The translations under genes and the position numbers were made by a program. Below, in pieces: positions 1 through 64,000 of a DNA stretch of 64,000 bases (position 1 is the first letter of the stretch; each line of letters opens with the position of its first letter). Source of the DNA: an uncultured Actinomycetota bacterium (GTDB taxonomy: Bacteria > Actinomycetota > Actinomycetes > Propionibacteriales > Nocardioidaceae). The stretch is taken from assembly GCA_963815595.1 (NCBI GenBank), contig CAWFHA010000007.1, positions 1,079,121 through 1,143,120 of the forward strand. Reading direction: 5' to 3'. Below the pieces are notes generated by a model. The model was not told where the DNA came from. It did no database searches and was given only the letters and a program-made list of their open reading frames with translations.

Positions 1-129
1 GCCGGCCTCGTCGGGACGGTCGCGCTGGATCGCCGTACCCATCGCACCGTCGACGACCAGGATGCGCTCACGCAGGACCGCAGCGAGCTCCTCGGTGCAG
101 TCCGGGCGGTGGTGGGCGGTGTCGGGCAC
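1..129 (-). CDS. metH: Cobalamin-dependent methionine synthase, 5' end (runs off window)
   Basis: Reverse strand from GTG at 129 reads MPDTAHHRPDCTEELAAVLRERILVVDGAMGTAIQRDRPDEAG; ILVxDGAMGT is the MetH Hcy-binding domain start; GAGAGGA RBS upstream. Not in the ORF track. Confidence 0.85.
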   Translation of the reverse strand, partial: MPDTAHHRPDCTEELAAVLRERILVVDGAMGTAIQRDRPDEAG

Positions 130-236
130 AGGTGTCCTCTCGGCGTGGTGGCGTGCAGGTTCCAGCGTACGGACGTGACTGCGTGCCGGGGCGCCGGTAC
201 CGGATCCTGACATGGCTTCCGCACTAGGCTGGAGCG

Positions 237-1088
237 GTGATCGAGATCGCCGACGTGCCGCACCTCACCGACCCGGTCCTGGTGGCTGCCTTCGAGGGCT
301 GGAACGACGCCGCCGGAGCCGCCACCGGTGTGGTCGACCACCTGATCGAGGTCTGGGAGGCCGAGGTCGTCGCCGTTCTGGACCCCGAGGAGTTCTACGA
401 CTTCCAGGTCAACCGGCCGATGGTCTCGACGACCGACGAGGGCATGCGCCGGATCACCTGGCCCTCCACCCAGGTCTACGTCGCCCGGCCTCCGGGCGCG
501 ACGCGCGACGTCGTGCTGCTGCGCGGCATCGAGCCGAACATGCGGTGGCGCCAGTTCTGCGCCGACCTGCTGGCCTGCGCCGACGACCTGGGTGTGGAGC
601 TGGTGGTGACGCTCGGCGCGCTGCTGGCCGAGACCCCGCACACCCGGCCGATCCAGGTCAGCGGCACCGCCACCGAGCTGGACCTCGAGGACCGGCTCAC
701 CCTCGAGCCGGCGACCTACGAGGGGCCGACCGGCATCGTCGGCGTCTTCCAGGACGCCTGCGTGCGTCTCGACGTCCCGGCGGTCTCGTTCTGGGCCGCG
801 GTCCCCCACTACCTGCCCCAGCCGCCGTGCCCCAAGGCGACGCTGGCGCTGCTGGGTCAGATCGAGGACCTGCTGGAGGTGACCATCCCGCTGGGCGACC
901 TCCCCGAGGACAGCCGTGCCTGGGAGCGCGGCGTGGCCGAGCTGGCCGAGGAGGACGAGGACGTGGCGGAGTACGTCCGCAACCTCGAGGAGAGCCAGGA
1001 CGCCTCCGAGCTGCCCGAGGCGAGCGGCGAGGCCATCGCGCGCGAGTTCGAGCGCTATCTCAAGCGCCGCAACCGGCCACGGGACTAG
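237..1088 (+). CDS. PAC2-family proteasome assembly chaperone-like protein
   Basis: AFEGWNDAAGAA, EEFYDFQVNRP, GIEPNMRWR, WAAVPHY motifs; TAGGCT -10 box 6 nt before GTG. Confidence 0.88.
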   Translation: MIEIADVPHLTDPVLVAAFEGWNDAAGAATGVVDHLIEVWEAEVVAVLDPEEFYDFQVNRPMVSTTDEGMRRITWPSTQVYVARPPGATRDVVLLRGIEPNMRWRQFCADLLACADDLGVELVVTLGALLAETPHTRPIQVSGTATELDLEDRLTLEPATYEGPTGIVGVFQDACVRLDVPAVSFWAAVPHYLPQPPCPKATLALLGQIEDLLEVTIPLGDLPEDSRAWERGVAELAEEDEDVAEYVRNLEESQDASELPEASGEAIAREFERYLKRRNRPRD

Positions 1089-1104
1089 CGAGTCCCGGAC
1101 CTGC

Positions 1105-2367
1105 TCACAGGGCCACGCCGAGGGCGGCGTCGGCCAGGGCGCGCACGACCTCGCCGGCCCCGGGCTCGCTGTCCTCGCCGAGGTCGGTGACGGCGCTGGC
1201 CTCGGCCCAGCGGTCGAGCAGGCGCAGCGCGGTGGGTGCGTCGAGGTCGTCGGCCAGCGCGGCCAGCACTGCGTCCACGACCGGTCCCGTCGGCGCTCCC
1301 GCAGGCGCAGCCACGGCTGCCCGCCACGCCTCCAGCCGGGCCTCGGCGGCGGGGACGTCGGCCTGGTCCCACTCCCAGTCGCTGCGGTAGTGGTGGCCGA
1401 GCAGCAGCAGCCGGATCACCATGGGGTCGAGGCCCTCCTCGCGCAGGCGTGAGACCAGGACCAGGTTGCCCTTGGACTTCGACATCTTCGCGCCGTCCAG
1501 CCCGACCATGCCGGCGTGGACGTAGGCCCGCGCGAACGGTGTGCCGGGCTCGGCCACCTGGGCCTCGGAGGCGCTCATCTCGTGGTGCGGGAACACCAGG
1601 TCGCTGCCGCCGCCCTGCACGTCGATGGGCATGCCGAGGTGGTGCCGGGCGATCGCCGAGCACTCCACGTGCCAGCCGGGTCGGCCGCGACCGAGGTCGG
1701 ACTCCCAGGCCGGCTCCCCCGGGCGCTGGGCCTGCCAGAGCAGGCAGTCGAGCGGGTCCTTCTTGCCGGCCCGGTCCGGGTCGCCACCGCGGTCGGCGAA
1801 GACCTCGAGCATCTGCTCGCGAGTCCACCCCGACACCTCGCCGAACGCCGGGTCGTGGGTGACCGAGAAGTAGAGGTCGGACCGGTCCGAGTCCGGCACC
1901 GGCACCTCGTACACGCTGCCGGCCTCCGAGAGCAGCCCGACCATGTCGAGGACCAGCGGGATCGACTCGACCGCACCGACGTAGGCGTCGGGGGCGAGCA
2001 CGCGCAGCGCCTCCATGTCGGTGCGGAACAGCTCGGTCTCCCGTTCGGCGAGCGCGGTCCAGTCCTCGCCGGTGGCCGTCGCCCGCTCGAGCAACGGGTC
2101 GTCGACGTCGGTGACGTTCTGCACGTAGCGCACCTCGTGTCCCGCCGAGCGCCAGGCCCGGTTGAGCAGGTCGAAGGCGACGTAGGTGGCCGCGTGGCCG
2201 AGGTGCGTGGCGTCGTACGGCGTGATGCCGCAGACGTAGAGCCGGGCCGGTCCGTCGGCCGGTGTCACCTCGCGGTGGGCCCCCGTCGCACTGTCGTGGA
2301 CCCGGACGGGTGGGCCGACGGCGGGACCCGGCAGGGCTCCCGGGGACGGAGAGGTCCACGCACGCAT
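1105..2367 (-). CDS. mshC: Cysteine--1-D-myo-inosityl 2-amino-2-deoxy-alpha-D-glucopyranoside ligase (mycothiol synthesis)
   Basis: [36 protein letters not shown] and KMSKS motifs. Confidence 0.95.
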
Positions 2368-2382
2368 GCGCTGGAGCCTATG

Positions 2383-3219
2383 TCAGAAGGCCGGCCACGG
2401 GATCGACGGCCATCCGGCGGCCGGCACCGGGAAGCTCCCGTCGCGCAGCAACCGCCGGCAGCGCCGGTCCACGGCGTCGACCTCGGCCACGGTCAGCAGC
2501 TCCTCGAGCCGCTCGCGCAGCCCACCGTGCAGTCCCTCGACGACGCACTCGATCCCCGCCCGCTCCTCGGCGGACAGCCGCTGGCCGGCGAAGCCCCAGA
2601 GCACGGTGCGCAGCTTGTCCTCGACGTGGAAGCAGACCCCGTGGTCGACCCCGTAGCGGTGGCCGTCCGGCATGGCCAGCACGTGGCCGCCCTTGCGGTC
2701 GGTGTTGTTGGTGACGATGTCGAAGACCGCCATCCGGCGCAGGGCCGTGGAGTCCTCGTGGACCAGGGTCACCGGTTGGTCGTCACCCGCGTGGGCGTCC
2801 AGGACGCGCACGAAGCCCGGGGGCACGTGCCCCTCGGGGACCAGGTCGACCGGGTCGGGCTGCTCGTCGGGGCCGGTCTCGGGGCCGGACTCGGGGCCGG
2901 TCTCGGGGCTGGTCTCGGGCTCCATCCACAGCTGCACCATGCCGGGACCAGCGGGCCCGTCGCGCAGCACCGTCGGAGGGACCACGCCCCACCCGAGGTG
3001 GTCCGAGACGACCCAGGCGGCGTACTCGCGGGCGGCCAGGGTGCCGTCGGTGAAGTCCCAGAGCGGCCGCTCACCGGACACGGGCTTGTAGACGCACTGC
3101 ACCCCGTGCTCGCCGAGGCGGGCCAGGAAGGTGTGGTTGGACGCGGGCAGGATCCGGCCGACCACCACCAGCTCCCCGTCGAGGAGCCCGGAGGGTGCGG
3201 AGGCGGACGCGGCGGTCAT
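2383..3219 (-). CDS. SCO1664-family PI3/PI4-kinase-like protein
   Basis: VYKPVSGERPLWDF, NNTDRKGGH, GVDHG motifs; usual neighbour of mshC. Confidence 0.85.
   Translation of the reverse strand: MTAASASAPSGLLDGELVVVGRILPASNHTFLARLGEHGVQCVYKPVSGERPLWDFTDGTLAAREYAAWVVSDHLGWGVVPPTVLRDGPAGPGMVQLWMEPETSPETGPESGPETGPDEQPDPVDLVPEGHVPPGFVRVLDAHAGDDQPVTLVHEDSTALRRMAVFDIVTNNTDRKGGHVLAMPDGHRYGVDHGVCFHVEDKLRTVLWGFAGQRLSAEERAGIECVVEGLHGGLRERLEELLTVAEVDAVDRRCRRLLRDGSFPVPAAGWPSIPWPAF
2868..2920. repeat. Four 12-bp tandem units (CGGGGCCGGTCT-like) encoding PETS/PETG/PESG
   Basis: Units start at 2868, 2880, 2892 and 2904, in frame within the SCO1664-family gene. Confidence 0.8.
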
Positions 3220-3225
3220 GGCAGC

Positions 3226-3819
3226 TCAGGTGCGCGAACGACGGTATCCGTTGGCGCGCGGGCAGAGATGGCCCTCGGGGTCCAGGGGACCACCGCAGAA
3301 CGGGCACGGCGCGCGTCCGGCCGCGACCACGGACTCGGCCCGGGCCGCGAAGGAGCGGGCCATCGCGGGCGGCATCCGGACCAGCAGGACCTCCTCGGGC
3401 TCGGGCTCCTCGATCGGCAGGTCGATCAGCTCCTGCTCGGCGGCCTCCACCGGGACCTCGACCTCCACCTCGGCGACGGGGAAGACCTCGATCACGACGC
3501 GCTCGTCGGCGGCGTCCCAGGACAAGGTGATGGTGCCCGCCCGGAACTCCTCCTCGATCGGCTGCTCGAGCGGCTCGTTGTCGATCAGCGCCACCGGGGT
3601 GACGGCGGGGATCGTCGTCTGCATGTCCTCGGTCTGGAGCAGCTCGTCGAGCAGCTCGGCCACGCGCTCGCCGAGGATCTGCACCTGCTGCTTCTCCAGC
3701 GACACCGACGTCACCTGGGCACCCGCCCGCGCCTGGAGGAAGAAGGTCCGGCTCCCGGGCTCGCCGACCGTGCCCGGCACGAAGCGCTCGGGTGGGTCGA
3801 ATCGGTGGATGACGGGCAT
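3226..3819 (-). CDS. DUF3090-family protein
   Basis: FVPGTVGEPGSRTFFLQAR, EKQQV, C-terminal GRAPCPFCGGPLDPEGHLCPRANG. Confidence 0.88.
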   Translation of the reverse strand: MPVIHRFDPPERFVPGTVGEPGSRTFFLQARAGAQVTSVSLEKQQVQILGERVAELLDELLQTEDMQTTIPAVTPVALIDNEPLEQPIEEEFRAGTITLSWDAADERVVIEVFPVAEVEVEVPVEAAEQELIDLPIEEPEPEEVLLVRMPPAMARSFAARAESVVAAGRAPCPFCGGPLDPEGHLCPRANGYRRSRT

Positions 3820-3828
3820 GGGCCGAGC

Positions 3829-4542
3829 CTAGGGCCTCGCCGAAGCACCTGGCGCGGCCGGACCGGCGCCGCCGCCGACGACGGCGTCGCTGGAGCGTCG
3901 CCGGCGCGAGCGGGACGGCGGAGCGAGGTGGGCCAGGGAGCCGGCGGCGGAGTTCATCGTGACCACGAAGGCCCGGTGCGGGGTGTAGCGCACCACCGAC
4001 AGGCTGCCGGGATCGACCGTGATCCGCTGGAAGGCGTCGAGGTGCATGCCGAGCGCGTCGGCCAGGATCGCCTTGATCGGGTCACCGTGGGAGACGGCCA
4101 GCCACACGGCGTGCTCGCCGTGCTCCTCCTCCACCTCGGCGTCGCGCGCCCGGACGGCACCGACCACGCGGGCCGACATCTCCTGGAGGGACTCGCCCCC
4201 CGGGAACCGCGCGCCGGAGGGCTGCACCTGCACGGTGCGCCACAGCTTGTGCCTGGCCAGCTTCTTGATCTCCTGGCCGGTCCACTCCCCGTAGTCGCAC
4301 TCCAGCAGACGGCGGTCGGTGGCCGCCCGCTGGCCGGGAGCCATCAGCTTCGCGGTCTCCCGGCACCGCTCGAGCGGACTGGTCACCACCGTGCTCAGCG
4401 GCAGCCCGGCCAGCCGCTCGGCCGCCGACCGCGCCTGCGCCGTCCCGGTCTCGTCGAGGTGCACGCCCTTGGTCCGCCCGGCCAGGAGCCCGCCGGTGTT
4501 GGCGGCGGTGCGGCCGTGGCGCGCCAGGATCACGGTTGCCAT
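3829..4542 (-). CDS. Histidine phosphatase (MSMEG_4193-family phosphomutase)
   Basis: LARHGRT, SPLERCRET, ECDYGEW, VSHGDPIK. Confidence 0.88.
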   Translation of the reverse strand: MATVILARHGRTAANTGGLLAGRTKGVHLDETGTAQARSAAERLAGLPLSTVVTSPLERCRETAKLMAPGQRAATDRRLLECDYGEWTGQEIKKLARHKLWRTVQVQPSGARFPGGESLQEMSARVVGAVRARDAEVEEEHGEHAVWLAVSHGDPIKAILADALGMHLDAFQRITVDPGSLSVVRYTPHRAFVVTMNSAAGSLAHLAPPSRSRRRRSSDAVVGGGAGPAAPGASARP

Positions 4543-4574
4543 GCGGGGAGCGTACGCGGCATAGCCTGCTCCTT

Positions 4575-5555
4575 GTGATCGTGGACAACGCGCTGTACCG
4601 CAACGGGGAGCGGGTCGACTGCGGCGTGGAGACCTCCGACCTCACCGGTGTCCGGGACCTCGTCGAGAGTGGGGACGACTTCGTCTGGGTGGGTCTGCAC
4701 CAGCCCACCGGCGAGGAGCTCGACATGGTGGCCGACCTCTACGGGCTGCACCCGCTGGCCGTCGAGGACGCCCTGCGCGCGCACCAGCGTCCCAAGGTGG
4801 AGCGGTACGACGACTCGCTGTTCATCGTGCTCAAGACGCTGTGGTACCTCGACGAGCAGGATGCCGTCGAGACCGGCGAGATCAGCCTGTTCGTCGGCCC
4901 CCAGTTCGTCATCACCGTGCGGCACGGCACCGGCGGAGCTCTCGACCAGGCCCGTCGCCGGCTCGAGGCGATGGCCTCGGTCCTGGCGCACGGACCCTCC
5001 GCGGTCGTCTACGCGGTCTGCGACGAGGTCGTCGACCGTTACGAGGAGGTGGCCGGCGCGCTCCAGGAGGACGTGGACGAGGTGGAGGAGTCGGTCTTCT
5101 CCACCGAGCGCACCAAGGATGCCGCGCGGATCTACGTCCTCAAGCGCGAGCTCGCGGAGATGCGGCGGGCGGTGATGCCGCTGCGCGAGCCGATGAACCG
5201 CTTCATCCACGGCGCCGTCGAGGGCATCCACAGCGACTCGGGCCCCTACTTCCGCGACGTGGCCGACCACCTCAGCCGGGTCGCGGACACCATCGACACC
5301 CTGGACACCCTGCTCTCGACGGCCTTCGAGGCCCACCTGGCGCAGATCTCGATCCAGCAGAACGACGACATGCGTCGGATCACCGCGATGGTCGGTCTGT
5401 TCGCGGCCCCGACGCTGGTGGGCAGCGTCTACGGGATGAACTTCGACCGGATGCCCGAGCTGCACTGGGCGCTGGGCTATCCGATGGCGCTGGGCCTGAT
5501 GGCGCTCAGCTCGCTGGTCGTGCTGCTGGTCAGCAAGCGCGCCGGCTGGCTGTGA
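4575..5555 (+). CDS. corA: CorA-family Mg2+/Co2+ transporter
   Basis: HPLAVED, HQRPKVE and GMNF signature; start moved to GTG 4575, 7 nt after TAGCCT. Confidence 0.92.
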   Translation: MIVDNALYRNGERVDCGVETSDLTGVRDLVESGDDFVWVGLHQPTGEELDMVADLYGLHPLAVEDALRAHQRPKVERYDDSLFIVLKTLWYLDEQDAVETGEISLFVGPQFVITVRHGTGGALDQARRRLEAMASVLAHGPSAVVYAVCDEVVDRYEEVAGALQEDVDEVEESVFSTERTKDAARIYVLKRELAEMRRAVMPLREPMNRFIHGAVEGIHSDSGPYFRDVADHLSRVADTIDTLDTLLSTAFEAHLAQISIQQNDDMRRITAMVGLFAAPTLVGSVYGMNFDRMPELHWALGYPMALGLMALSSLVVLLVSKRAGWL

Positions 5556-5573
5556 GGTCGGGCGGCGACCTCA
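5553..5573. terminator. Hairpin between convergent corA and uppP, built on both stop codons
   Basis: TGAGGTCG-ggcgg-CGACCTCA, perfect 8-bp stem. Confidence 0.55.
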
Positions 5574-6395
5574 GGCGGCGAGGACGCCGGCCCAGAGCAG
5601 GACGAGGGTGAGCACCCCCAGGGCGACGCGGTAGAGCACGAACGGCGTGTAGGAGTGCGTGGCGACGTAGCGCAGCAGCCAGGCGATGGCGGCGTACCCG
5701 ACCAGGAACGAGACCACCGTGGCCACGAGCGTGGGGCCCCAGCCGTAGGCGTTGGTGCCGTTCGGGATCTCCTTGAGCTCGAAGAGACCGGCGCCGACCA
5801 CGGCCGGGATGGCCAGCAGGAAGGCGAACCGGGTCGCGGCCGCGCGTTCGAAGCCCAGGAACAGCCCCATCGAGATGGTCGCCCCGGACCGGGAGACACC
5901 GGGCACGAGGGCCAGTGCCTGGGCCAGGCCCATCAGCACGGCGTGCCGCAGGCCGACCTGCTTGAGGTCGCGGTCCAGGCGAGCGGTGCGGTCGGCGACC
6001 CCGAGCACCAGGCCGAGCACGATCAGCGCCGTCGCGATGATCCACAGGTTGCGGAAGTCCCGCTCGATGATGTCCTTGAGCAGGATGCCCAGCACGACGA
6101 TCGGCAACGAGCCGACGATGACGTACCAGCCCATCCGGGCGTCCACGTGGCCGCGGTACTCGGGCCGGAACAGCGAGCGCACCCAGGTGGACCCGATGCG
6201 CCAGATGTCCTTGCGGAAGTAGATCAGCACGGCCAGCTCGGTGCCGATCTGGATCACGGCCGTGAAGGCGGCGCCGGGGTCGCCCCACCCGAACCACTCG
6301 GGGAAGATCCGCAGGTGCGCGCTGCTGGAGATGGGCAGGAACTCGGTGAGCCCCTGGATCAGCCCGAGGGCCACGGCCTTGAGGAAGTCGAGCAC
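5571..6395 (-). CDS. uppP: Undecaprenyl-diphosphate phosphatase (BacA)
   Basis: QGLTEFLPISSSAH and PGVSRSGAT motifs; start at GTG 6395, 6 nt after TACACT. Confidence 0.95.
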   Translation of the reverse strand: MLDFLKAVALGLIQGLTEFLPISSSAHLRIFPEWFGWGDPGAAFTAVIQIGTELAVLIYFRKDIWRIGSTWVRSLFRPEYRGHVDARMGWYVIVGSLPIVVLGILLKDIIERDFRNLWIIATALIVLGLVLGVADRTARLDRDLKQVGLRHAVLMGLAQALALVPGVSRSGATISMGLFLGFERAAATRFAFLLAIPAVVGAGLFELKEIPNGTNAYGWGPTLVATVVSFLVGYAAIAWLLRYVATHSYTPFVLYRVALGVLTLVLLWAGVLAA

Positions 6396-6487
6396 CGCGC
6401 CAGTGTAGGGACGGCGGTGTCCCGTCCCGGGCACGCGCTCCGGCGAGCCGACGACGTCGTGCTGGCCCCGGTGGATAGCGTTCAGCC

Positions 6488-7453
6488 ATGCAGCAGCGGT
6501 TCCTCGGCGCCACCGGCCTGTCGGTCTCGCGCCTGGGCCTGGGCACGATGACCTGGGGGCGTGACACCGACGAGCACGAGGCGCGAGAGCAGCTGACCGC
6601 CTTCGTCGAGGCGGGCGGCACCCTCGTCGACACGGCGGCGGGCTACACCGACGGCGACTCGGAGCGTCTGCTCGGATCGCTGCTCGGCGACGTGTGCCGG
6701 CGTGAGGACGTCGTGATCGCGACCAAGGCCGGCATCGGGCGGCGGCGGGGCGAGCGCTTCACCAACGCCTCGCGAGGACACCTCCTGCGCTCCCTGGACG
6801 CCTCGCTGCAGCGGCTCGGCGTCGACTCCGTGGACCTGTGGCAGGTGCACACCTGGGTCGACGACGCCCCGCTGGAGGAGACGCTCGGCGCACTCGACCA
6901 CGCGGTCACGACCGGGCGTGCGGCGTACGTGGGGGTGAGCAACTACAACGGCTGGCAGACGGCCCAGGCGGCCACCTGGCAGCGGGCGGTGCCCGGCCGG
7001 GCCGTGCTGGCCTCCAACCAGGTGGAGTACTCGTTGCTCAACCGGCGCATCGAGGCCGAGACCGTGCCCGCCGCCCGGGCGCTCGGACTGGGCATCCTGC
7101 CCTGGTCGCCGCTGGGCCGCGGGGTGCTCACCGGCAAGTACCGCCACCACACCCCGGCGGACTCGCGCGCGGCGTCACCGCACTTCTCGACCTTCGTCGG
7201 GCGCTACCTCGACGAGCCCTCCCGGCGGGTGGTCGAGGCGGTCGCCCGGGCCGCCGACGGACTCGACTGGTCGCCGCTGGAGGTCGCCCTGGCCTGGGTG
7301 CGCGACCGGCCCGGGGTCGTCGCCCCGATCCTGGGGGCCCGGACGGCCGCCCAGCTGCGCGAGGCCCTCACCGTGGAGGAGTGCGAGCTGCCCGCCGAGA
7401 TCGTCGAGGCGCTCGAGGACGTCTCGTCGGACCAGGAGGAGGAGAGCGAGTGA
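6488..7453 (+). CDS. Aldo/keto reductase
   Basis: LGLGTMTWG, DTAAGY, YVGVSNY, NQVEYSLL, PWSPLGRGVLTGKY. Confidence 0.92.
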   Translation: MQQRFLGATGLSVSRLGLGTMTWGRDTDEHEAREQLTAFVEAGGTLVDTAAGYTDGDSERLLGSLLGDVCRREDVVIATKAGIGRRRGERFTNASRGHLLRSLDASLQRLGVDSVDLWQVHTWVDDAPLEETLGALDHAVTTGRAAYVGVSNYNGWQTAQAATWQRAVPGRAVLASNQVEYSLLNRRIEAETVPAARALGLGILPWSPLGRGVLTGKYRHHTPADSRAASPHFSTFVGRYLDEPSRRVVEAVARAADGLDWSPLEVALAWVRDRPGVVAPILGARTAAQLREALTVEECELPAEIVEALEDVSSDQEEESE

Positions 7454-7692
7454 GCAGTGCCAAGCAGCGCCGGATCGAGCAGCGTCGCGCGCTGCGCCCC
7501 GGCGTCGAGTACGAGTTCTCCCGGATGCTGATCTCCCGCGAGCTGTCGCGCAGCGCCGTGACCCGGATGCTGGTGGAGCGCGCCGAGCAGGGCGGCTGGG
7601 AGCTCGACCGGGTGGCGGTGGCTCACGACGGCACCCGCCGGGTGCAGCTGCGCCGGCGGATCATCCGCCAGCGGATCGCCTTCCTGGTCTAG
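7450..7692 (+). CDS. DUF5703-family small protein
   Basis: GTG overlaps upstream stop; EYEF...RMLVERAEQGGWELDRV...GTRRVQLRRRI. Confidence 0.8.
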   Translation: MSSAKQRRIEQRRALRPGVEYEFSRMLISRELSRSAVTRMLVERAEQGGWELDRVAVAHDGTRRVQLRRRIIRQRIAFLV

Positions 7693-7696
7693 CGCC

Positions 7697-9013
7697 TCAG
7701 ATCCTCGAGAGGAACCGGTCGAAGACCCGGGCCCCGAACTCCAGCGCGTCCACGGGCACGCGCTCGTCGACACCGTGGAAGAGCGCGGTGAAGTCCAGGT
7801 CGGCCGGCAGCCGCAGTGGCGCGAAGCCGAAGGCGCGCATGCCCAAGGAGGTGAAGTGCTTGGCGTCGGTGCCGCCGCTCATCAGGTACGGCGCCACCAC
7901 CGCGTCGGGGTCCTCCTCGAGGATCGAGGCGGTCATGGCCTCGGCCAGCTCGCCGTCGTACGGGGTCTCCAGGCCGTGCATCTTGGTGATGAACTCGATG
8001 TCGATCTCCGGGCCCGCCAGCTCTCGCAGGGTGTGCAGGAAGTCGTCCTCGAGCCCCGGCAGGAAGCGACCGTCGACCTGGGCGCTGGCCTGGCCGGGCA
8101 CGACGTTCACCTTGTACCCGGCCTGCAGCATCGTCGGGTTGGTGGTGTGCCGGATCACCGCTCCCAGCATGCGGGCGGCCGGTCCGAACTCCTCGACGAG
8201 CTCCTCGGCGTTCTCCGGCGTCGCCTCGGTGCCGGCCAGGTCGGCGACCGCGGCGAGCAGGACCTCCATCGTCGGAGTCAGCTGCACCGGCCACTCGTGG
8301 CCGCCGATGCGCGCCACCGCTGCGGCCAGGCGGGTCACGGCGTTGTCAGGGTGCCGCATGGACCCGTGCCCGGCGTTGCCCCGGGCGGTGAGGCGCATCC
8401 ACGCCATGCCCTTCTCCGCGGCCTCGATGAGGTAGAGCCGCCGGCCGCGCACGGTGGTGGAGAACCCGCCGACCTCGCCCACGGCGTAGGTGCAGTCCTC
8501 GAACCACTCCCGCTTGGCCTCGACGAGCGGCCCCGCGCCCTTGTGCCCCCCGGCCTCCTCGTCCGCGGTGAAGCACAGCACCAGCGGCCGGTCGGGCACG
8601 CAGCCGGCCCGGGCCCGGGCCCGGACGGTGGAGAGCAGCATGGCGTCGAAGTCCTTCATGTCGACCGCCCCACGACCCCAGAGCTGCCCGTCCTGCACCT
8701 CTCCGCTGAACGGGTGCACCTGCCAGTCGTCGGCGTCGGCGGGCACCACGTCGAGGTGGCCGTGCACGAGGACCGGGTCACCGGTGGAGCCGCCCCACCG
8801 GGCGAGCACGTTGGTGCGGCCGGGCTCGGCCTCCCACAGCTCGCTCTGGATGCCGACCTCGTCGAGCAGGGTGGCCACGTGCTCGGCGGCCTTGCGCTCA
8901 CCAGGACCGGGCTGGTCGCCGAAGTTGGTGGTGTCGATGCGGATCAGGTCACGACAGATCTCGGTGACCTCGCCGGCGGGGTCGTACTCACGGGTCGCGT
9001 CGGTGGGACTCAT
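7697..9013 (-). CDS. M20/M25/M40 family metallo-hydrolase
   Basis: HGHLDVVPA, GRGAVDMK, ADEEAGG, GEVGG, FHGVDER. Confidence 0.92.
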   Translation of the reverse strand: MSPTDATREYDPAGEVTEICRDLIRIDTTNFGDQPGPGERKAAEHVATLLDEVGIQSELWEAEPGRTNVLARWGGSTGDPVLVHGHLDVVPADADDWQVHPFSGEVQDGQLWGRGAVDMKDFDAMLLSTVRARARAGCVPDRPLVLCFTADEEAGGHKGAGPLVEAKREWFEDCTYAVGEVGGFSTTVRGRRLYLIEAAEKGMAWMRLTARGNAGHGSMRHPDNAVTRLAAAVARIGGHEWPVQLTPTMEVLLAAVADLAGTEATPENAEELVEEFGPAARMLGAVIRHTTNPTMLQAGYKVNVVPGQASAQVDGRFLPGLEDDFLHTLRELAGPEIDIEFITKMHGLETPYDGELAEAMTASILEEDPDAVVAPYLMSGGTDAKHFTSLGMRAFGFAPLRLPADLDFTALFHGVDERVPVDALEFGARVFDRFLSRI

Positions 9014-9034
9014 GCCCCCATCGTGCCCCAGGGT

Positions 9035-9415
9035 TCACCGGAGATAACGGGCGCCGGCATCGGGCAGGAGGTGCTGGGCACGGGACCAGCGCACGGTGCC
9101 GTCGGCGACGGCCACACCGATCTGCAACGACGCGGCGACCGGGTGCGGCCTGGTGGTCTCCCAGGACCGGGGGTGTCGCCAGGTCTCCTCGAAGACCTCG
9201 ATCTCGAGGACCACCGTGCCGCGGACCGCGCGCTGCACCGTGCGCTCGCACCAGGCCCGGGCCGAGGCGGGGTCGGGCCACCGGCGCTCGACCACGACGT
9301 CCTCGTAGCCGTCCTCCTGGGGTACCCGCATCTGCAGGCGGCCAAGCGCGGTGGAGCCGACGGCCGTGGCGCCGGGGGCAGTGTCCGAGTCCACGGGCGT
9401 CGAGGTGTTCTCCAT
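9035..9415 (-). CDS. Hypothetical protein (126 aa)
   Basis: Protein-like composition; TAGCCT -10 box 6 nt before ATG; no recognisable family. Confidence 0.55.
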   Translation of the reverse strand: MENTSTPVDSDTAPGATAVGSTALGRLQMRVPQEDGYEDVVVERRWPDPASARAWCERTVQRAVRGTVVLEIEVFEETWRHPRSWETTRPHPVAASLQIGVAVADGTVRWSRAQHLLPDAGARYLR

Positions 9416-9525
9416 GGCGGGAGGCTAGTTCCCCGGCCCCGTCCGCGGCATGACGCGCACCCCGCCAGAGGCCCACCTGTCTAGGCCGCGGGGCCGCTTG
9501 TCGGAACCGCGGACCCCGGGCAGGA

Positions 9526-9720
9526 CTACTTCTCGAAGGCGTCCTTGACGTTGCCGGCGGCGTCCCTGAGCTTCTCCGCGGAGTCCCTCACCGAGGCCTC
9601 CACCTGGTCGGCGCGGCCCTCGTTCTCGAGGTCCTCGTTGTCGGTGGCCTTGCCCGCCGTCTCCTTGACCTTGCCCTTGGCGTCCTTCGCGGCGTTGCTG
9701 GCCTTGTCCTCGATGCCCAT
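9526..9720 (-). CDS. CsbD-family stress protein
   Basis: MGIEDKASNAAKDAKGKVKETAGKATDNEDLENEGRADQ is CsbD-like. Confidence 0.85.
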   Translation of the reverse strand: MGIEDKASNAAKDAKGKVKETAGKATDNEDLENEGRADQVEASVRDSAEKLRDAAGNVKDAFEK

Positions 9721-9852
9721 CTGGATCCTCTTCTCGGTCGGTCCCTGCTGTCCGGGAATCCCCGGAGCTCGAGTATCCATGCGTGTGACCTTGATCGCTC
9801 GATCGGGCCCGCTCCCGCGTGACGGACGACGTCGCGTGTGACCGCGCTAACA

Positions 9853-10092
9853 CGTTGCTAGCACTCGATTTGCGCTCCCCGGGAGGCATCTGGCTCACTG
9901 GTGTCTCCGCGTTGCTAGCAAGCAGGCAGCGCGAGACGAAACAGCCCGGCACGGGAAGCGCCTCTTGCTCGTCCCCGGCCGGTGTGCCCCCGACGAGGAC
10001 CTCCGACGAGCAGCGAGGCGCGCCGTCGCGCGCCAGGCGATTCCGGGTAGCCACACCTCCCCTTCGCGGCGCAGCGAGGAACGGCCTTCGAG
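9853..10092 (+). promoter_or_regulatory. Divergent csbD/M23 control region: two CGTTGCTAGCA copies and a multi-stem leader
   Basis: Copies at 9853-9863 and 9910-9920; stem 9958-9973 pairs with 10005-10021. Confidence 0.45.
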
Positions 10093-10767
10093 ATGCTCAC
10101 CAAGTCCCACCTGCGGCGTGCCGCCGCACCTGTCGCCCTGACCGGCCTGCTGACCGCCTCGGCGCTCACCGCGTCGCCGGCCTCCGCGATCGACCTCTCC
10201 CCCGGCTCCCTTGCCGCGATGGCCCCGGCAGCGGCCGCCGCCGTGGCCCCGGCCGGGGGCCTGGCCGTCGAGACGATGGCGGCCGTGCCCGCCGAGGCCA
10301 GTGCTCCGCGGCCCCGGGCCCAGGCCTCCTTCCAGCGAATCGTGGTCGGCCAGCGGCTCGAGGCCAAGCCTCCGCCGTGGCGGCTGCCGGTCGACGGCTA
10401 CCGGCTGACCGCCCGCTTCGGGGCGAGTGGCCTGTGGGCGAGCACCCACACGGGTCTCGACTTCGCCGCGCCCGAGGGGACGCCGCTGCGTGCGGTGGCC
10501 CCCGGCGTGATCGCCGAGACCGGGTACGACGGCGCGTACGGCAACAAGACCGTGCTGCGCCTCGACGACGGCACGGTGCTCTGGTACGCCCACCAGAGTG
10601 CGGTCGAGGTGGAGCCCGGGCAGCGGGTCTCCCCCGGCCAGGTCATCGGCGCGGTCGGCTCGACCGGGAACGTCACCGGTCCGCACCTCCACCTCGAGGT
10701 GCGCCCCGGCGACGGCGAGCCCGTCGACCCGGACGGCTGGCTGCACGAGCACCACCTCCAGCCCTGA
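10093..10767 (+). CDS. Secreted M23-family peptidoglycan endopeptidase
   Basis: Signal-like N-terminus; HTGLD (HxxxD), YAHQS, TGPHLH (HxH). Confidence 0.92.
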   Translation: MLTKSHLRRAAAPVALTGLLTASALTASPASAIDLSPGSLAAMAPAAAAAVAPAGGLAVETMAAVPAEASAPRPRAQASFQRIVVGQRLEAKPPPWRLPVDGYRLTARFGASGLWASTHTGLDFAAPEGTPLRAVAPGVIAETGYDGAYGNKTVLRLDDGTVLWYAHQSAVEVEPGQRVSPGQVIGAVGSTGNVTGPHLHLEVRPGDGEPVDPDGWLHEHHLQP

Positions 10768-10803
10768 GCCCCGCGACCCGGGACTCGAGCCCGGGGCCGA
10801 GGC

Positions 10804-11769
10804 TCAGCGCACGGTGAAGGTGCGCGTGGTCCGCGAGGCGTCGAACCAGGGGTTCTGGTCGAAGACCATCGTGATCCGGTGCCGTCCCGGGCGCAGTCGG
10901 CGCAGGTCGAGCGTGCGGCGGCCGTGGGGCACCCACAGCTGCTTGAGCCGCCTGCCGTTGTCGTAGAGCGTGACCCGGCCGCGGACGGTCGACTGGTCGG
11001 CCCCGGCCGCGTACGCGATCGCCGTCAGGCGGAGGACGTGGCGCTTGGTCGAGCGCGCCCGGAGGATGGACTTGGTGGCCCAGCGGATCCGCATCCAGGA
11101 CGCGTACCGGTCGATGGGGTGCACGCCGTTGGGGAAGGTGTACTCCCCCAGGGCCAGCAGCGAGATCTCCTTGCCGGCGTCGGCGGGTCGGGTCTTGTAG
11201 GACAACCCGTTCTGGCCGGGGATCGGGACGCTGGTCCGACGCCAGGTCAACGTGGTGTCCCACTCGGTGGCCCACGGGCCCAGCGTCGCGGTGATCGTCT
11301 GTCCCACGTGCGGCCGGCCGTGCAGCACCGGCGGTGCCATGTTGTACATGATCCAGTTGCTGGTGGCCGAGGACCTCTCGGCGAGCAGCGTCGAGCCGTC
11401 GTACGCCTGCACCACCACCTTGACGGTGTGCGCGTGGTCGTCGTCGGTGAGGGTGTACTGCTGCTGCTCGGCTCCGGCGATGGGCACGAAGCTCTCGGCG
11501 GTGGCCTCCTTGTCGCCGCGGTACCACTGGTGGCGCAGCTCCGTGGTGCCCGGCGGCCACTCCCCGTCGGTCGCGGTGGCGGTGTAGGTGCGGCTGACCT
11601 GCGCCGCACCGCCGGTGAGCAGGATGCGCGGCAGCGGCGCGTCCGCGCTGGCCGGGACCAGGACGCCGACGACTCCGGTCAGCAGGACGGCGACGATCGC
11701 AGCCGCGGACAGCGACCGGGCGCGGGGCGCCCGGGACGAGGTGGCGGGACCCGACGAGGCAGTGGACAT
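10804..11769 (-). CDS. Secreted protein with two beta-sandwich repeats and a C-terminal Ig-like domain
   Basis: Signal peptide ending ASA-D; repeated (H/T)xW(Y/R)R...PIxG...Y...D..G/H pattern; TATCAT -10 box 6 nt before ATG. Confidence 0.65.
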   Translation of the reverse strand: MSTASSGPATSSRAPRARSLSAAAIVAVLLTGVVGVLVPASADAPLPRILLTGGAAQVSRTYTATATDGEWPPGTTELRHQWYRGDKEATAESFVPIAGAEQQQYTLTDDDHAHTVKVVVQAYDGSTLLAERSSATSNWIMYNMAPPVLHGRPHVGQTITATLGPWATEWDTTLTWRRTSVPIPGQNGLSYKTRPADAGKEISLLALGEYTFPNGVHPIDRYASWMRIRWATKSILRARSTKRHVLRLTAIAYAAGADQSTVRGRVTLYDNGRRLKQLWVPHGRRTLDLRRLRPGRHRITMVFDQNPWFDASRTTRTFTVR

Positions 11770-11840
11770 TCAGTCATGATAAGTACATTTCGATACTTTT
11801 CATATGTATTGTCCAGATTCGCGGATCCCGCCTCCTCCGG

Positions 11841-14565
<2,725 letters not shown>

Positions 14566-14585
14566 GCGCCCACTCTGACCCAGTT

Positions 14586-14602
14586 TCTGGAACGAGTCAA
14601 GA
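14586..14602 (-). promoter_or_regulatory. FurA-type operator upstream of furA-katG
   Basis: TCTTGACTCGTTCCAGA on the minus strand; resembles, as I recall it, the AT-rich mycobacterial FurA site. Confidence 0.7.
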
Positions 14603-14696
14603 TTGAACACGCGCGGACCTTCGCCTCTGTGCGCACCGGCACCCGGGTGCCAGGTTCGAGGTGAAGCCAACACGAGTTGCCCATCCGTGGTGAGAG

Positions 14697-15887
14697 GTGA
14701 GGATCGTGGAGCGAGGCGCGACCCTGCTGGCGGCGCTGCTCATGGCCGTCGCGGGGTGCGGGGACGCCGGCGCACCGGGGGCCGGGGGCACTCCCTCTCC
14801 GACCGAGCGTCCCGCCCCCGGCGAGAGCGCCGAGCCCTCCTCCGCCCCCGTGCCCAGCTCGCCGCCCGAGCAGCAGGACGGCACCGCGTCCGAGGACTGC
14901 GAGCCGGTCTCCCGGGACGGTGGAGGTCGACCCCGGGACCCCGACACGGACTCGACCCCTGACGACTCCGCGACCGTGCGCGCCTTTCTCGACGCAGCCC
15001 TGGCGCAACGTGGCGACCCCTACGTCTTCGGGGTGGAGGTCGACCTCGAGGACGCAGACCCTCGGGCCTTCGACGACTCGGAGCTCGTCCAGTGGACGGC
15101 CCACCAGGCCGGGATCACCGTCCCCGACGGTTCGTTCCACCAGTACCTCGAGCTGAAGTCGCAGGGCCGGCTGGTCAGCGTGACAGAGGGCCTCGCCACC
15201 CCGGGAGCGCTCCTCTTCTCCTTCTCCAGCGAGCCCACGGCGGGCGGCGGCCGGCCCGCTCAGGCTCACGTCGCGATCAGCCTCGGCGACGGTCGCACCA
15301 TCGAGGCCAGGAGCACGCATGGCGTCTCCGAGCTACCGGCCGGTGACCGCTTCCAGTACGCGGGGGTGCTCCCCGCCCTCGCCGCAGCCGAGCCGGCTCG
15401 CGCGTCCCGGAGCGCGCCGGTTGCTCGCGGTGGATCCGCCGGGCTTCCGGCGATGCGGCTGAGCATCAGGGAGATCTACGAGGTGGCGCTGGCCGCCGGC
15501 TTCTCACCTGCCGCGGCCACGATCTGGACGGCGATCGCGCTCGCGGAGTCGGGCGGCGAGACGGGGGCGATCAACTCGGTCGGCGAGCACAGCGTGGGGC
15601 TGTGGCAGATCAACGTGGCCCCGGGCGTGCGGCGGAACACGTGGGGGGACCTGCGCGACCCGCTGGTGAACGCGCGTGCGGCCTACGAGATCTCCTGCCG
15701 GGGCACGGACCTGCGACCGTGGCCCTCCACGCACCCCGCGAATGCGGGCACGGTGGGCGACTACCGGACCCACCTCGACGAGGTCAGGAGGGCCGTCCCC
15801 GAGGCGCTCGACGGCGCCGTCGACTCGGACGGCGACGGCCTGTCGGACGCCTTCGAACGACTGATGAACGGGTCGGACGGGCCCTGA
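14697..15887 (+). CDS. Lipoprotein: NlpC/P60-like domain + lysozyme-like transglycosylase domain + TSP3-like Ca-binding tail
   Basis: Lipobox VAG-C; GDPYVFG...FDDSELV...HVAISLGDG; AIALAESGG...GLWQIN...DPLVNARAA; DSDGDGLSDAFE. Confidence 0.75.
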   Translation: MRIVERGATLLAALLMAVAGCGDAGAPGAGGTPSPTERPAPGESAEPSSAPVPSSPPEQQDGTASEDCEPVSRDGGGRPRDPDTDSTPDDSATVRAFLDAALAQRGDPYVFGVEVDLEDADPRAFDDSELVQWTAHQAGITVPDGSFHQYLELKSQGRLVSVTEGLATPGALLFSFSSEPTAGGGRPAQAHVAISLGDGRTIEARSTHGVSELPAGDRFQYAGVLPALAAAEPARASRSAPVARGGSAGLPAMRLSIREIYEVALAAGFSPAAATIWTAIALAESGGETGAINSVGEHSVGLWQINVAPGVRRNTWGDLRDPLVNARAAYEISCRGTDLRPWPSTHPANAGTVGDYRTHLDEVRRAVPEALDGAVDSDGDGLSDAFERLMNGSDGP

Positions 15888-15899
15888 GCGAAGCGAATG

Positions 15900-15932
15900 C
15901 AGAAGGGGCCCCGCATCGCGGGGCCCCTTCTG
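15900..15932. terminator. Bidirectional hairpin terminator between the lipoprotein gene and tRNA-Leu
   Basis: CAGAAGGGGCCCCGC-atc-GCGGGGCCCCTTCTG, perfect 15-bp stem. Confidence 0.85.
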
Positions 15933-15937
15933 TCGTG

Positions 15938-16023
15938 TGTCCGAGGGGGGACTTGAACCCCCACCCCCTAATACGGGGACTAGCACCTCAAGCTAGCGCG
16001 TCTGCCTATTCCGCCACCCGGAC
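15938..16023 (-). tRNA. tRNA-Leu (anticodon GAG)
   Basis: Acceptor GTCCGGG/CTCGGAC-A, D-arm GGCGGAATAGGCAGACGC, anticodon arm CTAGC-TTGAGGT-GCTAG, long variable arm, GTTCAAGTC T-loop; CCA not encoded. Confidence 0.95.
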
Positions 16024-16076
16024 GAGCGACGCAACACTAGCAAGGACGGGCCCGCTTCGAGTAATCGGGCGGCGCC

Positions 16077-18588
<2,512 letters not shown>

Positions 18589-18591
<3 letters not shown>

Positions 18592-18729
18592 CGGCCGGGT
18601 CCGGCGTACGACTCAACCGGCACCCGGACATTCCGGGAAGCGGACGGGCGATCCCTGCACCGGAGGGGTGTTGCTTCGCCCGTCCGGTGCAGGTTTCCCC
18701 GGGCGCCCGGGGAAACCTGCCGGCCGCTA
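18589..18729. repeat. REP/MITE-like palindromic intergenic element with 10-bp terminal inverted repeats
   Basis: TAGCGGCCGG at 18589 and CCGGCCGCTA at 18720; perfect 32-bp palindrome at 18689-18720; 11-bp arms at 18641-18651 and 18676-18686. Confidence 0.55.
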
Positions 18730-19953
18730 CCTCAGCTCCGCGGAGCTCAGCCCCAGCAGCCTGCGGGCCACGATCAGCTGCTGGATCTGCTGGGTGCCCT
18801 CGAAGATGTCGAGGATCTTGGAGTCGCGCGCCCACTTCTCGAGGAGCTCGGCCTCGGAGTAGCCGAAGGTGCCGGCCAGCTCCACGCAGCGCAGGGTGAC
18901 CTCGGAGCCCATCCGGCCGGCCTTGGCCTTGGCCATCGAGGCCTGCATCGAGTTCGGCTGGCGGTTGTCGGCCATCCACGCCGACTGCAGGGTGAGCAGG
19001 TACGCCGCCTCCCAGTCCGCCTCGAGGGCCATCAGCGTGGCCGCGGCCGCCGACTGGTTCAGCGCCGGGGCGTCGTAGTCGACCACCACCCCCGACTCGG
19101 CGAGCAGGTCGCGCGTCAGGTCGAGGGAGGCGCGGGCGCAGCCGACCGCCATGGCGGCCACCAGCGGTCGGGTGTTGTCGAAGGTGGCCATGGCACCGGC
19201 GAAGCCCTGCTTGGGGTCGATGTCCGGCGAGCCGAGCAGGTTGGCAGCGGGCACCCGGCAGTCCTCGAAGATGATCACCGCGGTGTCGGAGGCGCGGATG
19301 CCGAGCTTGTGCTCGAGCCGCTCCACCCGCATGCCCGGGGTTCCCTTCTCCACGACGAACGACTTGATCGCAGCCCGACCCAGGCTCTTGTCCAGGGTTG
19401 CCCAGACCACCACGCTGTCCGCGCGCTCGCCGGAGGTGACGTAGATCTTCTCGCCGTTGATCACGTACTCGTCGCCGTCGCGCACCGCGGTGGTCTGGAT
19501 GTTCGCGGAGTCCGAGCCGGTGCCCGGCTCGGTGATCGCCATCGCCGCCCAGGTGCCGGCGAACCTCTCGAGCTGCTCGTCGTCGGCGACCGAGGCGATC
19601 GCGGAGTTGCCCAGCCCCTGGCGCGGCATCGAGAGCAGCAGGCCCACGTCGCCCCAGCACATCTCGATCACCGAGAGCACCGAGGCGAGGTTGGCGCCGT
19701 TGCGGGTGCCCTGCCTCGAGCCGTTCGCCTCTCCCGGCGCCTCGCTGCGGCGCACGCCGGCCGCGCCGGCGCCGCCCGTGGCGCCGGACTCGGAGATGCC
19801 GTCGATCATCGCGGCGAGCATGTCGAGCTCCTTGGGGTACTCGTGCTCGGCCTCGTCGTACTTGCGGGAGATCGGTCTGAGCATGTTCATCGCGACCTGG
19901 TGGGCCTGGTCGATGAGCGGGCGGACCTTCTTGGGGGTCTCGAGATTGATCAT
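18727..19953 (-). CDS. Acyl-CoA dehydrogenase
   Basis: AMAITEPGTGSD, INGEKIYVTSG, EHKLGIRASDTA, IFEGTQQI. Confidence 0.92.
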   Translation of the reverse strand: MINLETPKKVRPLIDQAHQVAMNMLRPISRKYDEAEHEYPKELDMLAAMIDGISESGATGGAGAAGVRRSEAPGEANGSRQGTRNGANLASVLSVIEMCWGDVGLLLSMPRQGLGNSAIASVADDEQLERFAGTWAAMAITEPGTGSDSANIQTTAVRDGDEYVINGEKIYVTSGERADSVVVWATLDKSLGRAAIKSFVVEKGTPGMRVERLEHKLGIRASDTAVIIFEDCRVPAANLLGSPDIDPKQGFAGAMATFDNTRPLVAAMAVGCARASLDLTRDLLAESGVVVDYDAPALNQSAAAATLMALEADWEAAYLLTLQSAWMADNRQPNSMQASMAKAKAGRMGSEVTLRCVELAGTFGYSEAELLEKWARDSKILDIFEGTQQIQQLIVARRLLGLSSAELR

Positions 19954-19967
19954 GGTGATGTCCGTCC

Positions 19968-21356
19968 TCAGACGAGGACTGCTCCTTCCATCAGGCCGAC
20001 GGCCCGCAGGTCGCGGTACCACCGCTCCACGGGGTGTTCCTTGACGAAGCCGTGGCCGCCGAGCAGCTGGACGCCGTCGAGACCGATCCGCATGCCCTTC
20101 TCGGCGCACAGTCGTCGGGCCAGGGCGATCTCGCGCTCGGCGGGCTTGCCCTGCGCGACCCGGCTGGCAGCGCGCCAGGTGACGAGGCGCATCCCCTGCA
20201 GCTCGATGGCGATGTCGGCGACCATGAACGCCACCGACTGCCGGTGCGCGATCGGCTCGCCGAACGCCTCCCGCTCCTTGACGTAGGGGGTGACGTAGTC
20301 GAGCACGGCCTGCGCGGTGCCCACGGCCAGCGCGCACCAGGCCAGGCGCGAGAAGCGGACGCAGTCGCGGTGGTCCGACGCGTCGCCGAGCAGCGCGATC
20401 GGCTCCACGCGGACGTCGTCCAGGAGCAGCCGGGACAGGCCCGCGGCGCGCAGCCCCATCGAGGGGTCGGACTCGATCGTGACGCCCTGCGTGCCCGACT
20501 CCACCAGGAACAGCTGCGGGCGTCCGTCGAGCATCGCCCCGACCACGAACAGCTCCGCCTCGGCACCCCGCACGACGCCGGACTTCACGCCGTCGAGGCG
20601 GTAGCCGTCGTCGGTGGCGACCGCGGTCGTGCCGGGCGCCAGGGGGTCGGACAGGACCGTCGGCTCGGCCAGGGCCAGGGCAGCCGCCGGTACCTCGTCG
20701 CCGGTGAACGCGGGCAGGTAGGTCGCCTGCTGCTCCTCGGTCCCCCACAGCGAGAGCGCGGTGGCCACCGCTCCCGGGCTCAGCAGGGAGACCGCGAGGC
20801 CCATGTCGCCGTGGGCCAGTGCCTCGTGCACGAGCGCGCCGGCCACGGCAGAGCGCTCGGTCGCGATGCCGCCCAGCTCCTCGGGGACTCCCAGGATCGG
20901 CAGGCCGATCTCCAGCGAGGCCTCGAGCAGGGCCTCGGGTGCTGCGCACGCCGCGTCTGCCTCGGCAGCGGCCGGCCGGACCCGGTCTGCGGCGAACTCA
21001 CCGACGAGGTCGGCCAGCATCTGCTCGTCCTCGCCGGGCGTCAGGTCGAACAGGCCGGTGTTCCGGGCAGGCGGCACCCGGTTGCCCCGGGTGGCCCGGC
21101 CGGCGCGGGCGAAGGTGCGACCGACGTTGCCCGCCGTACGGAACCCGGCACTGGTCACCCGGTAGACACTGCGCTCACTCGCGCGGCGGATGCCCAGCCG
21201 GTCGATCAGATCGCTGGCGGCGAGCTTGTTCAGCGCCAGCACCGCCAGGCCGATGGGGTCGCGGGTCTCACTCTCCGCCAGCCCGTGTCGGCCGCCGGCC
21301 CGCAGCAGGCTCCACGGGAGCCGGAGGGTCTCGCGCTGGGTCGTGTTCGAAGACAT
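19968..21356 (-). CDS. Acyl-CoA dehydrogenase-family protein (probable partner subunit)
   Basis: ALALAEP, SMGLRAAG, REAFGEPIAHRQ, GVQLLGGHGF; paired with the downstream ACAD. Confidence 0.9.
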   Translation of the reverse strand: MSSNTTQRETLRLPWSLLRAGGRHGLAESETRDPIGLAVLALNKLAASDLIDRLGIRRASERSVYRVTSAGFRTAGNVGRTFARAGRATRGNRVPPARNTGLFDLTPGEDEQMLADLVGEFAADRVRPAAAEADAACAAPEALLEASLEIGLPILGVPEELGGIATERSAVAGALVHEALAHGDMGLAVSLLSPGAVATALSLWGTEEQQATYLPAFTGDEVPAAALALAEPTVLSDPLAPGTTAVATDDGYRLDGVKSGVVRGAEAELFVVGAMLDGRPQLFLVESGTQGVTIESDPSMGLRAAGLSRLLLDDVRVEPIALLGDASDHRDCVRFSRLAWCALAVGTAQAVLDYVTPYVKEREAFGEPIAHRQSVAFMVADIAIELQGMRLVTWRAASRVAQGKPAEREIALARRLCAEKGMRIGLDGVQLLGGHGFVKEHPVERWYRDLRAVGLMEGAVLV

Positions 21357-21364
21357 GGCCTGAA

Positions 21365-21381
21365 TGTAACTCGGAGTTACA
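21365..21381. promoter_or_regulatory. Perfect palindromic operator candidate upstream of the ACAD pair
   Basis: TGTAACTC-G-GAGTTACA, 8 nt upstream of the ACAD start codon. Confidence 0.6.
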
Positions 21382-21444
21382 CTCCGCGCCACAGTTCGTC
21401 GACGTGTCGCAGGTCACGGGTCGGCGCCGTCTAGCATCGTCCCC

Positions 21445-22107
21445 ATGGCCGGCACCGACGGACGCGACGCGCTCCCCCTCGCCCCCACCTCCGCGGACCT
21501 GCCCACGGGCGGCACCGTGCGGCCAGTGACCCGCTGGGGCACCGAGGTGATGCACCGCGCCGCCCGGCCGGTGACGGCGTACGACGACGAGCTGCGCGCC
21601 CTGGTCGCCGACATGGTCGCGACGATGTACGCCGCCGAAGGGGTCGGTCTCGCCGCCTGCCAGATCGGCGTCGACCTCGCGGTCTTCGTCTTCGACTGCC
21701 CCGACGACTCCGGCACCGTGCACCGCGGCATCGTCTGCAACCCGGTGCTCGACCTGCCCGAGGGGCGCGGCCGCGAGCTCGACGAGTCCGACGAGGGGTG
21801 CCTGTCCTACCCCGGTGCGTTCGTGGAGTGCGCCAGACCCGACAGGGCCCGGGTCGTGGGCCAGGGCCTCGATGGCACCGAGGTGGTCTACGAGGGCGAC
21901 GGGCTGCTCGCCCGCTGCCTGCAGCACGAGACCGACCACACCCGTGGGACGGTCTTCGGCGACCGGCTCAACGACCGCTCGCGCAAGAGGCTGCGCAAGC
22001 AGATGGAGGCGGCCGCGGAGGACTACCCGCCGGACTGGCCGGCAACGGGTTCGAGCGGCGACTCGGGAGGCTCCTCGGAGGCCTCGACCCACGGCGCGGG
22101 GCGCTGA
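21445..22107 (+). CDS. def: Peptide deformylase
   Basis: GVGLAACQ, EGCLS, QHETDH motifs. Confidence 0.95.
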   Translation: MAGTDGRDALPLAPTSADLPTGGTVRPVTRWGTEVMHRAARPVTAYDDELRALVADMVATMYAAEGVGLAACQIGVDLAVFVFDCPDDSGTVHRGIVCNPVLDLPEGRGRELDESDEGCLSYPGAFVECARPDRARVVGQGLDGTEVVYEGDGLLARCLQHETDHTRGTVFGDRLNDRSRKRLRKQMEAAAEDYPPDWPATGSSGDSGGSSEASTHGAGR

Positions 22108-23588
22108 GCCGGCGGGTCCGCGACCGGCGGCTGGGTGGTGGGGAGCTCCACGGCGACCGTGGTGCCGACTCCGACGACGCTGTCCAGGCTGACGACCCCC
22201 TGCTGCTCCTCGACGAGCTCACGCACGCTCGTCAGGCCCATCCCGGTGCCACCGTCGTCCTCGGCGAGGCGTCCACGGGTGAACTCGTCGAAGATCGTGC
22301 CGACGTCGTCAGGGTCGATGCCGCGCCCCTGGTCGGAGACCTCCATCCGCAGGCGCGCCGGCCCGGGCGAGGAGAACGTCACCCGCACCGGCGTCGGCGG
22401 TTCGGAGTACTTCAGGGCGTTCGCGAGCAGGTTCGTGACCACCCGGTGCATGGCCAGCTCGTCGGCACGGGCCAGCGGCATTCCCGGGTCGACGACGACC
22501 CGGCCGGCGCCGAGCTCCGTGGGCAGATCCTCGGCGGCGGTCCTGGCAAGCTGCGCGAGGTCGACCTCGTGCAGCGTCAGCGAGGCATGACCGGAGCGCC
22601 GTACTGCGAACCGGACGAGGTCCTCGACCATCGCCAGCAGCGTGTCCGCCGTGGCGTCGGCGCGGTCCATCAGGCCGTCACGCTCGCGCTCGTCGGCATC
22701 GCGCAGTGCGTCGACGAAACCCTTGATCGCCGTCAGCGGGGTGCGGAAGTCGTGGTCGAAGGCGGCGTAGAAGGCGTCCTGCGCCTCCTCCAGCGCCTTG
22801 AGGTCGGTGCGGTCACGGGTCACCTTGGCGTAGCCGGTGAGCCGGCCGTGCTCGTCGTGCAGGGCGGTGATCACGACGTCGGCCCAGAACCGCGAGCCGT
22901 CCTTGCGGAGCCGCCAGCCGGTGTGCTCGACCCGGCCGGTCTGCCGGGCCTGGTCGAGCAGCAGGGTGGGGAGTCCGCTCAGCCGGTCCTCGGGGGTGTA
23001 GAACATGTCGAAGTTCTGACCGATCGCCTCGGCGGCCGTGTAGCCCTTCACCCGCTCGGCGCCGAGGTTCCAGGTCTCGATCACACCGTGGGTGTCCAGG
23101 GCCAGGATCGCGTAGTCCTGCACCTGGCTCACCAGGACCCGGTACCGCTCCTCGCTGGAGGCCAGCGCCTGCTCGAGCTCGCGCTGGCCGGTGTGGTCCC
23201 GGATGGCGACCGCGTATCCCGTGAGCCCGCCGTCCGGCCCGTGCAACGCGGTGATCACGACGTCGGCCCAGAACCGGCTGCCGTCACCGCGGACCTGCCA
23301 GCCACGGTGGTCGGCGCGGCCGGTCCTGCGGGCCGTGGCCAGCAACCCCACGGCGAGCCAGCGGTCCTCGGACGGGTGGAGCGTCGCGACCTCGCCTCCG
23401 AGCGCCTCCTCGGCGCTGCGGCGCAGGAGCTGCTCGGCTCCGGCGTTCCAGGTCCGGATACGGCCCTCGGCATCCAGCGCGACGAGGGCGTAGTCGGTCA
23501 GCTCCGCGAGGAGATCCTCGAGCGAGTCCGATCCATGTGCTCCCCAGCCCACCTCAAGAGAGTAGGCCACGCCCGGGGTGTAGGGCAC
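22023..23588 (-). CDS. Soluble dual PAS-PAC sensor histidine kinase
   Basis: Two DGSRFWADVVITAL PAC motifs; HDFRTP H-box; NLLANALKY, DQGRG, GTGMGL; start uncertain. Confidence 0.9.
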   Translation of the reverse strand: MPYTPGVAYSLEVGWGAHGSDSLEDLLAELTDYALVALDAEGRIRTWNAGAEQLLRRSAEEALGGEVATLHPSEDRWLAVGLLATARRTGRADHRGWQVRGDGSRFWADVVITALHGPDGGLTGYAVAIRDHTGQRELEQALASSEERYRVLVSQVQDYAILALDTHGVIETWNLGAERVKGYTAAEAIGQNFDMFYTPEDRLSGLPTLLLDQARQTGRVEHTGWRLRKDGSRFWADVVITALHDEHGRLTGYAKVTRDRTDLKALEEAQDAFYAAFDHDFRTPLTAIKGFVDALRDADERERDGLMDRADATADTLLAMVEDLVRFAVRRSGHASLTLHEVDLAQLARTAAEDLPTELGAGRVVVDPGMPLARADELAMHRVVTNLLANALKYSEPPTPVRVTFSSPGPARLRMEVSDQGRGIDPDDVGTIFDEFTRGRLAEDDGGTGMGLTSVRELVEEQQGVVSLDSVVGVGTTVAVELPTTQPPVADPPAQRPAPWVEASEEPPESPLEPVAGQSGG

Positions 23589-23648
23589 TGTCTCGTCGGG
23601 TGGCCTGTCCGGGCCCTGCCCGGACCTCGTCCGGTCCCCGGGTGCCGC

Positions 23649-24458
23649 TCACCTGCGGGCCACCACGTAGCAGGCGACCGCCGTCGCCGCGGCCACGTTG
23701 AGGGAGTCGATGCCCGGCTCCATCGGGATCACTGCCCGCCGCGACGAGGACCGCTCCCAGCGCTGGGAGAGGCCGTGTCCCTCCGAGCCCAGCACCAGCG
23801 CGAGCCGGTCGACGCCGGCGACGGCCCGCTCGAGTGGGACGGCGTCCTCGGCGAGCGTCAGCGCGACCGTGGTGAACCCTCGACGCTCGAGGTCCGGCAG
23901 CGCGTCGTACCAGTCCGGGAAGCGGGTCCACGGCAGCGCGAAGACGGCGCCCATGGCGACCTTGACCGAGCGCCGGTAGAGCGGGTCCGCGCAGCGTGGG
24001 GACAGGAGCACCGCGTCCACGCCGAGGGCGGCCGCCGACCGGAAGATGGCGCCCACGTTGGTGTGGTCGACGACGTCCTCGCAGACCACCACCGTGCGGG
24101 CACGGGCGAGCACCTCGTCGACGCTCGGCAGCGGCGTGCGGGTGAGCGAGGCGAGCGCACCGCGGTGCACGTGGAAGCCGGTCACCTGCTCGGCGAGGTC
24201 CTCCGAGACCACGTAGCAGGGGGCGTCGGTGCCGGCCAGGACGTCCGCGAGACCCCCCAGCCAGCGCCGGGCCATCAGGAAGGACCGGACCCCGAACCCC
24301 GCCTCGACGGCACGCCGTACGACCTTCTCCCCCTCGGCGAGGAACAGCCCGTGCTCGGCCTCGAGGGACTGGCGCAGCTGCACGTCGCGCAGGTCGCGGT
24401 AGTCGGCGAGGCGTGGGTCGGCGGGGTCGTCGATCTCGACGTGGACGGCCACGCTCAC
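23649..24458 (-). CDS. TrmH/SpoU-family RNA methyltransferase
   Basis: DHTNVGAIFRSA, LGSEGHGL, IPM...DSLNVA. Confidence 0.92.
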   Translation of the reverse strand: MSVAVHVEIDDPADPRLADYRDLRDVQLRQSLEAEHGLFLAEGEKVVRRAVEAGFGVRSFLMARRWLGGLADVLAGTDAPCYVVSEDLAEQVTGFHVHRGALASLTRTPLPSVDEVLARARTVVVCEDVVDHTNVGAIFRSAAALGVDAVLLSPRCADPLYRRSVKVAMGAVFALPWTRFPDWYDALPDLERRGFTTVALTLAEDAVPLERAVAGVDRLALVLGSEGHGLSQRWERSSSRRAVIPMEPGIDSLNVAAATAVACYVVARR

Positions 24459-25729
24459 GCGGTCCCGACGACCGCAGGGAACCGCTCCGGGTGGGCCACC
24501 GCCACGACCTCACCCACGACGATCACCGCCGGTGGCTGGACCCGGTGCTCGGCCAGGTCCTGGGCCAGCTCGCCCAGGGTGCTGAGCACGGTCCGCTCGG
24601 TCGGCATGGTGCCCTCGCACACGATCGCGACCGGCGTCCCCGCCCCCCGGCCGCCCCGGATGAGCACCTCGGCGATCAGCGGCGCGTTCTCCACGGCCAT
24701 CATCAGCACCAGCGTCCCGCGCAGGCTCGCCAGGGCTCCCCAGTGGACCAGGGAGTCCTCGTGGCCGGGCGGGAGATGGCCGGAGACGACCGTCAGGTCG
24801 TGGTTGACTCCGCGGTGGGTCACCGGGATGCCGGCGACCGCCGGGACCCCCAACGGGCTGCTGATGCCCGGGATCACGGTCACCGCGACGCCGGCGTTGC
24901 GACAGGCGATGACCTCCTCGTAGCCGCGGCCGAAGACGTAGCTGTCCCCACCCTTGAACCGGGCGACCCGCTTGCCGGCGAGGGCGGCCTCCACGATGAC
25001 GCGGTTGATCTCGTCCTGGTGCGTGAACCGACCTCGGGGGAGCTTGGCCACGTCCACGATCTCGGTGCTCGCGGGCAGCTCGGCCAGCAGCTCACGGGGT
25101 GCCAGCCGGTCGGCGACCACGACGTCGGCCTCCATCAGCGCCTTGCGGCCGGCCACGGAGACCAGCTCCGGGTCGCCGGGTCCGCCTCCCACGAGCACCA
25201 CGCCGGGAGCGGCCGTGCTGCTCTGCCGGGCCGTCAGCGAGCCCTCGCGGAGGCCGGTGACGATCTCGTCGCGCAGCGAGGCGTGCCGCCGGGGGTCCCG
25301 GTCGGCGGCCGACGTGGCCAGCACGGCCACCGTGTCCCCGGAATGCCGACCGACGGCGGGGGTGAACGCGGTGGCGGCGTACGCGTCGTCCGCACGTACG
25401 CAGAAGATCCGCTGCTCCTCGGCCAGGGCACCCACCCGGGCATTGACGGCACCGTCGTCGGTCGCCGCCATCACGTACCAGGCGCCGTCCAGGTCCGCGA
25501 CCTCGAAGCCGCGACGCTCCCAGCGGATCTCCCCCGAATGGGCCAGCCCCTCGATCGCCGGGGTGACCTCCGGGGAGACCAGCAGCACCTCCGCCCGCGC
25601 CGCGATCAGGGTCGGCACGCGACGCTGTGCGACGTTGCCACCGCCGACCACCAGGACCTTGCGCCCGGCCAGACGCAGACCGACCGGGTAGGTCGGCGGA
25701 TCGACATGGGGGCGGGGCGTGGGGTCCAC
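24455..25729 (-). CDS. cobA: Siroheme synthase-like fusion (precorrin-2 dehydrogenase + uroporphyrinogen-III C-methyltransferase)
   Basis: VVGGGNVA Rossmann motif; [31 protein letters not shown]. Confidence 0.88.
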
Positions 25730-25836
25730 CCGACCATTGTGGCGACTCCGGGCGGGTGCGATCCGGGCGCTCCACCCAGCGGACAGGTCCGCACGCCAGG
25801 TTTGCTCGCGGCCGTCGGCAACCTATGTTCGGCGCC

Positions 25837-26364
25837 ATGAGTCTCGAGCGCCCCGTGCACCCCGATCCCTACGACCTGCTCCCCCGGGTTCCGTCGTTCA
25901 CGGTCACCAGCGAGGACGTCACCGACGGCAAGCCGTTGAAGGACGACCAGGTCAACGCGGGCGGTGACACCTCGCCGCAGCTGTCCTGGAGCGGCGCGCC
26001 GGAGGGGACCAGGAGCTTCACCGTCACCTGCTTCGACCCTGATGCCCCCACTCCGTCGGGCTTCTGGCACTGGGTGCTGGTCGACCTGCCGGCGGACGTC
26101 ACCTCGCTGGAGCCCGGCGCCGGAGCCGAGGACGCCGACCTGCCCGGCGGCGCATTCATGTGCCGCAACGACGGTGGGACCAAGGCGTTCATGGGGGCGG
26201 CACCGCCCGAGGGCGACCAGGTGCACCGCTACTACTTCGTGGTGCACGCCGTCACCGAGGAGAGCCTCGGCATGGACTCCGACGCCTCGCCGGCCGTGGT
26301 CAGCTTCAACCTGGCCTTCAAGACCGCGGGTCGCGCCATCCTGCAGGGCACCCACCAGGCCTGA
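25837..26364 (+). CDS. YbhB/YbcL (PEBP) family protein
   Basis: [34 protein letters not shown]. Confidence 0.9.
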
Positions 26365-26393
26365 GGATCGGGCCGCCACGCGCAGTCCCATTG

Positions 26394-26410
26394 TCTTGAC
26401 TGGTTCAAGA
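26394..26410. promoter_or_regulatory. FurA-like inverted repeat upstream of the monofunctional catalase
   Basis: TCTTGA-CTGGT-TCAAGA; 15/17 identical to the furA box. Confidence 0.7.
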
Positions 26411-26462
26411 ATGCGTGCTTGTGTCGAGATCGTCCCCCCGTCGAACCCCCAGGAGTGAGCCC

Positions 26463-28055
26463 ATGACCGACCTGCCCCAGCCGAACGACGGCACCTCGAT
26501 CGCCACCGCCCCGTCCTCCGAGGCGAGCGTGGGGTCGACCACGGACAACGGCGCCCCCGCGCCCAGCGACCGGAACTCGCTCACCCTGGGGGCCGACGGC
26601 CCGATCCTGCTCCACGACGTGCACTTCTTGAACCAGATGGCGCACTTCAACCGGGAGCGCATCCCCGAGCGCAACGTGCACGCCAAGGGCTCGGGCGCGT
26701 TCGGGGAGTTCGAGACCACCGAGGACGTCTCGCGCTACACCAAGGCGGCGCTGTTCCAGCCCGGTGTGAAGACCGAGATGCTGGCCCGGTTCTCCACGGT
26801 GGCCGGTGAGCAGGGCTCGCCCGACACGTGGCGCGACCCGCGCGGCTTCGCGCTGAAGTTCTACACCTCCGAGGGCAACTACGACCTGGTCGGCAACAAC
26901 ACCCCGATCTTCTTCATCCGCGACACGATGAAGTTCCCCCACTTCATCCGCTCGCAGAAGCGCCGCGGCGGCAACGGGCTGCGCGACAACAACATGCAGT
27001 GGGACTTCTGGAGCCTCAACCCCGAGTCGGCGCACCAGGTGACCTACCTGATGGGCGACCGCGGCATCCCCAAGACCTACCGGCACATGAACGGCTACGG
27101 CTCGCACACCTACCTCTGGGTCAACGAGGCCGGGGAGAAGCACTGGGTCAAGTACCACTTCCACAGCAACCAGGGCGTGGAGGGACTCACCGACGAGGAC
27201 GCCACCAGGATCGCCGGCGAGGACGCCGACTTCCACCGTCGCGACCTCTACGAGTCCATCGCGGCGGGCGACTTCCCCAGCTGGACGCTGTCGATCCAGG
27301 CGATGCCGTACGAGGACGCGAAGACCTACCGGATCAACCCGTTCGACCTCACGAAGATCTGGCCGCACGGTGACTACCCGCTGATCAAGGTCGGCACGAT
27401 GACGCTGAACCGGAACCCGGAGAACTTCTTCGCCCAGGTCGAGCAGGCGGCCTTCGAGCCCAGCGCCACGGTGCCGGGCATCGGCTTCAGCCCGGACAAG
27501 ATGCTGTTGGGCCGCACGTTCGCCTACTCCGACACCCACCGCTACCGGATCGGCCCCAACTACCTGCAGCTGCCGGTGAACCGGCCCCAGGTGGAGGTCA
27601 ACACCTACACCCAGGACGGCCCGATGGCCTTCGAGCACCGAGGCGACGACCCGGTCTACGCGCCGAACTCCTTCGGCCGCGGGTACGCCGACGAGGTCGG
27701 CGAGGTCACCGACGGGTGGGAGGCCGACGGCGCGATGGTGCGCCAGGCCTACACCCTGCGACCCGATGACGACGACTTCGCCCAGGCCGGCACGCTGGTC
27801 CGCGAGGTCTGGAACGACGAGCAGCGCGAGGCGTTCGTGAAGACCGTCGCCGGGCACCTGCTCGGCGGCGTCGAGGGTGACGTCCTCGAGCGGGCGTTCC
27901 AGTACTGGCACCACGTCGACGCCGACTGCGGGAAGAAGATCGAGGAGCTCGTCCGCGAGGGCGCCGACCTCGGCGCGCCGGGAGCTCAGCCGGGCGAGGC
28001 GGCCGCCGAGTCCGACGACCCGATCGTCGAGCCGGTCACCCACGCGCGGAGCTGA
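26463..28055 (+). CDS. katA: Monofunctional heme catalase (small-subunit type)
   Basis: [35 protein letters not shown]; GGAG RBS before ATG 26463. Confidence 0.95.
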
Positions 28056-28106
28056 GGCGCCGTCCGGTCGGACAGGTGAGCGGGCGGGTCGTGGCAGGAT
28101 CGGCGC

Positions 28107-29078
28107 GTGCCCGACCGTGACACGACCGCCCCTGCCGGCTGGACCGACGACGTGCTCGGAGCGCCGTACCGCGCTCTGACGCTGCGGCTGCGGCCCGACG
28201 ACGAGGGCGAGGTCGTCGCCACGCTGGTGCACCGCCCGGCCGCGTCTGCGACCCGCCGGGCGGTGCTCCACGTCCACGGTTTCGCCGACTACTTCTTCCA
28301 CACCGAGCAGGCGGAGTTCTGGGCGGGGCGTGGCTACGACTTCTACGCGCTGGACCTGCGCAAGTACGGTCGCTCGCTGCGGCCCCACCAGACCCCCAAC
28401 TACGTCGCCGACCTCGCCAGCTACTACGAGGAGCTCGACGCGGCGTACGGGCTGATCGGCGAGGACCACGACGAGGTGGTGCTCTCCGCGCACTCCACCG
28501 GGGGGCTCACCGTGCCGCTGTGGCTGCACGACCGCGGGCTCCCCGCGGCCGGGGTGTTCCTCAACGCGCCGTGGATCGACATGCACGGCGACGCCTTCAC
28601 GCGGTTGCTGGCGCTGCCGCTGATCCACCGGCTCGGCGCCTTCTACCCGATGCGGGAGATCCCCCGGGAGGTCAGCGGCGTGTACTCCCACAGCCTGCAC
28701 CGCGAGCACAGCGGCGAGTGGGAGTACGACACCGCCTGGAAGCCGATGACCTCTTGGCCGGTGTACGCCGGCTGGATCCGCGCGATCCGTACCGGGCAGG
28801 GACGGATCGCCCGCGGGCTGACGGTGGACTCCCCCGTGCTCATGGTCAGCTCCGACCGGTCCTCGCACCCGACGTCGGTGGCCGACCCGGACGCCCTGCG
28901 CACCGACGTGGTGCTCGACGTCGAGCGGATGCGCCGCCGCGCGGTCGGGCTCTCCCGGCGCGTGACCATCGCCCAGGTGCCCGGCGCCCTGCACGACGTC
29001 GTCCTCTCCCCCGAGCCCGCCCGCTCCCGCGCCTACGCCGAGCTGGACCGCTGGCTCACGGCGTACGTCGAGCACTGA
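28107..29078 (+). CDS. Alpha/beta hydrolase (lysophospholipase-like)
   Basis: VHGFADYF, DLRKYGRS, AHSTGGL nucleophile elbow, GALHDV. Confidence 0.88.
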   Translation: MPDRDTTAPAGWTDDVLGAPYRALTLRLRPDDEGEVVATLVHRPAASATRRAVLHVHGFADYFFHTEQAEFWAGRGYDFYALDLRKYGRSLRPHQTPNYVADLASYYEELDAAYGLIGEDHDEVVLSAHSTGGLTVPLWLHDRGLPAAGVFLNAPWIDMHGDAFTRLLALPLIHRLGAFYPMREIPREVSGVYSHSLHREHSGEWEYDTAWKPMTSWPVYAGWIRAIRTGQGRIARGLTVDSPVLMVSSDRSSHPTSVADPDALRTDVVLDVERMRRRAVGLSRRVTIAQVPGALHDVVLSPEPARSRAYAELDRWLTAYVEH

Positions 29079-29139
29079 CCCCGGGACGTCATACGAGCTG
29101 GTTGTCGGAGCGACCAGCTCGTATGACGTCCGCGGGTCA
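29076..29139. terminator. Long inverted repeat filling a convergent intergenic gap (REP-like or bidirectional terminator)
   Basis: GGACGTCATACGAGCTGGT...ACCAGCTCGTATGACGTCC; stem extends to both TGA stop codons. Confidence 0.7.
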
Positions 29140-29940
29140 CAGGGGGAAGACGAAGAACGTGACCGCCACGAGGCCGACGACGACGATCACCGTGCGCAGG
29201 GCCACCGGGGGGAGGCGACGCCCGACCGTGGCGCCGAGCTGGCCGCCGATGACCGAGCCGACGGCGATCAGCCCGGCCGCCGGCCAGTTCACCACCGTGT
29301 CGGCGCCGGGCAGGCCGGGGATCTCCACCAGGTCGAGCACGATGAACGCCAGGGCGGCGATGGCGTTGACGATGAGGGCGAGCACGTTCTTGGTGGCGTT
29401 GTGCCGCTGCATCGAGTCGACCACCCCGATGCCCAGGATCGCCATCAGCAGCACACCCTGCGCGGCGCCGAAGTAGCCGCCGTACACGCCGGCCAGCAGC
29501 ACCGCGGGCCACACCCACCACACGCCGTGCTCGGCCACCCCACCCCGGCTCTCGGCCCGGGCAGCGACCCGGCGCTGGATCCGGGGACCCAGCACCACGA
29601 GCGCGCAGCCCAGCAGGATCAGCACCGGGACGATCGCGTCGAACGCCGCCGAGGGCAGCATCAGCAGGAGCAGCGCGCCCCCGATGCCGCCGACCAGCGA
29701 GGCCGCGCCCAACCGGACCAGGCGGCTGCGCTGGCCCCGGAGCTCGCGTCGGTAGCCGATCGCGCCGGACAGCGACCCGGGGGCGAGGCCGATGGTGTTG
29801 GAGATGTTCGCCGTCACCGGGGGGACGCCGAACGCGAGGAGGGTCGGGAACGTGACCAACGTCCCCGACCCCACCACGGTGTTGATGGTTCCGGCCGCGA
29901 CCCCGGCGAGCAGGATCGCGGTGATCTCACCGAGACTCAC
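29137..29940 (-). CDS. TauE/SafE-family membrane protein
   Basis: INTVVGSGTLVTFP, GVYGGYFGAAQG; multi-TM. Confidence 0.9.
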   Translation of the reverse strand: MSLGEITAILLAGVAAGTINTVVGSGTLVTFPTLLAFGVPPVTANISNTIGLAPGSLSGAIGYRRELRGQRSRLVRLGAASLVGGIGGALLLLMLPSAAFDAIVPVLILLGCALVVLGPRIQRRVAARAESRGGVAEHGVWWVWPAVLLAGVYGGYFGAAQGVLLMAILGIGVVDSMQRHNATKNVLALIVNAIAALAFIVLDLVEIPGLPGADTVVNWPAAGLIAVGSVIGGQLGATVGRRLPPVALRTVIVVVGLVAVTFFVFPL

Positions 29941-31064
29941 GAACTGGTGGGCGCCTCTCCCGTCGGGTCACCCGGGTCGGTGGGACCCGCGGACCCACCG
30001 GCGGTGGGCTCACCGCCCGCTGACCGGGCAGCGCCCTCGGCTGCGGCGATCGCCTTCTGGACCTCCTCGTGGGCACTGGAGAGCGTGCTCTCGGTGCTCG
30101 GTTCGATCGTGGGGGTGTCGATGCGCTTGCGGGGTCCGTCGACCTTCTTGGGGATCCCGGAGGCCTCGTGGACGGCGGAGCCGAGGCCCTCGAGCGCCTT
30201 GGTGATCTCCGAGGGCACCACCCACACCTTGTTGGCCGAGCCCTCGGCGATCTTCGGCATCATCTGGAGGTACTGGTAGGCAAGCAGGGCCTGGTCGGGC
30301 TGACCGTCGTGGATGGCCTGGAAGACCGTCTGGATCGCCTGTCCCTCGCCCTGGGCCTTGAGGATCGCGGCCTCCCTGTTGGCCTGGGCGCGCAGGATCA
30401 ACGACTCACGGTCACCTTCGGCGTTCAGGATCGCCGCCTGCTTGTTGCCCTCGGCGGTGAGGATGGCGGACTGACGCTGGCCCTCGGCGGTGAGGATGAC
30501 CGCGCGCTTGTCGCGGTCGGCGCGCATCTGCTTCTCCATCGAGTCCTTGATCGACGGTGGCGGGTCGATGCCCTTGATCTCGACCCGGCCGACCCGGATG
30601 CCCCAGCGGCCGGTCGCCTCGTCGAGCACCAGGGACAGCCCCCTGTTGATCTCCTCGCGCGAGGTGAGGGTCTGCTCCAGCGTCATGCCACCGACGATGT
30701 TGCGCAGCGTGGTCATGGTCAGCTGTTCGACCGCGGAGATGTAGTTGGCGATCTCGTAGGTCGCGGACACGGGGTCGGTCACCTGGAAGTAGATGACGGT
30801 GTCGATGGAGACCACCAGGTTGTCCTCGGTGATCACCGGCTGCGGTGGGAAGGAGACCACCTGCTCGCGGATGTCGATGACGTAGCGCACCCGGTCCACG
30901 AACGGGGTGACCACGTTGAGCCCCGGCTGCAGGGTGGTGCGGTACTTGCCGAACCTCTCGACGATCCCGGCGCGGGCCTGGGGAATGATCCGGATCGTCT
31001 TGGCGAGCACGAGCACGACGAAGACCAGAAACAGTCCGAACAGGATCAGAACTGCTGAACCCAT
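29937..31064 (-). CDS. SPFH/band-7 (stomatin-like) protein
   Basis: ERFGKY, QPVITEDN, LTSREEIN, RADRDKRA. Confidence 0.93.
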   Translation of the reverse strand: MGSAVLILFGLFLVFVVLVLAKTIRIIPQARAGIVERFGKYRTTLQPGLNVVTPFVDRVRYVIDIREQVVSFPPQPVITEDNLVVSIDTVIYFQVTDPVSATYEIANYISAVEQLTMTTLRNIVGGMTLEQTLTSREEINRGLSLVLDEATGRWGIRVGRVEIKGIDPPPSIKDSMEKQMRADRDKRAVILTAEGQRQSAILTAEGNKQAAILNAEGDRESLILRAQANREAAILKAQGEGQAIQTVFQAIHDGQPDQALLAYQYLQMMPKIAEGSANKVWVVPSEITKALEGLGSAVHEASGIPKKVDGPRKRIDTPTIEPSTESTLSSAHEEVQKAIAAAEGAARSAGGEPTAGGSAGPTDPGDPTGEAPTSS

Positions 31065-31100
31065 CGCGATCTCTCCTTCTTTGCAGTTGGTGCCCGAGCC

Positions 31101-31562
31101 TCAGGGCTCGAGCCGGTGGACGCGCAGGACGTAGGCCGTGGCGCCCTTGATCTGGACCACGTCGACGAGCTCCCCGACCTCGATGAGGTCGTCCTCGTCG
31201 TAGGGCTCCGCCGTCCACTCCTCGCCGCCGATCTTCACCCGGCCCGGCGTCCCGTGGGCCAGCTCGCGCAGCACGGTGGCGCGCTTGCCGATCAGGGCGT
31301 CGGCGCCGATGCGCAGGGTGGGGCCTCCGTGGAGGCGGCGGACGACGTTGGGCCTGATGACACCGAGCAGGCCCACGGCCGAGATCAGGGCGAGCACGAG
31401 CTGGAGCGGGAGCGGACCGCCGAGGGCGGCGGTGCCGGCACCCACCAGGGCGCCGCCCGCCAGCATGATCAGGAACAGGTCGAGGCTGATCAGCTCCAGC
31501 GCGGCCAGCCCGACCCCCAGGGCGAGCCAGGCCGCCCACAGGTGATCGCTGAGCCACTCCAT
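31101..31562 (-). CDS. NfeD-family protein
   Basis: N-terminal TM helices, GRVKIGGEEW OB-fold; adjacent to SPFH. Confidence 0.9.
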   Translation of the reverse strand: MEWLSDHLWAAWLALGVGLAALELISLDLFLIMLAGGALVGAGTAALGGPLPLQLVLALISAVGLLGVIRPNVVRRLHGGPTLRIGADALIGKRATVLRELAHGTPGRVKIGGEEWTAEPYDEDDLIEVGELVDVVQIKGATAYVLRVHRLEP

Positions 31563-31605
31563 GTCGCGACCCTATCCAACGGGTCCGCACGATCCGGGGC
31601 TCCGG

Positions 31606-32403
31606 CTACGCGTGCCGCCGGGGCATCCGACGCGCCGTGTAGCGGCCGTCCTGCTCGCTCAGGGCCAGGCGCATGCCGAAGGCCTCGGAGAGCCGCTCGT
31701 CGGTCAGCACCTCGGGGATCGGGCCGGCCGCGACCACCCGTCCCTCGCGCAGCAGCAGGGCGTGCGTGAAGCCGGGAGGGATCTCCTCGACGTGGTGGGA
31801 GACCAGGACCGTGGCGGGCGAGTACTCGTCCAGGGCCAGCGCCGACAGGGTGGAGACGAGGTCCTCGCGGCCACCGAGGTCGAGCCCGGCAGCCGGCTCG
31901 TCGAGGATGAGCAGCTCGGGGTCGGTCATCAGCGCACGCGCGATCTGGACGCGCTTGCGCTCCCCCTCGCTGAGCGTGCCGAAGGTCCGGTCGAGCAGGG
32001 CGCCGGCCCCCACCTCGTGCAGGAGCGCGACGGCCCGGTCGTGGTCGAGCTCGTCGTAGTGCTCGCGCCAGCGGCCGACCACGCCGTACGACGCCGAGAC
32101 CACCACGTCGCGGACCAGCTCGTGTCGTGGGATGCGGTCCGCCACGGCGGCGCTGGTCCAGCCGACGCGCGGCCGCAGCTCGAAGACGTCGACCGTGCCC
32201 ACCACCTCACCGAGGATGCCGACCACGCCCGAGGTGGGATGGATCTGGGCCGAGCACAGCTGCATGAGCGTGGTCTTGCCCGCGCCGTTCGGTCCCAGGA
32301 CGACCCAGCGCTCGTCCTCCTCCACCGACCAGTCGACGCCATCGAGCAGCACGGCCGCGCCACGCCGGACCGTGACGTCGGCCAGCTCGAGAACGGCAGT
32401 CAT
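31606..32403 (-). CDS. ABC transporter ATP-binding protein (ModF-like, single NBD)
   Basis: GPNGAGKT, LSEGERKR, LILDEP. Confidence 0.88.
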   Translation of the reverse strand: MTAVLELADVTVRRGAAVLLDGVDWSVEEDERWVVLGPNGAGKTTLMQLCSAQIHPTSGVVGILGEVVGTVDVFELRPRVGWTSAAVADRIPRHELVRDVVVSASYGVVGRWREHYDELDHDRAVALLHEVGAGALLDRTFGTLSEGERKRVQIARALMTDPELLILDEPAAGLDLGGREDLVSTLSALALDEYSPATVLVSHHVEEIPPGFTHALLLREGRVVAAGPIPEVLTDERLSEAFGMRLALSEQDGRYTARRMPRRHA

Positions 32404-32470
32404 GGGCGCCAACCTAGCGGGCGCCCACCGAGCCCGGACGCCCCCCACCGGCAGGTCCTAGGCTCACCGG

Positions 32471-33172
32471 ATGACCTCCCTGCCGGCCTCGGCCGTCCTC
32501 GCGACGTGGCTCGACGCCGTGCACGCGGGCCGAGCCGGACCCGACGACCTGGCCACGACCGTGCGCGGTGACGACCCGCGCCACCTGGTCGTCGGCCTGC
32601 CCGGGCGGGAGGTCTGCGAGCTCCACGAGCTGCCGGCCGCTCTCGACGGTCCGGTCTCGCTCGCGCTGCCGGCACCCGGGGACCCGGTCGGTCTGGGTGG
32701 GCCCCCGGCCTTCAACCACGCGGCCCTGGAGGCCGGCGAGGCGGTGGTGGCCGCCGGCGTGGGCCTGGTGCCGGAGGAGGACGCGCGCACCGTCGTCTGG
32801 CGGGCGTACGCCGCCGGGCCCGTGCCCTGGGTCGACGAGCGGGAGTCCGCGATCGCGCTGCGCACCGCCCTGGTCGAGGTGACGCGACGCCTCGTCGACC
32901 TCGACGTCGCCTCCTGGCAGCCGGAGATCCCCGACCTGCTGATGAACCTGCGCGACCGACGCACGCTGGCCCTGCCGCCGGGCCTGGACGCGCGACGGGT
33001 CGAGACCGCCGAACGGGCGGTGCTGTGCCTCGACATCGTCGCCCTTGCCCTCGAGGGGGACGGCGGCTCGGTCACGACCACCGAGATCGCCGCCCGGCGT
33101 GCCGCCCTGGACGAGCTGGACCGCACGGCCCGGCGCGCCCTGGTCGGCGCCTGCTCGGGTCAGCACGGGTGA
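32471..33172 (+). CDS. Conserved actinobacterial hypothetical protein
   Basis: PGDPVGLGGPPAFNHAALEAGEAV motif; TAGGCT 6 nt before ATG. Confidence 0.65.
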   Translation: MTSLPASAVLATWLDAVHAGRAGPDDLATTVRGDDPRHLVVGLPGREVCELHELPAALDGPVSLALPAPGDPVGLGGPPAFNHAALEAGEAVVAAGVGLVPEEDARTVVWRAYAAGPVPWVDERESAIALRTALVEVTRRLVDLDVASWQPEIPDLLMNLRDRRTLALPPGLDARRVETAERAVLCLDIVALALEGDGGSVTTTEIAARRAALDELDRTARRALVGACSGQHG

Positions 33173-33200
33173 GGTCCCGCGGGACCGCTAACCTCGTGCC

Positions 33201-34427
33201 GTGATGGCCGAGACCGAGCGCGGGCAGCCGCAGACCCTGTTGATCACGCTCACCGGCAAGGACCGTCCCGGGGTGACGTCCCTGGTCTTCGACACCCTCG
33301 CCCGGTTCGGCGTCGAGGTCATCGACATCGAGCAGATCGTCCTGCGCCGGCGGCTGATCCTCGGCCTGCTGGTCGGCTCGCCGCGGGACTGGACCTCGCT
33401 GCGCGAGGCGATGCAGCAGGTCGCCGAGCAGCTGGACATGACCCTCGAGCTCGAGCGCGGGTCCGGGGACAACCGGCCCCGGCCCGAGGGGCGCAGCCAC
33501 GTCACCGTGCTCGGCACCCCGCTGCGGGCCACGTCGGTCGCGGCGGTGACCGGACGGATCGCCGACACCGGCGCCAACATCGACCGCATCGAGCGGATGG
33601 CGCGCTACCCGATCACGGCGATCGACCTGCACGTCTCCGGCGTGGACCCCGAGAAGCTGCGCGACATCCTCGCTCGCGAGGCCGCCGCCCAGGGCGTGGA
33701 CATCGCCGTCCAGCCGGCCAACCTGCTCCGCCGCGGGATGCGCCTGATCGTCATGGACGTCGACTCCACGCTGATCCAGGGCGAGGTGATCGAGATGCTC
33801 GCCGCCCGCGCGGGGTGCGAGGACGAGGTCGCGCGGGTGACCGAGCAGGCCATGCGTGGCGAGCTCGACTTCGCCGAGAGCCTGCTGCAGCGGGTGGCCC
33901 TGCTCGAGGGGCTCGAGGCGTCCGCGCTCGACGAGGTGTACGACGACCTGCTGCTCGCCCCGGGGGCTCGCACGACCGTGCGCGTCCTGCGCCGCCTCGG
34001 CTACCGCTTCGCCATGGTCAGCGGCGGCTTCACCCAGCTCACCGACCGCCTGGCCGCAGACCTCGGGATCGACTTCGCGCTGGCCAACGAGCTCGAGATC
34101 GTCGACGGACGGCTGACCGGGCGGGTGGTGGGCGGCATCGTGGACCGCGCCGCCAAGGCCGAGGCGCTGCGCCGCTTCGCCGCGGAGTGCGGGGTGCCGG
34201 TGCAGGCCACCATCGCCATCGGCGACGGCGCCAACGACCTCGACATGCTCAACACGGCCGGGCTGGGGATCGCCTTCAACGCCAAGCCGGTGGTGCAGGA
34301 GGCTGCGCACGCCTCGGTGAACGTGCCCTACATGGACGCGATCCTCTACCTGCTCGGCATCAGTCGCGAGGAGATCGTGGCCGCGGACGCCGAGGAGGGC
34401 GTCACCACACCCGAGCCTCCCCTGTGA
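33201..34427 (+). CDS. serB: Phosphoserine phosphatase with ACT domains
   Basis: GKDRPGVT ACT; MDVDSTL HAD motif I; SGGF; GDGANDLDM. Confidence 0.95.
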   Translation: MMAETERGQPQTLLITLTGKDRPGVTSLVFDTLARFGVEVIDIEQIVLRRRLILGLLVGSPRDWTSLREAMQQVAEQLDMTLELERGSGDNRPRPEGRSHVTVLGTPLRATSVAAVTGRIADTGANIDRIERMARYPITAIDLHVSGVDPEKLRDILAREAAAQGVDIAVQPANLLRRGMRLIVMDVDSTLIQGEVIEMLAARAGCEDEVARVTEQAMRGELDFAESLLQRVALLEGLEASALDEVYDDLLLAPGARTTVRVLRRLGYRFAMVSGGFTQLTDRLAADLGIDFALANELEIVDGRLTGRVVGGIVDRAAKAEALRRFAAECGVPVQATIAIGDGANDLDMLNTAGLGIAFNAKPVVQEAAHASVNVPYMDAILYLLGISREEIVAADAEEGVTTPEPPL

Positions 34428-34455
34428 GTGTCGGCGCCCCCGGGCGCGCCACCGC

Positions 34456-34992
34456 TCAGTCGTGCCCGGCGTGGAAGCCAGCGAGCCGGGCGGTGCCGGC
34501 GTCGAGGTCCGGCCACGCCACGTGCACGTCGAGCACGGCCATCGCGGAGGTCGGGAACCCGGCGGTCATCGACCGGAACGCCTCCGGGTCGGGGTCGCCG
34601 TCGTCGAGCAGGTGGGCCAGGGACGCCGCGGTGGGGTTGTGGCCGACGTACACCACCACCTCGCTGCCGCCGGGGACCGCCCGCAGCAGGTCCAGGACGT
34701 TGTCGGGACCCGCGGAGTAGACGGCGTCGCTCAGGTCGGGTGCGAGGTCGGTCCCGGCCGCCGAGGCGAGATGCGTCCACGTCTCCACCGCCCGGGTCGC
34801 GGAGGACACCAGGGCGTGGGTCGGGACCAGGTCGCGCTCGCGGAGCCACCGCCCCGCCGCCTCGGCCTCCCGCACGCCCCGGTCGGTGAGGCGTCGCCGG
34901 TGGTCCTCGGCCGCGAACGCCTCCGCCTTGGCGTGGCGCATGATCACCAGCACCCGTCGGGGCGACGAGGACGCGGGGGAAGGAGGGCTCAC
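34456..34992 (-). CDS. sixA: SixA-family phosphohistidine phosphatase
   Basis: IMRHAKAE, SSATRAVET, VGHNP. Confidence 0.85.
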   Translation of the reverse strand: MSPPSPASSSPRRVLVIMRHAKAEAFAAEDHRRRLTDRGVREAEAAGRWLRERDLVPTHALVSSATRAVETWTHLASAAGTDLAPDLSDAVYSAGPDNVLDLLRAVPGGSEVVVYVGHNPTAASLAHLLDDGDPDPEAFRSMTAGFPTSAMAVLDVHVAWPDLDAGTARLAGFHAGHD

Positions 34993-35026
34993 GGATGCCA
35001 ATGTCCCACCCCTTAGGCTTCCTGTC

Positions 35027-36010
35027 ATGCCAATGGGAGCCGACGGTCGCAGCGGGAGCGGCGGTGCGGGCGACCTGCTGGTCATCGGCGGCGCCGAGGA
35101 CAAGCTGGGCAAGCGCACCGTGCTGGGCGAGTTCGTGGCCCGGGCCGGTGGGTCCGAGGCACGGATCGCCGTCGTCCCCACCGCCTCCTCGCTGGGCCCG
35201 GAGATCGTCGAGGTCTACGAGGCCCTGTTCACCCGCCTGGGGGCGGCCGAGGTGTACGGCGTGCGCCCCGAGGACCGGGCCGCCGCGGCGGCGCCGGACC
35301 TCGTCGCCGAGCTGGACCGGGCCACCGGCATCTTCATGACCGGCGGCAACCAGCTCAAGCTGTCCACGGTGATCGCCGGCACCCCGTTCGGCGAGGCCAT
35401 CGTGCAGGCCCGGGACCGGGGCGTGACCGTGGGTGGCACGTCGGCCGGGGCCAGCATCCAGTCCTCGCACATGGTCGCCTTCGGACCCGGCGGGTCGACT
35501 CCCAAGCAGCGGATGACCCAGGTCGCCGCCGGTCTGGGGCTGGTGGAGAACTGCGTGATCGACCAGCACTTCGCCCAGCGCAACCGCTACGGACGGCTGC
35601 TGATGATCGTCGCGCAGAGCCCGCAGCTGCTGGGCATGGGCGTCGACGAGGACACGGCGGCGGTCATCTCCCGGTCCGAGGACCGGGACCTGCTGCACGT
35701 CGTCGGGCGCGGGTCGGTGACCCTGCTGGACGGCAGCCAGATGGTGACCAACGCGCACGAGGCCCGTGAGCGCCGGCCGATCCTGGCCTCGGGGGTGGTC
35801 CTGCACTCCCTGCCCGCGGGCGCCGGCTTCGACCTCACCTCCCGCACCCTGCTGCCACCCGCGGCCGAGCCCGACCCGTCCGAGGCCGACGAGCTGGCGC
35901 TAGCCGGTCGAGACCTGCGCAAGATGGCCCGGGACATCGCCGCCGGCGACGTCTCCCCCACGGCGCTGCGGCGCCGGATCGCCCGACGCACCAGAGGAGC
36001 TGCCCAGTGA
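35027..36010 (+). CDS. cphB: Cyanophycinase
   Basis: IGGAEDK, TGGNQ, GTSAGA (Ser), IDQHF (His), DEDTA; immediately upstream of cphA. Confidence 0.9.
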   Translation: MPMGADGRSGSGGAGDLLVIGGAEDKLGKRTVLGEFVARAGGSEARIAVVPTASSLGPEIVEVYEALFTRLGAAEVYGVRPEDRAAAAAPDLVAELDRATGIFMTGGNQLKLSTVIAGTPFGEAIVQARDRGVTVGGTSAGASIQSSHMVAFGPGGSTPKQRMTQVAAGLGLVENCVIDQHFAQRNRYGRLLMIVAQSPQLLGMGVDEDTAAVISRSEDRDLLHVVGRGSVTLLDGSQMVTNAHEARERRPILASGVVLHSLPAGAGFDLTSRTLLPPAAEPDPSEADELALAGRDLRKMARDIAAGDVSPTALRRRIARRTRGAAQ

Positions 36011-38817
36011 CCAGGAGCGCCGACGAACGCACCGCCGTGAGCTCGGGCGGACGGCCCACCGCCGACCTCGCCATCGTCGAGACGCGGGTCTACCGCGGCG
36101 CCAACGTGTGGTCCTACGACAAGGCGATCCACCTCGTCGTCGACCTCGGGGTGCTGGAGGACTTCCCCACCAACACGATCCCGGGCTTCACCGACCACCT
36201 CGTCGACGCGCTGCCCGGGCTGCGCGAGCACACCTGCTCCCGGGGACGACGCGGCGGCTTCCTCGAGCGGCTGCACGAGGGCACCTGGCTGGGCCACGTC
36301 GCCGAGCACGTCGCCCTCGCACTGCAGCAGGTCGTCGGCCACGACATCCGGCGGGGCAAGACCCGGCAGGTCAAGGGCGAGCGCGGCCGCTACAACGTCA
36401 TCTACGGCTACGTCGACGAGCAGGTGGGGCTCGAGGCCGGCCGGCTCGCCGTCCGGCTGGTCAACCACCTCGTGGAGGCCGACCCGGACTTCGACTTCAC
36501 CGACGAGCTCGACGCGTTCATCCTGCGGGCCCAGCGCACCGCCTTCGGGCCCTCCACCCAGGCGATCCTCGACGAGGCGGTCTCGCGCGACATCCCGTGG
36601 ATCCGGCTGAACAAGCACTCGCTCGTCCAGCTCGGCCAGGGCGTCCACGCCAAGCGCATCCGGGCCACGATGACGTCGGAGACCAGCTCCATCGCCGTCG
36701 ACATCGCCTCCGACAAGGACCTGACCACCCGGCTGCTCGGCGCCGCGGGCCTGCCCGTGCCGCGCCAGGAGTCGGTGCGCACCGCCGAGCAGGCGGCCAC
36801 CGTCGCCCGCAGGATCGGGTTCCCGGTGGTGGTCAAGCCGCTCGACGGCAACCACGGGCGCGGGGTGTGCCTCGACCTCCAGGACGAGGACGAGGTCCGG
36901 GAGGCGTTCGCCGTCGCCGAGGAGCAGTCGCGCCGCGGCTGGGTGATCGTGGAGTCGTTCATCACCGGCAAGGACTACCGGTGCCTGATCATCGACGGGC
37001 GCCTCGCCGCCATCGCCGAACGCGTGCCCGCCCACGTCATCGGCGACGGCACCTCGACGGTGCGTGCCCTGGTCGACCTGACCAACGCCGACCCACGACG
37101 CGGTGTGGGCCACGAGAAGATCCTCACCCGGATCAAGGCCGACGCCGCCGCCGAGGCGGTGCTCGCCGACCAGGGTCACACCCTGGACTCCGTGCCCGCC
37201 GAGGGCGAGATGGTCAAGCTGGCGCTGACCGGCAACATGTCGACCGGCGGCATCTCGATCGACCGCACCTTCGAGGCCCACCCGGAGAACGCGGAGATCG
37301 CCGAGGAGGCAGCCCGCATGGTCGGGTTGGACATCGCGGGCATCGACTTCATCTGCCCCGACATCACCCAGCCGGTCCGCGAGACCGGCGGCGCGATCTG
37401 CGAGGTCAACGCGGCCCCGGGCTTCCGGATGCACACCCACCCCACGATCGGCGAGCCGCAGTTCATCGCCAAGCCGGTCGTGGACATGCTGTTCCCACCC
37501 GGGGCTCCCAGCCGGATCCCGATCGTCGCCGTGACCGGCACCAACGGCAAGACCACGACCAGCCGGATGATCAGCCACATCTTCAAGGGCATGGGGCGCA
37601 AGGTCGGCATGACCTCCACCGACGGCGTGGTCATCGACGAGCGGCTGCTGATCCGGGCCGACGCCTCGGGCCCGCGCAGCGCGCGCATGGTCCTGCAGAA
37701 CCCACGGGTGGACTTCGCGGTCTTCGAGGTGGCGCGCGGCGGCATCCTGCGCGAGGGACTCGGCTACGAGCGCAACGACGTCGCCGTCGTGCTCAACGTC
37801 CAGCCCGACCACCTGGGGCTGCGCGGCATCGACACCGTCGAGCAGCTCGCGAACGTCAAGGCGGTGCTGGTCGAGGCCGTGCCGCGGGACGGGCACGCGG
37901 TGCTGAACGCCGACGACCCCCTGGTCCGGGAGATGCGGCGCCGCTGCTCGGGGCAGGTCGTGTGGTTCTCCATGGAGGAGCCGGGCACCGAGGCCCGTGA
38001 CCTGATCGACGCCCACTGCCGCCGTGGAGGCAAGGCGCTGGTCCTGCAGTCCACGGAGCGCGGCGAGATGATCGTCGTGCGGCACGGGGCCCGGGACATG
38101 CAGCTGGCGTTCACCCACCTGCTGCCCGCGACCTTCTCGGGCCGTGCGCGGATGAACGTGCAGAACGCGCTGGCCTCCGCGGCGGCGGCGTTCGCTGTCG
38201 GCGCGCCGCTGCACGACATCCGCCAGGGCCTGCGGACGTTCTCCACCAGCTACTACCTCTCCCCCGGCCGGCTCAACGAGCTCGAGGTCAACGGCGTCAC
38301 CGTCATCGTCGACTACTGCCACAACGCTCCGGGCATGCGAGCGCTCGGCGACTTCGTCGACCGGGTCGGCGAGACCCTCGACTCGGGCTACGACCTCGGC
38401 AAGCCCTCCCGGATCGGCGTCATCGCCACGGCCGGCGACCGGCGTGACGAGGACATGCGGGAGCTCGGCGAGGTCGCGGCGCGCCACTTCGACGTGGTCA
38501 TCGTGCGCGAGGACCAGGCCCTGCGGCGCCGCGAGCGCGGCGTCACCGCCGCCCTGGTCGCCGAGGGGGTCCGGGAGGCGATGGACGACGGCGCGCGGTG
38601 CAAGCAGCTGGAGGTGATCGTCGACGAGATCGAGGCCGTCCACCACGCGATGAGCCGGGCCAACCGTGGCGACCTCGTCGTGGTCTGCGTCGACCAGCAC
38701 CCGCTGGTGATGACCGAGCTGGAGAACTGGTCGCCGATGGCCCAGGCCGGGGCGTCGTACGCCGGCGACGACACGCACGTCGCCGACCCGGACTACACCC
38801 CGCCGCCGGAGTCCTGA
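36007..38817 (+). CDS. cphA: Cyanophycin synthetase CphA1 (N + ATP-grasp + Mur-ligase domains)
   Basis: Cx19HxxEH in N domain; VVKPLDGNHGRGV, EVNAAPGFRMH; GTNGKTT; DYCHN; GTGA overlap with cphB. Confidence 0.95.
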   Translation: MTRSADERTAVSSGGRPTADLAIVETRVYRGANVWSYDKAIHLVVDLGVLEDFPTNTIPGFTDHLVDALPGLREHTCSRGRRGGFLERLHEGTWLGHVAEHVALALQQVVGHDIRRGKTRQVKGERGRYNVIYGYVDEQVGLEAGRLAVRLVNHLVEADPDFDFTDELDAFILRAQRTAFGPSTQAILDEAVSRDIPWIRLNKHSLVQLGQGVHAKRIRATMTSETSSIAVDIASDKDLTTRLLGAAGLPVPRQESVRTAEQAATVARRIGFPVVVKPLDGNHGRGVCLDLQDEDEVREAFAVAEEQSRRGWVIVESFITGKDYRCLIIDGRLAAIAERVPAHVIGDGTSTVRALVDLTNADPRRGVGHEKILTRIKADAAAEAVLADQGHTLDSVPAEGEMVKLALTGNMSTGGISIDRTFEAHPENAEIAEEAARMVGLDIAGIDFICPDITQPVRETGGAICEVNAAPGFRMHTHPTIGEPQFIAKPVVDMLFPPGAPSRIPIVAVTGTNGKTTTSRMISHIFKGMGRKVGMTSTDGVVIDERLLIRADASGPRSARMVLQNPRVDFAVFEVARGGILREGLGYERNDVAVVLNVQPDHLGLRGIDTVEQLANVKAVLVEAVPRDGHAVLNADDPLVREMRRRCSGQVVWFSMEEPGTEARDLIDAHCRRGGKALVLQSTERGEMIVVRHGARDMQLAFTHLLPATFSGRARMNVQNALASAAAAFAVGAPLHDIRQGLRTFSTSYYLSPGRLNELEVNGVTVIVDYCHNAPGMRALGDFVDRVGETLDSGYDLGKPSRIGVIATAGDRRDEDMRELGEVAARHFDVVIVREDQALRRRERGVTAALVAEGVREAMDDGARCKQLEVIVDEIEAVHHAMSRANRGDLVVVCVDQHPLVMTELENWSPMAQAGASYAGDDTHVADPDYTPPPES

Positions 38818-39701
38818 GCCGCCTGCTCGACCTTCTTGGCCGTGCGCTTGACCGCCTTCTTCGCGGCCTTCCTCGCCGGCTTCTTCTCCGGCTTGTCCTG
38901 GGGCTTGTCCTCGGGCTTGCTCTGGGACTTGCCCTGGGACTCCGCCTCCGGCTCCTTCGGGGCGCCTCGGCGCCGCTTCAGGCGCACCCAGAGCTGGCCG
39001 CGGCCGCTGCTGCCGGTGACGGTCTTGGTCTCGACGAACGGCTGGGCCTTGATGAGGTCGCTGAGCTTGGCGTGGCCGTAGCTGCGCGCGTCGAAGGACG
39101 GGTCCGTGCGGTTGATGTGGTTGCCGAGGGCGCTCAGCGACGCCCAGTCGTCGTCGTCGGAGTCCACCTTGTTCAGTGCCTTGGTCAGCACGCTCTGGAT
39201 CGCGCGCAGCTGCTCGGGCCCGGACGGCTCCGGGGCTTCCGACTGCTCGGTCGTGGACCCGACTCCCTGCAGCACCTCGAGGAAGACGAACTTCTCGCAG
39301 GCCTCCACGAACGCCTTGGGGGTCTTGCGCTGCCCGACGCCGATCACGCGCTTGCCCGACTCGCGGAGCCGGGTCGCGAGCGGGGTGAAGTCGCTGTCGC
39401 TGGAGACGATCGCGAACCCCTCGACGTTGCCTGAGTAGAGCAGGTCCATCGCGTCGATGATCAGCGCCGAGTCCGTCGCGTTCTTGCCGGCGGTGTAGGC
39501 GAACTGCTGCTGCGGTGAGATCGCGTTGCCCAGCAGGTGCTCCTTCCACCCGGAGAGGTGGTGGTTGGTCCAGTCGCCGTAGGCGCGCTTGACGGTGATG
39601 GTGCCGTAGCCGGCCAGCTCCTCGAACATCTCCTTGATCAGCTTCGGGGAGGTGTTGTCGGCGTCGATGAGCACCGCGATGCGGGTGTTGTCGTCGGTCA
39701 T
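38793..39701 (-). CDS. NYN-domain ribonuclease with LOTUS/OST-HTH domain and Lys-rich tail
   Basis: LIDADN, KRAYGDW, GKNATDSALIIDAMD, SSDSDF; FDARSYGHAKLSDL; KPARKAAKKAVK tail. Confidence 0.88.
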   Translation of the reverse strand: MTDDNTRIAVLIDADNTSPKLIKEMFEELAGYGTITVKRAYGDWTNHHLSGWKEHLLGNAISPQQQFAYTAGKNATDSALIIDAMDLLYSGNVEGFAIVSSDSDFTPLATRLRESGKRVIGVGQRKTPKAFVEACEKFVFLEVLQGVGSTTEQSEAPEPSGPEQLRAIQSVLTKALNKVDSDDDDWASLSALGNHINRTDPSFDARSYGHAKLSDLIKAQPFVETKTVTGSSGRGQLWVRLKRRRGAPKEPEAESQGKSQSKPEDKPQDKPEKKPARKAAKKAVKRTAKKVEQAAQDSGGGV

Positions 39702-41167
39702 GCGGGATGGCTCTCCTCGATGGGGGGACCGCCAGTCTCGCGCAGTCGCCCGACGTCGCGCAGGCCGACCCACGAGACCACGCCTCCCAGCGCGAGCATC
39801 GCGGCTGAGAGCAGCAGCGCTCGCTCGTAACCGGCGGTGAGCAGGCCGGGGTCGCTGTAGTCGGTCCCGGTGAGCCCGACCGCGGCAGGAAGTGCCGCGA
39901 CGGCCAGCAGGCTCCCCGTGCGGGCGACCGCGTTGTTGACCCCGCTCGCCACCCCGGCATGGTTGCCGGGGACCGCGGCGAGGACGGCCACCGTCAGCGG
40001 GGAGACCAGGGTGACCAGCCCCAGCGCGAACACGACGATCCCCGGGAACACCCCGGTCCAGTACGTCGTGTCCCGGTCGACCCCGCTGAGCAGGAAGACC
40101 CCGACGGCGCACACGATCGGCCCCACCGTCATCGGCACCCGCGGCCCCGTGCGGGCGAACAGCACCGAGAGCCGCGAGGAGAGGAGGACCATGATCACCG
40201 AGACCGGCACGGTGGCCACGCCGGCGGCGGTGGCGCCGTACCCGGTGGAGACCTGGAGCTGGAGCACCAGGAAGAACAGCACGGCGCCGAGGGCGCCGTA
40301 GACGAGCAGCGTCATCAGGTTCGCGGCGCTGAACACGCGGGAGGACCACATCGACAGCGGCGCCATGGCGCCCGGTCGCCTCTCGAACCACACGAACGCG
40401 GCTGCCGCCGCGACCGCCAGCACCAGCCCGACGACCAGGACTCCCGTGGGCAGCTCGCGCCACGAGGTGAGCAGGTAGGTGGTGGCGCCGAGCACCACGA
40501 TGCCCGACAGCGCGCCCCGGTAGTCGAAGCGCCGGGGAGCCTCGGCGTCGAGCGACTCCGGGATCCGGAGACCGAGCAGCAGCACCAGGGCGCACAGCGG
40601 CAGGTTGATCGCGAAGACCCAGCGCCACCCCGCGTTCTCGACCAGGAACCCGCCCAGGAACGGCCCGATCGCCACCGCGATGCCGGAGGCGCCTGCCCAG
40701 GTGCCGATGGCGGCCGGCCGATCCACCCGGCGGAAGGTCCCCTGGATCAGGGCCAGGGCCCCCGGGGTGAGCAGCGCCGCCGCCACCCCTTGGACGACCC
40801 GGAACAGAACCAGCTGGAACGGCGACTGGGCGAACGCGCACAGGGCACTGGCCGCGGCGAAGCCGGCGATCCCCATCAGGTAGACGCGCCGTCGCCCGAA
40901 GCGGTCGCCCAAGGCGCCCCCCACCAGGATCAGCGCCGCCAGGCTGACCAGGTAGCCGTTGGAGATCCACTGCAGCTCGACCAGCGAGGCGTCGAGGTCG
41001 GCACCGATGCGGCGCAGGGCGATGTTGACCACCGTGCCGTCGAGGATCGCGATGCTCGACCCGAGGGTCACCGTGAACAGGGTGAGCCTTCCGAGGGCCG
41101 AACGGCGGTCGAGCAGGCCGGACTCGTCCTCCCTGGGTTGACCGGGCTCAGGCGAGGGCTGCGGCAC
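39698..41167 (-). CDS. MFS transporter (DHA2-like, 14 TM)
   Basis: LDGTVVNIAL, GGALGDRFGRRR motif A, GPFLGGFL. Confidence 0.9.
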   Translation of the reverse strand: MPQPSPEPGQPREDESGLLDRRSALGRLTLFTVTLGSSIAILDGTVVNIALRRIGADLDASLVELQWISNGYLVSLAALILVGGALGDRFGRRRVYLMGIAGFAAASALCAFAQSPFQLVLFRVVQGVAAALLTPGALALIQGTFRRVDRPAAIGTWAGASGIAVAIGPFLGGFLVENAGWRWVFAINLPLCALVLLLGLRIPESLDAEAPRRFDYRGALSGIVVLGATTYLLTSWRELPTGVLVVGLVLAVAAAAAFVWFERRPGAMAPLSMWSSRVFSAANLMTLLVYGALGAVLFFLVLQLQVSTGYGATAAGVATVPVSVIMVLLSSRLSVLFARTGPRVPMTVGPIVCAVGVFLLSGVDRDTTYWTGVFPGIVVFALGLVTLVSPLTVAVLAAVPGNHAGVASGVNNAVARTGSLLAVAALPAAVGLTGTDYSDPGLLTAGYERALLLSAAMLALGGVVSWVGLRDVGRLRETGGPPIEESHPA

Positions 41168-42848
41168 GACGTACCTTCGCCCGGAGCACCTCCGGTGTGT
41201 CCGCCGTGGCTCCCTGTCCGGTGAGCCAGTCGTAGACCTGCTGCCGCTCCGCGTGGCACATCAGCCCCACCACGTCGCCAGGGGTCGCCTGCTCGACCAG
41301 GGCCTGGAGCGAAGCGAGCTCGGTGGGGTGGGCCGGGAGGTCCGTGACGCCCACCCGGGCCGCTCCGGCACGTAGCAGCGCCTCGAGCTCGGCGGTGGTG
41401 CGGCCGCGCAGGTAGTGCTCCTTGTGACCGATCACCACGACGTCGGCGTCCCGACCCGCGATCTCGCCGAGCATCTCCAGCAGGTCGTCCTGACGGTCGC
41501 CGACCGCACCCAGCCCGAGCAGCAGGCGGCAGCCGGGTGCGCGCAGGCCGCGCATGACCTCGATCATCGCCTCCAGCCCCACCTCGTTGTGCGCGAGGTC
41601 CATCACCACCGAGACCTCGCCGAGGCTGAAGATGTTCATCCGGCCGGGGTTGTGCTCGGCGTCGGGCAGGAAGGAGCGCAGCCCCGCGGCGACGTGCTCC
41701 CGGCCGATGCCGGCCGCCAGGGCCGCAGACGTGGCGGCCAGGGCGTTCTCGACGTTGAACCGGGAGAGCCCGCTCAACGTCATCGGCACGTCGACGACCT
41801 CCAGCACCGGGTCGACGCTGCCCCCGTCGAGCACGGTGATCCAGCCGTCGATGACCGTGGTCGCCCGGCCCCGGGCGTTGAGCACCTCGCGCAGTGCCGG
41901 CGAGTCGGGGTAGCGGGAGAAGACCCACGGGCGCGCTGGCGTGGTCAGCCGCATGGCGAAGACCCGCGGGTCGTCGGCGTTGAGCACCGCCCAGCCCGAC
42001 TTCTTGGTGATCCTCGGCACGACGCCCTTGACCTCGGCGAGCTGGTCCACGGTGTCGATGCCGTGCAGGCCCAGGTGGTCGGCGGTCACGTTGGTGACCA
42101 CGGAGACGTCGTTGCTGACCAGGCCGATCCCCTTGAGCAGGATCCCCCCGCGAGCGGTCTCGGTCACCGCGAAGTCCACCTCCCGGTGGGCGAGGACGCG
42201 TCCGGCGCCGGAGGGACCGGAGTAGTCACCGGCCTCCACCAGCACGCCGTCGACGTAGATGCCGTCGGTGTTGGACCAGCCGACCAGGTGACCGGCCTCC
42301 CGGGCGATGTGGGCGATCATCCGCGACGTGGTGGTCTTGCCGTTGGTACCGGTCACGGCCACCACGGGCACCCGCGGCCTGATCGTGGTGGGCCCCGGGC
42401 CGCGCTCGGCGGCCCGCACGTGCTCGGCCGCGCGCTCCACCAGGACGCCCACCTCCTGCGAGCCCAGCCCGTCGACCACCGAGGCCACCGCCTCGCCCAG
42501 GGCGCGCGCCCGGTTGCGGTCGCGCCACGGGTAGGCGACCACGATCCGCTGGGACTGGGAGGTCGACCGCACCCGGACCGCGAGGCGGGTGGTCCCCGAC
42601 TCCGCGGCGATCCGCCGCACCAGCCGGGTCACGAGGCGAGCCAGGGAACGCTGCCGGAAGCCGCTCATCGGGGCGTCGGCCCGCAACGAGCGCAGCCCGA
42701 GCCGATCCGCGAGTCGGCGTACGTCGGTCTCGGGCGCCTCGGCGAGCGAGGTCACGTCGAGGGTGAGCTTGATCGCGGCCCGGGGGAAGTACAGGTTGGG
42801 TCCCTCGAGGACCCTCAGCTCGACCAGGGCGGGGTCCCGGTCAGCCAC
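41148..42848 (-). CDS. CphA-like protein: degenerate N domain + Mur-ligase domain, no ATP-grasp
   Basis: ELRVLEGPNLY resembles the CphA N-terminus; GTNGKTTT, ETARGGIL, NVTADHLG, DLAHN; 566 aa versus 936 aa for CphA1. Confidence 0.8.
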   Translation of the reverse strand: MADRDPALVELRVLEGPNLYFPRAAIKLTLDVTSLAEAPETDVRRLADRLGLRSLRADAPMSGFRQRSLARLVTRLVRRIAAESGTTRLAVRVRSTSQSQRIVVAYPWRDRNRARALGEAVASVVDGLGSQEVGVLVERAAEHVRAAERGPGPTTIRPRVPVVAVTGTNGKTTTSRMIAHIAREAGHLVGWSNTDGIYVDGVLVEAGDYSGPSGAGRVLAHREVDFAVTETARGGILLKGIGLVSNDVSVVTNVTADHLGLHGIDTVDQLAEVKGVVPRITKKSGWAVLNADDPRVFAMRLTTPARPWVFSRYPDSPALREVLNARGRATTVIDGWITVLDGGSVDPVLEVVDVPMTLSGLSRFNVENALAATSAALAAGIGREHVAAGLRSFLPDAEHNPGRMNIFSLGEVSVVMDLAHNEVGLEAMIEVMRGLRAPGCRLLLGLGAVGDRQDDLLEMLGEIAGRDADVVVIGHKEHYLRGRTTAELEALLRAGAARVGVTDLPAHPTELASLQALVEQATPGDVVGLMCHAERQQVYDWLTGQGATADTPEVLRAKVRRAAALA

Positions 42849-42854
42849 GGGAGG

Positions 42855-43067
42855 TCAGTCGTCCTCGAGGCGGAACCCGACCTTGAGCCCGACCTGGAAG
42901 TGCTCCACGGCCCCGTCCTTGACCTGCCCACGCACCTGGGTCATCTCGAACCAGTCGACGTGGCGCAGGGTGCGGGCCGCCCGCTCGACCCCGTTGCGGA
43001 TGGCCTGGTCGATGCCCTCGGGCGAGGTGCCGACGATCTCGGTGACACGGTAGGTGCGGTTGGACAT
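42855..43067 (-). CDS. Dodecin (flavin-binding)
   Basis: MSNRTYRVTEIVGTS...DWFE...HFQVGLKVGFRL. Confidence 0.92.
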   Translation of the reverse strand: MSNRTYRVTEIVGTSPEGIDQAIRNGVERAARTLRHVDWFEMTQVRGQVKDGAVEHFQVGLKVGFRLEDD

Positions 43068-43168
43068 CGGCGGGCTCCTCGAGTGGGAAACAGTCGGACT
43101 GACCAAGGATGCCACGGGTGCTCGCGGGGCGGTCGGGCGCTGCACACCACCGACGTACGCTGGAGGAC

Positions 43169-43468
43169 GTGGCCACTTCCCGCCGGACGCGTGGCGAGAC
43201 CGAACCGGTCCGCATCACCACCGCCCCCACCAGCCGCCGCGACGACCTCGACCGTCGTCGGCGCCGCTACGTCATCTCGATGGCGGTCCGCACTCTGTGC
43301 TTCGTCGGTGCGGTCCTCGTCGGTCCCGGTTGGTTTCGCTGGGTCCTGGTGGTCGGGGCGTTCATCCTGCCCTACATCGCCGTGGTGATGGCCAACGCCG
43401 CCTCACCCCGCATCGAGGGTGCGGACCTGGTGCAGCCGGGTGGCAGCCACCGGGAGCTGGGCGGGTGA
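43169..43468 (+). CDS. DUF3099-family membrane protein
   Basis: RRRRYVISMAVRTLCF, LPYIAVVMAN; GGAGG RBS before GTG. Confidence 0.85.
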   Translation: MATSRRTRGETEPVRITTAPTSRRDDLDRRRRRYVISMAVRTLCFVGAVLVGPGWFRWVLVVGAFILPYIAVVMANAASPRIEGADLVQPGGSHRELGG

Positions 43469-43668
43469 GCGAGGACGCCGCCGCCGGTCAGGAGGTCTGC
43501 TCGGCGCGGGGTTGTCGGGCCGCGGCTCGCCACGAGCTGCGCTGGAACAACCCCAAGCTGCACACGCCCGAGCGCCGCAAGACCTGGCTGGCCTGCGACG
43601 AGCACCGCCAGAGCCTGGCCGACTTCCTCGCCGCCCGGAACTTCCTGCGCGAGGTCGAGCCGCACTAG
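43465..43668 (+). CDS. Small Cys/His-containing conserved actinobacterial protein
   Basis: CSARGC...WNNPKLHTPERRKTWLACDEH; GTGA overlap. Confidence 0.75.
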   Translation: MSEDAAAGQEVCSARGCRAAARHELRWNNPKLHTPERRKTWLACDEHRQSLADFLAARNFLREVEPH

Positions 43669-44675
43669 CCGCCGATCGCGGACATCGGCCGCGTCGGCTG
43701 GAGGAAGGTCTCGTCGTCGATGCCGTGACCCGGTCGCTTGGTCATCATCGCCAGCCGCCACCGGTCCGCGATCTCGTCGTCACCGGCACCGCCTCGCAGC
43801 GCGGCACGCAGGTCGGACTCCTCCCGGGCGAACAGGCAGTTGCGCACCTGGCCGTCGGCGGTGAGCCGCACCCGGTCGCAGTCCCCGCAGAAGGGTCGGG
43901 TGACCGAGGCGATCACCCCGACCTTGGCCGGGCCGCCGTCGACGAGGAACGTCTCGGCCGGGGCGCTGCCCCGGTGCTCGGGGTCGGGGGTCAGCGTGAA
44001 CTCGGACTCGAGCAGCGCGAAGATCTCCTCGGCGGTGACCATCCCCTCCCGCGACCAGCCGTGCTGGGCGTCGAGGGGCATCTGCTCGATGATGCGCAGC
44101 TGGTAGCCCTGCTCCAGGCACCAGGCCAGCAGCTCGGGGGCGTGCTGGTCGTTGATCCCCCGGATCAGCACGGCGTTGACCTTGACCGGGCCCAGGCCGG
44201 CGTCCCGGGCGGCCGCCAGGCCGGCCAGCACGTCGTCGAGCCGGTCCCGGCGCGTGATCTCGAGGAACTCCTCGCGCCGGATCGTGTCGAGGCTGACGTT
44301 GACCCGGTCGAGGCCGGCCGCGGCGAGGGTCCGCGCCGTGCGGGACAGCCCCAGGGCGTTGGTGGTCAGCGAGACCTCCGGGGTGGGGCGCAGCGCCTTG
44401 GTCTGCTCGACGATGCCGGCCAGGCCGCGGCGCAGCAGCGGCTCACCGCCGGTGAAGCGGACCTCGCGGATGCCCAGCTGCTCGACACCGATCCGGACGA
44501 GGCGGACCACCTCGTCGTCGGTGAGCGTCTCCTCCGTGGGCAGCCAGTCCAGGCCCTCCGCGGGCATGCAGTAGCTGCACCGCAGGTTGCAGCGGTCGGT
44601 GAGCGAGACTCGCAGGTCCGTGGCCGTCCGGCCATAGCTGTCCGCCAGTCCCGAGGTCGGCGTGGAAGTGCTCAC
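43665..44675 (-). CDS. moaA: GTP 3',8-cyclase
   Basis: CNLRCSYC radical-SAM motif, FCGDCDRVR, MSAIGG C-terminus. Confidence 0.97.
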   Translation of the reverse strand: MSTSTPTSGLADSYGRTATDLRVSLTDRCNLRCSYCMPAEGLDWLPTEETLTDDEVVRLVRIGVEQLGIREVRFTGGEPLLRRGLAGIVEQTKALRPTPEVSLTTNALGLSRTARTLAAAGLDRVNVSLDTIRREEFLEITRRDRLDDVLAGLAAARDAGLGPVKVNAVLIRGINDQHAPELLAWCLEQGYQLRIIEQMPLDAQHGWSREGMVTAEEIFALLESEFTLTPDPEHRGSAPAETFLVDGGPAKVGVIASVTRPFCGDCDRVRLTADGQVRNCLFAREESDLRAALRGGAGDDEIADRWRLAMMTKRPGHGIDDETFLQPTRPMSAIGG

Positions 44676-44717
44676 CCGGCCAGTCTAGGCACTGGGGCCA
44701 CGAACTACCGTGACGGC

Positions 44718-45461
44718 GTGAGGTTCCTGCTCAGCCGCCGATGGGTTCTGTTCGCCCTGACGGTCGCCCTCCTCGCGTGGGGAGCCTCCCTGCTGGGGCA
44801 GTGGCAGTTCCACCGGCTGGACGCACGCAAGGCCGAGAACCGCCTGGTCGCCACCAACATCGCAGCGGCCCCCGCGCCGGTCGACGACGTGCTCTCCCCC
44901 GCCCGGCCCCCCTCTCCGGACGACGAGTGGCGCCGGGTCACCGTCCACGGGACCTGGGACGCCGAGCACACGGTCGTGCTGAAGTACCAGACGCGCGACC
45001 AGCAGCCCGGTGTCGACGTGGTCACGCCCCTGGTCACCCGCAGCGGGGCTGCGGTGCTCGTCGACCGGGGCTGGCTGCCGGGTGAGAACTCGGGCGCGTC
45101 GCGCCCGCAGCTGCCGCAGGTCACCGAGGGGCCCGTCACGGTCACCGGGTGGGTACGCCGGGACGCGACCGGCTCGTCGTCCCGGGTGGACGACCTCTCC
45201 ACCCGGGCCATCTCCTCGCGCAGCATCGCCGAGGAGGTGCCCTACCCGCTCTACCAGGGCTTCGTCGACCTCGCCCTGCAGAGCCCGGCACCCGCCGCCG
45301 AGCTCACGCTCACCGACCTCCCCGACGACACCAGCAACGGACCGCACTTCTTCTACGGCCTGCAGTGGTGGTTCTTCGGCGCGCTCGCGGTCTTCGGGTT
45401 CGGGTACCTGGCCTGGGACGAGCTGCGGCAGCGACGACGCCGTCGCGCCGCGCCCGGCTGA
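44718..45461 (+). CDS. SURF1-family protein
   Basis: LGQWQFHR, VLVDRGW, GPHFFYGLQWW. Confidence 0.9.
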   Translation: MRFLLSRRWVLFALTVALLAWGASLLGQWQFHRLDARKAENRLVATNIAAAPAPVDDVLSPARPPSPDDEWRRVTVHGTWDAEHTVVLKYQTRDQQPGVDVVTPLVTRSGAAVLVDRGWLPGENSGASRPQLPQVTEGPVTVTGWVRRDATGSSSRVDDLSTRAISSRSIAEEVPYPLYQGFVDLALQSPAPAAELTLTDLPDDTSNGPHFFYGLQWWFFGALAVFGFGYLAWDELRQRRRRRAAPG

Positions 45462-45476
45462 GCAGGAGCGCGGCCC

Positions 45477-47369
45477 CTAGGCGAGCGAGACCGGGTCGGG
45501 TCGCGCGGCGTCCTCCTCGAACTGGGTGCGGTAGAGATCGGCGTAGAGCCCACCCTCCGCGAGCAGCTCGGTGTGGGTGCCCCGCTGGACGATGCGACCC
45601 TCGTCGACGACGAGGATCTGGTCGGCGTTGCGGACCGTGGAGAGCCGGTGCGCGATCACCAGGGAGGTGCGGCCCTCGAGGGCCTCGTCGAGCGCCCGCT
45701 GCACGGCGTACTCCGACTCGGAGTCGAGGTGGGCCGTCGCCTCGTCCAGGACGACGATCCCGGGTGCCTTGAGCAGCAGCCGGGCGATCGCCAGCCGCTG
45801 CCGCTCCCCGCCGGAGAGTCGGTAGCCGCGGTCCCCCACGACCGTGTCGAGGCCGTCGGGCATGCCCCGCACCAGCGACGCGATCCGGCTGGACTCCAGC
45901 GCCGCCCAGATCTGCTCGTCGCTGGCGCCCGGCGCGGCGTAGCGCAGGTTCTCCCGGATCGTGTCGTGGAACATGTGCGCGTCCTGGGTGACGTAGCCGA
46001 CGGCGTCCTCCAGCGACTGCAGGCTGACCTCGCGGACGTCGTGGCCGCCCACCCGGACCGCTCCCCCGGTGACGTCGTAGAGCCGCGCCACGAGGTGGGT
46101 GATCGTGGTCTTGCCGGCTCCGGAGGGGCCGACCAGGGCGACCATCTGCCCCGGCTCGGCGCGGAAGCTCACCTGGTGGAGCACGGGGCCGTGCGCGCGG
46201 CTCTCCGCGCGGGCCACGGTCTCCAGGCTGGCCAGCGACACCTCCTCCGCGCGGGGATAGGTGAAGTCGACCCGGTCGAACTCCACCCCGGTGGCCCCGG
46301 GGGGCACGGTGGCGGACGAAGCCTTCTCCACCACGGTGGAGGGCAGGTCGAGCACCTCGAAGACCCGGTCGAAGCTCACCAGGGCCGTCATCACGTCGAC
46401 CCGGACGTTGGAGAGCCCCTGCAGCGGACCGAGGAGCCGGAGCAGCAGCGTGGCCAGGGCGGTGAGCGTGCCGATGGTCAGCGCGCCCTCGATGGCGAGC
46501 GTGCCGCCGATGCCGTAGACCAGGGCGGTGGCCAGCGCCGGGATCAGCATCATCACGGCCATGAAGACCCGGGTGACCAGCGAGATCCGGACGCCCAGGT
46601 CACGGACGACGCCGGCCTTCTCGGCGTACTTGGCGTCCTCCTCCTCACGGCGGCCGAAGAGCTTGAGCAGCAGCGCACCGCCGACGTTGAAGCGCTCGGT
46701 CATCACGTTGCCGAGGTCGGCGTTGCCGTCCATCTGCCGCCGGGTGAGCCCGCTGATCTGACGCCCGACCCAGCGCGAGGCCAGCAGCAGCAGGGGGAAC
46801 AGCGCGAGGCAGGCGAGCGTGACCTGCCACGAGAGGGCGAACATGGTGATGCCGACGACGACCACGCTGATCGAGTTCGACACGGTGCTCGACAGCGTCG
46901 AGGTGAACGCACGCTGCGCCCCGATCACGTCGTTGTTGAGCCGGGAGACCAGCGCGCCGGTCTGGGTGCGGGTGAAGAACGCCAGCGACATCCGCTGCAC
47001 GTGGGCGAAGACCTTGGTCCGCAGGTCGAAGATCAGGCCCTCGCCGATGCGCGAGGACAGGTAGCCCGACGCGACGCTGAGCAGCGCGTCGAGGACCGAC
47101 GTCAGCGCCATCGCCGCGGCCAGCCAGATCACCAGGGAGGCGTCGCCGGCGATGATGCCGTCGTCGAGGAGGTACTTGATCAGCAGCGGGTTGACCACGA
47201 CCAGGCCGGCATCGATGACCACGAAGAACAGGAAGGCCGCGATCAGCGTCCGGTGCGGCAGGGCGAAGCCCACCACCCGGCGCACGGTCTCGCGGCTGAG
47301 CTTCTGCTCGACCACCGAGCGGTCGCGGCGCGCCGACCCGAGCATGGCCCAGGGACCCATGTGGCTCAT
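45477..47369 (-). CDS. ABC exporter (fused TMD + NBD)
   Basis: TGALVSRLNND, GPSGAGKT, LSGGERQR, LDEATAHLD. Confidence 0.92.
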   Translation of the reverse strand: MSHMGPWAMLGSARRDRSVVEQKLSRETVRRVVGFALPHRTLIAAFLFFVVIDAGLVVVNPLLIKYLLDDGIIAGDASLVIWLAAAMALTSVLDALLSVASGYLSSRIGEGLIFDLRTKVFAHVQRMSLAFFTRTQTGALVSRLNNDVIGAQRAFTSTLSSTVSNSISVVVVGITMFALSWQVTLACLALFPLLLLASRWVGRQISGLTRRQMDGNADLGNVMTERFNVGGALLLKLFGRREEEDAKYAEKAGVVRDLGVRISLVTRVFMAVMMLIPALATALVYGIGGTLAIEGALTIGTLTALATLLLRLLGPLQGLSNVRVDVMTALVSFDRVFEVLDLPSTVVEKASSATVPPGATGVEFDRVDFTYPRAEEVSLASLETVARAESRAHGPVLHQVSFRAEPGQMVALVGPSGAGKTTITHLVARLYDVTGGAVRVGGHDVREVSLQSLEDAVGYVTQDAHMFHDTIRENLRYAAPGASDEQIWAALESSRIASLVRGMPDGLDTVVGDRGYRLSGGERQRLAIARLLLKAPGIVVLDEATAHLDSESEYAVQRALDEALEGRTSLVIAHRLSTVRNADQILVVDEGRIVQRGTHTELLAEGGLYADLYRTQFEEDAARPDPVSLA

Positions 47370-47512
47370 CGAGGCCCCTCTCTGCTCGTCCCGGGGTGTC
47401 CCGAGTGCCGGTCCAACGCCCTCAGGGCGCGATTTTGTTCCGCGACGCTGCTCCGAGCGTATCCGCGCGAGGTGACACGGCCGGCGCATCCGACGGTGTT
47501 GACTGGGCGGTG

Positions 47513-47818
47513 ATGACCACCACGACCCGGGCTCCGGGGACACCCACCCGTGCACGAGGACGTCGGCCCCTGCTGTCGCGGCTGGCACTGGTCGTCCTCG
47601 TCGTGGTCGTGGTGTTCTACGCCGCCGGCGGCTGGTACTTCTCCGGGCTGATCCGCGGCGACACCACGGTGCCGATCTCGACGAGTCGTGAGCTGGCCGC
47701 CACCCACCCCGACCTGGTCACCCTGGAGGTGCGACGCGGCGTCGAGCACGTGCGTTCGTGGAACGCCGACCCGGGCGCCTACGACGCCGCCATCGGCGCC
47801 TTGCTCGACCGGCGGTGA
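47513..47818 (+). pseudogene. Probable internally deleted alpha/beta-hydrolase remnant (101 aa, in frame)
   Basis: N-terminal TM plus AGGWYFSG joined directly to GDTTVPISTS...HVRSWNADP; no GxSxG. Confidence 0.5.
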
Positions 47819-47828
47819 ACCGGGGACG

Positions 47829-49427
<1,599 letters not shown>

Positions 49428-49565
49428 GGCAGGCTTTCGCGTCGGGTCGGACGTGGGGGTCGGTGCACGGCGACGTGGGGCCGCTGACCGGAAGGGGTCA
49501 GTCTACGAGCAGGTGACCGTCCAGTAATCACCCGTGTCGAGCCGGCGCCGAGGAGGTGGGCCACA

Positions 49566-50600
49566 ATGACTCGCATGTCTGTGCACACCGAGCCCGCTCT
49601 CTCCGACGCCTCCCAGCTCGACGACCTGCGTGAGCAGGTGCTCGTCCGGGGCGAGGGCCTGACCGAGCAGCAGGTGCTGGCCGTGCTGACCTCGCCCGAC
49701 GAGCTGCTCCCCGACCTGCTCGAGCTGGCCCACGCCGTACGGATGGCGTGGTGCGGCCCCGAGGTCGAGGTCGAGGGGATCGTCTCGCTGAAGACCGGCG
49801 GGTGCCCCGAGGACTGCCACTTCTGCAGCCAGAGCGGCCAGTTCACCTCGCCGGTGCGCTCGGTGTGGCTGAACATCCCCGAGCTGGTCAAGGCGGCCGA
49901 GCAGACCGCGGCCACCGGGGCCAGCGAGTTCTGCATCGTCGCGGCGGTGCGCGGCCCCGACGAGCGCCTGATGAGCCAGATGCGCGAGGGCGTGAAGGCG
50001 ATCAAGGAGGCCGTGGACATCGAGGTCGCCGCCTCCCTGGGCATGCTCAGCCAGGAGCAGGTCGACGACCTGGTCTCGATGGGTGTGCACCGCTACAACC
50101 ACAACCTGGAGACCGCGCGCTCGTACTTCCCGCAGGTGGTCACCACCCACTCCTGGGAGGAGCGCTGGGAGACCTGCGAGATGGTCCGGAGCTCGGGGAT
50201 GGAGCTGTGCTGCGGCTGCCTGGTCGGCATGGGCGAGACCGTGGAGCAGCGGGCCGAGCTGGCTGCCCAGCTCGCCGAGCTCCAGCCCGACGAGGTGCCG
50301 CTGAACTTCCTCAACCCCCGGCCCGGCACGCCGTTCGGCGACCTGCCACTGATGGACAGCAAGGACGCGCTGCGCACGATCGCGGCGTTCCGGCTGGCGA
50401 TGCCGCGCACGATCCTGCGCTACGCCGGCGGCCGCGAGCTGACGCTGGGCGACCTGGGCACCCGCGACGGGCTGCTCGGCGGCATCAACGCCGTGATCGT
50501 GGGCAACTACCTGACCACGCTGGGGCGCGACCCCGAGCAGGACCTCGAGCTCCTCGACGACCTCAAGATGCCGATCAAGGCCCTGAGTGAGCAGATCTGA
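49566..50600 (+). CDS. bioB: Biotin synthase
   Basis: [19 protein letters not shown]; start may be ATG 49575. Confidence 0.96.
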
Positions 50601-50604
50601 GCCG

Positions 50605-50823
50605 ATGACGGTGCCGGACGCGACGGCCCCGCCGTCGTACTGCGGCCACTGCGGGCAGGCGCTCGCCCACGGGGCCGACGGATCCCACCAGTCCTGCGAC
50701 ACCCGGCTCGCGCTCGAGCCGCCGCGCTACTGCGGGCACTGCGGACGGCGGATGAAGGTGCAGGTGACCCCCCGGACCTGGAGTGCCACCTGCGTGGAGC
50801 ACGGGACGCTGAGCGGTGGCTGA
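50605..50823 (+). CDS. bsaP: Biotin synthase auxiliary protein (Rv1590-like)
   Basis: LEPPRYCGHCGRRMKVQV..W.ATC..HG directly after bioB. Confidence 0.8.
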   Translation: MTVPDATAPPSYCGHCGQALAHGADGSHQSCDTRLALEPPRYCGHCGRRMKVQVTPRTWSATCVEHGTLSGG

Positions 50824-52099
50824 CCTGCTCGCGTGGGACCGGGCGCACCTGTGGCACCCGTACTCCTCCGCGACCACCCCGGCCCCCACGCACGAGGTCG
50901 TCTCCGCCTCCGGCGTCCGCCTGCGGATGCGTCGCGGCACGGAGCTGGTCGACGTCGTGGACGCCATGTCGTCGTGGTGGTGCGCGATCCACGGCTACGC
51001 GGTGCCCGAGCTCGACGACGCGGTCCGCGACCAGCTCGGCCGGATGAGCCACGTGATGTTCGGCGGCCTCACCCACGAGCCGGCCGTGGGCCTGGGGCGG
51101 CGGCTGGTGCAGCTCACCGGACTGCCGCAAGTCTTCCTGGCCGACTCGGGGTCGGTCGCGGTGGAGGTGGCCATGAAGATGGTCTGGCAGGCCCAGGCGG
51201 GCACCGGCCGGACCAGGTTCCTCACCGTGCGCGGGGGCTACCACGGCGACACCTTCTCCCCGATGAGCGTGTGCGACCCCGTGGGTGGCATGCACAGCCT
51301 GTACGCCGGGATCGTGCCCGAGCACCTCTTCGCACCCAGGCCGCCCCCGGATGACCACACCGACGACGCGGCTGCCCGGGAGGCGGCCTTCACGGACTGG
51401 GCGGGCGAGGTCGACGGCCTCGTCGCCCGGCACGCCGAGGAGATCGCCGGCGTGGTCGTCGAGCCGCTGCTGCAGGGTGCCGGCGGGATGCGTCCCTGGC
51501 CGGCGCGGTGCGTGGACCACCTGACCCGGGTGGCACGGGCGCACGGCGCCCTGGTCGTCCACGACGAGATCGCCACCGGCTTCTGGCGCACCGGCACCGC
51601 ACTGGCGCAGGACCGGCTGGCCGAGCCGGCCGACATCGTCTGCGTGGGCAAGGCACTGACCGGCGGCTACCTCACCCTGGCCGCCACGCTGTGCACCGCC
51701 GAGGTCGCGGAGCGGGTGAGCCGCTCCCCCGCCGGCGCGATGATGCACGGTCCGACGTTCATGGGCAATCCGCTGGCCTGCGCGGTGGCCAACGCGAGCC
51801 TCGACCTGCTGGCCACCTACGACAACCCCGCCAACCTGCGCCGGATCGAGGCCCGGCTCCGCGAGGGGCTGGCGAGTGCGGCGGACGCGCCGGGGGTGGT
51901 GGACGTGCGCACGTTGGGCGCGGTCGGGGTGGTCGAGTGCGCCGGCCCCGTCGACGTCGTCGAGGTCGTCGAGCGTGCCCTGGACCGGGGCGTGTGGCTC
52001 CGCCCGTTCCGCAACCTCGTCTACACGATGCCGCCGTACGTCACCAGCGACGAGGACCTCGACACGATCTGCGCGACGATCACCGAGGTCGTCCGGTGA
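50816..52099 (+). CDS. bioA: Adenosylmethionine--8-amino-7-oxononanoate aminotransferase
   Basis: LWHPYS, DAMSSWW, YHGDT, DEIATGF, GKALTGG, MPPY. Confidence 0.95.
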
Positions 52100-53238
52100 G
52101 CCGCTTCGAGGACTGGCTGGCCGAGCAGGCCGCGCAGCGCGAGGCGGCCGGGCTCACCCGCCGCCTGGTCGCCCGGCACCCGGCCGACCCGGTCGTCGAC
52201 CTGGCCGGCAACGACTACCTGGGGCTGGCCCGCCACCCGCGGGTGGTCGAGGGCGCCGTCGCGGCGGCTCGCGAGTACGGCGCCGGGGCCGGCGCCTCCC
52301 GCCTGGTCACCGGCACGCTGCCGGTGCACGAGGAGCTCGAGGAGGCCCTCGCGGCCTTCGCCGGCTTCCCCGCCGCGCTGGTGTTCTCCACCGGCTACCA
52401 CGCCAACCTGGGCACGGTCGCGGCCCTCGCCGACGCCGACACCCTCATCGTCTCCGACGCCCACGTGCACGCCTCGATGGTCGACGCGTGCCGCCTGGCT
52501 CGCGGGGCGGTCCAGGTGGTGCCGCACAACGACGTCGCCGCCGTCGACGCCGCGCTGGCCGGACGCACGCAGACGCGGGCCCTGGTGCTCGTCGAGACCG
52601 TCTACTCCGTGCTCGGGGACGCCGCACCGCTCGCGGACCTGGCCCGGGTGTGTGCCGCCCGGAGCGCCGTGCTGGTGGCCGACGAGGCGCACGGCCTCGG
52701 CGTGGCCGGGAGCGGTGGTCGCGGTCTGGCCCACGCAGCCGGTCTCGGCTCCCGCCCCGACGTGGTGGTCACGCTGACGCTGAGCAAGTCGCTCGGCAGC
52801 CAGGGTGGCGCGGTGCTGTGCTCCGACCCCGTGCGCGAGCACCTGGTCAACCGGGCCAGGCCGTTCGTCTACGACACCGGCCTGGCCCCGGCAGCGACGG
52901 GGGCGGCGCTCGCCGCACTGCGCCTCGTCGACGCGGAGCCCGCGCGGGTCGCCCGTGCCAACGAGGTCGCGGCCGGCCTGGCCCGGGCCTGCTCCGTCGA
53001 CGTGCCCGCGGCCGCCGTGCTGGCCGTGCCGATGCCCGGACCCCGCGAGGCCGTGGCCGCCGTCGAGGAGGCCGCCGGCCGAGGCCTGCGGATCGGCTGC
53101 TTCCGGCCGCCTTCCACCCCCGACGGCGTCTCGAGACTGCGCCTGACCGCACACGCGCAGCTCGAGGATGCCGACCTCGACCGCGCCGCGGCCGTGCTGG
53201 CGGAGCTCGTGGGATCCGTCTCCGGCGGTCCGGGATGA
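52096..53238 (+). CDS. bioF: 8-amino-7-oxononanoate synthase
   Basis: [32 protein letters not shown]. Confidence 0.93.
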
Positions 53239-53922
53239 GCGTCCTGGCGGTCACCGGGACCGATACCGAGGTGGGCAAGACGGTCGTCACCGCCGCCCTG
53301 GCCGCCGTCGAGCTGTCGCTGGGCCGGAGCGTGGCCGTGCTCAAGCCGGCACAGACCGGGGTCGCTCCCGGGGAGGACGGCGACCTCGCCGAGGTCGGCC
53401 GCCTGGCCGGGGCGGTGTCCCTCCACGAGGGGGTGCGGCTCCCCGACCCGCTGGCACCGGACGCCGCCGCCCGCGTCGCCGGCCTGCCGCTGCCCGGACT
53501 GGCGGAGCAACGGGCGCTGCTGCGCGAGTCTCGAGGCGGCTCACGACGTGACCCTCGTCGAGGGATCGGGCGGGCTCCTGGTGCGGCTCGGCGAGGGCTT
53601 CACCCTGGCCGACGTGGTCGCGCCGTACGCCGTGCGCTGGGTCGTCGTCGCGCGCCCGGGGCTGGGCACCCTGAACCACACCGAGCTGACCGTGGAGGCA
53701 CTGCGCCACCGGGGGCAGGACGTGCTCGGGATCGTGCTCGGGTCCTGGCCGGCCGATCCCGGCCTCGCCGAGCAGCACAACCTGTTGGACCTCCCGCGCG
53801 TCACCGGCGTCCCGCTGCTGGGCCGGATCCCCGCGGGAGCGCCGCACCTGCCGGTGCGGGAGTTCCGTCGGGGTGCTCTCGACTGGCTCGGCGGGCTCGG
53901 CGGGCGCGACGGGGTGGCCTAG
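53235..53922 (+). pseudogene. bioD: Dethiobiotin synthase with a +1 frameshift near 53529 (pseudogene or sequencing error)
   Basis: GTDTEVGKT and KPAQTG in one frame; VEGSGG and GTLNHT in the next; dropping T53529 restores ...[14 protein letters not shown]. Confidence 0.85.
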
Positions 53923-53966
53923 CGCGGCGGCAGCGTACGCCGTGCCGTGCTGCCTACGGTGGGGGG

Positions 53967-54875
53967 ATGGACGCGCTCGTCGACATCGAGGACCTGGTCA
54001 AGACCTTCGGCACGACCCGCGCGCTGGACGGCCTGGACCTGCGGGTGCGCCCTGGCGAGGTGCACGGGTTCCTCGGGCCCAACGGCTCCGGCAAGTCCAC
54101 CACCCTCCGGGTGCTGCTCGGGCTGCTGCGAGCCGACTCGGGGCGCGTGCGGCTGCTGGGCGGGGACCCGTGGCGCGACGCCGCCGCGCTGCACCGGCGG
54201 CTGGCCTACGTACCCGGTGACGTGACCCTGTGGCCGAACCTGACCGGCGGCGAGACCATCGACCTGCTCGGCCGGCTGCGCGGCGGTCTCGACGAGGAGC
54301 GCAGGCGCGACCTGATGGAGGTCTTCGAGCTCGACCCCACCAAGCGTGGCCGGGCCTACTCCAAGGGCAACCGGCAGAAGGTCGCCCTGGTCGCCGCGCT
54401 GGCTAGCCGCACCGAGCTGCTGCTGCTCGACGAGCCCACGTCCGGTCTCGACCCGATCATGGAGAGCCGCTTCCAGGTCTGCGTGCAGCGCTACCGCGAG
54501 CAGGGCGGCACCGTGCTGCTCTCCAGCCACATCCTCGCGGAGGTGGAGAGCCTGTGCGACCGGGTCACCATCGTGCGCGCCGGCCGGGTGGTGGAGGCGG
54601 GGACGCTGGACGACCTGCGGCACCTGACCCGCACCTCGCTGCGCGCGGAGGTCGCCCGTCCCGTGACCGGACTCGAACAGGTGGCGGGCGTGCACGACCT
54701 GGTCCTCGAGGGCACGCGGGTCTCGTGCGAGGTGGACACGGTGCAGCTCGACGAGGTGCTGCGCCGGCTCTCCGCCTCCGGGGTCCGGTCGCTGACCAGT
54801 CAGCCGCCCACGCTGGAGGAGCTGTTCCTGCGCCACTACGGGGACCAGGCCGAGCCGGAGCGGGAGGCTCGGTGA
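53967..54875 (+). CDS. ABC-2 type exporter ATP-binding subunit
   Basis: [26 protein letters not shown]. Confidence 0.92.
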
Positions 54876-56452
54876 GCGGCCTCGAGGTGTTCGTGCGCGC
54901 GTTCCTGCGCCGGGACCGGTGGCTGGTGCTGTGGTTCACGGTGGGGACCACGGTCCTGTACTGGTCGCAGGCGGTCAGCGTCGACGGGCTCTACGCCACC
55001 CGAGCGGCCTTCGAGGAGGCGGCGGCCCTCATGGGGAGCAACCCGGCCTTCGTCGCCATGGCCGGTCCCGCACGGGCCCTCGACACGACCGGTGGCCAGG
55101 TGGCGTGGCAGGCCACGGCCTTCGGCGCCGTCGTGGTGGGCCTGATGAGCATGTTCCTCGTGGGCCGGCACACCCGCGCCGAGGAGGAGTCCGGCCGCGA
55201 CGAGCTGCTGCGGGCCGGCGCCGTGTCGCGGCGTACCCCCATGACCGCCGCGGTGGTCGTGGTGGTCCTCGCCAACCTGGTCGTCGGCGCTGCCGTGACG
55301 GCCAGCCTGGTGCTCTACGGCCTCGCGGCCGAGGGCGCCCTGGTCCTCGGTGCCGGGCTCGCCGGCTGCGGACTGGCGTTCGGGGCGGTCGCGCTGCTGG
55401 CGGCCCAGGTCACCGGCAGCAACCGGGCGTCGTACGGGATCACCGGGGCGTGCCTGGGGCTCGCGTACGGTCTGCGCGCGGTCGGCGACGTCTCCGGTGG
55501 CGGCCTGTCCTGGCTCTCGCCGATCGGCTGGTACCAGGCCATGCGCGCCTACTCCGGCGAGCGCTGGAGTCCGCTGCTCCTGCTCCTCCTCCTGTCCGTC
55601 CTGGCGACCCTCGCGGCGTACGCCGCCTTCGGCCGGCGCGACTTCGGGGCCGGGCTGTGGCCGACCCGGCCGGGACCGGAACGGGCCTCGCTCGCACTGG
55701 GACACCCGCTCGGCCTGTGGTGGCGGCTCCAGCGGGGATCGGTGGCCGGCTGGGTGGCGGGGATGCTGCTCGCCGGTGCCTCCTACGGGTCGATCGGTGA
55801 CCAGGTCCGCAGTCTCCTCGGCGACGGCGGGCTGTCGCAGGAGCTGTTCACCGGCGGGGCCGGCGGTGACCTCGTCGACGGCTTCTACGCCACCGCGGCG
55901 GCCATGCTGGCGCTGATCGCGTCGGGGTTCTCGGTCTCCTCGGCGCTGCGACCCCGCACGGAGGAGGACGAGGGACGTCTCGAGGCGCTGGCCGGCACGG
56001 CGATGCCGCGCTCGCGCTGGTGGCTCACCCAGGTGCTCCTCACCGTGGTCGGCACCCTCGGCGTGCTCGTCGCGGCGGGAGCAGGCATGGCACTCGGCTT
56101 CGGGCTCACCACCGGCGGGTGGAGCCGCGCCGGGGACCTGCTCCTGGCCTTGCTCGTGCTGGCCCCCGGCGTCCTCGTGCTGAGCGGACTGGCGCGCGTG
56201 CTGGTCGGTGCCGTCCCCCGGTGGGCGTCCTTCGCCTGGCTCGGCGTGCTCTTCTGCGTGGTGGTGCTCCTCTTCGGCTCCGCGCTCCGCTTCCCCGGCT
56301 GGGTCGTCGACCTCTCCCCGTTCACGCACCTGGGTCGCTATCCGGCCGAGCCGGTGCCGTGGGCCGGGGTCGTGCTGGTGCTGCTCGCCGCAGCCGCGCT
56401 CAGTGCGGCGGGATGGGCGGGCTTCCGCCGCCGGGACCTGCTGACCCGCTAG
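54872..56452 (+). CDS. ABC-2 exporter permease (about 526 aa, TnrB3/NarB-like architecture)
   Basis: Duplicated TM halves with [12 protein letters not shown] and [12 protein letters not shown]; family assignment tentative. Confidence 0.8.
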
Positions 56453-56453
56453 C

Positions 56454-57083
56454 TCAAGGGCTGGTGGCCGAGCCAGTCGTCGGCGTGGGCTGGGCGTCGA
56501 TGCTCTCCAGGTCCTGCGGGGAGTAGCAGACCCTGGTCAGCGCCTGGAACGGCTTCACGTACCCCTCGCCCATCCGCGCCAGGGTCGAGCTGTAGGTGCG
56601 CATGGCGCGGGCCTGCGCCGGGCGGCGGTCGCTGTCGATGCCGGCCAGCACGACCTCCACCCGACCTCCGAACCCGGCCAAGGTGTCGGCGGCCTCGCCG
56701 AGGCTGCGCACGCAGTCCGGCGGGAAGTCTCGAGCGGCCAGCGTGTTGAGCTGCGCCGCCAGCGCCTGCAGGGACTGTTGCAGGGGGTCCAGCAGGCCGT
56801 GGAAGCAGGCGCGCCACGCAGGGTAGCCCTTCGACCGCGTGCGGTTGCACTTCGCGAGCTGGGCGGGCGCCTGGGCGCGGACCATCGAGGACTGGACCGG
56901 AGCGGCGGCCTCGTTGATGGCGGTGGAGTCCGACTCGGCGAAGAAGACGGCCTCCGGGGTCGATGCGGGTGAGGCGCTCCGAGCGGACGTGCGCGGCTCC
57001 GCCGACCCGGCGTCGGACCCGCACCCCGTCGCGGACAGCAGGCCGAGGACGAGACAGCCGGCCATCGTGACGAGTCGGTACAT
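56454..57083 (-). CDS. Hypothetical lipoprotein
   Basis: MYRLVTMAGCLVLGLLSATG-C lipobox, Ser/Ala/Pro linker, helical body with 4 Cys. Confidence 0.65.
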   Translation of the reverse strand: MYRLVTMAGCLVLGLLSATGCGSDAGSAEPRTSARSASPASTPEAVFFAESDSTAINEAAAPVQSSMVRAQAPAQLAKCNRTRSKGYPAWRACFHGLLDPLQQSLQALAAQLNTLAARDFPPDCVRSLGEAADTLAGFGGRVEVVLAGIDSDRRPAQARAMRTYSSTLARMGEGYVKPFQALTRVCYSPQDLESIDAQPTPTTGSATSP

Positions 57084-57259
57084 GTGCGAAAGGTGGGGTC
57101 CGGTGCGGGTCGACGTCAAGCCCGGAGGCCGGACCACGCTCATCGGCCCGGGGTCGTCTAGAACAGTGCCCGGCCGGCCTGACCGGACTGGCTAGCATCC
57201 GGAGGGCACAGGCGTCGATCGGACGCGGTTCGAGCAGCGGACGTGTCAGGGGGCCGAGC

Positions 57260-57874
57260 ATGCAGCGGCACGTGTGGCACGTCGAGGCGCCGCCGGGCCG
57301 CGAGGCCGGTCCCGGTGCGGGCGTCCGACCGCTGTCGTCCGGACCCGGCGCGGCGTCCGACGCCGCCCTGCTCCAGGGCTGCCGGGACGGGGAGGCCGAG
57401 GCGTGGGACGCCCTGGTCGGCCGTTACCAGGGACTCGTGTTCGGCGTGGCGCGACATGCGGGTGTCTCCCGCGACGAGGCCGCCGACATCACCCAGACGA
57501 CGTTCGTCGCGCTGCTCGACACGATCGACACCCTGCGTGCCGACGAGCGGCTCGCGGGCTGGCTGATCACCGTCGCCCGACGCGCGGCGTGGCAGGCACG
57601 GCGCCAGCACGAGCGCACCCAGGTGGTCGTACCGGCGCAGGAGGTCACGGACCCGATCGAGGACTGGGAGCAGGTCGCCTGGATGCACGAGTGTCTCCAG
57701 AGCCTGGCGGCTCCGTGCCGCGAGCTGCTGACCGCGCTCTACCTCGATCCGAGGACCCCGTCGTACAGCGAGGTGGCCGCCCGCACCCGGCGAGCGATCG
57801 GCACCATCGGGCCGATGCGCGCCCGGTGCCTGGAACGGTTGCGGGCCATCATGACCGACGGTGCCGAGCCTTGA
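57260..57874 (+). CDS. ECF sigma factor
   Basis: SDAALL..C..G...AWDALVGRY, LAGWLITVARR, SYSEVA, GTIGPMRARCLERLR. Confidence 0.92.
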   Translation: MQRHVWHVEAPPGREAGPGAGVRPLSSGPGAASDAALLQGCRDGEAEAWDALVGRYQGLVFGVARHAGVSRDEAADITQTTFVALLDTIDTLRADERLAGWLITVARRAAWQARRQHERTQVVVPAQEVTDPIEDWEQVAWMHECLQSLAAPCRELLTALYLDPRTPSYSEVAARTRRAIGTIGPMRARCLERLRAIMTDGAEP

Positions 57875-58521
57875 GGCCGCAGGACGACCCGCGCCCTGAC
57901 CTGCGTCGGCTGATCGACTGGCTCGACGGACGGCTCTCTCCGGCCGACGCGGATCAGGTGGCGCGTCGGGTGGCCGATCCCGACCCGCTCACCGCGGCGA
58001 CGCTGAGCTGGTTGCGAGGGTTCCGCACCATGGCGGAGTCGAGCTCGGGCCGGGACGTGCCGCCGCGGGTGCGCCAGGACCTGCGCCGGCACTTCGCGAC
58101 CTGGAGCCGTGAGCGGGCGACCGGCTCATCGTCGGCGACCAGGCTCACGGCGCGGCTGGTCTTCGACAGCCGCCTCGACCTGGCACCCGCGGGAGTGCGT
58201 GGCACCGTCGACGACGACACCTGGCACCTCGCCTACACCAGCGACGACGCCGACGTCGTGCTGGACCTGCGCCGGGTCGCGCGCCAGCGCGTGTGCGTCG
58301 ACGGACAGGTCCTGCTCGCCGACGAGGGCGGCGGAGCTCCGGTGTTCACCGCGGTCCTCACCGCCGGCGAGGAGCCGGTCGAATCGGCGCCGGCCGACGA
58401 GCTCGGCCGCTTCCGCCTGCCCGCTGTCCCCGAACGCCACGCGCAGCTGGTGGTCGGCAACGGCGAGCTCGAGCTGACCGTGCACCTGGACCTGGACCCG
58501 GCCCGGGGCGAGGCTCCGTGA
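57871..58521 (+). CDS. Putative soluble anti-sigma factor (ASD-like N-terminus + beta-sandwich C-terminus)
   Basis: TTGA overlap with sigma; LIDWLDGRLSPADADQVARRV; ARLVFDS..AGVRG; ADELGRFRL; no TM or HxxxCxxC. Confidence 0.65.
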   Translation: MRPQDDPRPDLRRLIDWLDGRLSPADADQVARRVADPDPLTAATLSWLRGFRTMAESSSGRDVPPRVRQDLRRHFATWSRERATGSSSATRLTARLVFDSRLDLAPAGVRGTVDDDTWHLAYTSDDADVVLDLRRVARQRVCVDGQVLLADEGGGAPVFTAVLTAGEEPVESAPADELGRFRLPAVPERHAQLVVGNGELELTVHLDLDPARGEAP

Positions 58522-61297
58522 GCTCGGAGCCGCTGGAGGCAGCCGCAGCCGACGAGGTGTCGGAGGACGTCGCGGACGAGGCCGAGCTCGACCGCCTGCT
58601 CCTCCGCGCGACCGAGCTCGTCCACGACGACCCCGCCGCCGCCGAGGAGCTGTGCCGGCGCTGCGACAGCGCCGCCGACCATCTCGGCCTGCCGGCGCTC
58701 AGCGCCCGGGCCCGCTACCTGCGTGCCCGGGTGCTGACCGAGCGCGGCGAGCTCGCACCACGGACTCGACGCTGATCGAGGACGCTCGCCGCCTGTGGTG
58801 GGAGGCGGGTGCACGCGTGCCGGCACTGCGCACGTCGCTGGGCCGGATGCAGATCCTCGACGACCTGGGACGGCACCGGGAGGCAGTCGTGGTGGGTGAG
58901 GAGACGCTGGCTGCTCTGGGCGCGCTGCCACGGGAGAGCGACGACGTCGAGCTCCGCAACTGGCTGGAGGCGGCGGTGCAGGAGAACCTCGGCGTGGCCT
59001 GGGGCTTCCTCGGCGAGCACGAGCACGCCCTGGACGCCTACCACGCCGCCGAGTCCGTCTACCGGTCCCTGGACCTGGAGGAGGAGACCGGGCGCCCGCT
59101 GGCCAACCGGGGCATCGAGCTGGTGGCGCTGGGCCGGGGCCGCGAGGCGCTGGAGGTCCTGCTCGCGGCCGGGGAGGTCTTCGACCGGTCCGGTGACCGG
59201 CTGTGGGCCGCCAAGTGCTCCGGTCACGCTGCCCAGGCCCACCAGCAGCTCGGAGAGCTGCTACCGGCCCTGCGCCAGGTGGCCCGGGCCAGGCTCGTCC
59301 TCGACGAGCTCGGGGCCGAGGCGGAGTCCGCACGCCTCCAGCTCACCGAGGCGGACCTCTACCTGGCGATCGGGCTCGTGCCGGAGGCGCGCACCGCGGC
59401 GACCTCGGCCGCGACCCGCACGGCTGTCGCCGGGATGCGGCACGACGCCGCGTGCGCACGGTTCGTGGTCGCCCTGGCCGACCTGGACGTCGGCGACCTC
59501 GCCCGGGCGGACCGGGCACTGCACACGGCCGGCGAGAGGTTCGACGAGGTGGGCGACCGGCACCAGCGCGCCCGGGTCGACCTGGCCCTGGCCGAGCTCC
59601 GCGCCCGCGAGGGACGCGCCGAGGAGGCGGTCACCCTGGCCGCCGGTGCGGCGCGGGCCCTGCGCTCGGGGTCGTGGCTGGTGCCGCTGGCCGCCGCCGA
59701 GCTGTGGCTGGCCGACGCCTCCGACGACCCCGAGGCGGTCTCGGAGCACCTCGACGAGGTGGAGCGGCTGCTCGAGCGGGTGCGCCTGCCGCAGGTCCGC
59801 GTGCGGTACCTGGTCCGCCGCGCCCGCCAGCGACGGGCGAGCGGGGCGACCGAGGAGGCCGAGGCGCTCCTGCGGGAGGCCGTCGCGGAGGTGGACGACA
59901 CCCGGGCGTCCCTCGGCGACGAGGGGTTGCGCCGGGCCTTCTTCGGGCGGCGCCTGGCCCCCCACGACGAGCTCGTGGACCTGCTGGTCGATCGGGGCGC
60001 ACCCGGTGACCACGCGGCAGCGCTGCTGGTCAGTGACCGCGGCAAGGCCCGCACCCTGGTCGACCTGGTGGAGGGAACGATCGGACCCCGCGCACCGGCG
60101 GCACCGGATGCCCTGCTGGCCGACCTGCACATCCTCTACGCAGAGCTGCTGTCGGTCACCGACCCCGTGCGCCAGCGCTCGCTGCGCCGCCGGGCCGACG
60201 ACCTCGAGAGACGAGTGAGCACCGAGCGGGTGCGGCGGGCCTCGACCGAGCAAGCGCCGCCCGTCGGCCGACCGATCGCCCCGACGACCTGGCCGGACCG
60301 CTTGCTGAGCTACCACACCGCGGGCGCCGACCTGGTCGTGTTCGTCTCGCTGGCGGGGAGCACCGAGGCGATCCGGCTCCGCGGGGCCGTGCCGCTCGTG
60401 CACGAGCAGCTGACCCGGCTCGAGGCTCAGTGGAGCCGGTTCCGGATGGGGGCGAGCCTGCGCCAGCGCTCCGGCGCCACCTTGCTGGCCACCACGCAGG
60501 AGATCCTCCAGCGGCTGCACGACCTGCTCGTCGAACCTGTCGCAGGCCTGCTCCGCGGCGGTGACGTCGGGGCAGCGCTGGTCGTCGCACCGTCACGGGA
60601 GGTGCTCGACGTGCCCTTCCACGCGCTGCACGACGGCAGCACCAGCCTCCTCGAGCGTTGGTCGGTCACGGTGGCACCGGCCGCGGCCGGGCTGCGTGCG
60701 CCGGCACCGGTCCCGTCCGCCCGTGCCCTCGTGCTCGCCGTCGACGACGACCGAGCCCCGTCCCTGGCGCGGGAGGCGCGTGCGGTGTCAGCGGCGCTGC
60801 CCCACGCCCGGGTGCTGGTCGGCGAGGCGGCCACGAGCGACGCGCTCGTGGCCGGCGCACACGACCTCGACATCCTGCACGTCGCCTGCCACGGCCTCTA
60901 CCGCTCGGGCAACCCACTGTTCTCCTCGCTGCGCCTCGCAGACCGCTCGCTCACCGCTGCCGAGGTCCTCGAGCTGGACCTGAGCGGCACCGTGGTCGTG
61001 CTCAGCGCGTGCGAGACCGGGCGGCAGGGCGGAGCCACCGCCGAGCCGGTCGGGCTGGCCTGGGCCTTCCTGGCGGCGGGGGCACGGGGGGTCGTGGTGA
61101 GCCACTGGCTGGTCGACGACGACGCCACCGCCGATCTGATGTCGGAGTTCCACGCTCATCTGGCCTCGGGCAACGACCCCGCGACGGCGCTGCGGCGGGC
61201 GCAGCTCGCCGTGGCCTCGACCAGGCCGCACCCCTACCACTGGGCGGCATTCAGCTACGTCGCGGCACCCGCTGCGACCCGATCGGAAGTGAGATGA
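58518..61297 (+). CDS. TPR-repeat CHAT (caspase-like) protease, frameshifted between 58755 and 58772
   Basis: TPR-like helices; LHVACHG (His) and VVLSACETG (Cys); N-terminal frame stops at 58775 while the main frame runs to 61297. Confidence 0.88.
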
Positions 61298-62538
61298 CGA
61301 TGCGTGCGATGCCACGAGTGTGGGTGCTCGGCCTGGTGGCCGGGGCGCTGCTGGTCCCCGGCCCTGCGGAGGCGGCGAAGTGCCCGCCGGGCAGCCTGGC
61401 CGAGGTGGTGGTCGGCATCGACCTCTCGGGACCACGCACGATCGAGCAGGTGACGTCCGGGCTGCCCGTCACCGTCGAACGTCCGCTGGTGCGGTCGCGC
61501 GGCATCTGGGAGGTGCGCTCCACCGACCCGGACTACTGCGGCACGCAGTCCGCGGCCCGCAAGCTGGCCAAGAAGATCGAGAAGGACGACGCGGTCCGGT
61601 ACGCCGAGGCGGGCTACCTCGCACAGGTGGCCGACGACCGGTTCCACGCCTGGGCCTCCGATGCCGCGAGCGAGCCGACGGCCGACGCACGTGCCTGGAC
61701 CGACCAGCCCGTGGTCGGCTCGCTCGGACTGGCTGTTGCCCACGGCCGATCCCAGGGCGCCGGGTCGGTGGTGGCGGTGCTGGACACCGGCGTCTCGCGC
61801 ACCCACCCGGCGCTGTCCGGATCTCTCCTCCCGGGGTGGGACTACGTCGATGACGACGCCTCACCCGAAGAGACCCGCAACGGCCTCGACGACGACCTCG
61901 ACGGCCTGGCCGACGAGTCGTTCGGGCACGGCACCTTCCTCAGCGGCCTGGTCCTCCTCGTCGCCCCCCGTGCACGGGTGCTGCCCATGCGAGTGCTGGA
62001 CAGCGACGGTCGCGGGAACACCTTCGTGGTCGCGCAGGCGGTCGCCGACGCCGTGACGGCGGGCGCGGACGTGATCAGCCTCAGCTTCGGCACCACCGTG
62101 AAGCCGGAGTCCACGGTGCTCGAGGACGCGTTGAAGCAGGCCAGGAAGGCGGGGGTGGTGGTGGTGGCTGCCGCGGGCAACACGGGATCCAAGACCGAGC
62201 AGTTCCCCGCAGCCAGCCACGACGTCGTGGCCGTCGGCGCGCTCTCGGCCGACGGGTCCGGGCTGGCCGCCTTCTCCGGCTCCGGAGGCTGGGTCGACGT
62301 CGCGGCGCCCGGGGAACAGGTCGCCGGCCCGGTGCCGGGTGGCGGGTACGCCTGGTGGGACGGCACGTCGGTGGCCACCCCGTTCGTCGCCGGCCAGCTG
62401 GCCTTGCTGCGCTCGCAGCGGCAGGCCGAGCACGCCGACAAGCTGGTGGAGCGTGTCGAGAAGACCGCTCGCCGTCTCGAGCCCCGGGGCCGTCCCAAGA
62501 CCGACGCCATCGACATCGTGGGCAGCCTCGGGCCCTAG
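61294..62538 (+). CDS. Secreted S8 subtilisin-like serine protease
   Basis: Signal peptide ending AEA-A; VAVLDTG (Asp), GHGT (His), AAAGN, GTSVATP (Ser); acidic DDDLDGLAD loop; ATGA overlap with CHAT. Confidence 0.93.
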   Translation: MTMRAMPRVWVLGLVAGALLVPGPAEAAKCPPGSLAEVVVGIDLSGPRTIEQVTSGLPVTVERPLVRSRGIWEVRSTDPDYCGTQSAARKLAKKIEKDDAVRYAEAGYLAQVADDRFHAWASDAASEPTADARAWTDQPVVGSLGLAVAHGRSQGAGSVVAVLDTGVSRTHPALSGSLLPGWDYVDDDASPEETRNGLDDDLDGLADESFGHGTFLSGLVLLVAPRARVLPMRVLDSDGRGNTFVVAQAVADAVTAGADVISLSFGTTVKPESTVLEDALKQARKAGVVVVAAAGNTGSKTEQFPAASHDVVAVGALSADGSGLAAFSGSGGWVDVAAPGEQVAGPVPGGGYAWWDGTSVATPFVAGQLALLRSQRQAEHADKLVERVEKTARRLEPRGRPKTDAIDIVGSLGP

Positions 62539-62789
62539 ACGGGCCTCGGGGTCGAGCGACCCGTCAGCTCGGACTAGTCCGACCGGGTGGTTCTCACGGG
62601 GGCTCTGGGATTTGTCGTGGACCGGTGCATCACCGGGTTCCCCGACGTACACCGCAGGCGCGCGTTAGCCCCTCCGACGGGGCCGTGACCAGTCTTGTCC
62701 TGCTCGCACCCGGCGACGAGCGTGAACCGCGCAAGCAGGCACGGGGGGCGGTCTCGCCCTCCGACGACGCAACAAACAGGAGAGCTGAC

Positions 62790-62972
62790 ATGTCACGTTC
62801 AGGTCTGGTCAAGGCGGTCAAGCCCGCCAAGTGTGGTGGCGGCGGGAAGTCGTCGAAGTCCTCGAAGTCCTCGAAGTCCTCGAAGTCCTCGAAGTCGAAG
62901 AAGTCGAAGAAGTCGAAGAAGTCCCACGGCCGCGGCTGCAGGTGCGGCTGTGGTGGTGGCGGCGGCTACTGA
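62790..62972 (+). CDS. 60-aa cationic Lys/Ser-repeat peptide with Cys/Gly tail
   Basis: AGGAGA RBS; MSRSGLVKAVKPAKCGGGG(KSS)5(KSK)3KSHGRGCRCGCGGGGGY. Confidence 0.75.
   Translation: MSRSGLVKAVKPAKCGGGGKSSKSSKSSKSSKSSKSKKSKKSKKSHGRGCRCGCGGGGGY
62847..62927 (+). repeat. Nine tandem 9-bp units (AAGTCSWMS) encoding KSS/KSK
   Basis: AAGTCGTCG, (AAGTCCTCG)x4, (AAGTCGAAG)x3, AAGTCCCAC. Confidence 0.9.
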
Positions 62973-62998
62973 GCCACGGAACGAGGATCATCCACCTC

Positions 62999-64000
62999 AT
63001 GGGGGGATCCACCCGCAGGCACGGAGCGGGGCCGTCGCACCGACGGTCCCGCTTCGGGCGCGTCCGCAGCACCTGCGCGGCTCCGGTGCGGCTGTGGCGC
63101 CGGCTCCTGGAGCCGGTGCGCGGGCCCCACGACCTCGTGCAGGACGCCCCGCCACTGACCCTGCGCGAGATCTTCGACCGGTTCTGGCCCGACGTGCGCC
63201 CCCTGCGTTGGTGGGTGGTGCTCAGCACGGCCCTGGGTGCCACGCTCTCGCTGATCACGCTCGTGGAGATCGCGCTGTTCAAGTACGTCGTCGACGACGT
63301 GCTCGTTCCCGCCGACCTGAGCCCGCTGATGTGGATCGGCGCCTGCTACCTGGGCCTGGCCGTGCTGTCCGGCCTGCTCTCCGGCCTCTCCTCCTATCTC
63401 TCGACCTGGCTCTCCCACACCTTCTTGGCCACGCTCCGCACGCGCGTGTTCGCCCACGTCCTCTCCCTCCCGCAGGAGGTGCACGACCGTCGCCGCCTGG
63501 GCGACTCGATGGTCCGCATCACCAGCGACTCCTCGGCGGTCGAGGGGTTCATGATCAGCACCTTCCGTTCGGGTGTGACCACCGTCCTGACAGCGGTGTT
63601 CTACCTCGGCGCGCTGTTCCTGCTCGACGTGCAGCTCGCGCTCTCCTCGTTGGTCATCGTCCCCATCTTCTGGTTCCTGGCGCAGCGCTTCGCGCGGTTG
63701 ATCAAGATCACCGCCCGTGAGCAGCGGCGCCGGGGCGGCTCGCTGTCGGCCGTCACCGAGGAGCACCTGGGCAACGCCGGCCTCGTGCAGACCTTCAACC
63801 GGCAGGCTGACGCGACCCAGCAGTTCCACAAGGAGAACCTCGGGATCCGCGCGGCCTCCCTCGCCGCGGTCCGGATCCGGGCGCTGTTCTCCCCCGTCGT
63901 GGACCTCGCCGAGCTGGTCGGGGTCCTGACCGTGATCGTGCTCGGGACCCACTCCTTGGCCAGCGGGCGACTCACCCTGGGTGGCCTGATGGCGTTCTTG
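62999..64000 (+). CDS. ABC exporter, transmembrane domain (runs off window)
   Basis: Open frame from ATG 62999: APPLTLREIFDRFWP, RRLGDSMVRITSD, EEHLGNAGLVQTFNR; absent from ORF track because no stop codon is reached. Confidence 0.85.
   Translation, partial: MGGSTRRHGAGPSHRRSRFGRVRSTCAAPVRLWRRLLEPVRGPHDLVQDAPPLTLREIFDRFWPDVRPLRWWVVLSTALGATLSLITLVEIALFKYVVDDVLVPADLSPLMWIGACYLGLAVLSGLLSGLSSYLSTWLSHTFLATLRTRVFAHVLSLPQEVHDRRRLGDSMVRITSDSSAVEGFMISTFRSGVTTVLTAVFYLGALFLLDVQLALSSLVIVPIFWFLAQRFARLIKITAREQRRRGGSLSAVTEEHLGNAGLVQTFNRQADATQQFHKENLGIRAASLAAVRIRALFSPVVDLAELVGVLTVIVLGTHSLASGRLTLGGLMAFL

Follow-up and report, generated by a model that had tools for sequence, protein, structure and literature searches.

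The 64,000-nucleotide stretch of Nocardioidaceae DNA analyzed here (the window) contains, besides a cyanophycinase gene (cphB) and a gene for a full-length cyanophycin synthetase 1 (cphA1), a further gene of the cyanophycin synthetase lineage, whose product consists of a diverged N domain (N') and a complete CphA-type M domain and lacks the ATP-grasp G domain. We propose with moderate confidence that this G-less paralogue is a free-standing, catalytically competent M-type ligase, which would act on cyanophycin beside CphA1, probably by ligation of a side chain. Cyanophycin is a nitrogen-storage polymer, whose metabolism has been described so far with two synthetases (CphA1 and CphA2), cyanophycinases, and dipeptidases.

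Genomic Context of the G-Less CphA Paralogue

The open reading frame of the paralogue was found where the original prediction had placed it (Table 1), and the strings quoted from its product (LVELRVLEGPNLYFPRAAIKLTLDV, GTNGKTT, ETARGGIL, and DLAHN) are all present. The gene converges with cphA1, and the ends of the two genes (38,817 for cphA1 and 41,148 for the paralogue) are 2.33 kb apart, in agreement with the 2.3 kb given before. The CphA1 of the window shows Pfam matches to Cyanophycin_syn, ATP-grasp, and Mur_ligase_M/C and contains the Cx19HxxEH motif, the P-loop, and the DH motif. The true start of cphB is probably located further downstream than listed. The stop codon of the dodecin gene lies 6 nt before the GTG of the paralogue gene, as seen from the junction sequence, and its start is likely at 43,067, whereas at the other end the listed start of the MFS transporter gene overlaps the 3' end of the paralogue gene by 20 nt. 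Dodecin and the MFS transporter were ruled out as conserved partners, since in most Nocardioides the dodecin gene is separated from the paralogue gene by fabG-inhA. The downstream MFS gene is confined to the window's own sub-clade, and MFS/NYN genes occur in 8 of 80 Nocardioidaceae loci. In a search of sequencing runs for expression, the sequence of the paralogue gene occurred in metagenomic DNA runs only.

Table 1. Location of the paralogue gene, its domains and motifs, and the neighboring genes in the window.
Feature	Position	Strand	Basis
Gene for G-less CphA paralogue (N'-M ligase), 566 aa	41148..42848	-	ORF, GTG start, stop codon included
N' domain (aa 1-157), diverged CphA N domain without Cx19HxxEH zinc site	42378..42848	-	HMM, hhalign, Foldseek
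Mcore (aa 158-395), ATP-binding/catalytic core, Mur-ligase type	41664..42377	-	Aligns to SuCphA1 485-723, E 1e-77
P-loop G167-T-N-G-K171-T-T173	42330..42350	-	Family-invariant; corresponds to TeCphA1 P-loop 495-501, K499/T500
Catalytic D257-H258	42075..42080	-	Aligns to SuCphA1 D585/H586; family-invariant
Mlid (aa 396-566), C-terminal Mur-ligase domain	41151..41663	-	Pfam Mur_ligase_C 402-530; R403 (PGRMN), D417, H420, N421 (DLAHN), family-invariant
Loop G474-HKEHYLRGR-483 in Mlid, candidate incoming-amine specificity loop	41400..41429	-	Sole conserved-site difference from CphA1
cphA1, full-length cyanophycin synthetase 1, 936 aa, convergent with the paralogue gene	36007..38817	+	TIGR02068 1171.7 bits (cutoff 850)
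cphB, cyanophycinase, ORF as listed	34886..36010	+	TIGR02069 237.2 bits (cutoff 126.6); Peptidase_S51
Dodecin gene, directly upstream of the paralogue gene	42855..43145	-	Pfam Dodecin E 1e-27
MFS transporter gene, directly downstream	39698..41167	-	Pfam MFS_1 E 1.7e-45

The Paralogue Combines a Diverged N Domain With a Complete M Domain

The N-terminus had been said to parallel that of CphA1 (LVELRVLEGPNLYFPRAAIKLTLDV in the paralogue, IVETRVYRGANVWSYDKAIHLVVDL in the CphA1 of the window), and this was borne out by profile methods. Pairwise BLASTP against the neighboring CphA1 yielded a weak but real similarity (E 2e-4), an HMM from 21 CphA1 N domains matched residues 8–113 (E 9.5e-7), and profile–profile alignment of N' with the CphA N domain by hhalign reached a probability of 96.9% (E 1.6e-10, 126 columns); Pfam model PF18921 was not reached by N' at E < 0.01. 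With Foldseek, the AF2 model of the paralogue (pLDDT 95.6, pTM 0.93) was superposed with N and M together on the solved CphA1 structures of Synechocystis sp. UTEX2470 (PDB 7LG5, 7LGJ, and 7LGQ) and Trichodesmium (7WAE) at TM scores of 0.80–0.83, whereby the G domain was skipped. Both proteins thus have in common the N fold, the complete M domain (Mcore and Mlid), and the relative orientation of N and M, and N' represents a CphA N domain by hhalign and by superposition, apart from its zinc site. This Cx19HxxEH site is present in the neighboring CphA1 and, as originally noticed, lost from the paralogue, whose residues 1–157 hold no Cys and one His; HxxEH was found in 18 of 21 CphA1s and in none of 48 members of the G-less family described below. 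Since the site is absent, the paralogue cannot cleave the polymer into primers. Residues R12, L14, G16, and N18 of the first hairpin of N' are (nearly) invariant in the family. N' varies in net charge (+4 to +8 in the relatives of the window protein, -7 to -18 elsewhere in the family), which counts against the proposed role, and surface charge was dropped as a clue to the ligand because its sign flips between clades and is uninformative.

The M domain starts at residue 158, straight after N', and neither the CphA1 G-domain HMM nor any Pfam ATP-grasp model matches the paralogue, so that the predicted lack of the G domain (~320 aa in CphA1) holds. Without this domain the paralogue cannot extend an Asp backbone, and synthesis of backbone from Asp, Arg, and ATP is not expected of it. 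The protein had been called an M-only ligase; the missing G domain agrees with this, but the protein is N plus M. In CphA1, a cyanophycin analogue at the M site sits between N and Mcore (PMC9427784), and thus the retained N'-M unit represents a complete module for the M reaction. Against the NCBIfam cyanophycin synthetase model TIGR02068 the paralogue scored 388.8 bits over model positions 476–849 only, which is under the curated whole-protein cutoff of 850 bits and places it outside CphA1.

As the original prediction had stated, in agreement with the literature, in CphA1 the G domain adds Asp and the M domain adds Arg, whereas in CphA2 the G domain is active and the M domain inactive (PMC9427784; PMC9262961; PMC10273328). 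CphA2 is likewise a simplified CphA paralogue with an N domain lacking HxxEH and a single catalytic domain, but it forms the mirror image of the G-less paralogue: the CphA2 family is defined by a G domain that is active, together with an M domain that is truncated and inactive (PMC10273328). The latter comprises ~150 residues, and CphA2 polymerizes beta-Asp-Arg, whereas the G-less paralogue has a full-length M domain and no G domain. An extra, partly degenerate CphA paralogue in a cphA1 cluster is also seen in tandem cphA pairs from metagenomic loci (L096, L100, L105–L107, L109, L114, and L119). There, the reduction is the opposite one, as the extra copies keep G and have a weak M domain (116–160 bits, 369 in L096, compared with ~430–460 for the partner).

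The M Domain Belongs to the CphA Clade and Keeps the Catalytic Residues

That the protein is a CphA paralogue, which the HMM and hhalign matches indicate for the N domain, was also found for the M domain, which grouped within the CphA clade and apart from 10 MurE outgroup sequences in 100 of 100 bootstraps, and not with MurE, MurF, or FolC. It is 41% identical to that of the adjacent CphA1 (BLASTP, 353 residues, E 4e-60), its best sequence matches in the PDB are CphA1 structures (E 1e-77), and it is full-length, covering model positions 3–375 of 379. Pfam recognized Mur_ligase_M (72.9 bits, cutoff 24) and Mur_ligase_C (43.8 bits, cutoff 28.4), and this fold, together with the P-loop, the DH motif, the acyl-phosphate mechanism, and the conserved Lys (K274, aligning with K618 of the neighboring CphA1), is common to MurE, MurC–F, FolC, MurT, and CapB. 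However, the best MurE model has a cutoff of 373 bits and gave 104 bits (cutoffs for these ligases being at least 257 bits), and the TM score against MurE was 0.52–0.55. Instead of their UDP-binding N-terminal domain the paralogue has a CphA-type N domain, and its gene does not lie in a dcw cluster.

The boundary of Mcore was placed by analogy with TeCphA1, where Mcore spans 488–723 (PMC9427784). As in CphA1, the ATP site and the catalytic Asp-His pair are intact, and the residues for ATP, Mg, and catalysis are identical. Mutation of both D585 and H586 in SuCphA1 abolishes M activity (PMC9262961), and R731 and H748 of TeCphA1, with which R403 and H420 align, contact ATP (PMC9427784). An alignment of 48 diverse family members, 29–86% identical to the window protein, revealed the P-loop Lys/Thr, E230, D257-H258, K274, R403, and H420-N421 to be invariant. 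By its residue content, the M-type ligase is apparently catalytically competent.

Differences were found at places where substrate would be held. Two M-domain residues of SuCphA1 that touch cyanophycin at the N-site, S603 and E607 (PMC9262961), are replaced by G275 and R279, which counts against the proposed role. In addition, the Mlid loop before RGR reads [KR]-E-D-x-x-(L)-RGR in CphA1, where at least 90% of sequences have the D, whereas the G-less family lacks this D, has one residue more between the preceding strand and RGR (the exact gap position being alignment-dependent), and carries a nearly invariant Y479. Since the incoming-substrate loop differs, the amine that is added may not be arginine; it may be arginine held differently, or another amino acid or amine.

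A Large and Old Family Is Linked to cphA1 and cphB in Distant Lineages

The paralogue gave 7726 homologues at E ≤ 1e-10, the closest of which are 72–94% identical and come from Nocardioidaceae. We define the G-less family as proteins of ~520–615 aa with a diverged N' without HxxEH, directly followed by a full CphA-type M domain; it occurs in Actinomycetota and Myxococcota. The window protein aligns over its full length with members down to 29–40% identity and scores 146 bits with the family N' HMM and 581 bits with the family M HMM, compared with 400 bits for the CphA1 M HMM. Its divergence from CphA1 is deep, and the gene belongs to a large and old family and did not arise recently from the cphA1 next to it. 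Conservation within Nocardioidaceae is ~70–94%, similar to that of neighboring housekeeping genes, and the sequences indicate that the gene is under purifying selection. In databases the members appear as "Mur ligase family protein" or, in error, as "cyanophycin synthetase"; a full-text literature search, which included bioinformatics papers and those on CphA1 and CphA2, revealed no paper that describes the family.

Of 95 loci with a G-less gene, 77 contained a full cphA1 in the flanking sequence that was retrieved, whereby the 68 Nocardioidaceae loci count as about one observation, since their linkage lies inside a larger conserved synteny block (serB ... moaA, ABC genes). Among lineages only 35–55% identical, an operon (iadA)-cphB-cphA1-short, with the G-less gene as the short one, is frequent. 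In Myxococcota, including the genome of Nannocystis exedens, and in six further diverged metagenomic lineages, the genes stand in the order cphA1-short on the same strand, and cphB and iadA are often present as well. Other linked loci (L082, L086, L123, L170, and L171) vary in orientation and keep the proximity; no cphA1 was present within 8–10 kb in two lineages (L081 and L169). A genome scan for the G-less gene gave matches in Nocardioidaceae only. Most of the loci from a metagenome scan with the clade-2b alignment were those of CphA1 and MurE, owing to conserved peptide patterns that are common to them, and short genes were seen beside the CphA1 matches. An M20 "glutamate carboxypeptidase-like" hydrolase gene recurs beside the G-less gene.

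The CphA1s beside G-less genes keep their own P-loop, DH motif, and RED..RGR loop, and 69 of 77 keep Cx19HxxEH. Thus, the G-less enzyme would add something rather than stand in for a dead domain, and we ruled out that it makes up for a defective M domain in CphA1 or for a missing primer site. A split CphA with a separate ATP-grasp partner was ruled out as well, since the G-domain HMM matched full-length cphA1 ORFs only, in all loci.

It might be that the protein, as an enzyme of the Mur-ligase type, acts on something unrelated to cyanophycin, for instance on a cofactor tail, on a peptide of the cell wall, or on another poly-acid, and that the proximity to cphA1 merely reflects an origin by tandem duplication. 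The two unlinked lineages would fit this idea, as would the translational coupling of the window gene to the dodecin and MFS genes and not to cphA1, and the diverged substrate loop and N' surface. However, the linkage holds in both phyla at 35–40% identity and has survived several rearrangements, where a passive duplication remnant would have dispersed, and no partner gene recurs besides cphA1, cphB, and dipeptidase-type genes. We therefore regard a non-cyanophycin substrate as doubtful.

Proposed Role of the G-Less Enzyme

The suggestion that the paralogue acts on cyanophycin, maybe with an amine other than arginine, is strengthened because its catalytic residues are invariant, its linkage to cphA1 and cphB recurs in distant lineages, and its incoming-substrate loop is altered. 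From the comparison with CphA1 we infer the polymer as substrate, the carboxylate that is activated, and the nature of the amine as follows. The enzyme would have originated from a CphA that lost the backbone-extending ATP-grasp domain and the zinc peptidase site of the N domain. By analogy with the M domain of CphA1, the groove between N' and Mcore would bind a cyanophycin chain or fragment, and ATP held by K171/T173 of the P-loop, E230, R403, and H420 would phosphorylate a free carboxylate of the polymer, most likely the beta-carboxylate of an Asp without side chain, for example that at the C-terminus. Attack by an amine in the Mlid loop around Y479-L-R481-G-R would then give an isopeptide bond. 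The G-less enzyme would work alongside CphA1 within the cphB-cphA1 gene cluster, and not in its place.

The same chemistry and the same linkage to cphA1 would also suit a synthetase that joins Arg to free Asp or very short peptides at the beta-carboxylate and does not act on long chains, so that beta-Asp-Arg or short oligomers would seed or feed synthesis, and CphA1 indeed starts very slowly and depends on primers (PMC9262961). This appears unlikely to us, since most neighboring CphA1s keep the primer-generating motif and no gap in primer supply is apparent, N' is kept, which as the N domain of CphA1 is known to hold the polymer, and the G domain of CphA1 uses Asp and not the dipeptide (PMC10273328). 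A non-catalytic partner, which would bind cyanophycin or CphA1 in order to regulate, scaffold, or organize granules, has a precedent in CphA2, whose M and N domains are catalytically silent and whose M domain is structural (PMC10273328), and Mcore joins the oligomer contacts of CphA1 (PMC9427784). Yet the CphA2 M domain is truncated (PMC10273328), whereas here all residues related to ATP, Mg, and catalysis are invariant in sequences as diverged as those aligned, which is unexpected for a silent domain and makes such a role very unlikely. A decaying remnant of a duplicated cphA1, or an ORF-calling artifact of the kind that high-GC windows give in large numbers as long spurious ORFs, is refuted by the intact frame, the thousands of full-length homologues, the fold predicted with high confidence, the invariant catalytic sites, and the deep divergence from CphA1.

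The G-less proteins carry the label "cyanophycin synthetase" in KO-style pipelines (JGI names) and are unable to build backbone, and thus metagenomic counts of cphA are inflated. Assays for CphA1, primers, and structural methods already exist, so that the proposed role is directly testable, and a side-chain ligase that works by itself would be useful for making tailored cyanophycins, which are sought for biomaterials. In soil Actinomycetota and Myxococcota, the family constitutes a widespread third CphA-derived enzyme in the same gene clusters, which points to a further step, in which side chains would be completed or diversified or the polymer would be capped. Tentatively, these bacteria may make a modified cyanophycin, in which the G-less enzyme installs a non-arginine or second-layer residue on free carboxylates, that is, on bare Asp beta-carboxylates or on the alpha-carboxylates of arginine side chains. 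Such a modification would alter the solubility, the charge, or the cyanophycinase susceptibility of the polymer, and the recurrent M20 hydrolase might remove the added residue. If true, this would be a third biosynthetic activity in cyanophycin metabolism.

The Short Gene Encodes a CphA Paralogue Without an ATP-Grasp Domain

The original prediction described a CphA paralogue in which the N-terminus runs directly into a Mur-ligase domain. The ORF, which starts with GTG, and all motifs quoted for it were found exactly in the window sequence. Amino acids 158–566 constitute a complete CphA-type Mur-ligase (M) domain with matches to Pfam Mur_ligase_M and Mur_ligase_C and to positions 476–849 of TIGR02068 (388.8 bits; best MurE model, 104 bits), which, together with motifs such as GTNGKTT, bears out the domain assignment. 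The M domain is 41% identical to that of the adjacent CphA1, and the top sequence matches among solved structures are to CphA1 residues 485–819 (E 1e-77). All residues that are experimentally or structurally important in the CphA1 M domain are kept. The P-loop G167-TNGK171-T-T173 corresponds to the K499/T500 site of Trichodesmium CphA1, E230 to the Mg ligand E558 of CphA1, and F365, R403, and H420 to CphA1 F692, R731, and H748. D257-H258 equals D585/H586 of Synechocystis CphA1, whose mutation leads to loss of M activity (PMC9262961). The P-loop, E230, D257-H258, R403, and H420 are invariant among 48 family members with 29–86% identity to the target, whereas F365 is not among the conserved columns listed for this alignment.

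Amino acids 1–157 (N') are a diverged CphA N domain: a profile HMM of 21 CphA1 N domains hits aa 8–113 (E 9.5e-7), and profile–profile comparison with CphA N yielded 96.9% probability (E 1.6e-10, 126 columns). This region contains no Cys and a single His, and the HxxEH part of the zinc (primer-making) site Cx19HxxEH occurs in 0 of 48 short-family members versus 18 of 21 CphA1s. No G (ATP-grasp) domain was detectable in the target by a Pfam search and a CphA1 G-domain HMM. Hence, the predicted absence of G and loss of Cx19HxxEH were both confirmed. In the family alignment, N' carries a net charge of +4 to +8 in the target and its closer relatives, whereas for most of the remaining family it lies between -7 and -18; the CphA1 N domains have a mean net charge of -3.

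With the family alignment as input, AlphaFold2 gave a model of very high confidence (pLDDT 95.6, pTM 0.93). Foldseek aligned it to the CphA1 structures 7LGJ, 7LG5, 7LGQ, and 7WAE with query-normalised TM scores of 0.80–0.83 over ~880 alignment columns, whereas MurE structures gave only 0.52–0.55. An alignment of this length and score means that N and M superpose jointly while G is skipped. The short protein is in effect CphA1 minus its G domain and with the zinc site of the N domain erased.

The Short Family Is a Separate Group of CphA-Derived Proteins

When 1.84 billion cluster representatives were searched exhaustively, 1311 proteins reached E ≤ 1e-30, many of which comprise 520–600 aa and can be aligned end to end with the target down to ~36% identity. 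Named members come from Actinomycetota (Nocardioidaceae, Microlunatus, Antricoccus) and Myxococcota (Nannocystis, Nannocystaceae, Kofleriaceae), and are called only “Mur ligase family protein,” “UDP-N-acetylmuramyl tripeptide synthase,” “hypothetical protein,” or, by JGI, “cyanophycin synthetase.” In an M-domain tree the short proteins group separately from the full-length CphA1s and fall into three subclades. When ten MurE sequences served as outgroup, the short proteins and the CphA1 M domains formed one clade in all of 100 bootstraps. The target M domain, for which a grouping with MurE had been considered, thus sides with CphA, and an assignment as a Mur or FolC ligase is ruled out. The short family by itself was monophyletic in 43 of 100 bootstraps and is placed among CphA1 lineages. 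Based on the tree placement and the MurE-rooted bootstraps, it is an old CphA offshoot that lost G, and the target is no recent deletion derivative of the adjacent cphA1.

A second kind of homologue without G, or with a G remnant of at most ~45–60 residues, was also observed (proteins P0240, P0185, P0180, P0213, P0174, P0176, P0184, P0211, and P0238; loci L172 and L173, whose contexts end at contig borders). These proteins of 560–660 aa combine a full M domain with a strong N domain of the CphA1 type (Pfam Cyanophycin_syn; HMM E down to 1e-60). In the M-domain tree they are dispersed within the CphA1 clade, which suggests independent losses of G. Tandem cphA pairs in eight loci (L096, L100, L105, L106, L107, L109, L114, and L119) represent another kind of labour division between CphA paralogues: the first copy has a strong N and a weak M domain (116–160 bits; 369 in L096), the second a weak N and a full M domain.

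The Short Gene Is Linked to cphA1 and cphB in Distant Lineages

The window has a G+C content of 70–77%, and its nearest relatives are soil Nocardioidaceae (Marmoricola/Nocardioides). The short gene is located 2.33 kb from the 3' end of cphA1 within a compact minus-strand gene array. Its GTG lies 6 nt downstream of the stop of a dodecin gene, and its 3' end overlaps by 20 nt with the start listed for an MFS transporter gene, which is followed by an NYN/OST-HTH gene. Since the NYN gene, together with the MFS gene, occurs in only 8 of 80 Nocardioidaceae loci, it looks like an insertion specific to the sub-clade of the window. In most Nocardioides, fabG-inhA separates the dodecin gene from the short gene; these genes were seen in most Nocardioides loci among L010–L080 and are missing from this position in the window's sub-clade. 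The neighbours dodecin, MFS, and NYN are not conserved around the short gene. Very long ORFs antisense to real genes, of which the table gives two and one (1457 aa) lies opposite cphA1, are typical artefacts of ~72% G+C DNA and no genes. The CphA1 of the window shares an RRR loop variant with a few relatives, whereas most CphA1s, including most from Nocardioidaceae, have RED..LRGR.

Coordinates of features in the window and in related loci
Locus	Feature	Position	Strand	Remarks
Window	Short gene (target ORF)	41148-42848	-	566 aa
Window	cphB	34886-36010	+	Precedes cphA1; TIGR02069, 237 bits
Window	cphA1, full-length	36007-38817	+	936 aa; TIGR02068, 1171.7 bits (cutoff 850)
Window	CphA1 loop, aa 834-842	38506-38532		REDQALRRR
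Window	NYN + OST-HTH/LOTUS protein gene	38793-39701	-	Lys/Pro/Glu-rich tail; between cphA1 and MFS gene
Window	moaA	43665-44675	-	
Window	Antisense ORF	35587-39960	-	Artefact
Window	Antisense ORF	41415-43388	+	Artefact
L010	fabG (mabA-like) and inhA-like enoyl-ACP reductase genes	8410-9940	+	
L169	moaA	9810-10835	+	
L082	M20 metallopeptidase gene	11661-12863	+	
L171	M20 metallopeptidase gene	4098-5336	-	
L086	M20 metallopeptidase gene	2188-3381	-	
L123	M20 metallopeptidase gene	8020-9153	-	

Altogether, 77 of the 95 loci carrying the short gene contain a full cphA1. cphA1-cphB is conserved nearby in 68 of 80 Nocardioidaceae loci, usually tail to tail with the short gene; because these share a wider syntenic block, they count as about one observation, and the distant lineages provide the stronger evidence for linkage. 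In Myxococcota, including an 11.3-Mb Nannocystis exedens contig, the order on one strand is iadA-cphB-cphA1-short (iadA: TIGR01975, 392 bits, cutoff 331). L082 shows cphB, then cphA1-short-M20 peptidase-amidohydrolase with a 4-nt gap between cphA1 and the short gene, and L170 shows short-thioesterase-cphB-cphA1. In L086, L123, and L171 the short gene and cphA1-cphB run towards each other. In six metagenomic loci (L089, L097, L101, L110, L111, and L117) cphA1 is directly followed by a short gene with only 36–40% identity to any reference. In two lineages, L081 and L169, no cphA1 was found within 8–10 kb of the short gene. The persistence of proximity despite changed order and orientation argues for selection on the linkage.

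In L169 the short gene is followed by moaA; this gene also lies near it in the window and in Nocardioidaceae, possibly as a relic of an earlier arrangement. Four diverged loci encode orthologous M20 metallopeptidases (46–55% mutual identity) next to the short gene or in its vicinity, with no copy in the window and the Nocardioidaceae loci. The NCBIfam model that fits them best, “glutamate carboxypeptidase,” gives 269 bits, under its cutoff. They could cleave the bond that the short ligase would form, or act as beta-aspartyl dipeptidases that have gone unrecognised.

The Short Protein as a Putative Free-Standing Ligase

That the short gene is one half of a split CphA is rejected, because the examined loci contain no separate ATP-grasp gene beside it. 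Nor does it stand in for a defective CphA1, since the adjacent CphA1s retain the P-loop, DH, RED..(L)RGR, and mostly Cx19HxxEH. The M domain of CphA1 acts on the C-terminal Asp that has just been added: it phosphorylates the beta-carboxylate of this residue and ligates Arg to it. The short protein retains the N-Mcore-Mlid unit with all its catalytic residues, and the simplest reading is that, as a free-standing ligase, it would use ATP to form isopeptide bonds on cyanophycin chains or fragments, whereby these substrates are predicted from homology and gene neighbourhood.

The highly conserved M-domain positions are common to the short family and CphA1, except for the Mlid loop before RGR. In CphA1 this loop reads [KR]-E-D-x-x-(L)-RGR, and its Asp is conserved in ≥90% of the sequences. 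In contrast, the short family has no such Asp, has one residue more between the preceding strand and RGR (gap placement being alignment-dependent), and carries a nearly invariant Tyr (Y479). In position, the loop corresponds to the DNPR motif of MurE, where the incoming amino acid is bound; therefore, the amine pocket is probably the part that is altered compared to CphA1. The amine added by the short protein may be Arg held in another way than in CphA1, or else a different amino acid or amine.

The short protein belongs to the Mur ligase superfamily but not to MurC-F or FolC. It would work like the M half of CphA1, but having no G domain and scoring 388.8 bits (cutoff 850) it falls outside CphA1. 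Nor is it a CphA2, in which the reduction is the mirror image: G is active and M is truncated (PMC10273328). No description of an N-M CphA paralogue was found in the openly searchable full-text literature, including the main CphA papers. We class the short family, widespread and uncharacterised, as a third type of enzyme derived from CphA.

Follow-up and report, generated by a model that had tools for sequence, protein, structure and literature searches.

Four genes on the plus strand of the window (by which we mean the whole stretch of 64,000 nucleotides analysed here) code for an ECF sigma factor, a soluble anti-sigma-like protein, a CHAT cysteine protease and a secreted subtilisin-like protease, and the same four genes stand together in loci of three phyla. 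Our best, still tentative explanation is that they constitute a proteolytic switch, in which the cytoplasmic CHAT protease would cut the anti-sigma protein and free the sigma factor, and the subtilase would be an output.

Organization and distribution of the four-gene cassette

The cassette consists of the following genes:

57260..57874, plus strand: ECF (group IV) sigma factor, 204 aa (sigma2 and sigma4 regions; Sigma70_r2, TIGR02937)
57871..58521, plus strand: soluble anti-sigma-like protein, 216 aa, called protein 2 below (AF2, Foldseek, Pfam across the family, zinc motif of homologues)
58518..61297, plus strand: TPR-like CHAT cysteine protease, 925 aa if read through (Pfam CHAT; split by a frameshift in the window)
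61294..62538, plus strand: secreted subtilisin-like serine protease (S8), 414 aa (signal peptide, propeptide-like region, catalytic domain)

The genes are chained in the order sigma, protein 2, CHAT, S8 by 4-nt start/stop overlaps, TTGA at 57871-57874, GTGA at 58518-58521 and ATGA at 61294-61297, all three of which had been pointed out in a preliminary description of this DNA. As judged from the nucleotide sequence, the four genes make up one translationally coupled operon. A 4-nt overlap at all three junctions is the rule among the Actinomycetota loci, and the overlap of the protein 2 gene with the sigma gene is found in the window and in most of these loci. The ATG of the sigma gene at 57260 is preceded by a G-rich Shine-Dalgarno sequence, as it is in the homologues. 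We could find neither an ECF-type promoter motif shared upstream of the sigma genes nor a consensus promoter in the window, therefore autoregulation by the sigma factor is an assumption.

The protein 2 family comprises 3,850 cluster representatives at E <= 0.001 and spans at least three phyla. In about 25 of the 32 loci that were found via protein 2 alone (Actinomycetota and Chloroflexota, the closest ones being Actinomycetota MAGs) all four genes lie side by side, with order and strand conserved. Five of seven distant, acidobacterial-type loci also contain all four genes, in the order sigma-CHAT-protein 2-S8, and their products can be aligned to the window proteins. Because the genes are adjacent in about 25/32 and 5/7 loci, the arrangement is far beyond chance, and the co-occurrence that the preliminary description had proposed to check was thus found. 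Partial loci show the arrangements CHAT-sigma-protein 2-S8 (L031) and S8-sigma-protein 2 (L033); L018 has the sigma, protein 2 and S8 genes without CHAT, and L041 has protein 2 and S8 only. The association holds in three phyla, with the genes in at least three different orders.

The flanks differ between the loci, and clustering of the ORFs showed that only the four genes recur. In three of the five complete distant loci an Opp/Dpp-type peptide importer lies directly upstream on the same strand, and a PIN/MazE pair and a WYL-helicase gene were noticed near L003. Around the cassette, the window contains genes for biotin synthesis, ABC transporters and housekeeping functions. The absence of cas genes, already reported in the preliminary description, was borne out: there is no CRISPR-like tandem array in the window, housekeeping genes account for its ten largest ORFs, and no conserved cas-like neighbour was seen across 33 loci. 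PADLOC gave no match for the sigma factor, protein 2 or CHAT.

The four proteins

We took as ECF (group IV) sigma factors proteins of about 170-220 aa which possess only the sigma2 and sigma4 regions and match the superfamily model. The product of the first gene contains these two regions, it matched Pfam Sigma70_r2 (3.6e-12) and, over residues 47-196, TIGR02937 (sigma70-ECF) with 59 bits, above the cut-off of 42.9 bits. AlgU and RpoE are its best solved relatives. It starts with a poorly conserved N-terminal extension of ~30 aa (alignments with homologues begin at residues 26-34).

Protein 2 has no hydrophobic segment, and it did not match any Pfam or NCBIfam family at normal thresholds. The TTG start at 57871 is correct, homologues align from residue 1; a shorter, 183-aa gene call (P0001) was rejected, it would cut off the conserved DWLxGRL helix. 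In the AF2 models (pLDDT 82.9 and 82.4) an N-terminal four-helix domain (residues about 10-85, with helices 11-18, 24-35, 39-57 and 65-85) is followed by a CarboxypepD_reg-like beta-sandwich (about 90-207). Anti-sigma domains of the ZAS/class I type are N-terminal, about 80-90 aa long and made of four helices. When the N-terminal domain was used in a Foldseek search, 12 of the 21 matches were anti-sigma domains (RslA, RsiW, RskA, MucA), each of them a weak match (E 2-7, TM 0.43-0.47), and a PDB profile search gave no anti-sigma factor among its matches. Among 58 family members Pfam CarboxypepD_reg was found in 28 and zf-HC2, weakly, in seven; with the window protein zf-HC2 scored only 0.075. 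The zinc motif H-x3-4-C-x2-C is kept in 92 of 95 distant homologues, which include two proteins labelled 'anti-sigma factor RsiW' by JGI and one protein with PF13490. In contrast, the window protein lacks H-x3-C-x2-C, as do 190 of 191 close members, the remaining one having retained it, thus the motif was lost secondarily. Protein 2 looks like a descendant of the ZAS-type anti-sigma factors which lacks the zinc and to which a CarboxypepD_reg beta-sandwich is fused. The zf-HC2 and Foldseek matches, the RsiW names and the zinc motif of the distant homologues put the anti-sigma assignment, which had been made from the likeness of the N-terminus, on firmer ground.

The beta-sandwich of protein 2 contains an invariant loop, FDS...AGVRG (residues 98-110), in which D99, S100 and R110 are invariant among 58 diverse members. 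The loop has low pLDDT in the models, and the motif persists in the distant clade. Among the unstructured motifs of the cassette, the one that is best conserved is located on protein 2, not on the sigma factor.

The third protein matched Pfam CHAT (PF12770) with 3.2e-53, and has His791 (CAC, 60890) within VACHG and Cys831 (TGC, 61010) within LSACETG; with the domain and the His-Cys dyad it belongs to the caspase-like clan CD. Both residues are kept in every intact CHAT homologue (25 of 27 other copies, the two exceptions being frameshifted or truncated). The preliminary description had called the protein a TPR-CHAT with intact His and Cys. The CHAT domain and the dyad stand, whereas the TPR matches of the window protein are sub-threshold (TPR_12 3.1e-4, TPR_1 0.013); TPR_12 matches are clean in distant CHAT homologues.

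The CHAT homologues are intact at 912-968 aa. In the window, the gene has two single extra bases, at 58757 and 58769, relative to L001 and to a contig from soil run X2 with ~98% identity, in which both bases are missing and CHAT reads through. The third-position GC changes frame near 58750-58780. The frameshift implied earlier is therefore real, and if the assembly is right, the switch would be locked in the window strain.

Neither the sigma factor nor protein 2 nor CHAT has a signal peptide or a transmembrane segment. All three are cytoplasmic, therefore cleavage of one by another is topologically possible.

The fourth protein matched Peptidase_S8 (PF00082) with 1.5e-42. It has an N-terminal signal peptide and all the catalytic residues (D164, H212, N296 and S359), that is, the Asp-His-Ser triad, the oxyanion Asn and the secretion signal of a secreted S8 protease. 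The triad is kept in 26 of 27 other copies, the copy of L029 being degenerate at the Ser motif, and most copies have a hydrophobic signal sequence. Among solved structures, AK.1 protease and thermitase come closest; a mycosin identity was rejected, the score of that model was below its cut-off. A role of S8 in the cytoplasmic cleavage step can be ruled out, the protein is secreted and resides in a different compartment. By family matches and motifs, all four gene identities given in the preliminary description hold.

Accessory neighbours

Further elements lie on both sides of the cassette:

56454..57143, minus strand: divergent lipoprotein-like gene, 229 aa, LSATGC lipobox (hydrophobic N-terminus, positional homologues)
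62570..62762, plus strand: conserved non-coding leader before the small peptide gene (invariant blocks among four loci)
62790..62972, plus strand: gene of a 60-aa Lys/Ser-repeat peptide with Cys/Gly-rich ends (strong AGGAG Shine-Dalgarno; orthologues)
62999..64000, plus strand, cut by the window end: ABC exporter of the fused permease and ATPase type (ABC_membrane)

The lipoprotein-like gene has no family match. It is kept only in the closest relatives, at the same position in L001, L002 and L005, and may or may not belong to the cassette.

Three kinds of element were seen in the leader: a 12-bp palindrome without mismatches, CGGACTAGTCCG (62570-62581); two blocks, ACACCGCAGGCGCGCGTTAG (62649-62668) and ACCAGTCTTGTCCT (62688-62701); and, at 62740-62762, a G/C hairpin. 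The blocks are identical in the window and the same three loci, whereas the adjoining proteins are merely 50-80% identical. There was no Rfam match and no match to the sigma-70 consensus in the leader; it is possible that it serves as an operator, a promoter or a 5' UTR.

The small peptide did not match any Pfam or NCBIfam family. Orthologues were found in L001, L002, L005, L024 and L025, always directly 5' of the ABC exporter gene, and the peptide gene occurs only in loci that also have the exporter and a kinase gene, about a fifth of all. The exporter matched Pfam ABC_membrane with 1.2e-37, its full homologue in L001 has 620 aa. A Ser/Thr kinase of 275-279 aa comes after the exporter in L001, L002 and L005; in L024 and L025 the exporter/kinase pair is located upstream and is divergent.

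A putative proteolytic switch and its relation to known systems

The cassette has to be compared with ECF54, an actinobacterial ECF group (Huang et al. 2015; Casas-Pastor et al. 2021; reviewed in PMC8999054). The conserved context of ECF54 comprises carboxypeptidase-, subtilase- and CHAT-domain proteins, and proteolytic control was proposed for it (PMC8999054, section 3.3), hence the novelty attributed to the cassette in the preliminary description was overrated. Like ECF54, the window has an actinobacterial ECF sigma factor with CarboxypepD_reg (28/58 in the family), CHAT and Peptidase_S8 neighbours and without a classical membrane anti-sigma factor; this likeness is one of gene context. A 4Fe-4S protein is mentioned as a neighbour of ECF54 (PMC7826278), such a gene was not seen at the loci studied here. 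ECF54 has been described as lacking an anti-sigma factor, whereas the CarboxypepD_reg protein of the window appears to carry a degenerate ZAS anti-sigma domain, and the cassette reaches beyond Actinomycetota to Chloroflexota and to acidobacterial-type loci with permuted gene order. Our analysis supplies this ECF group with a testable anti-sigma candidate, a candidate cleavage loop and a four-protein reconstitution set.

In the explanation that we favour, with slightly less than even confidence, the N-terminal helices of protein 2 would keep the sigma factor inactive. The helical-repeat arm of CHAT may sense a cytoplasmic cue or may bind the beta-sandwich of protein 2, and the activated protease would then cleave protein 2. 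Our prime candidate for the site is the loop FDS...AGVR(G/S), which is invariant and poorly ordered, with the cut probably C-terminal to its Arg; the site was chosen from conservation and is a guess. Several other clan-CD proteases cut after Arg. The leftover anti-sigma fragment would be degraded, and the sigma factor, once released, would transcribe other targets besides its own operon. The secreted subtilase would be an output of the switch rather than a step in it, and in the sub-clade of the window the small peptide/ABC exporter/kinase module is probably another output. Both proteases are predicted to be active from the conserved dyad and triad. Judged by the motif, thiol oxidation cannot be the input in the close protein 2 clade, because only one of 191 members keeps the zinc motif, yet CHAT is retained. 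The lack of CHAT in L018 and L041, the weakness of each single match to the anti-sigma fold, the null result of the PDB profile search and the opposite polarity suggested in the ECF54 review, where proteases degrade the sigma factor (PMC8999054), count against this explanation. If it is confirmed, an orphan ECF group would gain a regulatory mechanism, and a cytoplasmic stand-alone CHAT a defined natural substrate.

It is conceivable, if rather unlikely, that only the sigma factor and protein 2 are regulators and that CHAT and S8 are merely their regulon, in which case the cassette would be an ordinary ECF operon. Protein 2 itself would then sense the signal, through its beta-sandwich or, in the zinc-containing relatives, through thiol oxidation, and the proteases would be outputs, e.g. 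in programmed cell death, development or extracellular protein scavenging. The synteny would fit equally well if the sigma factor controlled CHAT and S8 instead of being controlled by them: ECF sigma genes commonly adjoin their targets, and regulators and targets are not separable by such contexts (Casas-Pastor et al., PMC7826278). S8 is clearly an exported effector, L018 and L041 keep it together with protein 2 in the absence of CHAT, and the complete ZAS motif of the distant homologues is of a kind that is redox-sensitive in other anti-sigma factors. However, the actinobacterial clade has kept an intact CHAT dyad without zinc ligands, which would leave protein 2 without an evident input; CHAT adjoins the sigma/protein 2 pair through three gene orders and three phyla; and the invariant loop specific to protein 2 suggests a protein partner. 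More improbable is the reverse polarity, in which CHAT, with protein 2 as adaptor, would degrade the sigma factor and keep the system off. Sigma inactivation by proteolysis via the neighbours was suggested in the ECF54 review (PMC8999054), PCaspase cleaves PCc-sigma in a type III-B system (bioRxiv 10.1101/2023.06.23.546230), and the N-terminal extension of the sigma factor could be a degron. That extension is, however, poorly conserved, the ECF54 proposal presumed that there is no anti-sigma factor whereas protein 2 looks like one, and the best conserved unstructured motif is not on the sigma factor.

We regard as doubtful, even more than the reverse polarity, a refinement of the favoured explanation in which S8 would mature an extracellular peptide, the TPR-like arm of CHAT would bind this peptide after its import, and CHAT would then cut the anti-sigma,. 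The 'missing' anti-sigma factor would then be the CarboxypepD_reg protein, CHAT would act on it, and the arm would read the imported, subtilase-matured peptide. In Firmicutes both TPR receptors for imported peptides and subtilases maturing them are established, and the RRNPP receptors are a model for peptide binding by such an arm. The Opp/Dpp-type importer directly before three of the five complete distant loci, and the small peptide gene and ABC exporter beside the cassette in six actinobacterial loci including the window, are consistent with this refinement, but most loci, and the window as well, have no such importer, only a fifth or so of the loci possess the small-peptide module, and all of this support is circumstantial. 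If true, this would be a CRISPR-independent peptide- or quorum-type circuit with proteolytic/transcriptional output in Actinomycetota, Chloroflexota and Acidobacteriota. Least probable, in our opinion, is a CRISPR-independent anti-phage or abortive-infection module, in which infection would trigger CHAT and the sigma factor would activate defence genes. This is suggested by analogy with Csx29/Csx30/CASP-sigma (PMC10028731) and DdvA/DdvS (PMC11506125), and by the PIN/MazE and WYL-helicase genes near L003. On the other hand, PADLOC did not match the three cytoplasmic proteins, the window neighbours belong to biotin synthesis, transport and housekeeping, the flanks vary between loci and are not defence islands, and a secreted protease, the constant partner here, is an atypical defence effector.

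The preliminary description had regarded the cassette as a stand-alone version of type III-E Craspase. In that system, composed of Cas7-11, Csx29, Csx30, Csx31 and CASP-sigma, the TPR-CHAT protease Csx29 cleaves Csx30 and thereby relieves CASP-sigma (PMC10028731). A TPR-CHAT cutting the inhibitor of an ECF-like sigma factor is also the logic of the explanation favoured here. Unlike Craspase, the window has no Cas7-11, crRNA or CRISPR array, and the trigger cannot be a target RNA. Descent from Craspase could not be upheld: likeness to Csx29 does not extend beyond the generic CHAT core (45.2 bits with the NF041237 model, whose cut-off is 300; PDB matches to Csx29 chains over residues 724-830 only, i.e. 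107 residues, E about 8e-7), and protein 2 appears to be of the ZAS lineage. A Csx30 identity of protein 2 seems unlikely, in view of this apparent lineage and of indirect comparisons, in which there was no sign of Csx30.

A closer analogue than Craspase is DdvA of Myxococcus xanthus, a ZAS domain fused to a TPR-CHAT with a His/Cys dyad, which controls the ECF sigma factor DdvS and for which CHAT-mediated cleavage of the anti-sigma was proposed as the trigger (PMC11506125). In the window, too, an ECF sigma factor and a putative ZAS-type anti-sigma domain would be coupled to a TPR-like CHAT. DdvA is, however, a single membrane-spanning polypeptide whose TPR-CHAT is periplasmic, and its regulatory target is a CBASS/CRISPR island (PMC11506125), whereas in the window the anti-sigma-like protein and CHAT are separate soluble cytoplasmic proteins, with a CarboxypepD_reg domain and a constant S8 partner. 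A DdvA-type single polypeptide was rejected for the window, where the two are encoded by separate genes and neither has a transmembrane segment or signal peptide; a PDB search with the CHAT protein gave no sequence match to DdvA.

Cleavage of an anti-sigma factor also frees the sigma factor in the RseA/DegS/RseP and RsiW systems, and the N-terminal domain of protein 2 appears, from its Foldseek matches, to share the fold class. The anti-sigma factors of those systems are membrane-spanning and are substrates of periplasmic site-1 and intramembrane site-2 proteases, whereas the window cassette is cytoplasmic except for the subtilase, and the protease proposed for it is a cysteine protease of clan CD.

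The release of sigma factors by proteases has recently been recognized as an output of immunity systems linked to CRISPR (Craspase, CalpL, PCaspase) and of DdvA/DdvS; the cassette would show the same logic without CRISPR. The type III-B SAVED modules, CalpL/CalpT/CalpS and SAVED-CHAT/PCaspase/PCc-sigma (bioRxiv 10.1101/2023.06.23.546230), resemble it in that a protease switched on by a signal attacks an anti-sigma or sigma factor from its own cluster; as cited in this preprint, CalpL cleaves CalpT. Their proteases are activated by cyclic oligoadenylates via SAVED, whereas the window cassette has no SAVED domain, cyclase or CRISPR link. A Ser/Thr kinase neighbour is common to the PCaspase system and some of the loci studied here.

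The cassette and its distribution

The preliminary description had recognised a chain of four genes, each overlapping the next by 4 nt at the start/stop codons (TTGA at 57871, GTGA at 58518 and ATGA at 61294), and had read the first as an ECF sigma factor, the third as a CHAT protein with intact His and Cys, and the fourth as a secreted S8 protease with an intact triad. The chain, which lies on the + strand in DNA of about 72% G+C, and these three assignments hold.

Genes of the cassette (positions in the window)
57260-57874, +, gene 1, ECF sigma factor, 204 aa
57871-58521, +, gene 2, protein 2, 216 aa
58518-61297, +, gene 3, CHAT protease, frame broken in the window
61294-62538, +, gene 4, S8 subtilase, 414 aa

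Gene 1 matched Pfam Sigma70_r2 (3.6e-12) and, above cut-off, the NCBIfam ECF superfamily model, which spans residues 47-196 with sigma4 included; the closest solved relatives are AlgU and RpoE. The CHAT protein (PF12770, 3.2e-53) has retained His791 (codon 60890) and Cys831 (codon 61010). TPR matches to its helical-repeat N-terminal part were sub-threshold in the window protein, and distant homologues gave clean TPR_12 matches. The S8 subtilase (PF00082, 1.5e-42) has D164, H212, N296 and S359 and a signal peptide, its closest solved relatives being AK.1 protease and thermitase. We rejected its classification as a mycosin (166 bits vs. a cut-off of 279 bits, no C-terminal hydrophobic anchor). 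Protein 2, the anti-sigma-like product of gene 2, has no hydrophobic segment and gave no family match in Pfam or NCBIfam at normal thresholds. We place its start at TTG 57871, because both the homologues and the 4-nt overlap support this codon; the recorded gene call (P0001, 183 aa) begins at GTG 57970, cutting off the conserved first helix.

The reading frame of the CHAT gene is broken by two extra single bases, revealed by alignment to the orthologue in locus L001, at 58757 and 58769, 12 nt apart. Third-position GC follows the frame starting at 58518 until about 58770, and thereafter that of the long ORF 58652-61297. Only one near-identical public contig spans the site, a 491-nt contig from the soil metagenome run X2 (about 98% identical); it lacks exactly these two bases and reads in frame across the site (...ERGELAHGLALIEDARRLWW...), and its 8 substitutions over this length mark it as a slightly different strain. 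The CHAT homologues are intact (912-968 aa). The two insertions could be an assembly consensus error or a very recent inactivation yielding a pseudogene.

A word-indexed search found 49 relatives of protein 2, every one 205-222 aa long, and a HMMER profile search returned 3,850 cluster representatives at E <= 0.001 (1,729 at E <= 1e-10), thus the family is large. Scanning one genome per species with the protein-2 motif yielded 32 loci; one is in an isolate (Nocardioides sp. LML1-1-1.1), the rest in MAGs of Actinomycetota and Chloroflexota. When these were searched with the four window proteins by tblastn, about 25 of the 32 proved to carry sigma, protein 2, CHAT and S8 together, with order and strand conserved, the exceptions being contig ends, decayed copies or permutations (e.g. 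L031, L033). Actinomycetota loci typically have the 4-nt overlap at each of the three junctions. Clustering of all ORFs of 33 loci left the four cassette genes as the only recurrent ones (17-24 loci each); next came an ABC exporter (6), a Ser/Thr kinase (5) and a lipoprotein (4).

The distant relatives of protein 2 detected by the profile search were acidobacterial wherever the source taxonomy was given. In five of the seven distant loci examined the order was sigma-CHAT-protein 2-S8; of the other two, one had just protein 2 with S8 and the other protein 2 alone. Products of the sigma, CHAT and S8 genes could be aligned to the window proteins in all four of the five that were searched (L037-L040), the CHAT proteins of L037 and L038 nearly end to end. 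This spread to Chloroflexota and to acidobacterial-type loci with permuted gene order is new. The persistence of the set through permuted order, three phyla and unrelated flanks argues that the four genes are a functional unit.

Decayed or partial copies also occur: CHAT is missing from L018, which retains sigma, protein 2 and S8, in L030 (the Nocardioides isolate) protein 2 is truncated and S8 absent, and in L012, L029 and L031 the CHAT genes are split over several frames.

Protein 2 as a putative zinc-less anti-sigma factor

The AF2 models of protein 2 (pLDDT 82.9 and 82.4) have four helices at the N-terminus and then a beta-sandwich. The C-terminal domain is of the CarboxypepD_reg/transthyretin-like type, recognised by Pfam in 28 of the 58 members (at best with 8.8e-6), and its sole solved sequence match is a NOMO repeat. 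Foldseek with the whole model gave weak beta-sandwich matches only and nothing on the N-terminal domain. With the N-terminal domain modelled alone there were 21 PDB matches at E <= 10, 12 of them to anti-sigma domains (RslA, RsiW, RskA, MucA), each one weak (E 2-7, TM 0.43-0.47). PDB profile searches with full-length and N-terminal alignments of protein 2 did not detect an anti-sigma factor.

The evidence from the family for anti-sigma ancestry is stronger than these fold matches. The motif H-x3-4-C-x2-C was present at the expected position in 92 of 95 distant homologues vs. 1 of the 191 proteins of the close clade, which includes the window protein; two distant homologues are named 'anti-sigma factor RsiW' by JGI, and one has a PF13490 (zf-HC2) match. 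The window motif L-x-DWLDGRL-x8-V...WLRGF, as read from the sequence, is presumably the zinc-less counterpart of the usual ZAS pattern ...DGEL...HL..C..C.... Taken together, the fold matches and the zinc motif of the distant homologues suggest that protein 2, soluble and without zinc ligands, descends from anti-sigma factors of the ZAS type.

Conservation within the family is highest in the loop LVFDS-x5-7-AGVR(G/S), in which D99, S100 and R110 are invariant across 58 diverse members. It is present in the distant clade too, and maps to a low-confidence surface stretch of the AF2 model. The assignment of a CarboxypepD_reg protein as a candidate anti-sigma factor, together with its invariant loop, is new in this work.

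Possible mechanism and related systems

It is interesting to compare the cassette with systems described previously. The conserved neighbours of ECF54 sigma factors contain carboxypeptidase, subtilase and CHAT domains, there is no recognised anti-sigma factor, and control by proteolysis has been considered possible in a review of non-canonical ECF sigma factors (PMC8999054); in the classification paper the group is actinobacterial and has no clear regulator (PMC7826278). The window cassette fits this published description of the gene context. It belongs to a kind that is catalogued but experimentally untouched: our literature search found no published test of such a cassette. The nearest mechanistic relative is DdvA/DdvS: in DdvA a membrane helix joins a ZAS anti-sigma factor to a TPR-CHAT in the periplasm, and autoproteolysis has been proposed (PMC11506125). 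CalpL/T/S and SAVED-CHAT/PCaspase/PCc-sigma are further analogues.

In Craspase, Csx30 is cut by Csx29, which relieves CASP-sigma (PMC10028731). The logic is common but the parts are different. Of the earlier interpretation, the anti-sigma reading of protein 2 is supported by the zinc motif of the distant homologues, but its framing as a stand-alone Craspase is not: the relationship is one of analogy, not descent, the Csx29 model giving 45 bits vs. a cut-off of 300 bits, and similarity of the cassette CHAT to Csx29 in the PDB being confined to the CHAT core. The absence of cas genes from the window was borne out, and there is no CRISPR array either.

Neither a signal peptide nor a transmembrane segment was found in sigma, protein 2 or CHAT. 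A signal peptide is present in the S8 subtilase of the window and of most homologues, which places this enzyme in another compartment and led us to reject it as the protease cutting the anti-sigma factor: being exported, S8 cannot act on the cytoplasmic pair, whereas CHAT can. Our preferred but tentative explanation, which may well be correct, is that CHAT is a signal-activated protease that cuts the anti-sigma factor and frees sigma. Protein 2 would bind sigma until a signal activates CHAT, which would then cut protein 2, perhaps at the AGVR loop; the sigma factor thus freed would act on its own operon, with S8 as an output of the switch. What the sequences support directly is the gene identities, the conservation of the active sites, the predicted common compartment and the conserved association, and a proteolytic sigma switch is a plausible interpretation that is now better founded. 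We searched 29 regions upstream of sigma genes for dyads of a 5-mer and a 4-mer spaced by 14-19 nt; the highest count was 6 of the 29 regions, not above that of shuffled controls, and a scan of 56300-64000 for consensus promoters and terminators yielded nothing. As no shared promoter motif was found, autoregulation remains something that we infer.

Several other explanations must be considered. CHAT and S8 may be members of the sigma regulon only; however, the window clade has lost the zinc ligands capable of oxidant sensing and has retained a CHAT with an active-looking site, which favours CHAT as a regulator over CHAT as a mere target. We regard the regulon-only explanation as unlikely. That CHAT degrades sigma itself, as proposed for ECF54, seems to us improbable, and we give slightly less credence to a refinement of the preferred explanation, cleavage of the anti-sigma factor by CHAT, in which the system senses a peptide. 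A role in phage defence is the least probable, PADLOC having made no defence-system assignment for the core proteins.

Neighbouring genes and the leader

Next to the cassette a small peptide gene with a strong AGGAG ribosome-binding site is found in the window (62790-62972, +), L001 (12898-13080), L002 (about 13029-13190), L005, L024 and L025, always directly followed by genes for an ABC exporter and for a Ser/Thr kinase of 275 aa, whose LanL kinase domain score is close to its PknB score. The peptides (44-60 aa, e.g. MSRSGLVKAVKPAKCGGGGKSSKSSKSSKSSKSSKSKKSKKSKKSHGRGCRCGCGGGGGY) carry a Cys-Gly run at the N-terminus, then 5-8 Lys-Ser(-Ser) repeats, and G-C-x-C(-G-C) at the C-terminus, and gave no family match; they could be exported, modified peptides or kinase substrates. 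The gene is preceded by a 250-nt non-coding leader (62539-62789), with blocks that stay unchanged among relatives sharing only 50-80% protein identity, and in which neither an Rfam family nor a consensus promoter was detected.

Features of the leader (positions in the window)
62570-62581, perfect 12-bp palindrome CGGACTAGTCCG
62688-62701, invariant block ACCAGTCTTGTCCT
62740-62762, G/C hairpin just before the ribosome-binding site

On the other side a divergent gene (56454-57143, -) encodes a lipoprotein-like product of 229 aa with an LSATGC lipobox, for which no match identified a family; it has the same position in L001, L002 and L005, and the intergenic block GGTCGTCTAGAACAG (57152-57166), 5' of the sigma gene, is conserved in the window and these three loci. 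Three of the distant, acidobacterial-type loci carry a peptide importer of the Opp/Dpp type directly 5' of the sigma gene and on the same strand (L037, 1-3324; L038, 1-3400; L039, 1-3644), made up of a pair of BPD_transp_1 permeases with an SBP_bac_5 binding protein, and L043 is flanked instead by TonB-dependent receptor-like proteins with CarboxypepD_reg domains. These accessory, peptide-related neighbours of the cassette are a new observation.

The wider surroundings are an ordinary chromosomal context, with KatG (11841-14081), a PAS histidine kinase (22023-23588), a catalase (26415-28055) and a cyanophycin synthetase of 936 aa (36007-38817, +), near which a second Mur-ligase-like protein is encoded (41148-42848, -). 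A tandem repeat at 30345-30526 (66-nt unit with a 33-nt sub-period, 2.8 copies, 69% matches) lies inside a - strand ORF (29937-31064).

What the first reader, a model, noticed from the sequence alone, without database searches (positions are those of the whole stretch)
62790..64000. Tiny (KSS)n/(KSK)n Cys-tailed peptide between the subtilase and an ABC exporter
Seen: a 60-aa ORF with a good RBS, 15 Lys, 3 Arg, no acidic residues and 4 Cys. It has a short leader-like N-terminus (MSRSGLVKAVKPAKC), a Gly spacer, nine KSx units and a GCRCGC tail. An ABC exporter starts 26 nt downstream and a secreted protease lies upstream. Inference: a precursor peptide + exporter + protease trio for a secreted signal, antimicrobial or surface peptide, possibly the output or ligand of the CHAT/sigma cassette. 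The KxxK Ser-rich pattern recalls diatom silaffins (analogy only). Gene callers would easily miss it.
Basis: partly seen in the sequence, partly recalled or inferred. Interest (0 to 1): 0.8.

Follow-up and report, generated by a model that had tools for sequence, protein, structure and literature searches.

The report
Conserved polybasic peptide–exporter–kinase module
The tiny lysine/serine-rich gene is real and conserved, and it is the first gene of an apparently undescribed three-gene unit (small very basic peptide, ABC exporter, stand-alone protein kinase) found in soil actinobacteria, often beside a sigma-factor/caspase-like protease cassette.

Summary
Observation confirmed. Window 62790-62972 (+) encodes a 60-aa peptide with a good ribosome-binding site, 15 Lys, 3 Arg, 16 Ser, 4 Cys and no acidic residue. 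An ABCB-type exporter starts 26 nt downstream.

It is a real gene. Thirteen orthologues keep the leader (M-x-RSG[LM]VKAVKPA), a Gly hinge, a variable (KSS)n core and a His/Cys tail. This is the only frame open in all 11 loci tested. Leader pN/pS is 0.34, against 1.2 and 2.9 in the shifted frames.

The conserved unit is not peptide+exporter+protease. It is peptide -> ABC half-transporter -> ~275-aa Hanks-type Ser/Thr kinase, whose start overlaps the ABC stop. The S8 protease belongs to a sigma/216-aa/TPR-CHAT/S8 cassette that about 20 loci carry without the peptide. All 13 KSS-type modules nonetheless sit beside that cassette, in tandem, divergent or convergent order. Arg-rich or Gly/His/Arg-rich versions in Nocardioides, Streptomyces and other MAGs do not.

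Best reading (inferred, about 0.4): a leader-guided polycationic peptide is phosphorylated on Ser by the kinase and exported by the ABC. Its role outside the cell is unknown.

No Pfam or NCBIfam family, and no paper found, covers it. No RNA data exist.

The parts
62790..62972 (+). Peptide gene (60 aa + stop). Leader M1-C15 is 62790-62834, the Gly hinge 62835-62846, the (KSS)5(KSK/KKS) core 62847-62924, the His/Cys/Gly tail HGRGCRCGCGGGGGY 62925-62969.
   Evidence: Conserved in 13 loci, selection tested in 10-11.
62778..62782 (+). Ribosome-binding site AGGAG, 7 nt before the ATG.
   Evidence: Similar GGAG/AGGA motifs precede the ATG in the orthologues.
62570..62701 (+). Conserved non-coding boxes upstream of the peptide: CGGACTAGTCCG (62570-62581), TGCATCA (62626-62632), ACACCG (62649-62654), CGCGTTAGC (62661-62669), CCAGTCTTGTCCT (62689-62701). 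Probably the module's own promoter/operator or 5' leader.
   Evidence: CCAGTCTTGT is found only here in the window and in L001-L008. The boxes travel with the module in divergent and convergent arrangements. No Rfam match, no consensus RNA fold, no sigma-70 consensus.
62999..64000 (+). ABCB/MsbA-type ABC half-transporter, cut off by the window end (about 620 aa in L001). It has a ~70-aa Arg/Ser-rich N-terminal extension and no C39 peptidase domain.
   Evidence: It is 95% identical to the L001 ABC.
61294..62538 (+). Secreted S8 subtilase. Its start ATG overlaps the CHAT stop (ATGA). It is a member of the sigma/CHAT cassette, not of the peptide module.
58652..61297 (+). TPR-CHAT (caspase-like) protein. 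The start is uncertain. No signal peptide or membrane helix is evident.
   Evidence: Pfam CHAT 3e-53. NCBIfam Csx29 6e-12, below its cut-off.
57871..58521 (+). 216-aa protein with no family match, always between sigma and CHAT. Candidate soluble anti-sigma factor (inference).
57260..57874 (+). ECF-type sigma factor.
   Evidence: Pfam Sigma70_r2 4e-12. TIGR02937 above its cut-off.

Best explanation
The ORF encodes a ribosomally made, leader-bearing, extremely basic low-complexity peptide. It is the first gene of a three-gene operon: peptide, ABCB-type half-transporter, soluble Hanks-type Ser/Thr kinase. Proposed mechanism: the conserved ~13-residue N-terminal motif ([ST]-[GSA]-[LF]-[VLF]-x-[AG]-[VLT]-x-P-A) acts as the recognition handle. 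The cytoplasmic kinase phosphorylates the many Ser residues that sit next to Lys/Arg. This masks the charge, which may protect the producer's nucleic acids and ribosomes from a +10 to +18 polycation, or mark the peptide as cargo. The ABC exporter then moves the peptide out. Outside the cell it acts through bulk charge (binding polyanions such as membranes, wall polymers or nucleic acids, in the manner of antimicrobial peptides or protamine) and perhaps through its His/Cys tail (metal or disulfide chemistry). In the KSS subfamily the module is functionally tied to the neighbouring ECF sigma / 216-aa / TPR-CHAT / S8 cassette, as a regulated output or as an input. The secreted S8 is a candidate leader or core protease. 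SHOWN: the gene is real and under protein-level selection; the three-gene unit is conserved; the kinase keeps its catalytic residues; the ABC has the exporter fold and lacks a peptidase domain; the module recurs next to the CHAT cassette. INFERRED: phosphorylation of the peptide, its export, and its extracellular role. My estimates: real coding gene 0.9; cargo of the ABC 0.65; substrate of the kinase 0.5; polyanion-binding or antimicrobial role 0.3.
For: Coding: only frame open in all 11 loci tested, leader pN/pS 0.34 against 1.2 and 2.9, exclusive AAG Lys codons, Ser kept across TCN<->AGC switches, RBS. Module: the peptide is followed within 19-26 nt (window, L001) by an ABC gene whose stop overlaps the kinase start by 4 nt in 10 of the 11 loci with gene calls (L061 has a 17-nt gap); the overlap is not shown base by base for L002-L008, L023 or the window, whose kinase lies beyond its end. 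The cassette-only loci have no such peptide, ABC or kinase. Family: 13 KSS-type plus 4 Arg- or Gly/His/Arg-rich members (and 2 doubtful ones) share the leader motif but keep only the composition of the core (net +6 to +18, 0-3 acidic residues). Repeat number varies between loci and within soil populations (9-nt deletion in run X4). Kinase: K56, E75, HxD149, N154, D166, PE188-189 and R260 are invariant. The model is confident (pLDDT 89.6) and closest to PknB, Aurora, CaMK and AMPK. ABC: MsbA/ABCB/Sav1866-like exporter fold. Link to the cassette: 13 of 13 KSS-type modules are adjacent to it, in tandem (window, L001-L008), divergent (L023, L056, L062) or convergent (L057) order.
Against: There is no transcript, ribosome-profiling or peptide data. 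No phosphatase, leader peptidase domain or other tailoring enzyme is conserved in the module. The Streptomyces member has one Ser, one Thr and one Tyr in all, so multi-Ser phosphorylation cannot be universal. The kinase could instead regulate the ABC through its Ser/Thr/Arg-rich N-terminal extension. Some ABCB-fold transporters of actinobacteria are importers (my own knowledge). The upstream boxes match no promoter consensus that I could recognise, and they differ from the box upstream of the sigma gene. Control by that sigma is therefore unproven.
Confidence: 0.4

Rival explanations
1. Signal peptide for the neighbouring switch. The peptide, exported and possibly trimmed by S8, or acting inside the cell, is the ligand sensed by the TPR domain of the CHAT protease. 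That protease then cleaves the 216-aa anti-sigma-like protein and frees the ECF sigma. This would be an autocrine or quorum-like loop.
For: All 13 KSS-type modules lie beside the sigma/216-aa/TPR-CHAT cassette, in three different gene orders. TPR-CHAT proteins controlling ECF sigma factors have precedent in DdvA/DdvS and Craspase (PMC11506125; NCBIfam Csx29 hit). TPR domains commonly bind peptides (my own knowledge).
Against: Sigma, the 216-aa protein and CHAT show no signal peptide or membrane helix, so an exported ligand would need re-import (direct reading). The core is conserved in composition only and varies in repeat number, which is unlike specific signalling peptides. Arg-rich family members lack the cassette. 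About 20 cassettes lack the peptide.
Confidence: 0.12
2. Metal-handling peptide. The His/Cys tail (H-G-x-G-C-x-C-G-C; (GGH)n in Streptomyces) binds Cu, Zn or Ni. The module exports a metal chelator or a peptide-metal complex.
For: His and Cys cluster near the C-terminus in all 13 KSS-type members. Two Arg-rich members share C-x11-C. The Streptomyces member has six His in GGH/DHGG units.
Against: Cys count falls to 2 (L023, L057) and to 0 in L054 and L059. Most of the peptide is a polycation with no metal ligands. No metal-regulator or metal-transport gene is consistently adjacent. The role of the kinase is left unexplained.
Confidence: 0.12
3. Regulatory upstream ORF. Translating the polybasic peptide stalls or paces ribosomes and so tunes expression of the ABC-kinase pair 26 nt downstream. 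The peptide itself has no function in trans.
For: The ORF lies 19-26 nt before the ABC start where measured (window, L001). Polybasic nascent chains slow ribosomes, and ABC genes are often controlled by leader peptides (my own knowledge).
Against: Conservation is strongest at the N-terminus, not at a C-terminal stalling site. Ser and Lys/Arg content is kept across codon-family switches and across K-type and R-type cores. There is a second conserved motif, the Cys/His tail. No conserved RNA structure or terminator was found. At 50-67 aa with a strong RBS it is larger than typical attenuator peptides.
Confidence: 0.1
4. Precursor of a heavily modified RiPP (lanthipeptide-like or azole-containing). 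Phospho-Ser would be eliminated to dehydroalanine and cross-linked to Cys or Lys.
For: The core contains Ser plus Cys. The kinase's best NCBIfam hit is the kinase part of class IV LanL (7e-30). Gly/Ser/Cys tails recall microcin B17 (my own knowledge).
Against: The LanL score (104 bits) is far below the cut-off of 650 and equals the PknB score. No lyase, LanC-like cyclase, YcaO or radical-SAM gene is in any of the neighbourhoods read. Repeat-number variation is unlike a ring-forming core.
Confidence: 0.05
5. Not a functional gene: a chance ORF in a GC-rich repeat.
For: It is low-complexity sequence. Other frames are also open in the window itself.
Against: It is conserved, with a leader motif, in 13 loci plus distant relatives, always in the same position relative to ABC-kinase. 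pN/pS is 0.34.
Confidence: 0.03

Closest known systems
Leader-containing bacteriocin/RiPP precursors with a dedicated ABC exporter (e.g. NisA/NisT, McjA/McjD, double-glycine peptides with PCAT transporters)
   Same: A small precursor gene lies directly before an ABC exporter. The N-terminal leader is conserved and the core is variable. A Gly run follows the leader.
   Different: The ABC has no C39 peptidase domain. There is no canonical double-glycine leader. The core is a repetitive polycation rather than a defined sequence. The only candidate tailoring enzyme is a Hanks-type kinase.
Class III/IV lanthipeptide synthetases (LanKC/LanL) and other phosphorylated RiPPs (paeninodin, pseudomycoidin, phospeptin, kinase-bearing cyanobactin pathways; list in PMC12639078)
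   Same: A protein-kinase-fold enzyme is encoded next to a Ser-rich (and here Cys-containing) precursor.
   Different: The kinase here is a stand-alone ~275-aa domain with no lyase or cyclase. Its similarity to LanL is no better than to PknB. The known phospho-RiPP kinases are HPrK-type or embedded domains (PMC12639078). Phosphorylation is untested here.
Protamines and SR proteins with SRPK kinases; histatins; Bacillus CotG/CotB with CotH kinase (my own knowledge)
   Same: These are arrays of Ser beside Lys/Arg that serve as multi-site kinase substrates, where phosphorylation masks charge. L055 ends in a literal RS repeat (NRSRSRSRTN). Histatin 5 is a K/R/H-rich, metal-binding antimicrobial peptide ending in GY.
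   Different: There is no sequence homology and the organisms differ. These are analogies of composition and logic only.
Diatom silaffins
   Same: Lys- and Ser-rich repeats. In silaffins the Ser are phosphorylated.
   Different: Silaffins are eukaryotic secretory-pathway polyproteins with polyamine-modified Lys. No homology or shared machinery exists, and a silica role is untested.
ECF sigma controlled by a TPR-CHAT protease (DdvS/DdvA of Myxococcus, PMC11506125; type III-E Craspase Csx29-Csx30-RpoE)
   Same: The neighbouring cassette pairs an ECF sigma with a TPR-CHAT protein and a small unknown protein.
   Different: Here the CHAT protein is separate and apparently cytoplasmic, not fused to a transmembrane zinc anti-sigma domain. 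A secreted S8 protease is part of the operon. No CRISPR genes were seen.

Membership tests
Class III/IV lanthipeptide system | Core peptide with Ser/Thr and Cys | tested here: met
   16 Ser and 4 Cys.
Class III/IV lanthipeptide system | Kinase specifically related to LanKC/LanL kinase domains | tested here: inconclusive
   LanL model 104 bits (cut-off 650), equal to PknB-PASTA 104 bits. LanKC 40 bits. PDB and fold neighbours are PknB, StkP and Aurora.
Class III/IV lanthipeptide system | Phospho-Ser/Thr lyase and LanC-like cyclase, fused or adjacent | tested here: not met
   The kinase is 245-321 aa with a Pkinase domain only. No such domains occur in any neighbourhood read.
Double-glycine bacteriocin with PCAT exporter | C39 peptidase domain at the N-terminus of the ABC transporter | tested here: not met
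   Only ABC_membrane and ABC_tran were found. The N-terminal 70 aa are Arg/Ser-rich with no family match.
Double-glycine bacteriocin with PCAT exporter | Canonical leader ending in GG/GA | tested here: inconclusive
   A run of 3-5 Gly follows the leader, but the leader is 13-15 aa and unlike known GG leaders. P0001 and P0002 from other metagenomes do have GG leaders with K/S-rich, Cys-tailed cores.
TOMM / microcin B17-like | YcaO cyclodehydratase/dehydrogenase genes adjacent | tested here: not met
   None in the neighbourhoods read.
Phosphorylated RiPP (generic) | Kinase encoded with the precursor | tested here: met
   The kinase is in the same operon in every module read.
Phosphorylated RiPP (generic) | Peptide is phosphorylated in the mature product | not testable with these tools
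   Needs mass spectrometry or a kinase assay.
Silaffin | Homology, eukaryotic secretory processing, polyamine-modified Lys, silica precipitation | not testable with these tools
   Only the composition is alike. No family match.
Attenuator / leader-peptide uORF | Conserved RNA switch (terminator/antiterminator or SD-sequestering hairpin) coupled to the uORF | tested here: not met
   No consensus structure with covariation, no terminator, no Rfam family. These scans cover the 5' region; the 26-nt gap to the ABC start is too short for a switch.
ECF sigma / TPR-CHAT anti-sigma switch (context) | ECF sigma plus a TPR-CHAT protein in one operon | tested here: met
ECF sigma / TPR-CHAT anti-sigma switch (context) | CHAT fused to a transmembrane zinc anti-sigma domain (DdvA type) | tested here: not met
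   The CHAT protein is separate from the 216-aa protein. No membrane helix or zinc motif is evident (PMC11506125).

The most novel reading that the evidence does not exclude
A previously unrecognised class of ribosomal natural product or secreted effector in Actinomycetota. These would be leader-guided polycationic (K/S, R/S or G/H/R) peptides whose only tailoring enzyme is a dedicated Hanks-type kinase. The kinase would act as a charge-masking 'safety catch' before ABC export. In one lineage the system would be wired to a caspase-like (TPR-CHAT) sigma/anti-sigma proteolytic switch.
Probability: 0.25. Interest if true: 0.8.

Novelty: new variant of a known kind. Interest (0 to 1): 0.66.

Why it matters
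If the inference holds, this is a simple and widespread way for soil actinobacteria to make and safely export highly charged peptides. Phosphorylation by a eukaryote-like kinase would be the only modification. Phosphorylation is rare among ribosomal natural products (PMC12639078). Such peptides could be antimicrobials, envelope or matrix modifiers, or metal binders. The recurrent link to a sigma/TPR-CHAT/S8 cassette gives a handle on what that widespread but uncharacterised caspase-like regulatory cassette controls or senses. The case also shows a blind spot. None of the ten peptides looked up is in a 15-billion-protein collection, none of those scanned matches a curated family, and they are often uncalled or apparently called in another frame.

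Tried and rejected
1. A protein search with the peptide gave only two weak hits, P0001 and P0002. An exact look-up showed that none of ten family members is in the collection, so further protein searches for the peptide were pointless.
2. Two metagenome scans found no relative. The protein-pattern scan had 600 pattern matches and none confirmed. The DNA-pattern scan had one hit, a chance match inside gyrB.
3. Rfam found nothing, RNAalifold found no covarying structure, and the promoter/terminator scan and a hairpin test after the S8 stop (z = 0.15) were negative. A riboswitch or attenuator reading is therefore rejected.
4. I looked for the peptide's upstream boxes in front of the sigma gene to test direct sigma control. 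They are not there. The sigma gene has a different conserved box.
5. I asked whether the ABC reading frame could extend over the peptide as an acidic (EVL)n N-terminus. This is rejected on codon usage and on stops in the orthologues.
6. PADLOC gave only generic kinase, ATPase and subtilase similarities, with no defence-system assignment.
7. No RNA-seq runs exist.
8. I looked for conserved acidic residues in the ABC membrane helices as a hint of a cationic cargo. Some exist, but this is not diagnostic.
9. Four literature searches for such a module found nothing. Two others gave only context papers.
10. The context of P0002 sits on a 1.3-kb contig and is uninformative.
Full report
**1. The observation**

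The window is 72.6% G+C. At 62790-62972 (+) there is a 60-codon ORF. It is preceded by AGGAG (62778-62782) seven bases before the ATG. The product is MSRSGLVKAVKPAKCGGGGKSSKSSKSSKSSKSSKSKKSKKSKKSHGRGCRCGCGGGGGY. It has 15 Lys, 3 Arg, 1 His, 16 Ser, 13 Gly, 4 Cys and no Asp or Glu, for a net charge of +18. Tandem Repeats Finder reports 9-nt units over 62846-62924.

An ABC transmembrane domain (PF00664, 1e-37) begins at ATG 62999, 26 nt after the stop, and runs off the window. Upstream lies an S8 subtilase (61294-62538; PF00082, 2e-42) with a Sec-type signal peptide.

**2. Is it a gene?**

GC3 is 0.85 in the peptide frame. The frame of the ABC gene is also open across the region in the window. 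It would read (EVL)n using only the rare GAA codon, which is unlikely to be coding.

Using the S8 protein as an anchor, I fetched 51 loci from GTDB representative genomes. L001-L008 are soil Actinomycetota MAGs with S8 identity of 59-80%. All eight carry the same small ORF directly after S8. Further members came from neighbourhoods of kinase homologues (L056, L057, L062) and from L023.

Three comparative results support coding:
- Across 11 loci the peptide frame is the only one without stops in every locus.
- For leader codons 2-12, pN/pS is 0.34, against 1.20 and 2.93 in the two shifted frames.
- All 123 Lys codons are AAG, and Ser is maintained although loci switch between TCN and AGC codons.

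L007 has one extra base just after the ATG. This is a frameshift or an assembly error. One soil run carries a contig with a 9-nt deletion, one KSS unit fewer. The repeat number is therefore polymorphic in nature.

**3. Anatomy of the family**

The 13 KSS-type members share four parts:
- a leader, M-x-R-S-G-[LM]-V-K-A-[VLM]-K-P-A, usually followed by K-C;
- a run of 3-5 Gly;
- a (KSS)n / (KSK)n / (KSH)n core of variable length;
- a tail such as S-H-G-x-G-C-x-C-G-C-G-G, GGGHHHGCGCGCGS or SHGSKSHGC.

More distant members keep a related leader but have different basic cores.
- **L059** has SGFFTATKPAF followed by R16.
- **L055** (Nocardioides) has SSLFDALAPA followed by CRRFKNKKRRRRC and an RS repeat.
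- **L061** has FTAVYPAL followed by CRKRRNRRARQRC.
- **L054** (Streptomyces) has FTALFPAL followed by (GGH)n(GGR)n and a final GGY.

Net charge is +6 to +18, with 0-3 acidic residues. What is conserved is therefore the N-terminal motif and the composition of the rest.

**4. The real gene neighbourhood**

A tblastn synteny table shows two separable units.

- **Unit A** is ECF sigma, a 216-aa protein with no family match, TPR-CHAT and S8. It is present in L001-L024 (L011 is truncated upstream), L026-L028 and L045, and in recognisable form in other phyla (L030-L044).
- **Unit B** is the peptide, an ABC half-transporter of about 620 aa, and a protein of about 275 aa. It is present only in the window and L001-L008 (after S8) and in L023 (opposite strand).

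The 275-aa protein is a Ser/Thr protein kinase (PF00069, about 1e-31). In 10 of the 11 gene-called loci its start overlaps the ABC stop by 4 nt; L061 has a 17-nt gap. The window ends before this gene, but its ABC is 95% identical to that of L001.

A search with the kinase found 325 proteins at E <= 1e-30; the 120 listed are 212-336 aa. Ten of their neighbourhoods were read, including L001's own contig. All ten show ABC-kinase, and in each I read a small basic ORF in front, doubtful in L058 and L060. Loci that have only the cassette contain no such peptide.

So the protease is not part of the conserved trio. The kinase is.

All 13 KSS-type modules nonetheless lie next to unit A, in three arrangements:
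- tandem in nine (the window and L001-L008);
- divergent from sigma in three (L023, L056, L062);
- convergent with S8 in one (L057).

None of the six Arg- or Gly/His-type modules does. Some of those sit beside another ECF sigma (L054) or a two-component system (L060, L061). Repeated adjacency in different gene orders argues for a functional link, but it does not give the direction of that link.

**5. The partners**

*Kinase.* The invariant residues are the beta-3 Lys, alpha-C Glu, H-x-D catalytic Asp, Asn, the D of D-L-S (in place of DFG), P-E, and the subdomain XI Arg. The Gly-rich loop is degenerate and the kinase is of the non-RD type. The AlphaFold model is confident (pLDDT 89.6). Its nearest solved structures are PknB, Aurora, CaMK, AMPK and ULK1. 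By sequence the nearest are StkP and PknB. The best NCBIfam hit is the kinase part of class IV LanL (104 bits). This equals the PknB-PASTA score and is far below the cut-off. The kinase has no membrane or sensor domain.

*ABC.* It has the MsbA/ABCB1/Sav1866-type exporter fold, with one TMD and one NBD. There is no C39 peptidase domain. The N-terminal extension of about 70 aa is rich in Arg and Ser.

*Other genes.* No lyase, cyclase, YcaO, radical-SAM or phosphatase gene is conserved nearby.

**6. Regulatory DNA**

The 225-273-nt spacer before the KSS-type peptides contains strongly conserved boxes:
- GGACTAGTCC;
- TGCATCA-N16-18-ACACCG;
- CGCGATAAC;
- CCAGTCTTGTCC.

CCAGTCTTGT occurs nowhere else in the window or in the first 51 loci. 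The boxes accompany the module in the divergent and convergent arrangements.

They match no Rfam family, give no covarying fold, and match no sigma-70 consensus. The sigma gene has a different conserved box, GTCGTCTAGAACAG at 57153-57166. Direct control of the peptide by that sigma is therefore not demonstrated. No RNA data exist for this organism. Only soil-metagenome DNA runs hold it.

**7. Interpretation**

The combination points to a leader-guided, exported polycation whose Ser residues are substrates of the kinase. The combination is:
- a conserved short leader;
- a core conserved only in charge and in Ser/Gly content;
- a cytoplasmic kinase translationally coupled to an exporter-fold ABC;
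- Ser flanked by Lys/Arg.

Phosphorylation would mask the charge. The same logic applies to protamines and SR proteins with SRPK, or to CotG with CotH (my own knowledge).

I rate the steps as follows:

| Step | Estimate |
|---|---|
| Real gene | 0.9 |
| ABC cargo | 0.65 |
| Kinase substrate | 0.5 |
| Polyanion-binding or antimicrobial role | 0.3 |

Rival readings are a signal for the TPR-CHAT switch, a metal-binding peptide, a regulatory uORF and a lanthipeptide-like RiPP. They are given with their evidence in the Rival explanations section. The weakest point of the main model is the Streptomyces member, which has a single Ser.

**8. Comparison with what is known**

It works like a bacteriocin or RiPP precursor with a dedicated exporter. 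It fails the defining tests of three families:
- PCAT/double-glycine systems (no C39 domain);
- class III/IV lanthipeptides (no lyase or cyclase);
- TOMMs (no YcaO).

Known phosphorylated RiPPs are few. They use HPrK-type kinases, LanM-like enzymes or an embedded cyanobactin kinase domain (PMC12639078).

The neighbouring cassette resembles the DdvS/DdvA and Craspase/RpoE logic (PMC11506125). It differs in having a separate, apparently cytoplasmic CHAT protein and a secreted S8.

No Pfam or NCBIfam model matches any of the six family members scanned, nor the two unrelated K/S-rich peptides P0001 and P0002. None of the ten members looked up is in the 15-billion-protein collection. Six literature searches found no description of such a module.

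**9. Verdict**

The feature is a real, conserved and apparently undescribed small-peptide family embedded in a peptide-ABC-kinase module. I class it as a new variant of the precursor-plus-exporter kind. Its function is inferred, not shown.

Noticed in passing
window 62570-62701; L001-L008, L056, L057, L062 upstream of the peptide: There is a set of strongly conserved non-coding boxes: palindrome GGACTAGTCC, TGCATCA-N16-18-ACACCG, CGCGATAAC, CCAGTCTTGTCC. They travel with the KSS-type module in every gene order. They match no Rfam family, RNA fold or sigma-70 consensus. They may be an unusual promoter or operator.
   Followed up: partly
window 57153-57166; L001 5872-5882, L002-L005: A conserved GTCGTCTAGAACAG box lies 95-230 nt upstream of the ECF sigma gene. 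It contains the rare CTAG, as does the palindrome upstream of the peptide. Whether the two share a regulator is unknown.
   Followed up: partly
window 57260-62538 and about 30 related loci: The four-gene cassette (ECF sigma, 216-aa protein with no family match, TPR-CHAT, secreted S8) has overlapping stops and starts. It is conserved across Actinomycetota and is recognisable in Ignavibacteriales, Planctomycetota, Zixibacteria and others. It looks like an uncharacterised cytoplasmic caspase-like sigma/anti-sigma switch.
   Followed up: partly
L007 11468-11480: There is one extra base right after the peptide's ATG, which puts the start out of frame. This is either a real frameshift or an assembly error in this MAG.
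   Followed up: no
window 62853 (run X4): A soil-metagenome contig carries a 9-nt deletion, one KSS unit fewer. Loose read ends in the same runs show other K/S repeats ending in ...HPHGCG, ...RSRC* and ...GRNC*. This suggests many more variants in soil.
   Followed up: partly
L054 6894-7097 (Streptomyces sp. NPDC014889): The record on file calls an overlapping ORF in another frame (VITVAATAAATVV...), although that frame has the higher GC3. An ORF with a strong RBS, and a leader like that of L061, gives MAIFTALFPALNRDH(GGH)n(GGR)nGGY.
   Followed up: partly
P0001, P0002 (ENA metagenome contigs; L063): These are two unrelated small proteins with classical double-glycine-type leaders (...VTGG, ...VAGG). 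Each leader is followed by a K/S-rich core and a Cys-containing tail. They may be convergent analogues in other phyla. Their contigs are too short to show context.
   Followed up: partly
L001 14389-15297 (-); L003 4726-5628, L004 2096-2989, L005 4762-5664: An APH-family phosphotransferase (69% identical between loci) flanks the seven-gene block, on either side, in four loci. This may be leftover synteny or a further partner.
   Followed up: no
window 62818-62991 (-): An antisense ORF reads (STS/RTS)n with GC3 of 0.70. It did not pass the same ORF filter in the other loci, and all three antisense frames carry stops in some loci. It is treated as a by-product of the repeat.
   Followed up: yes
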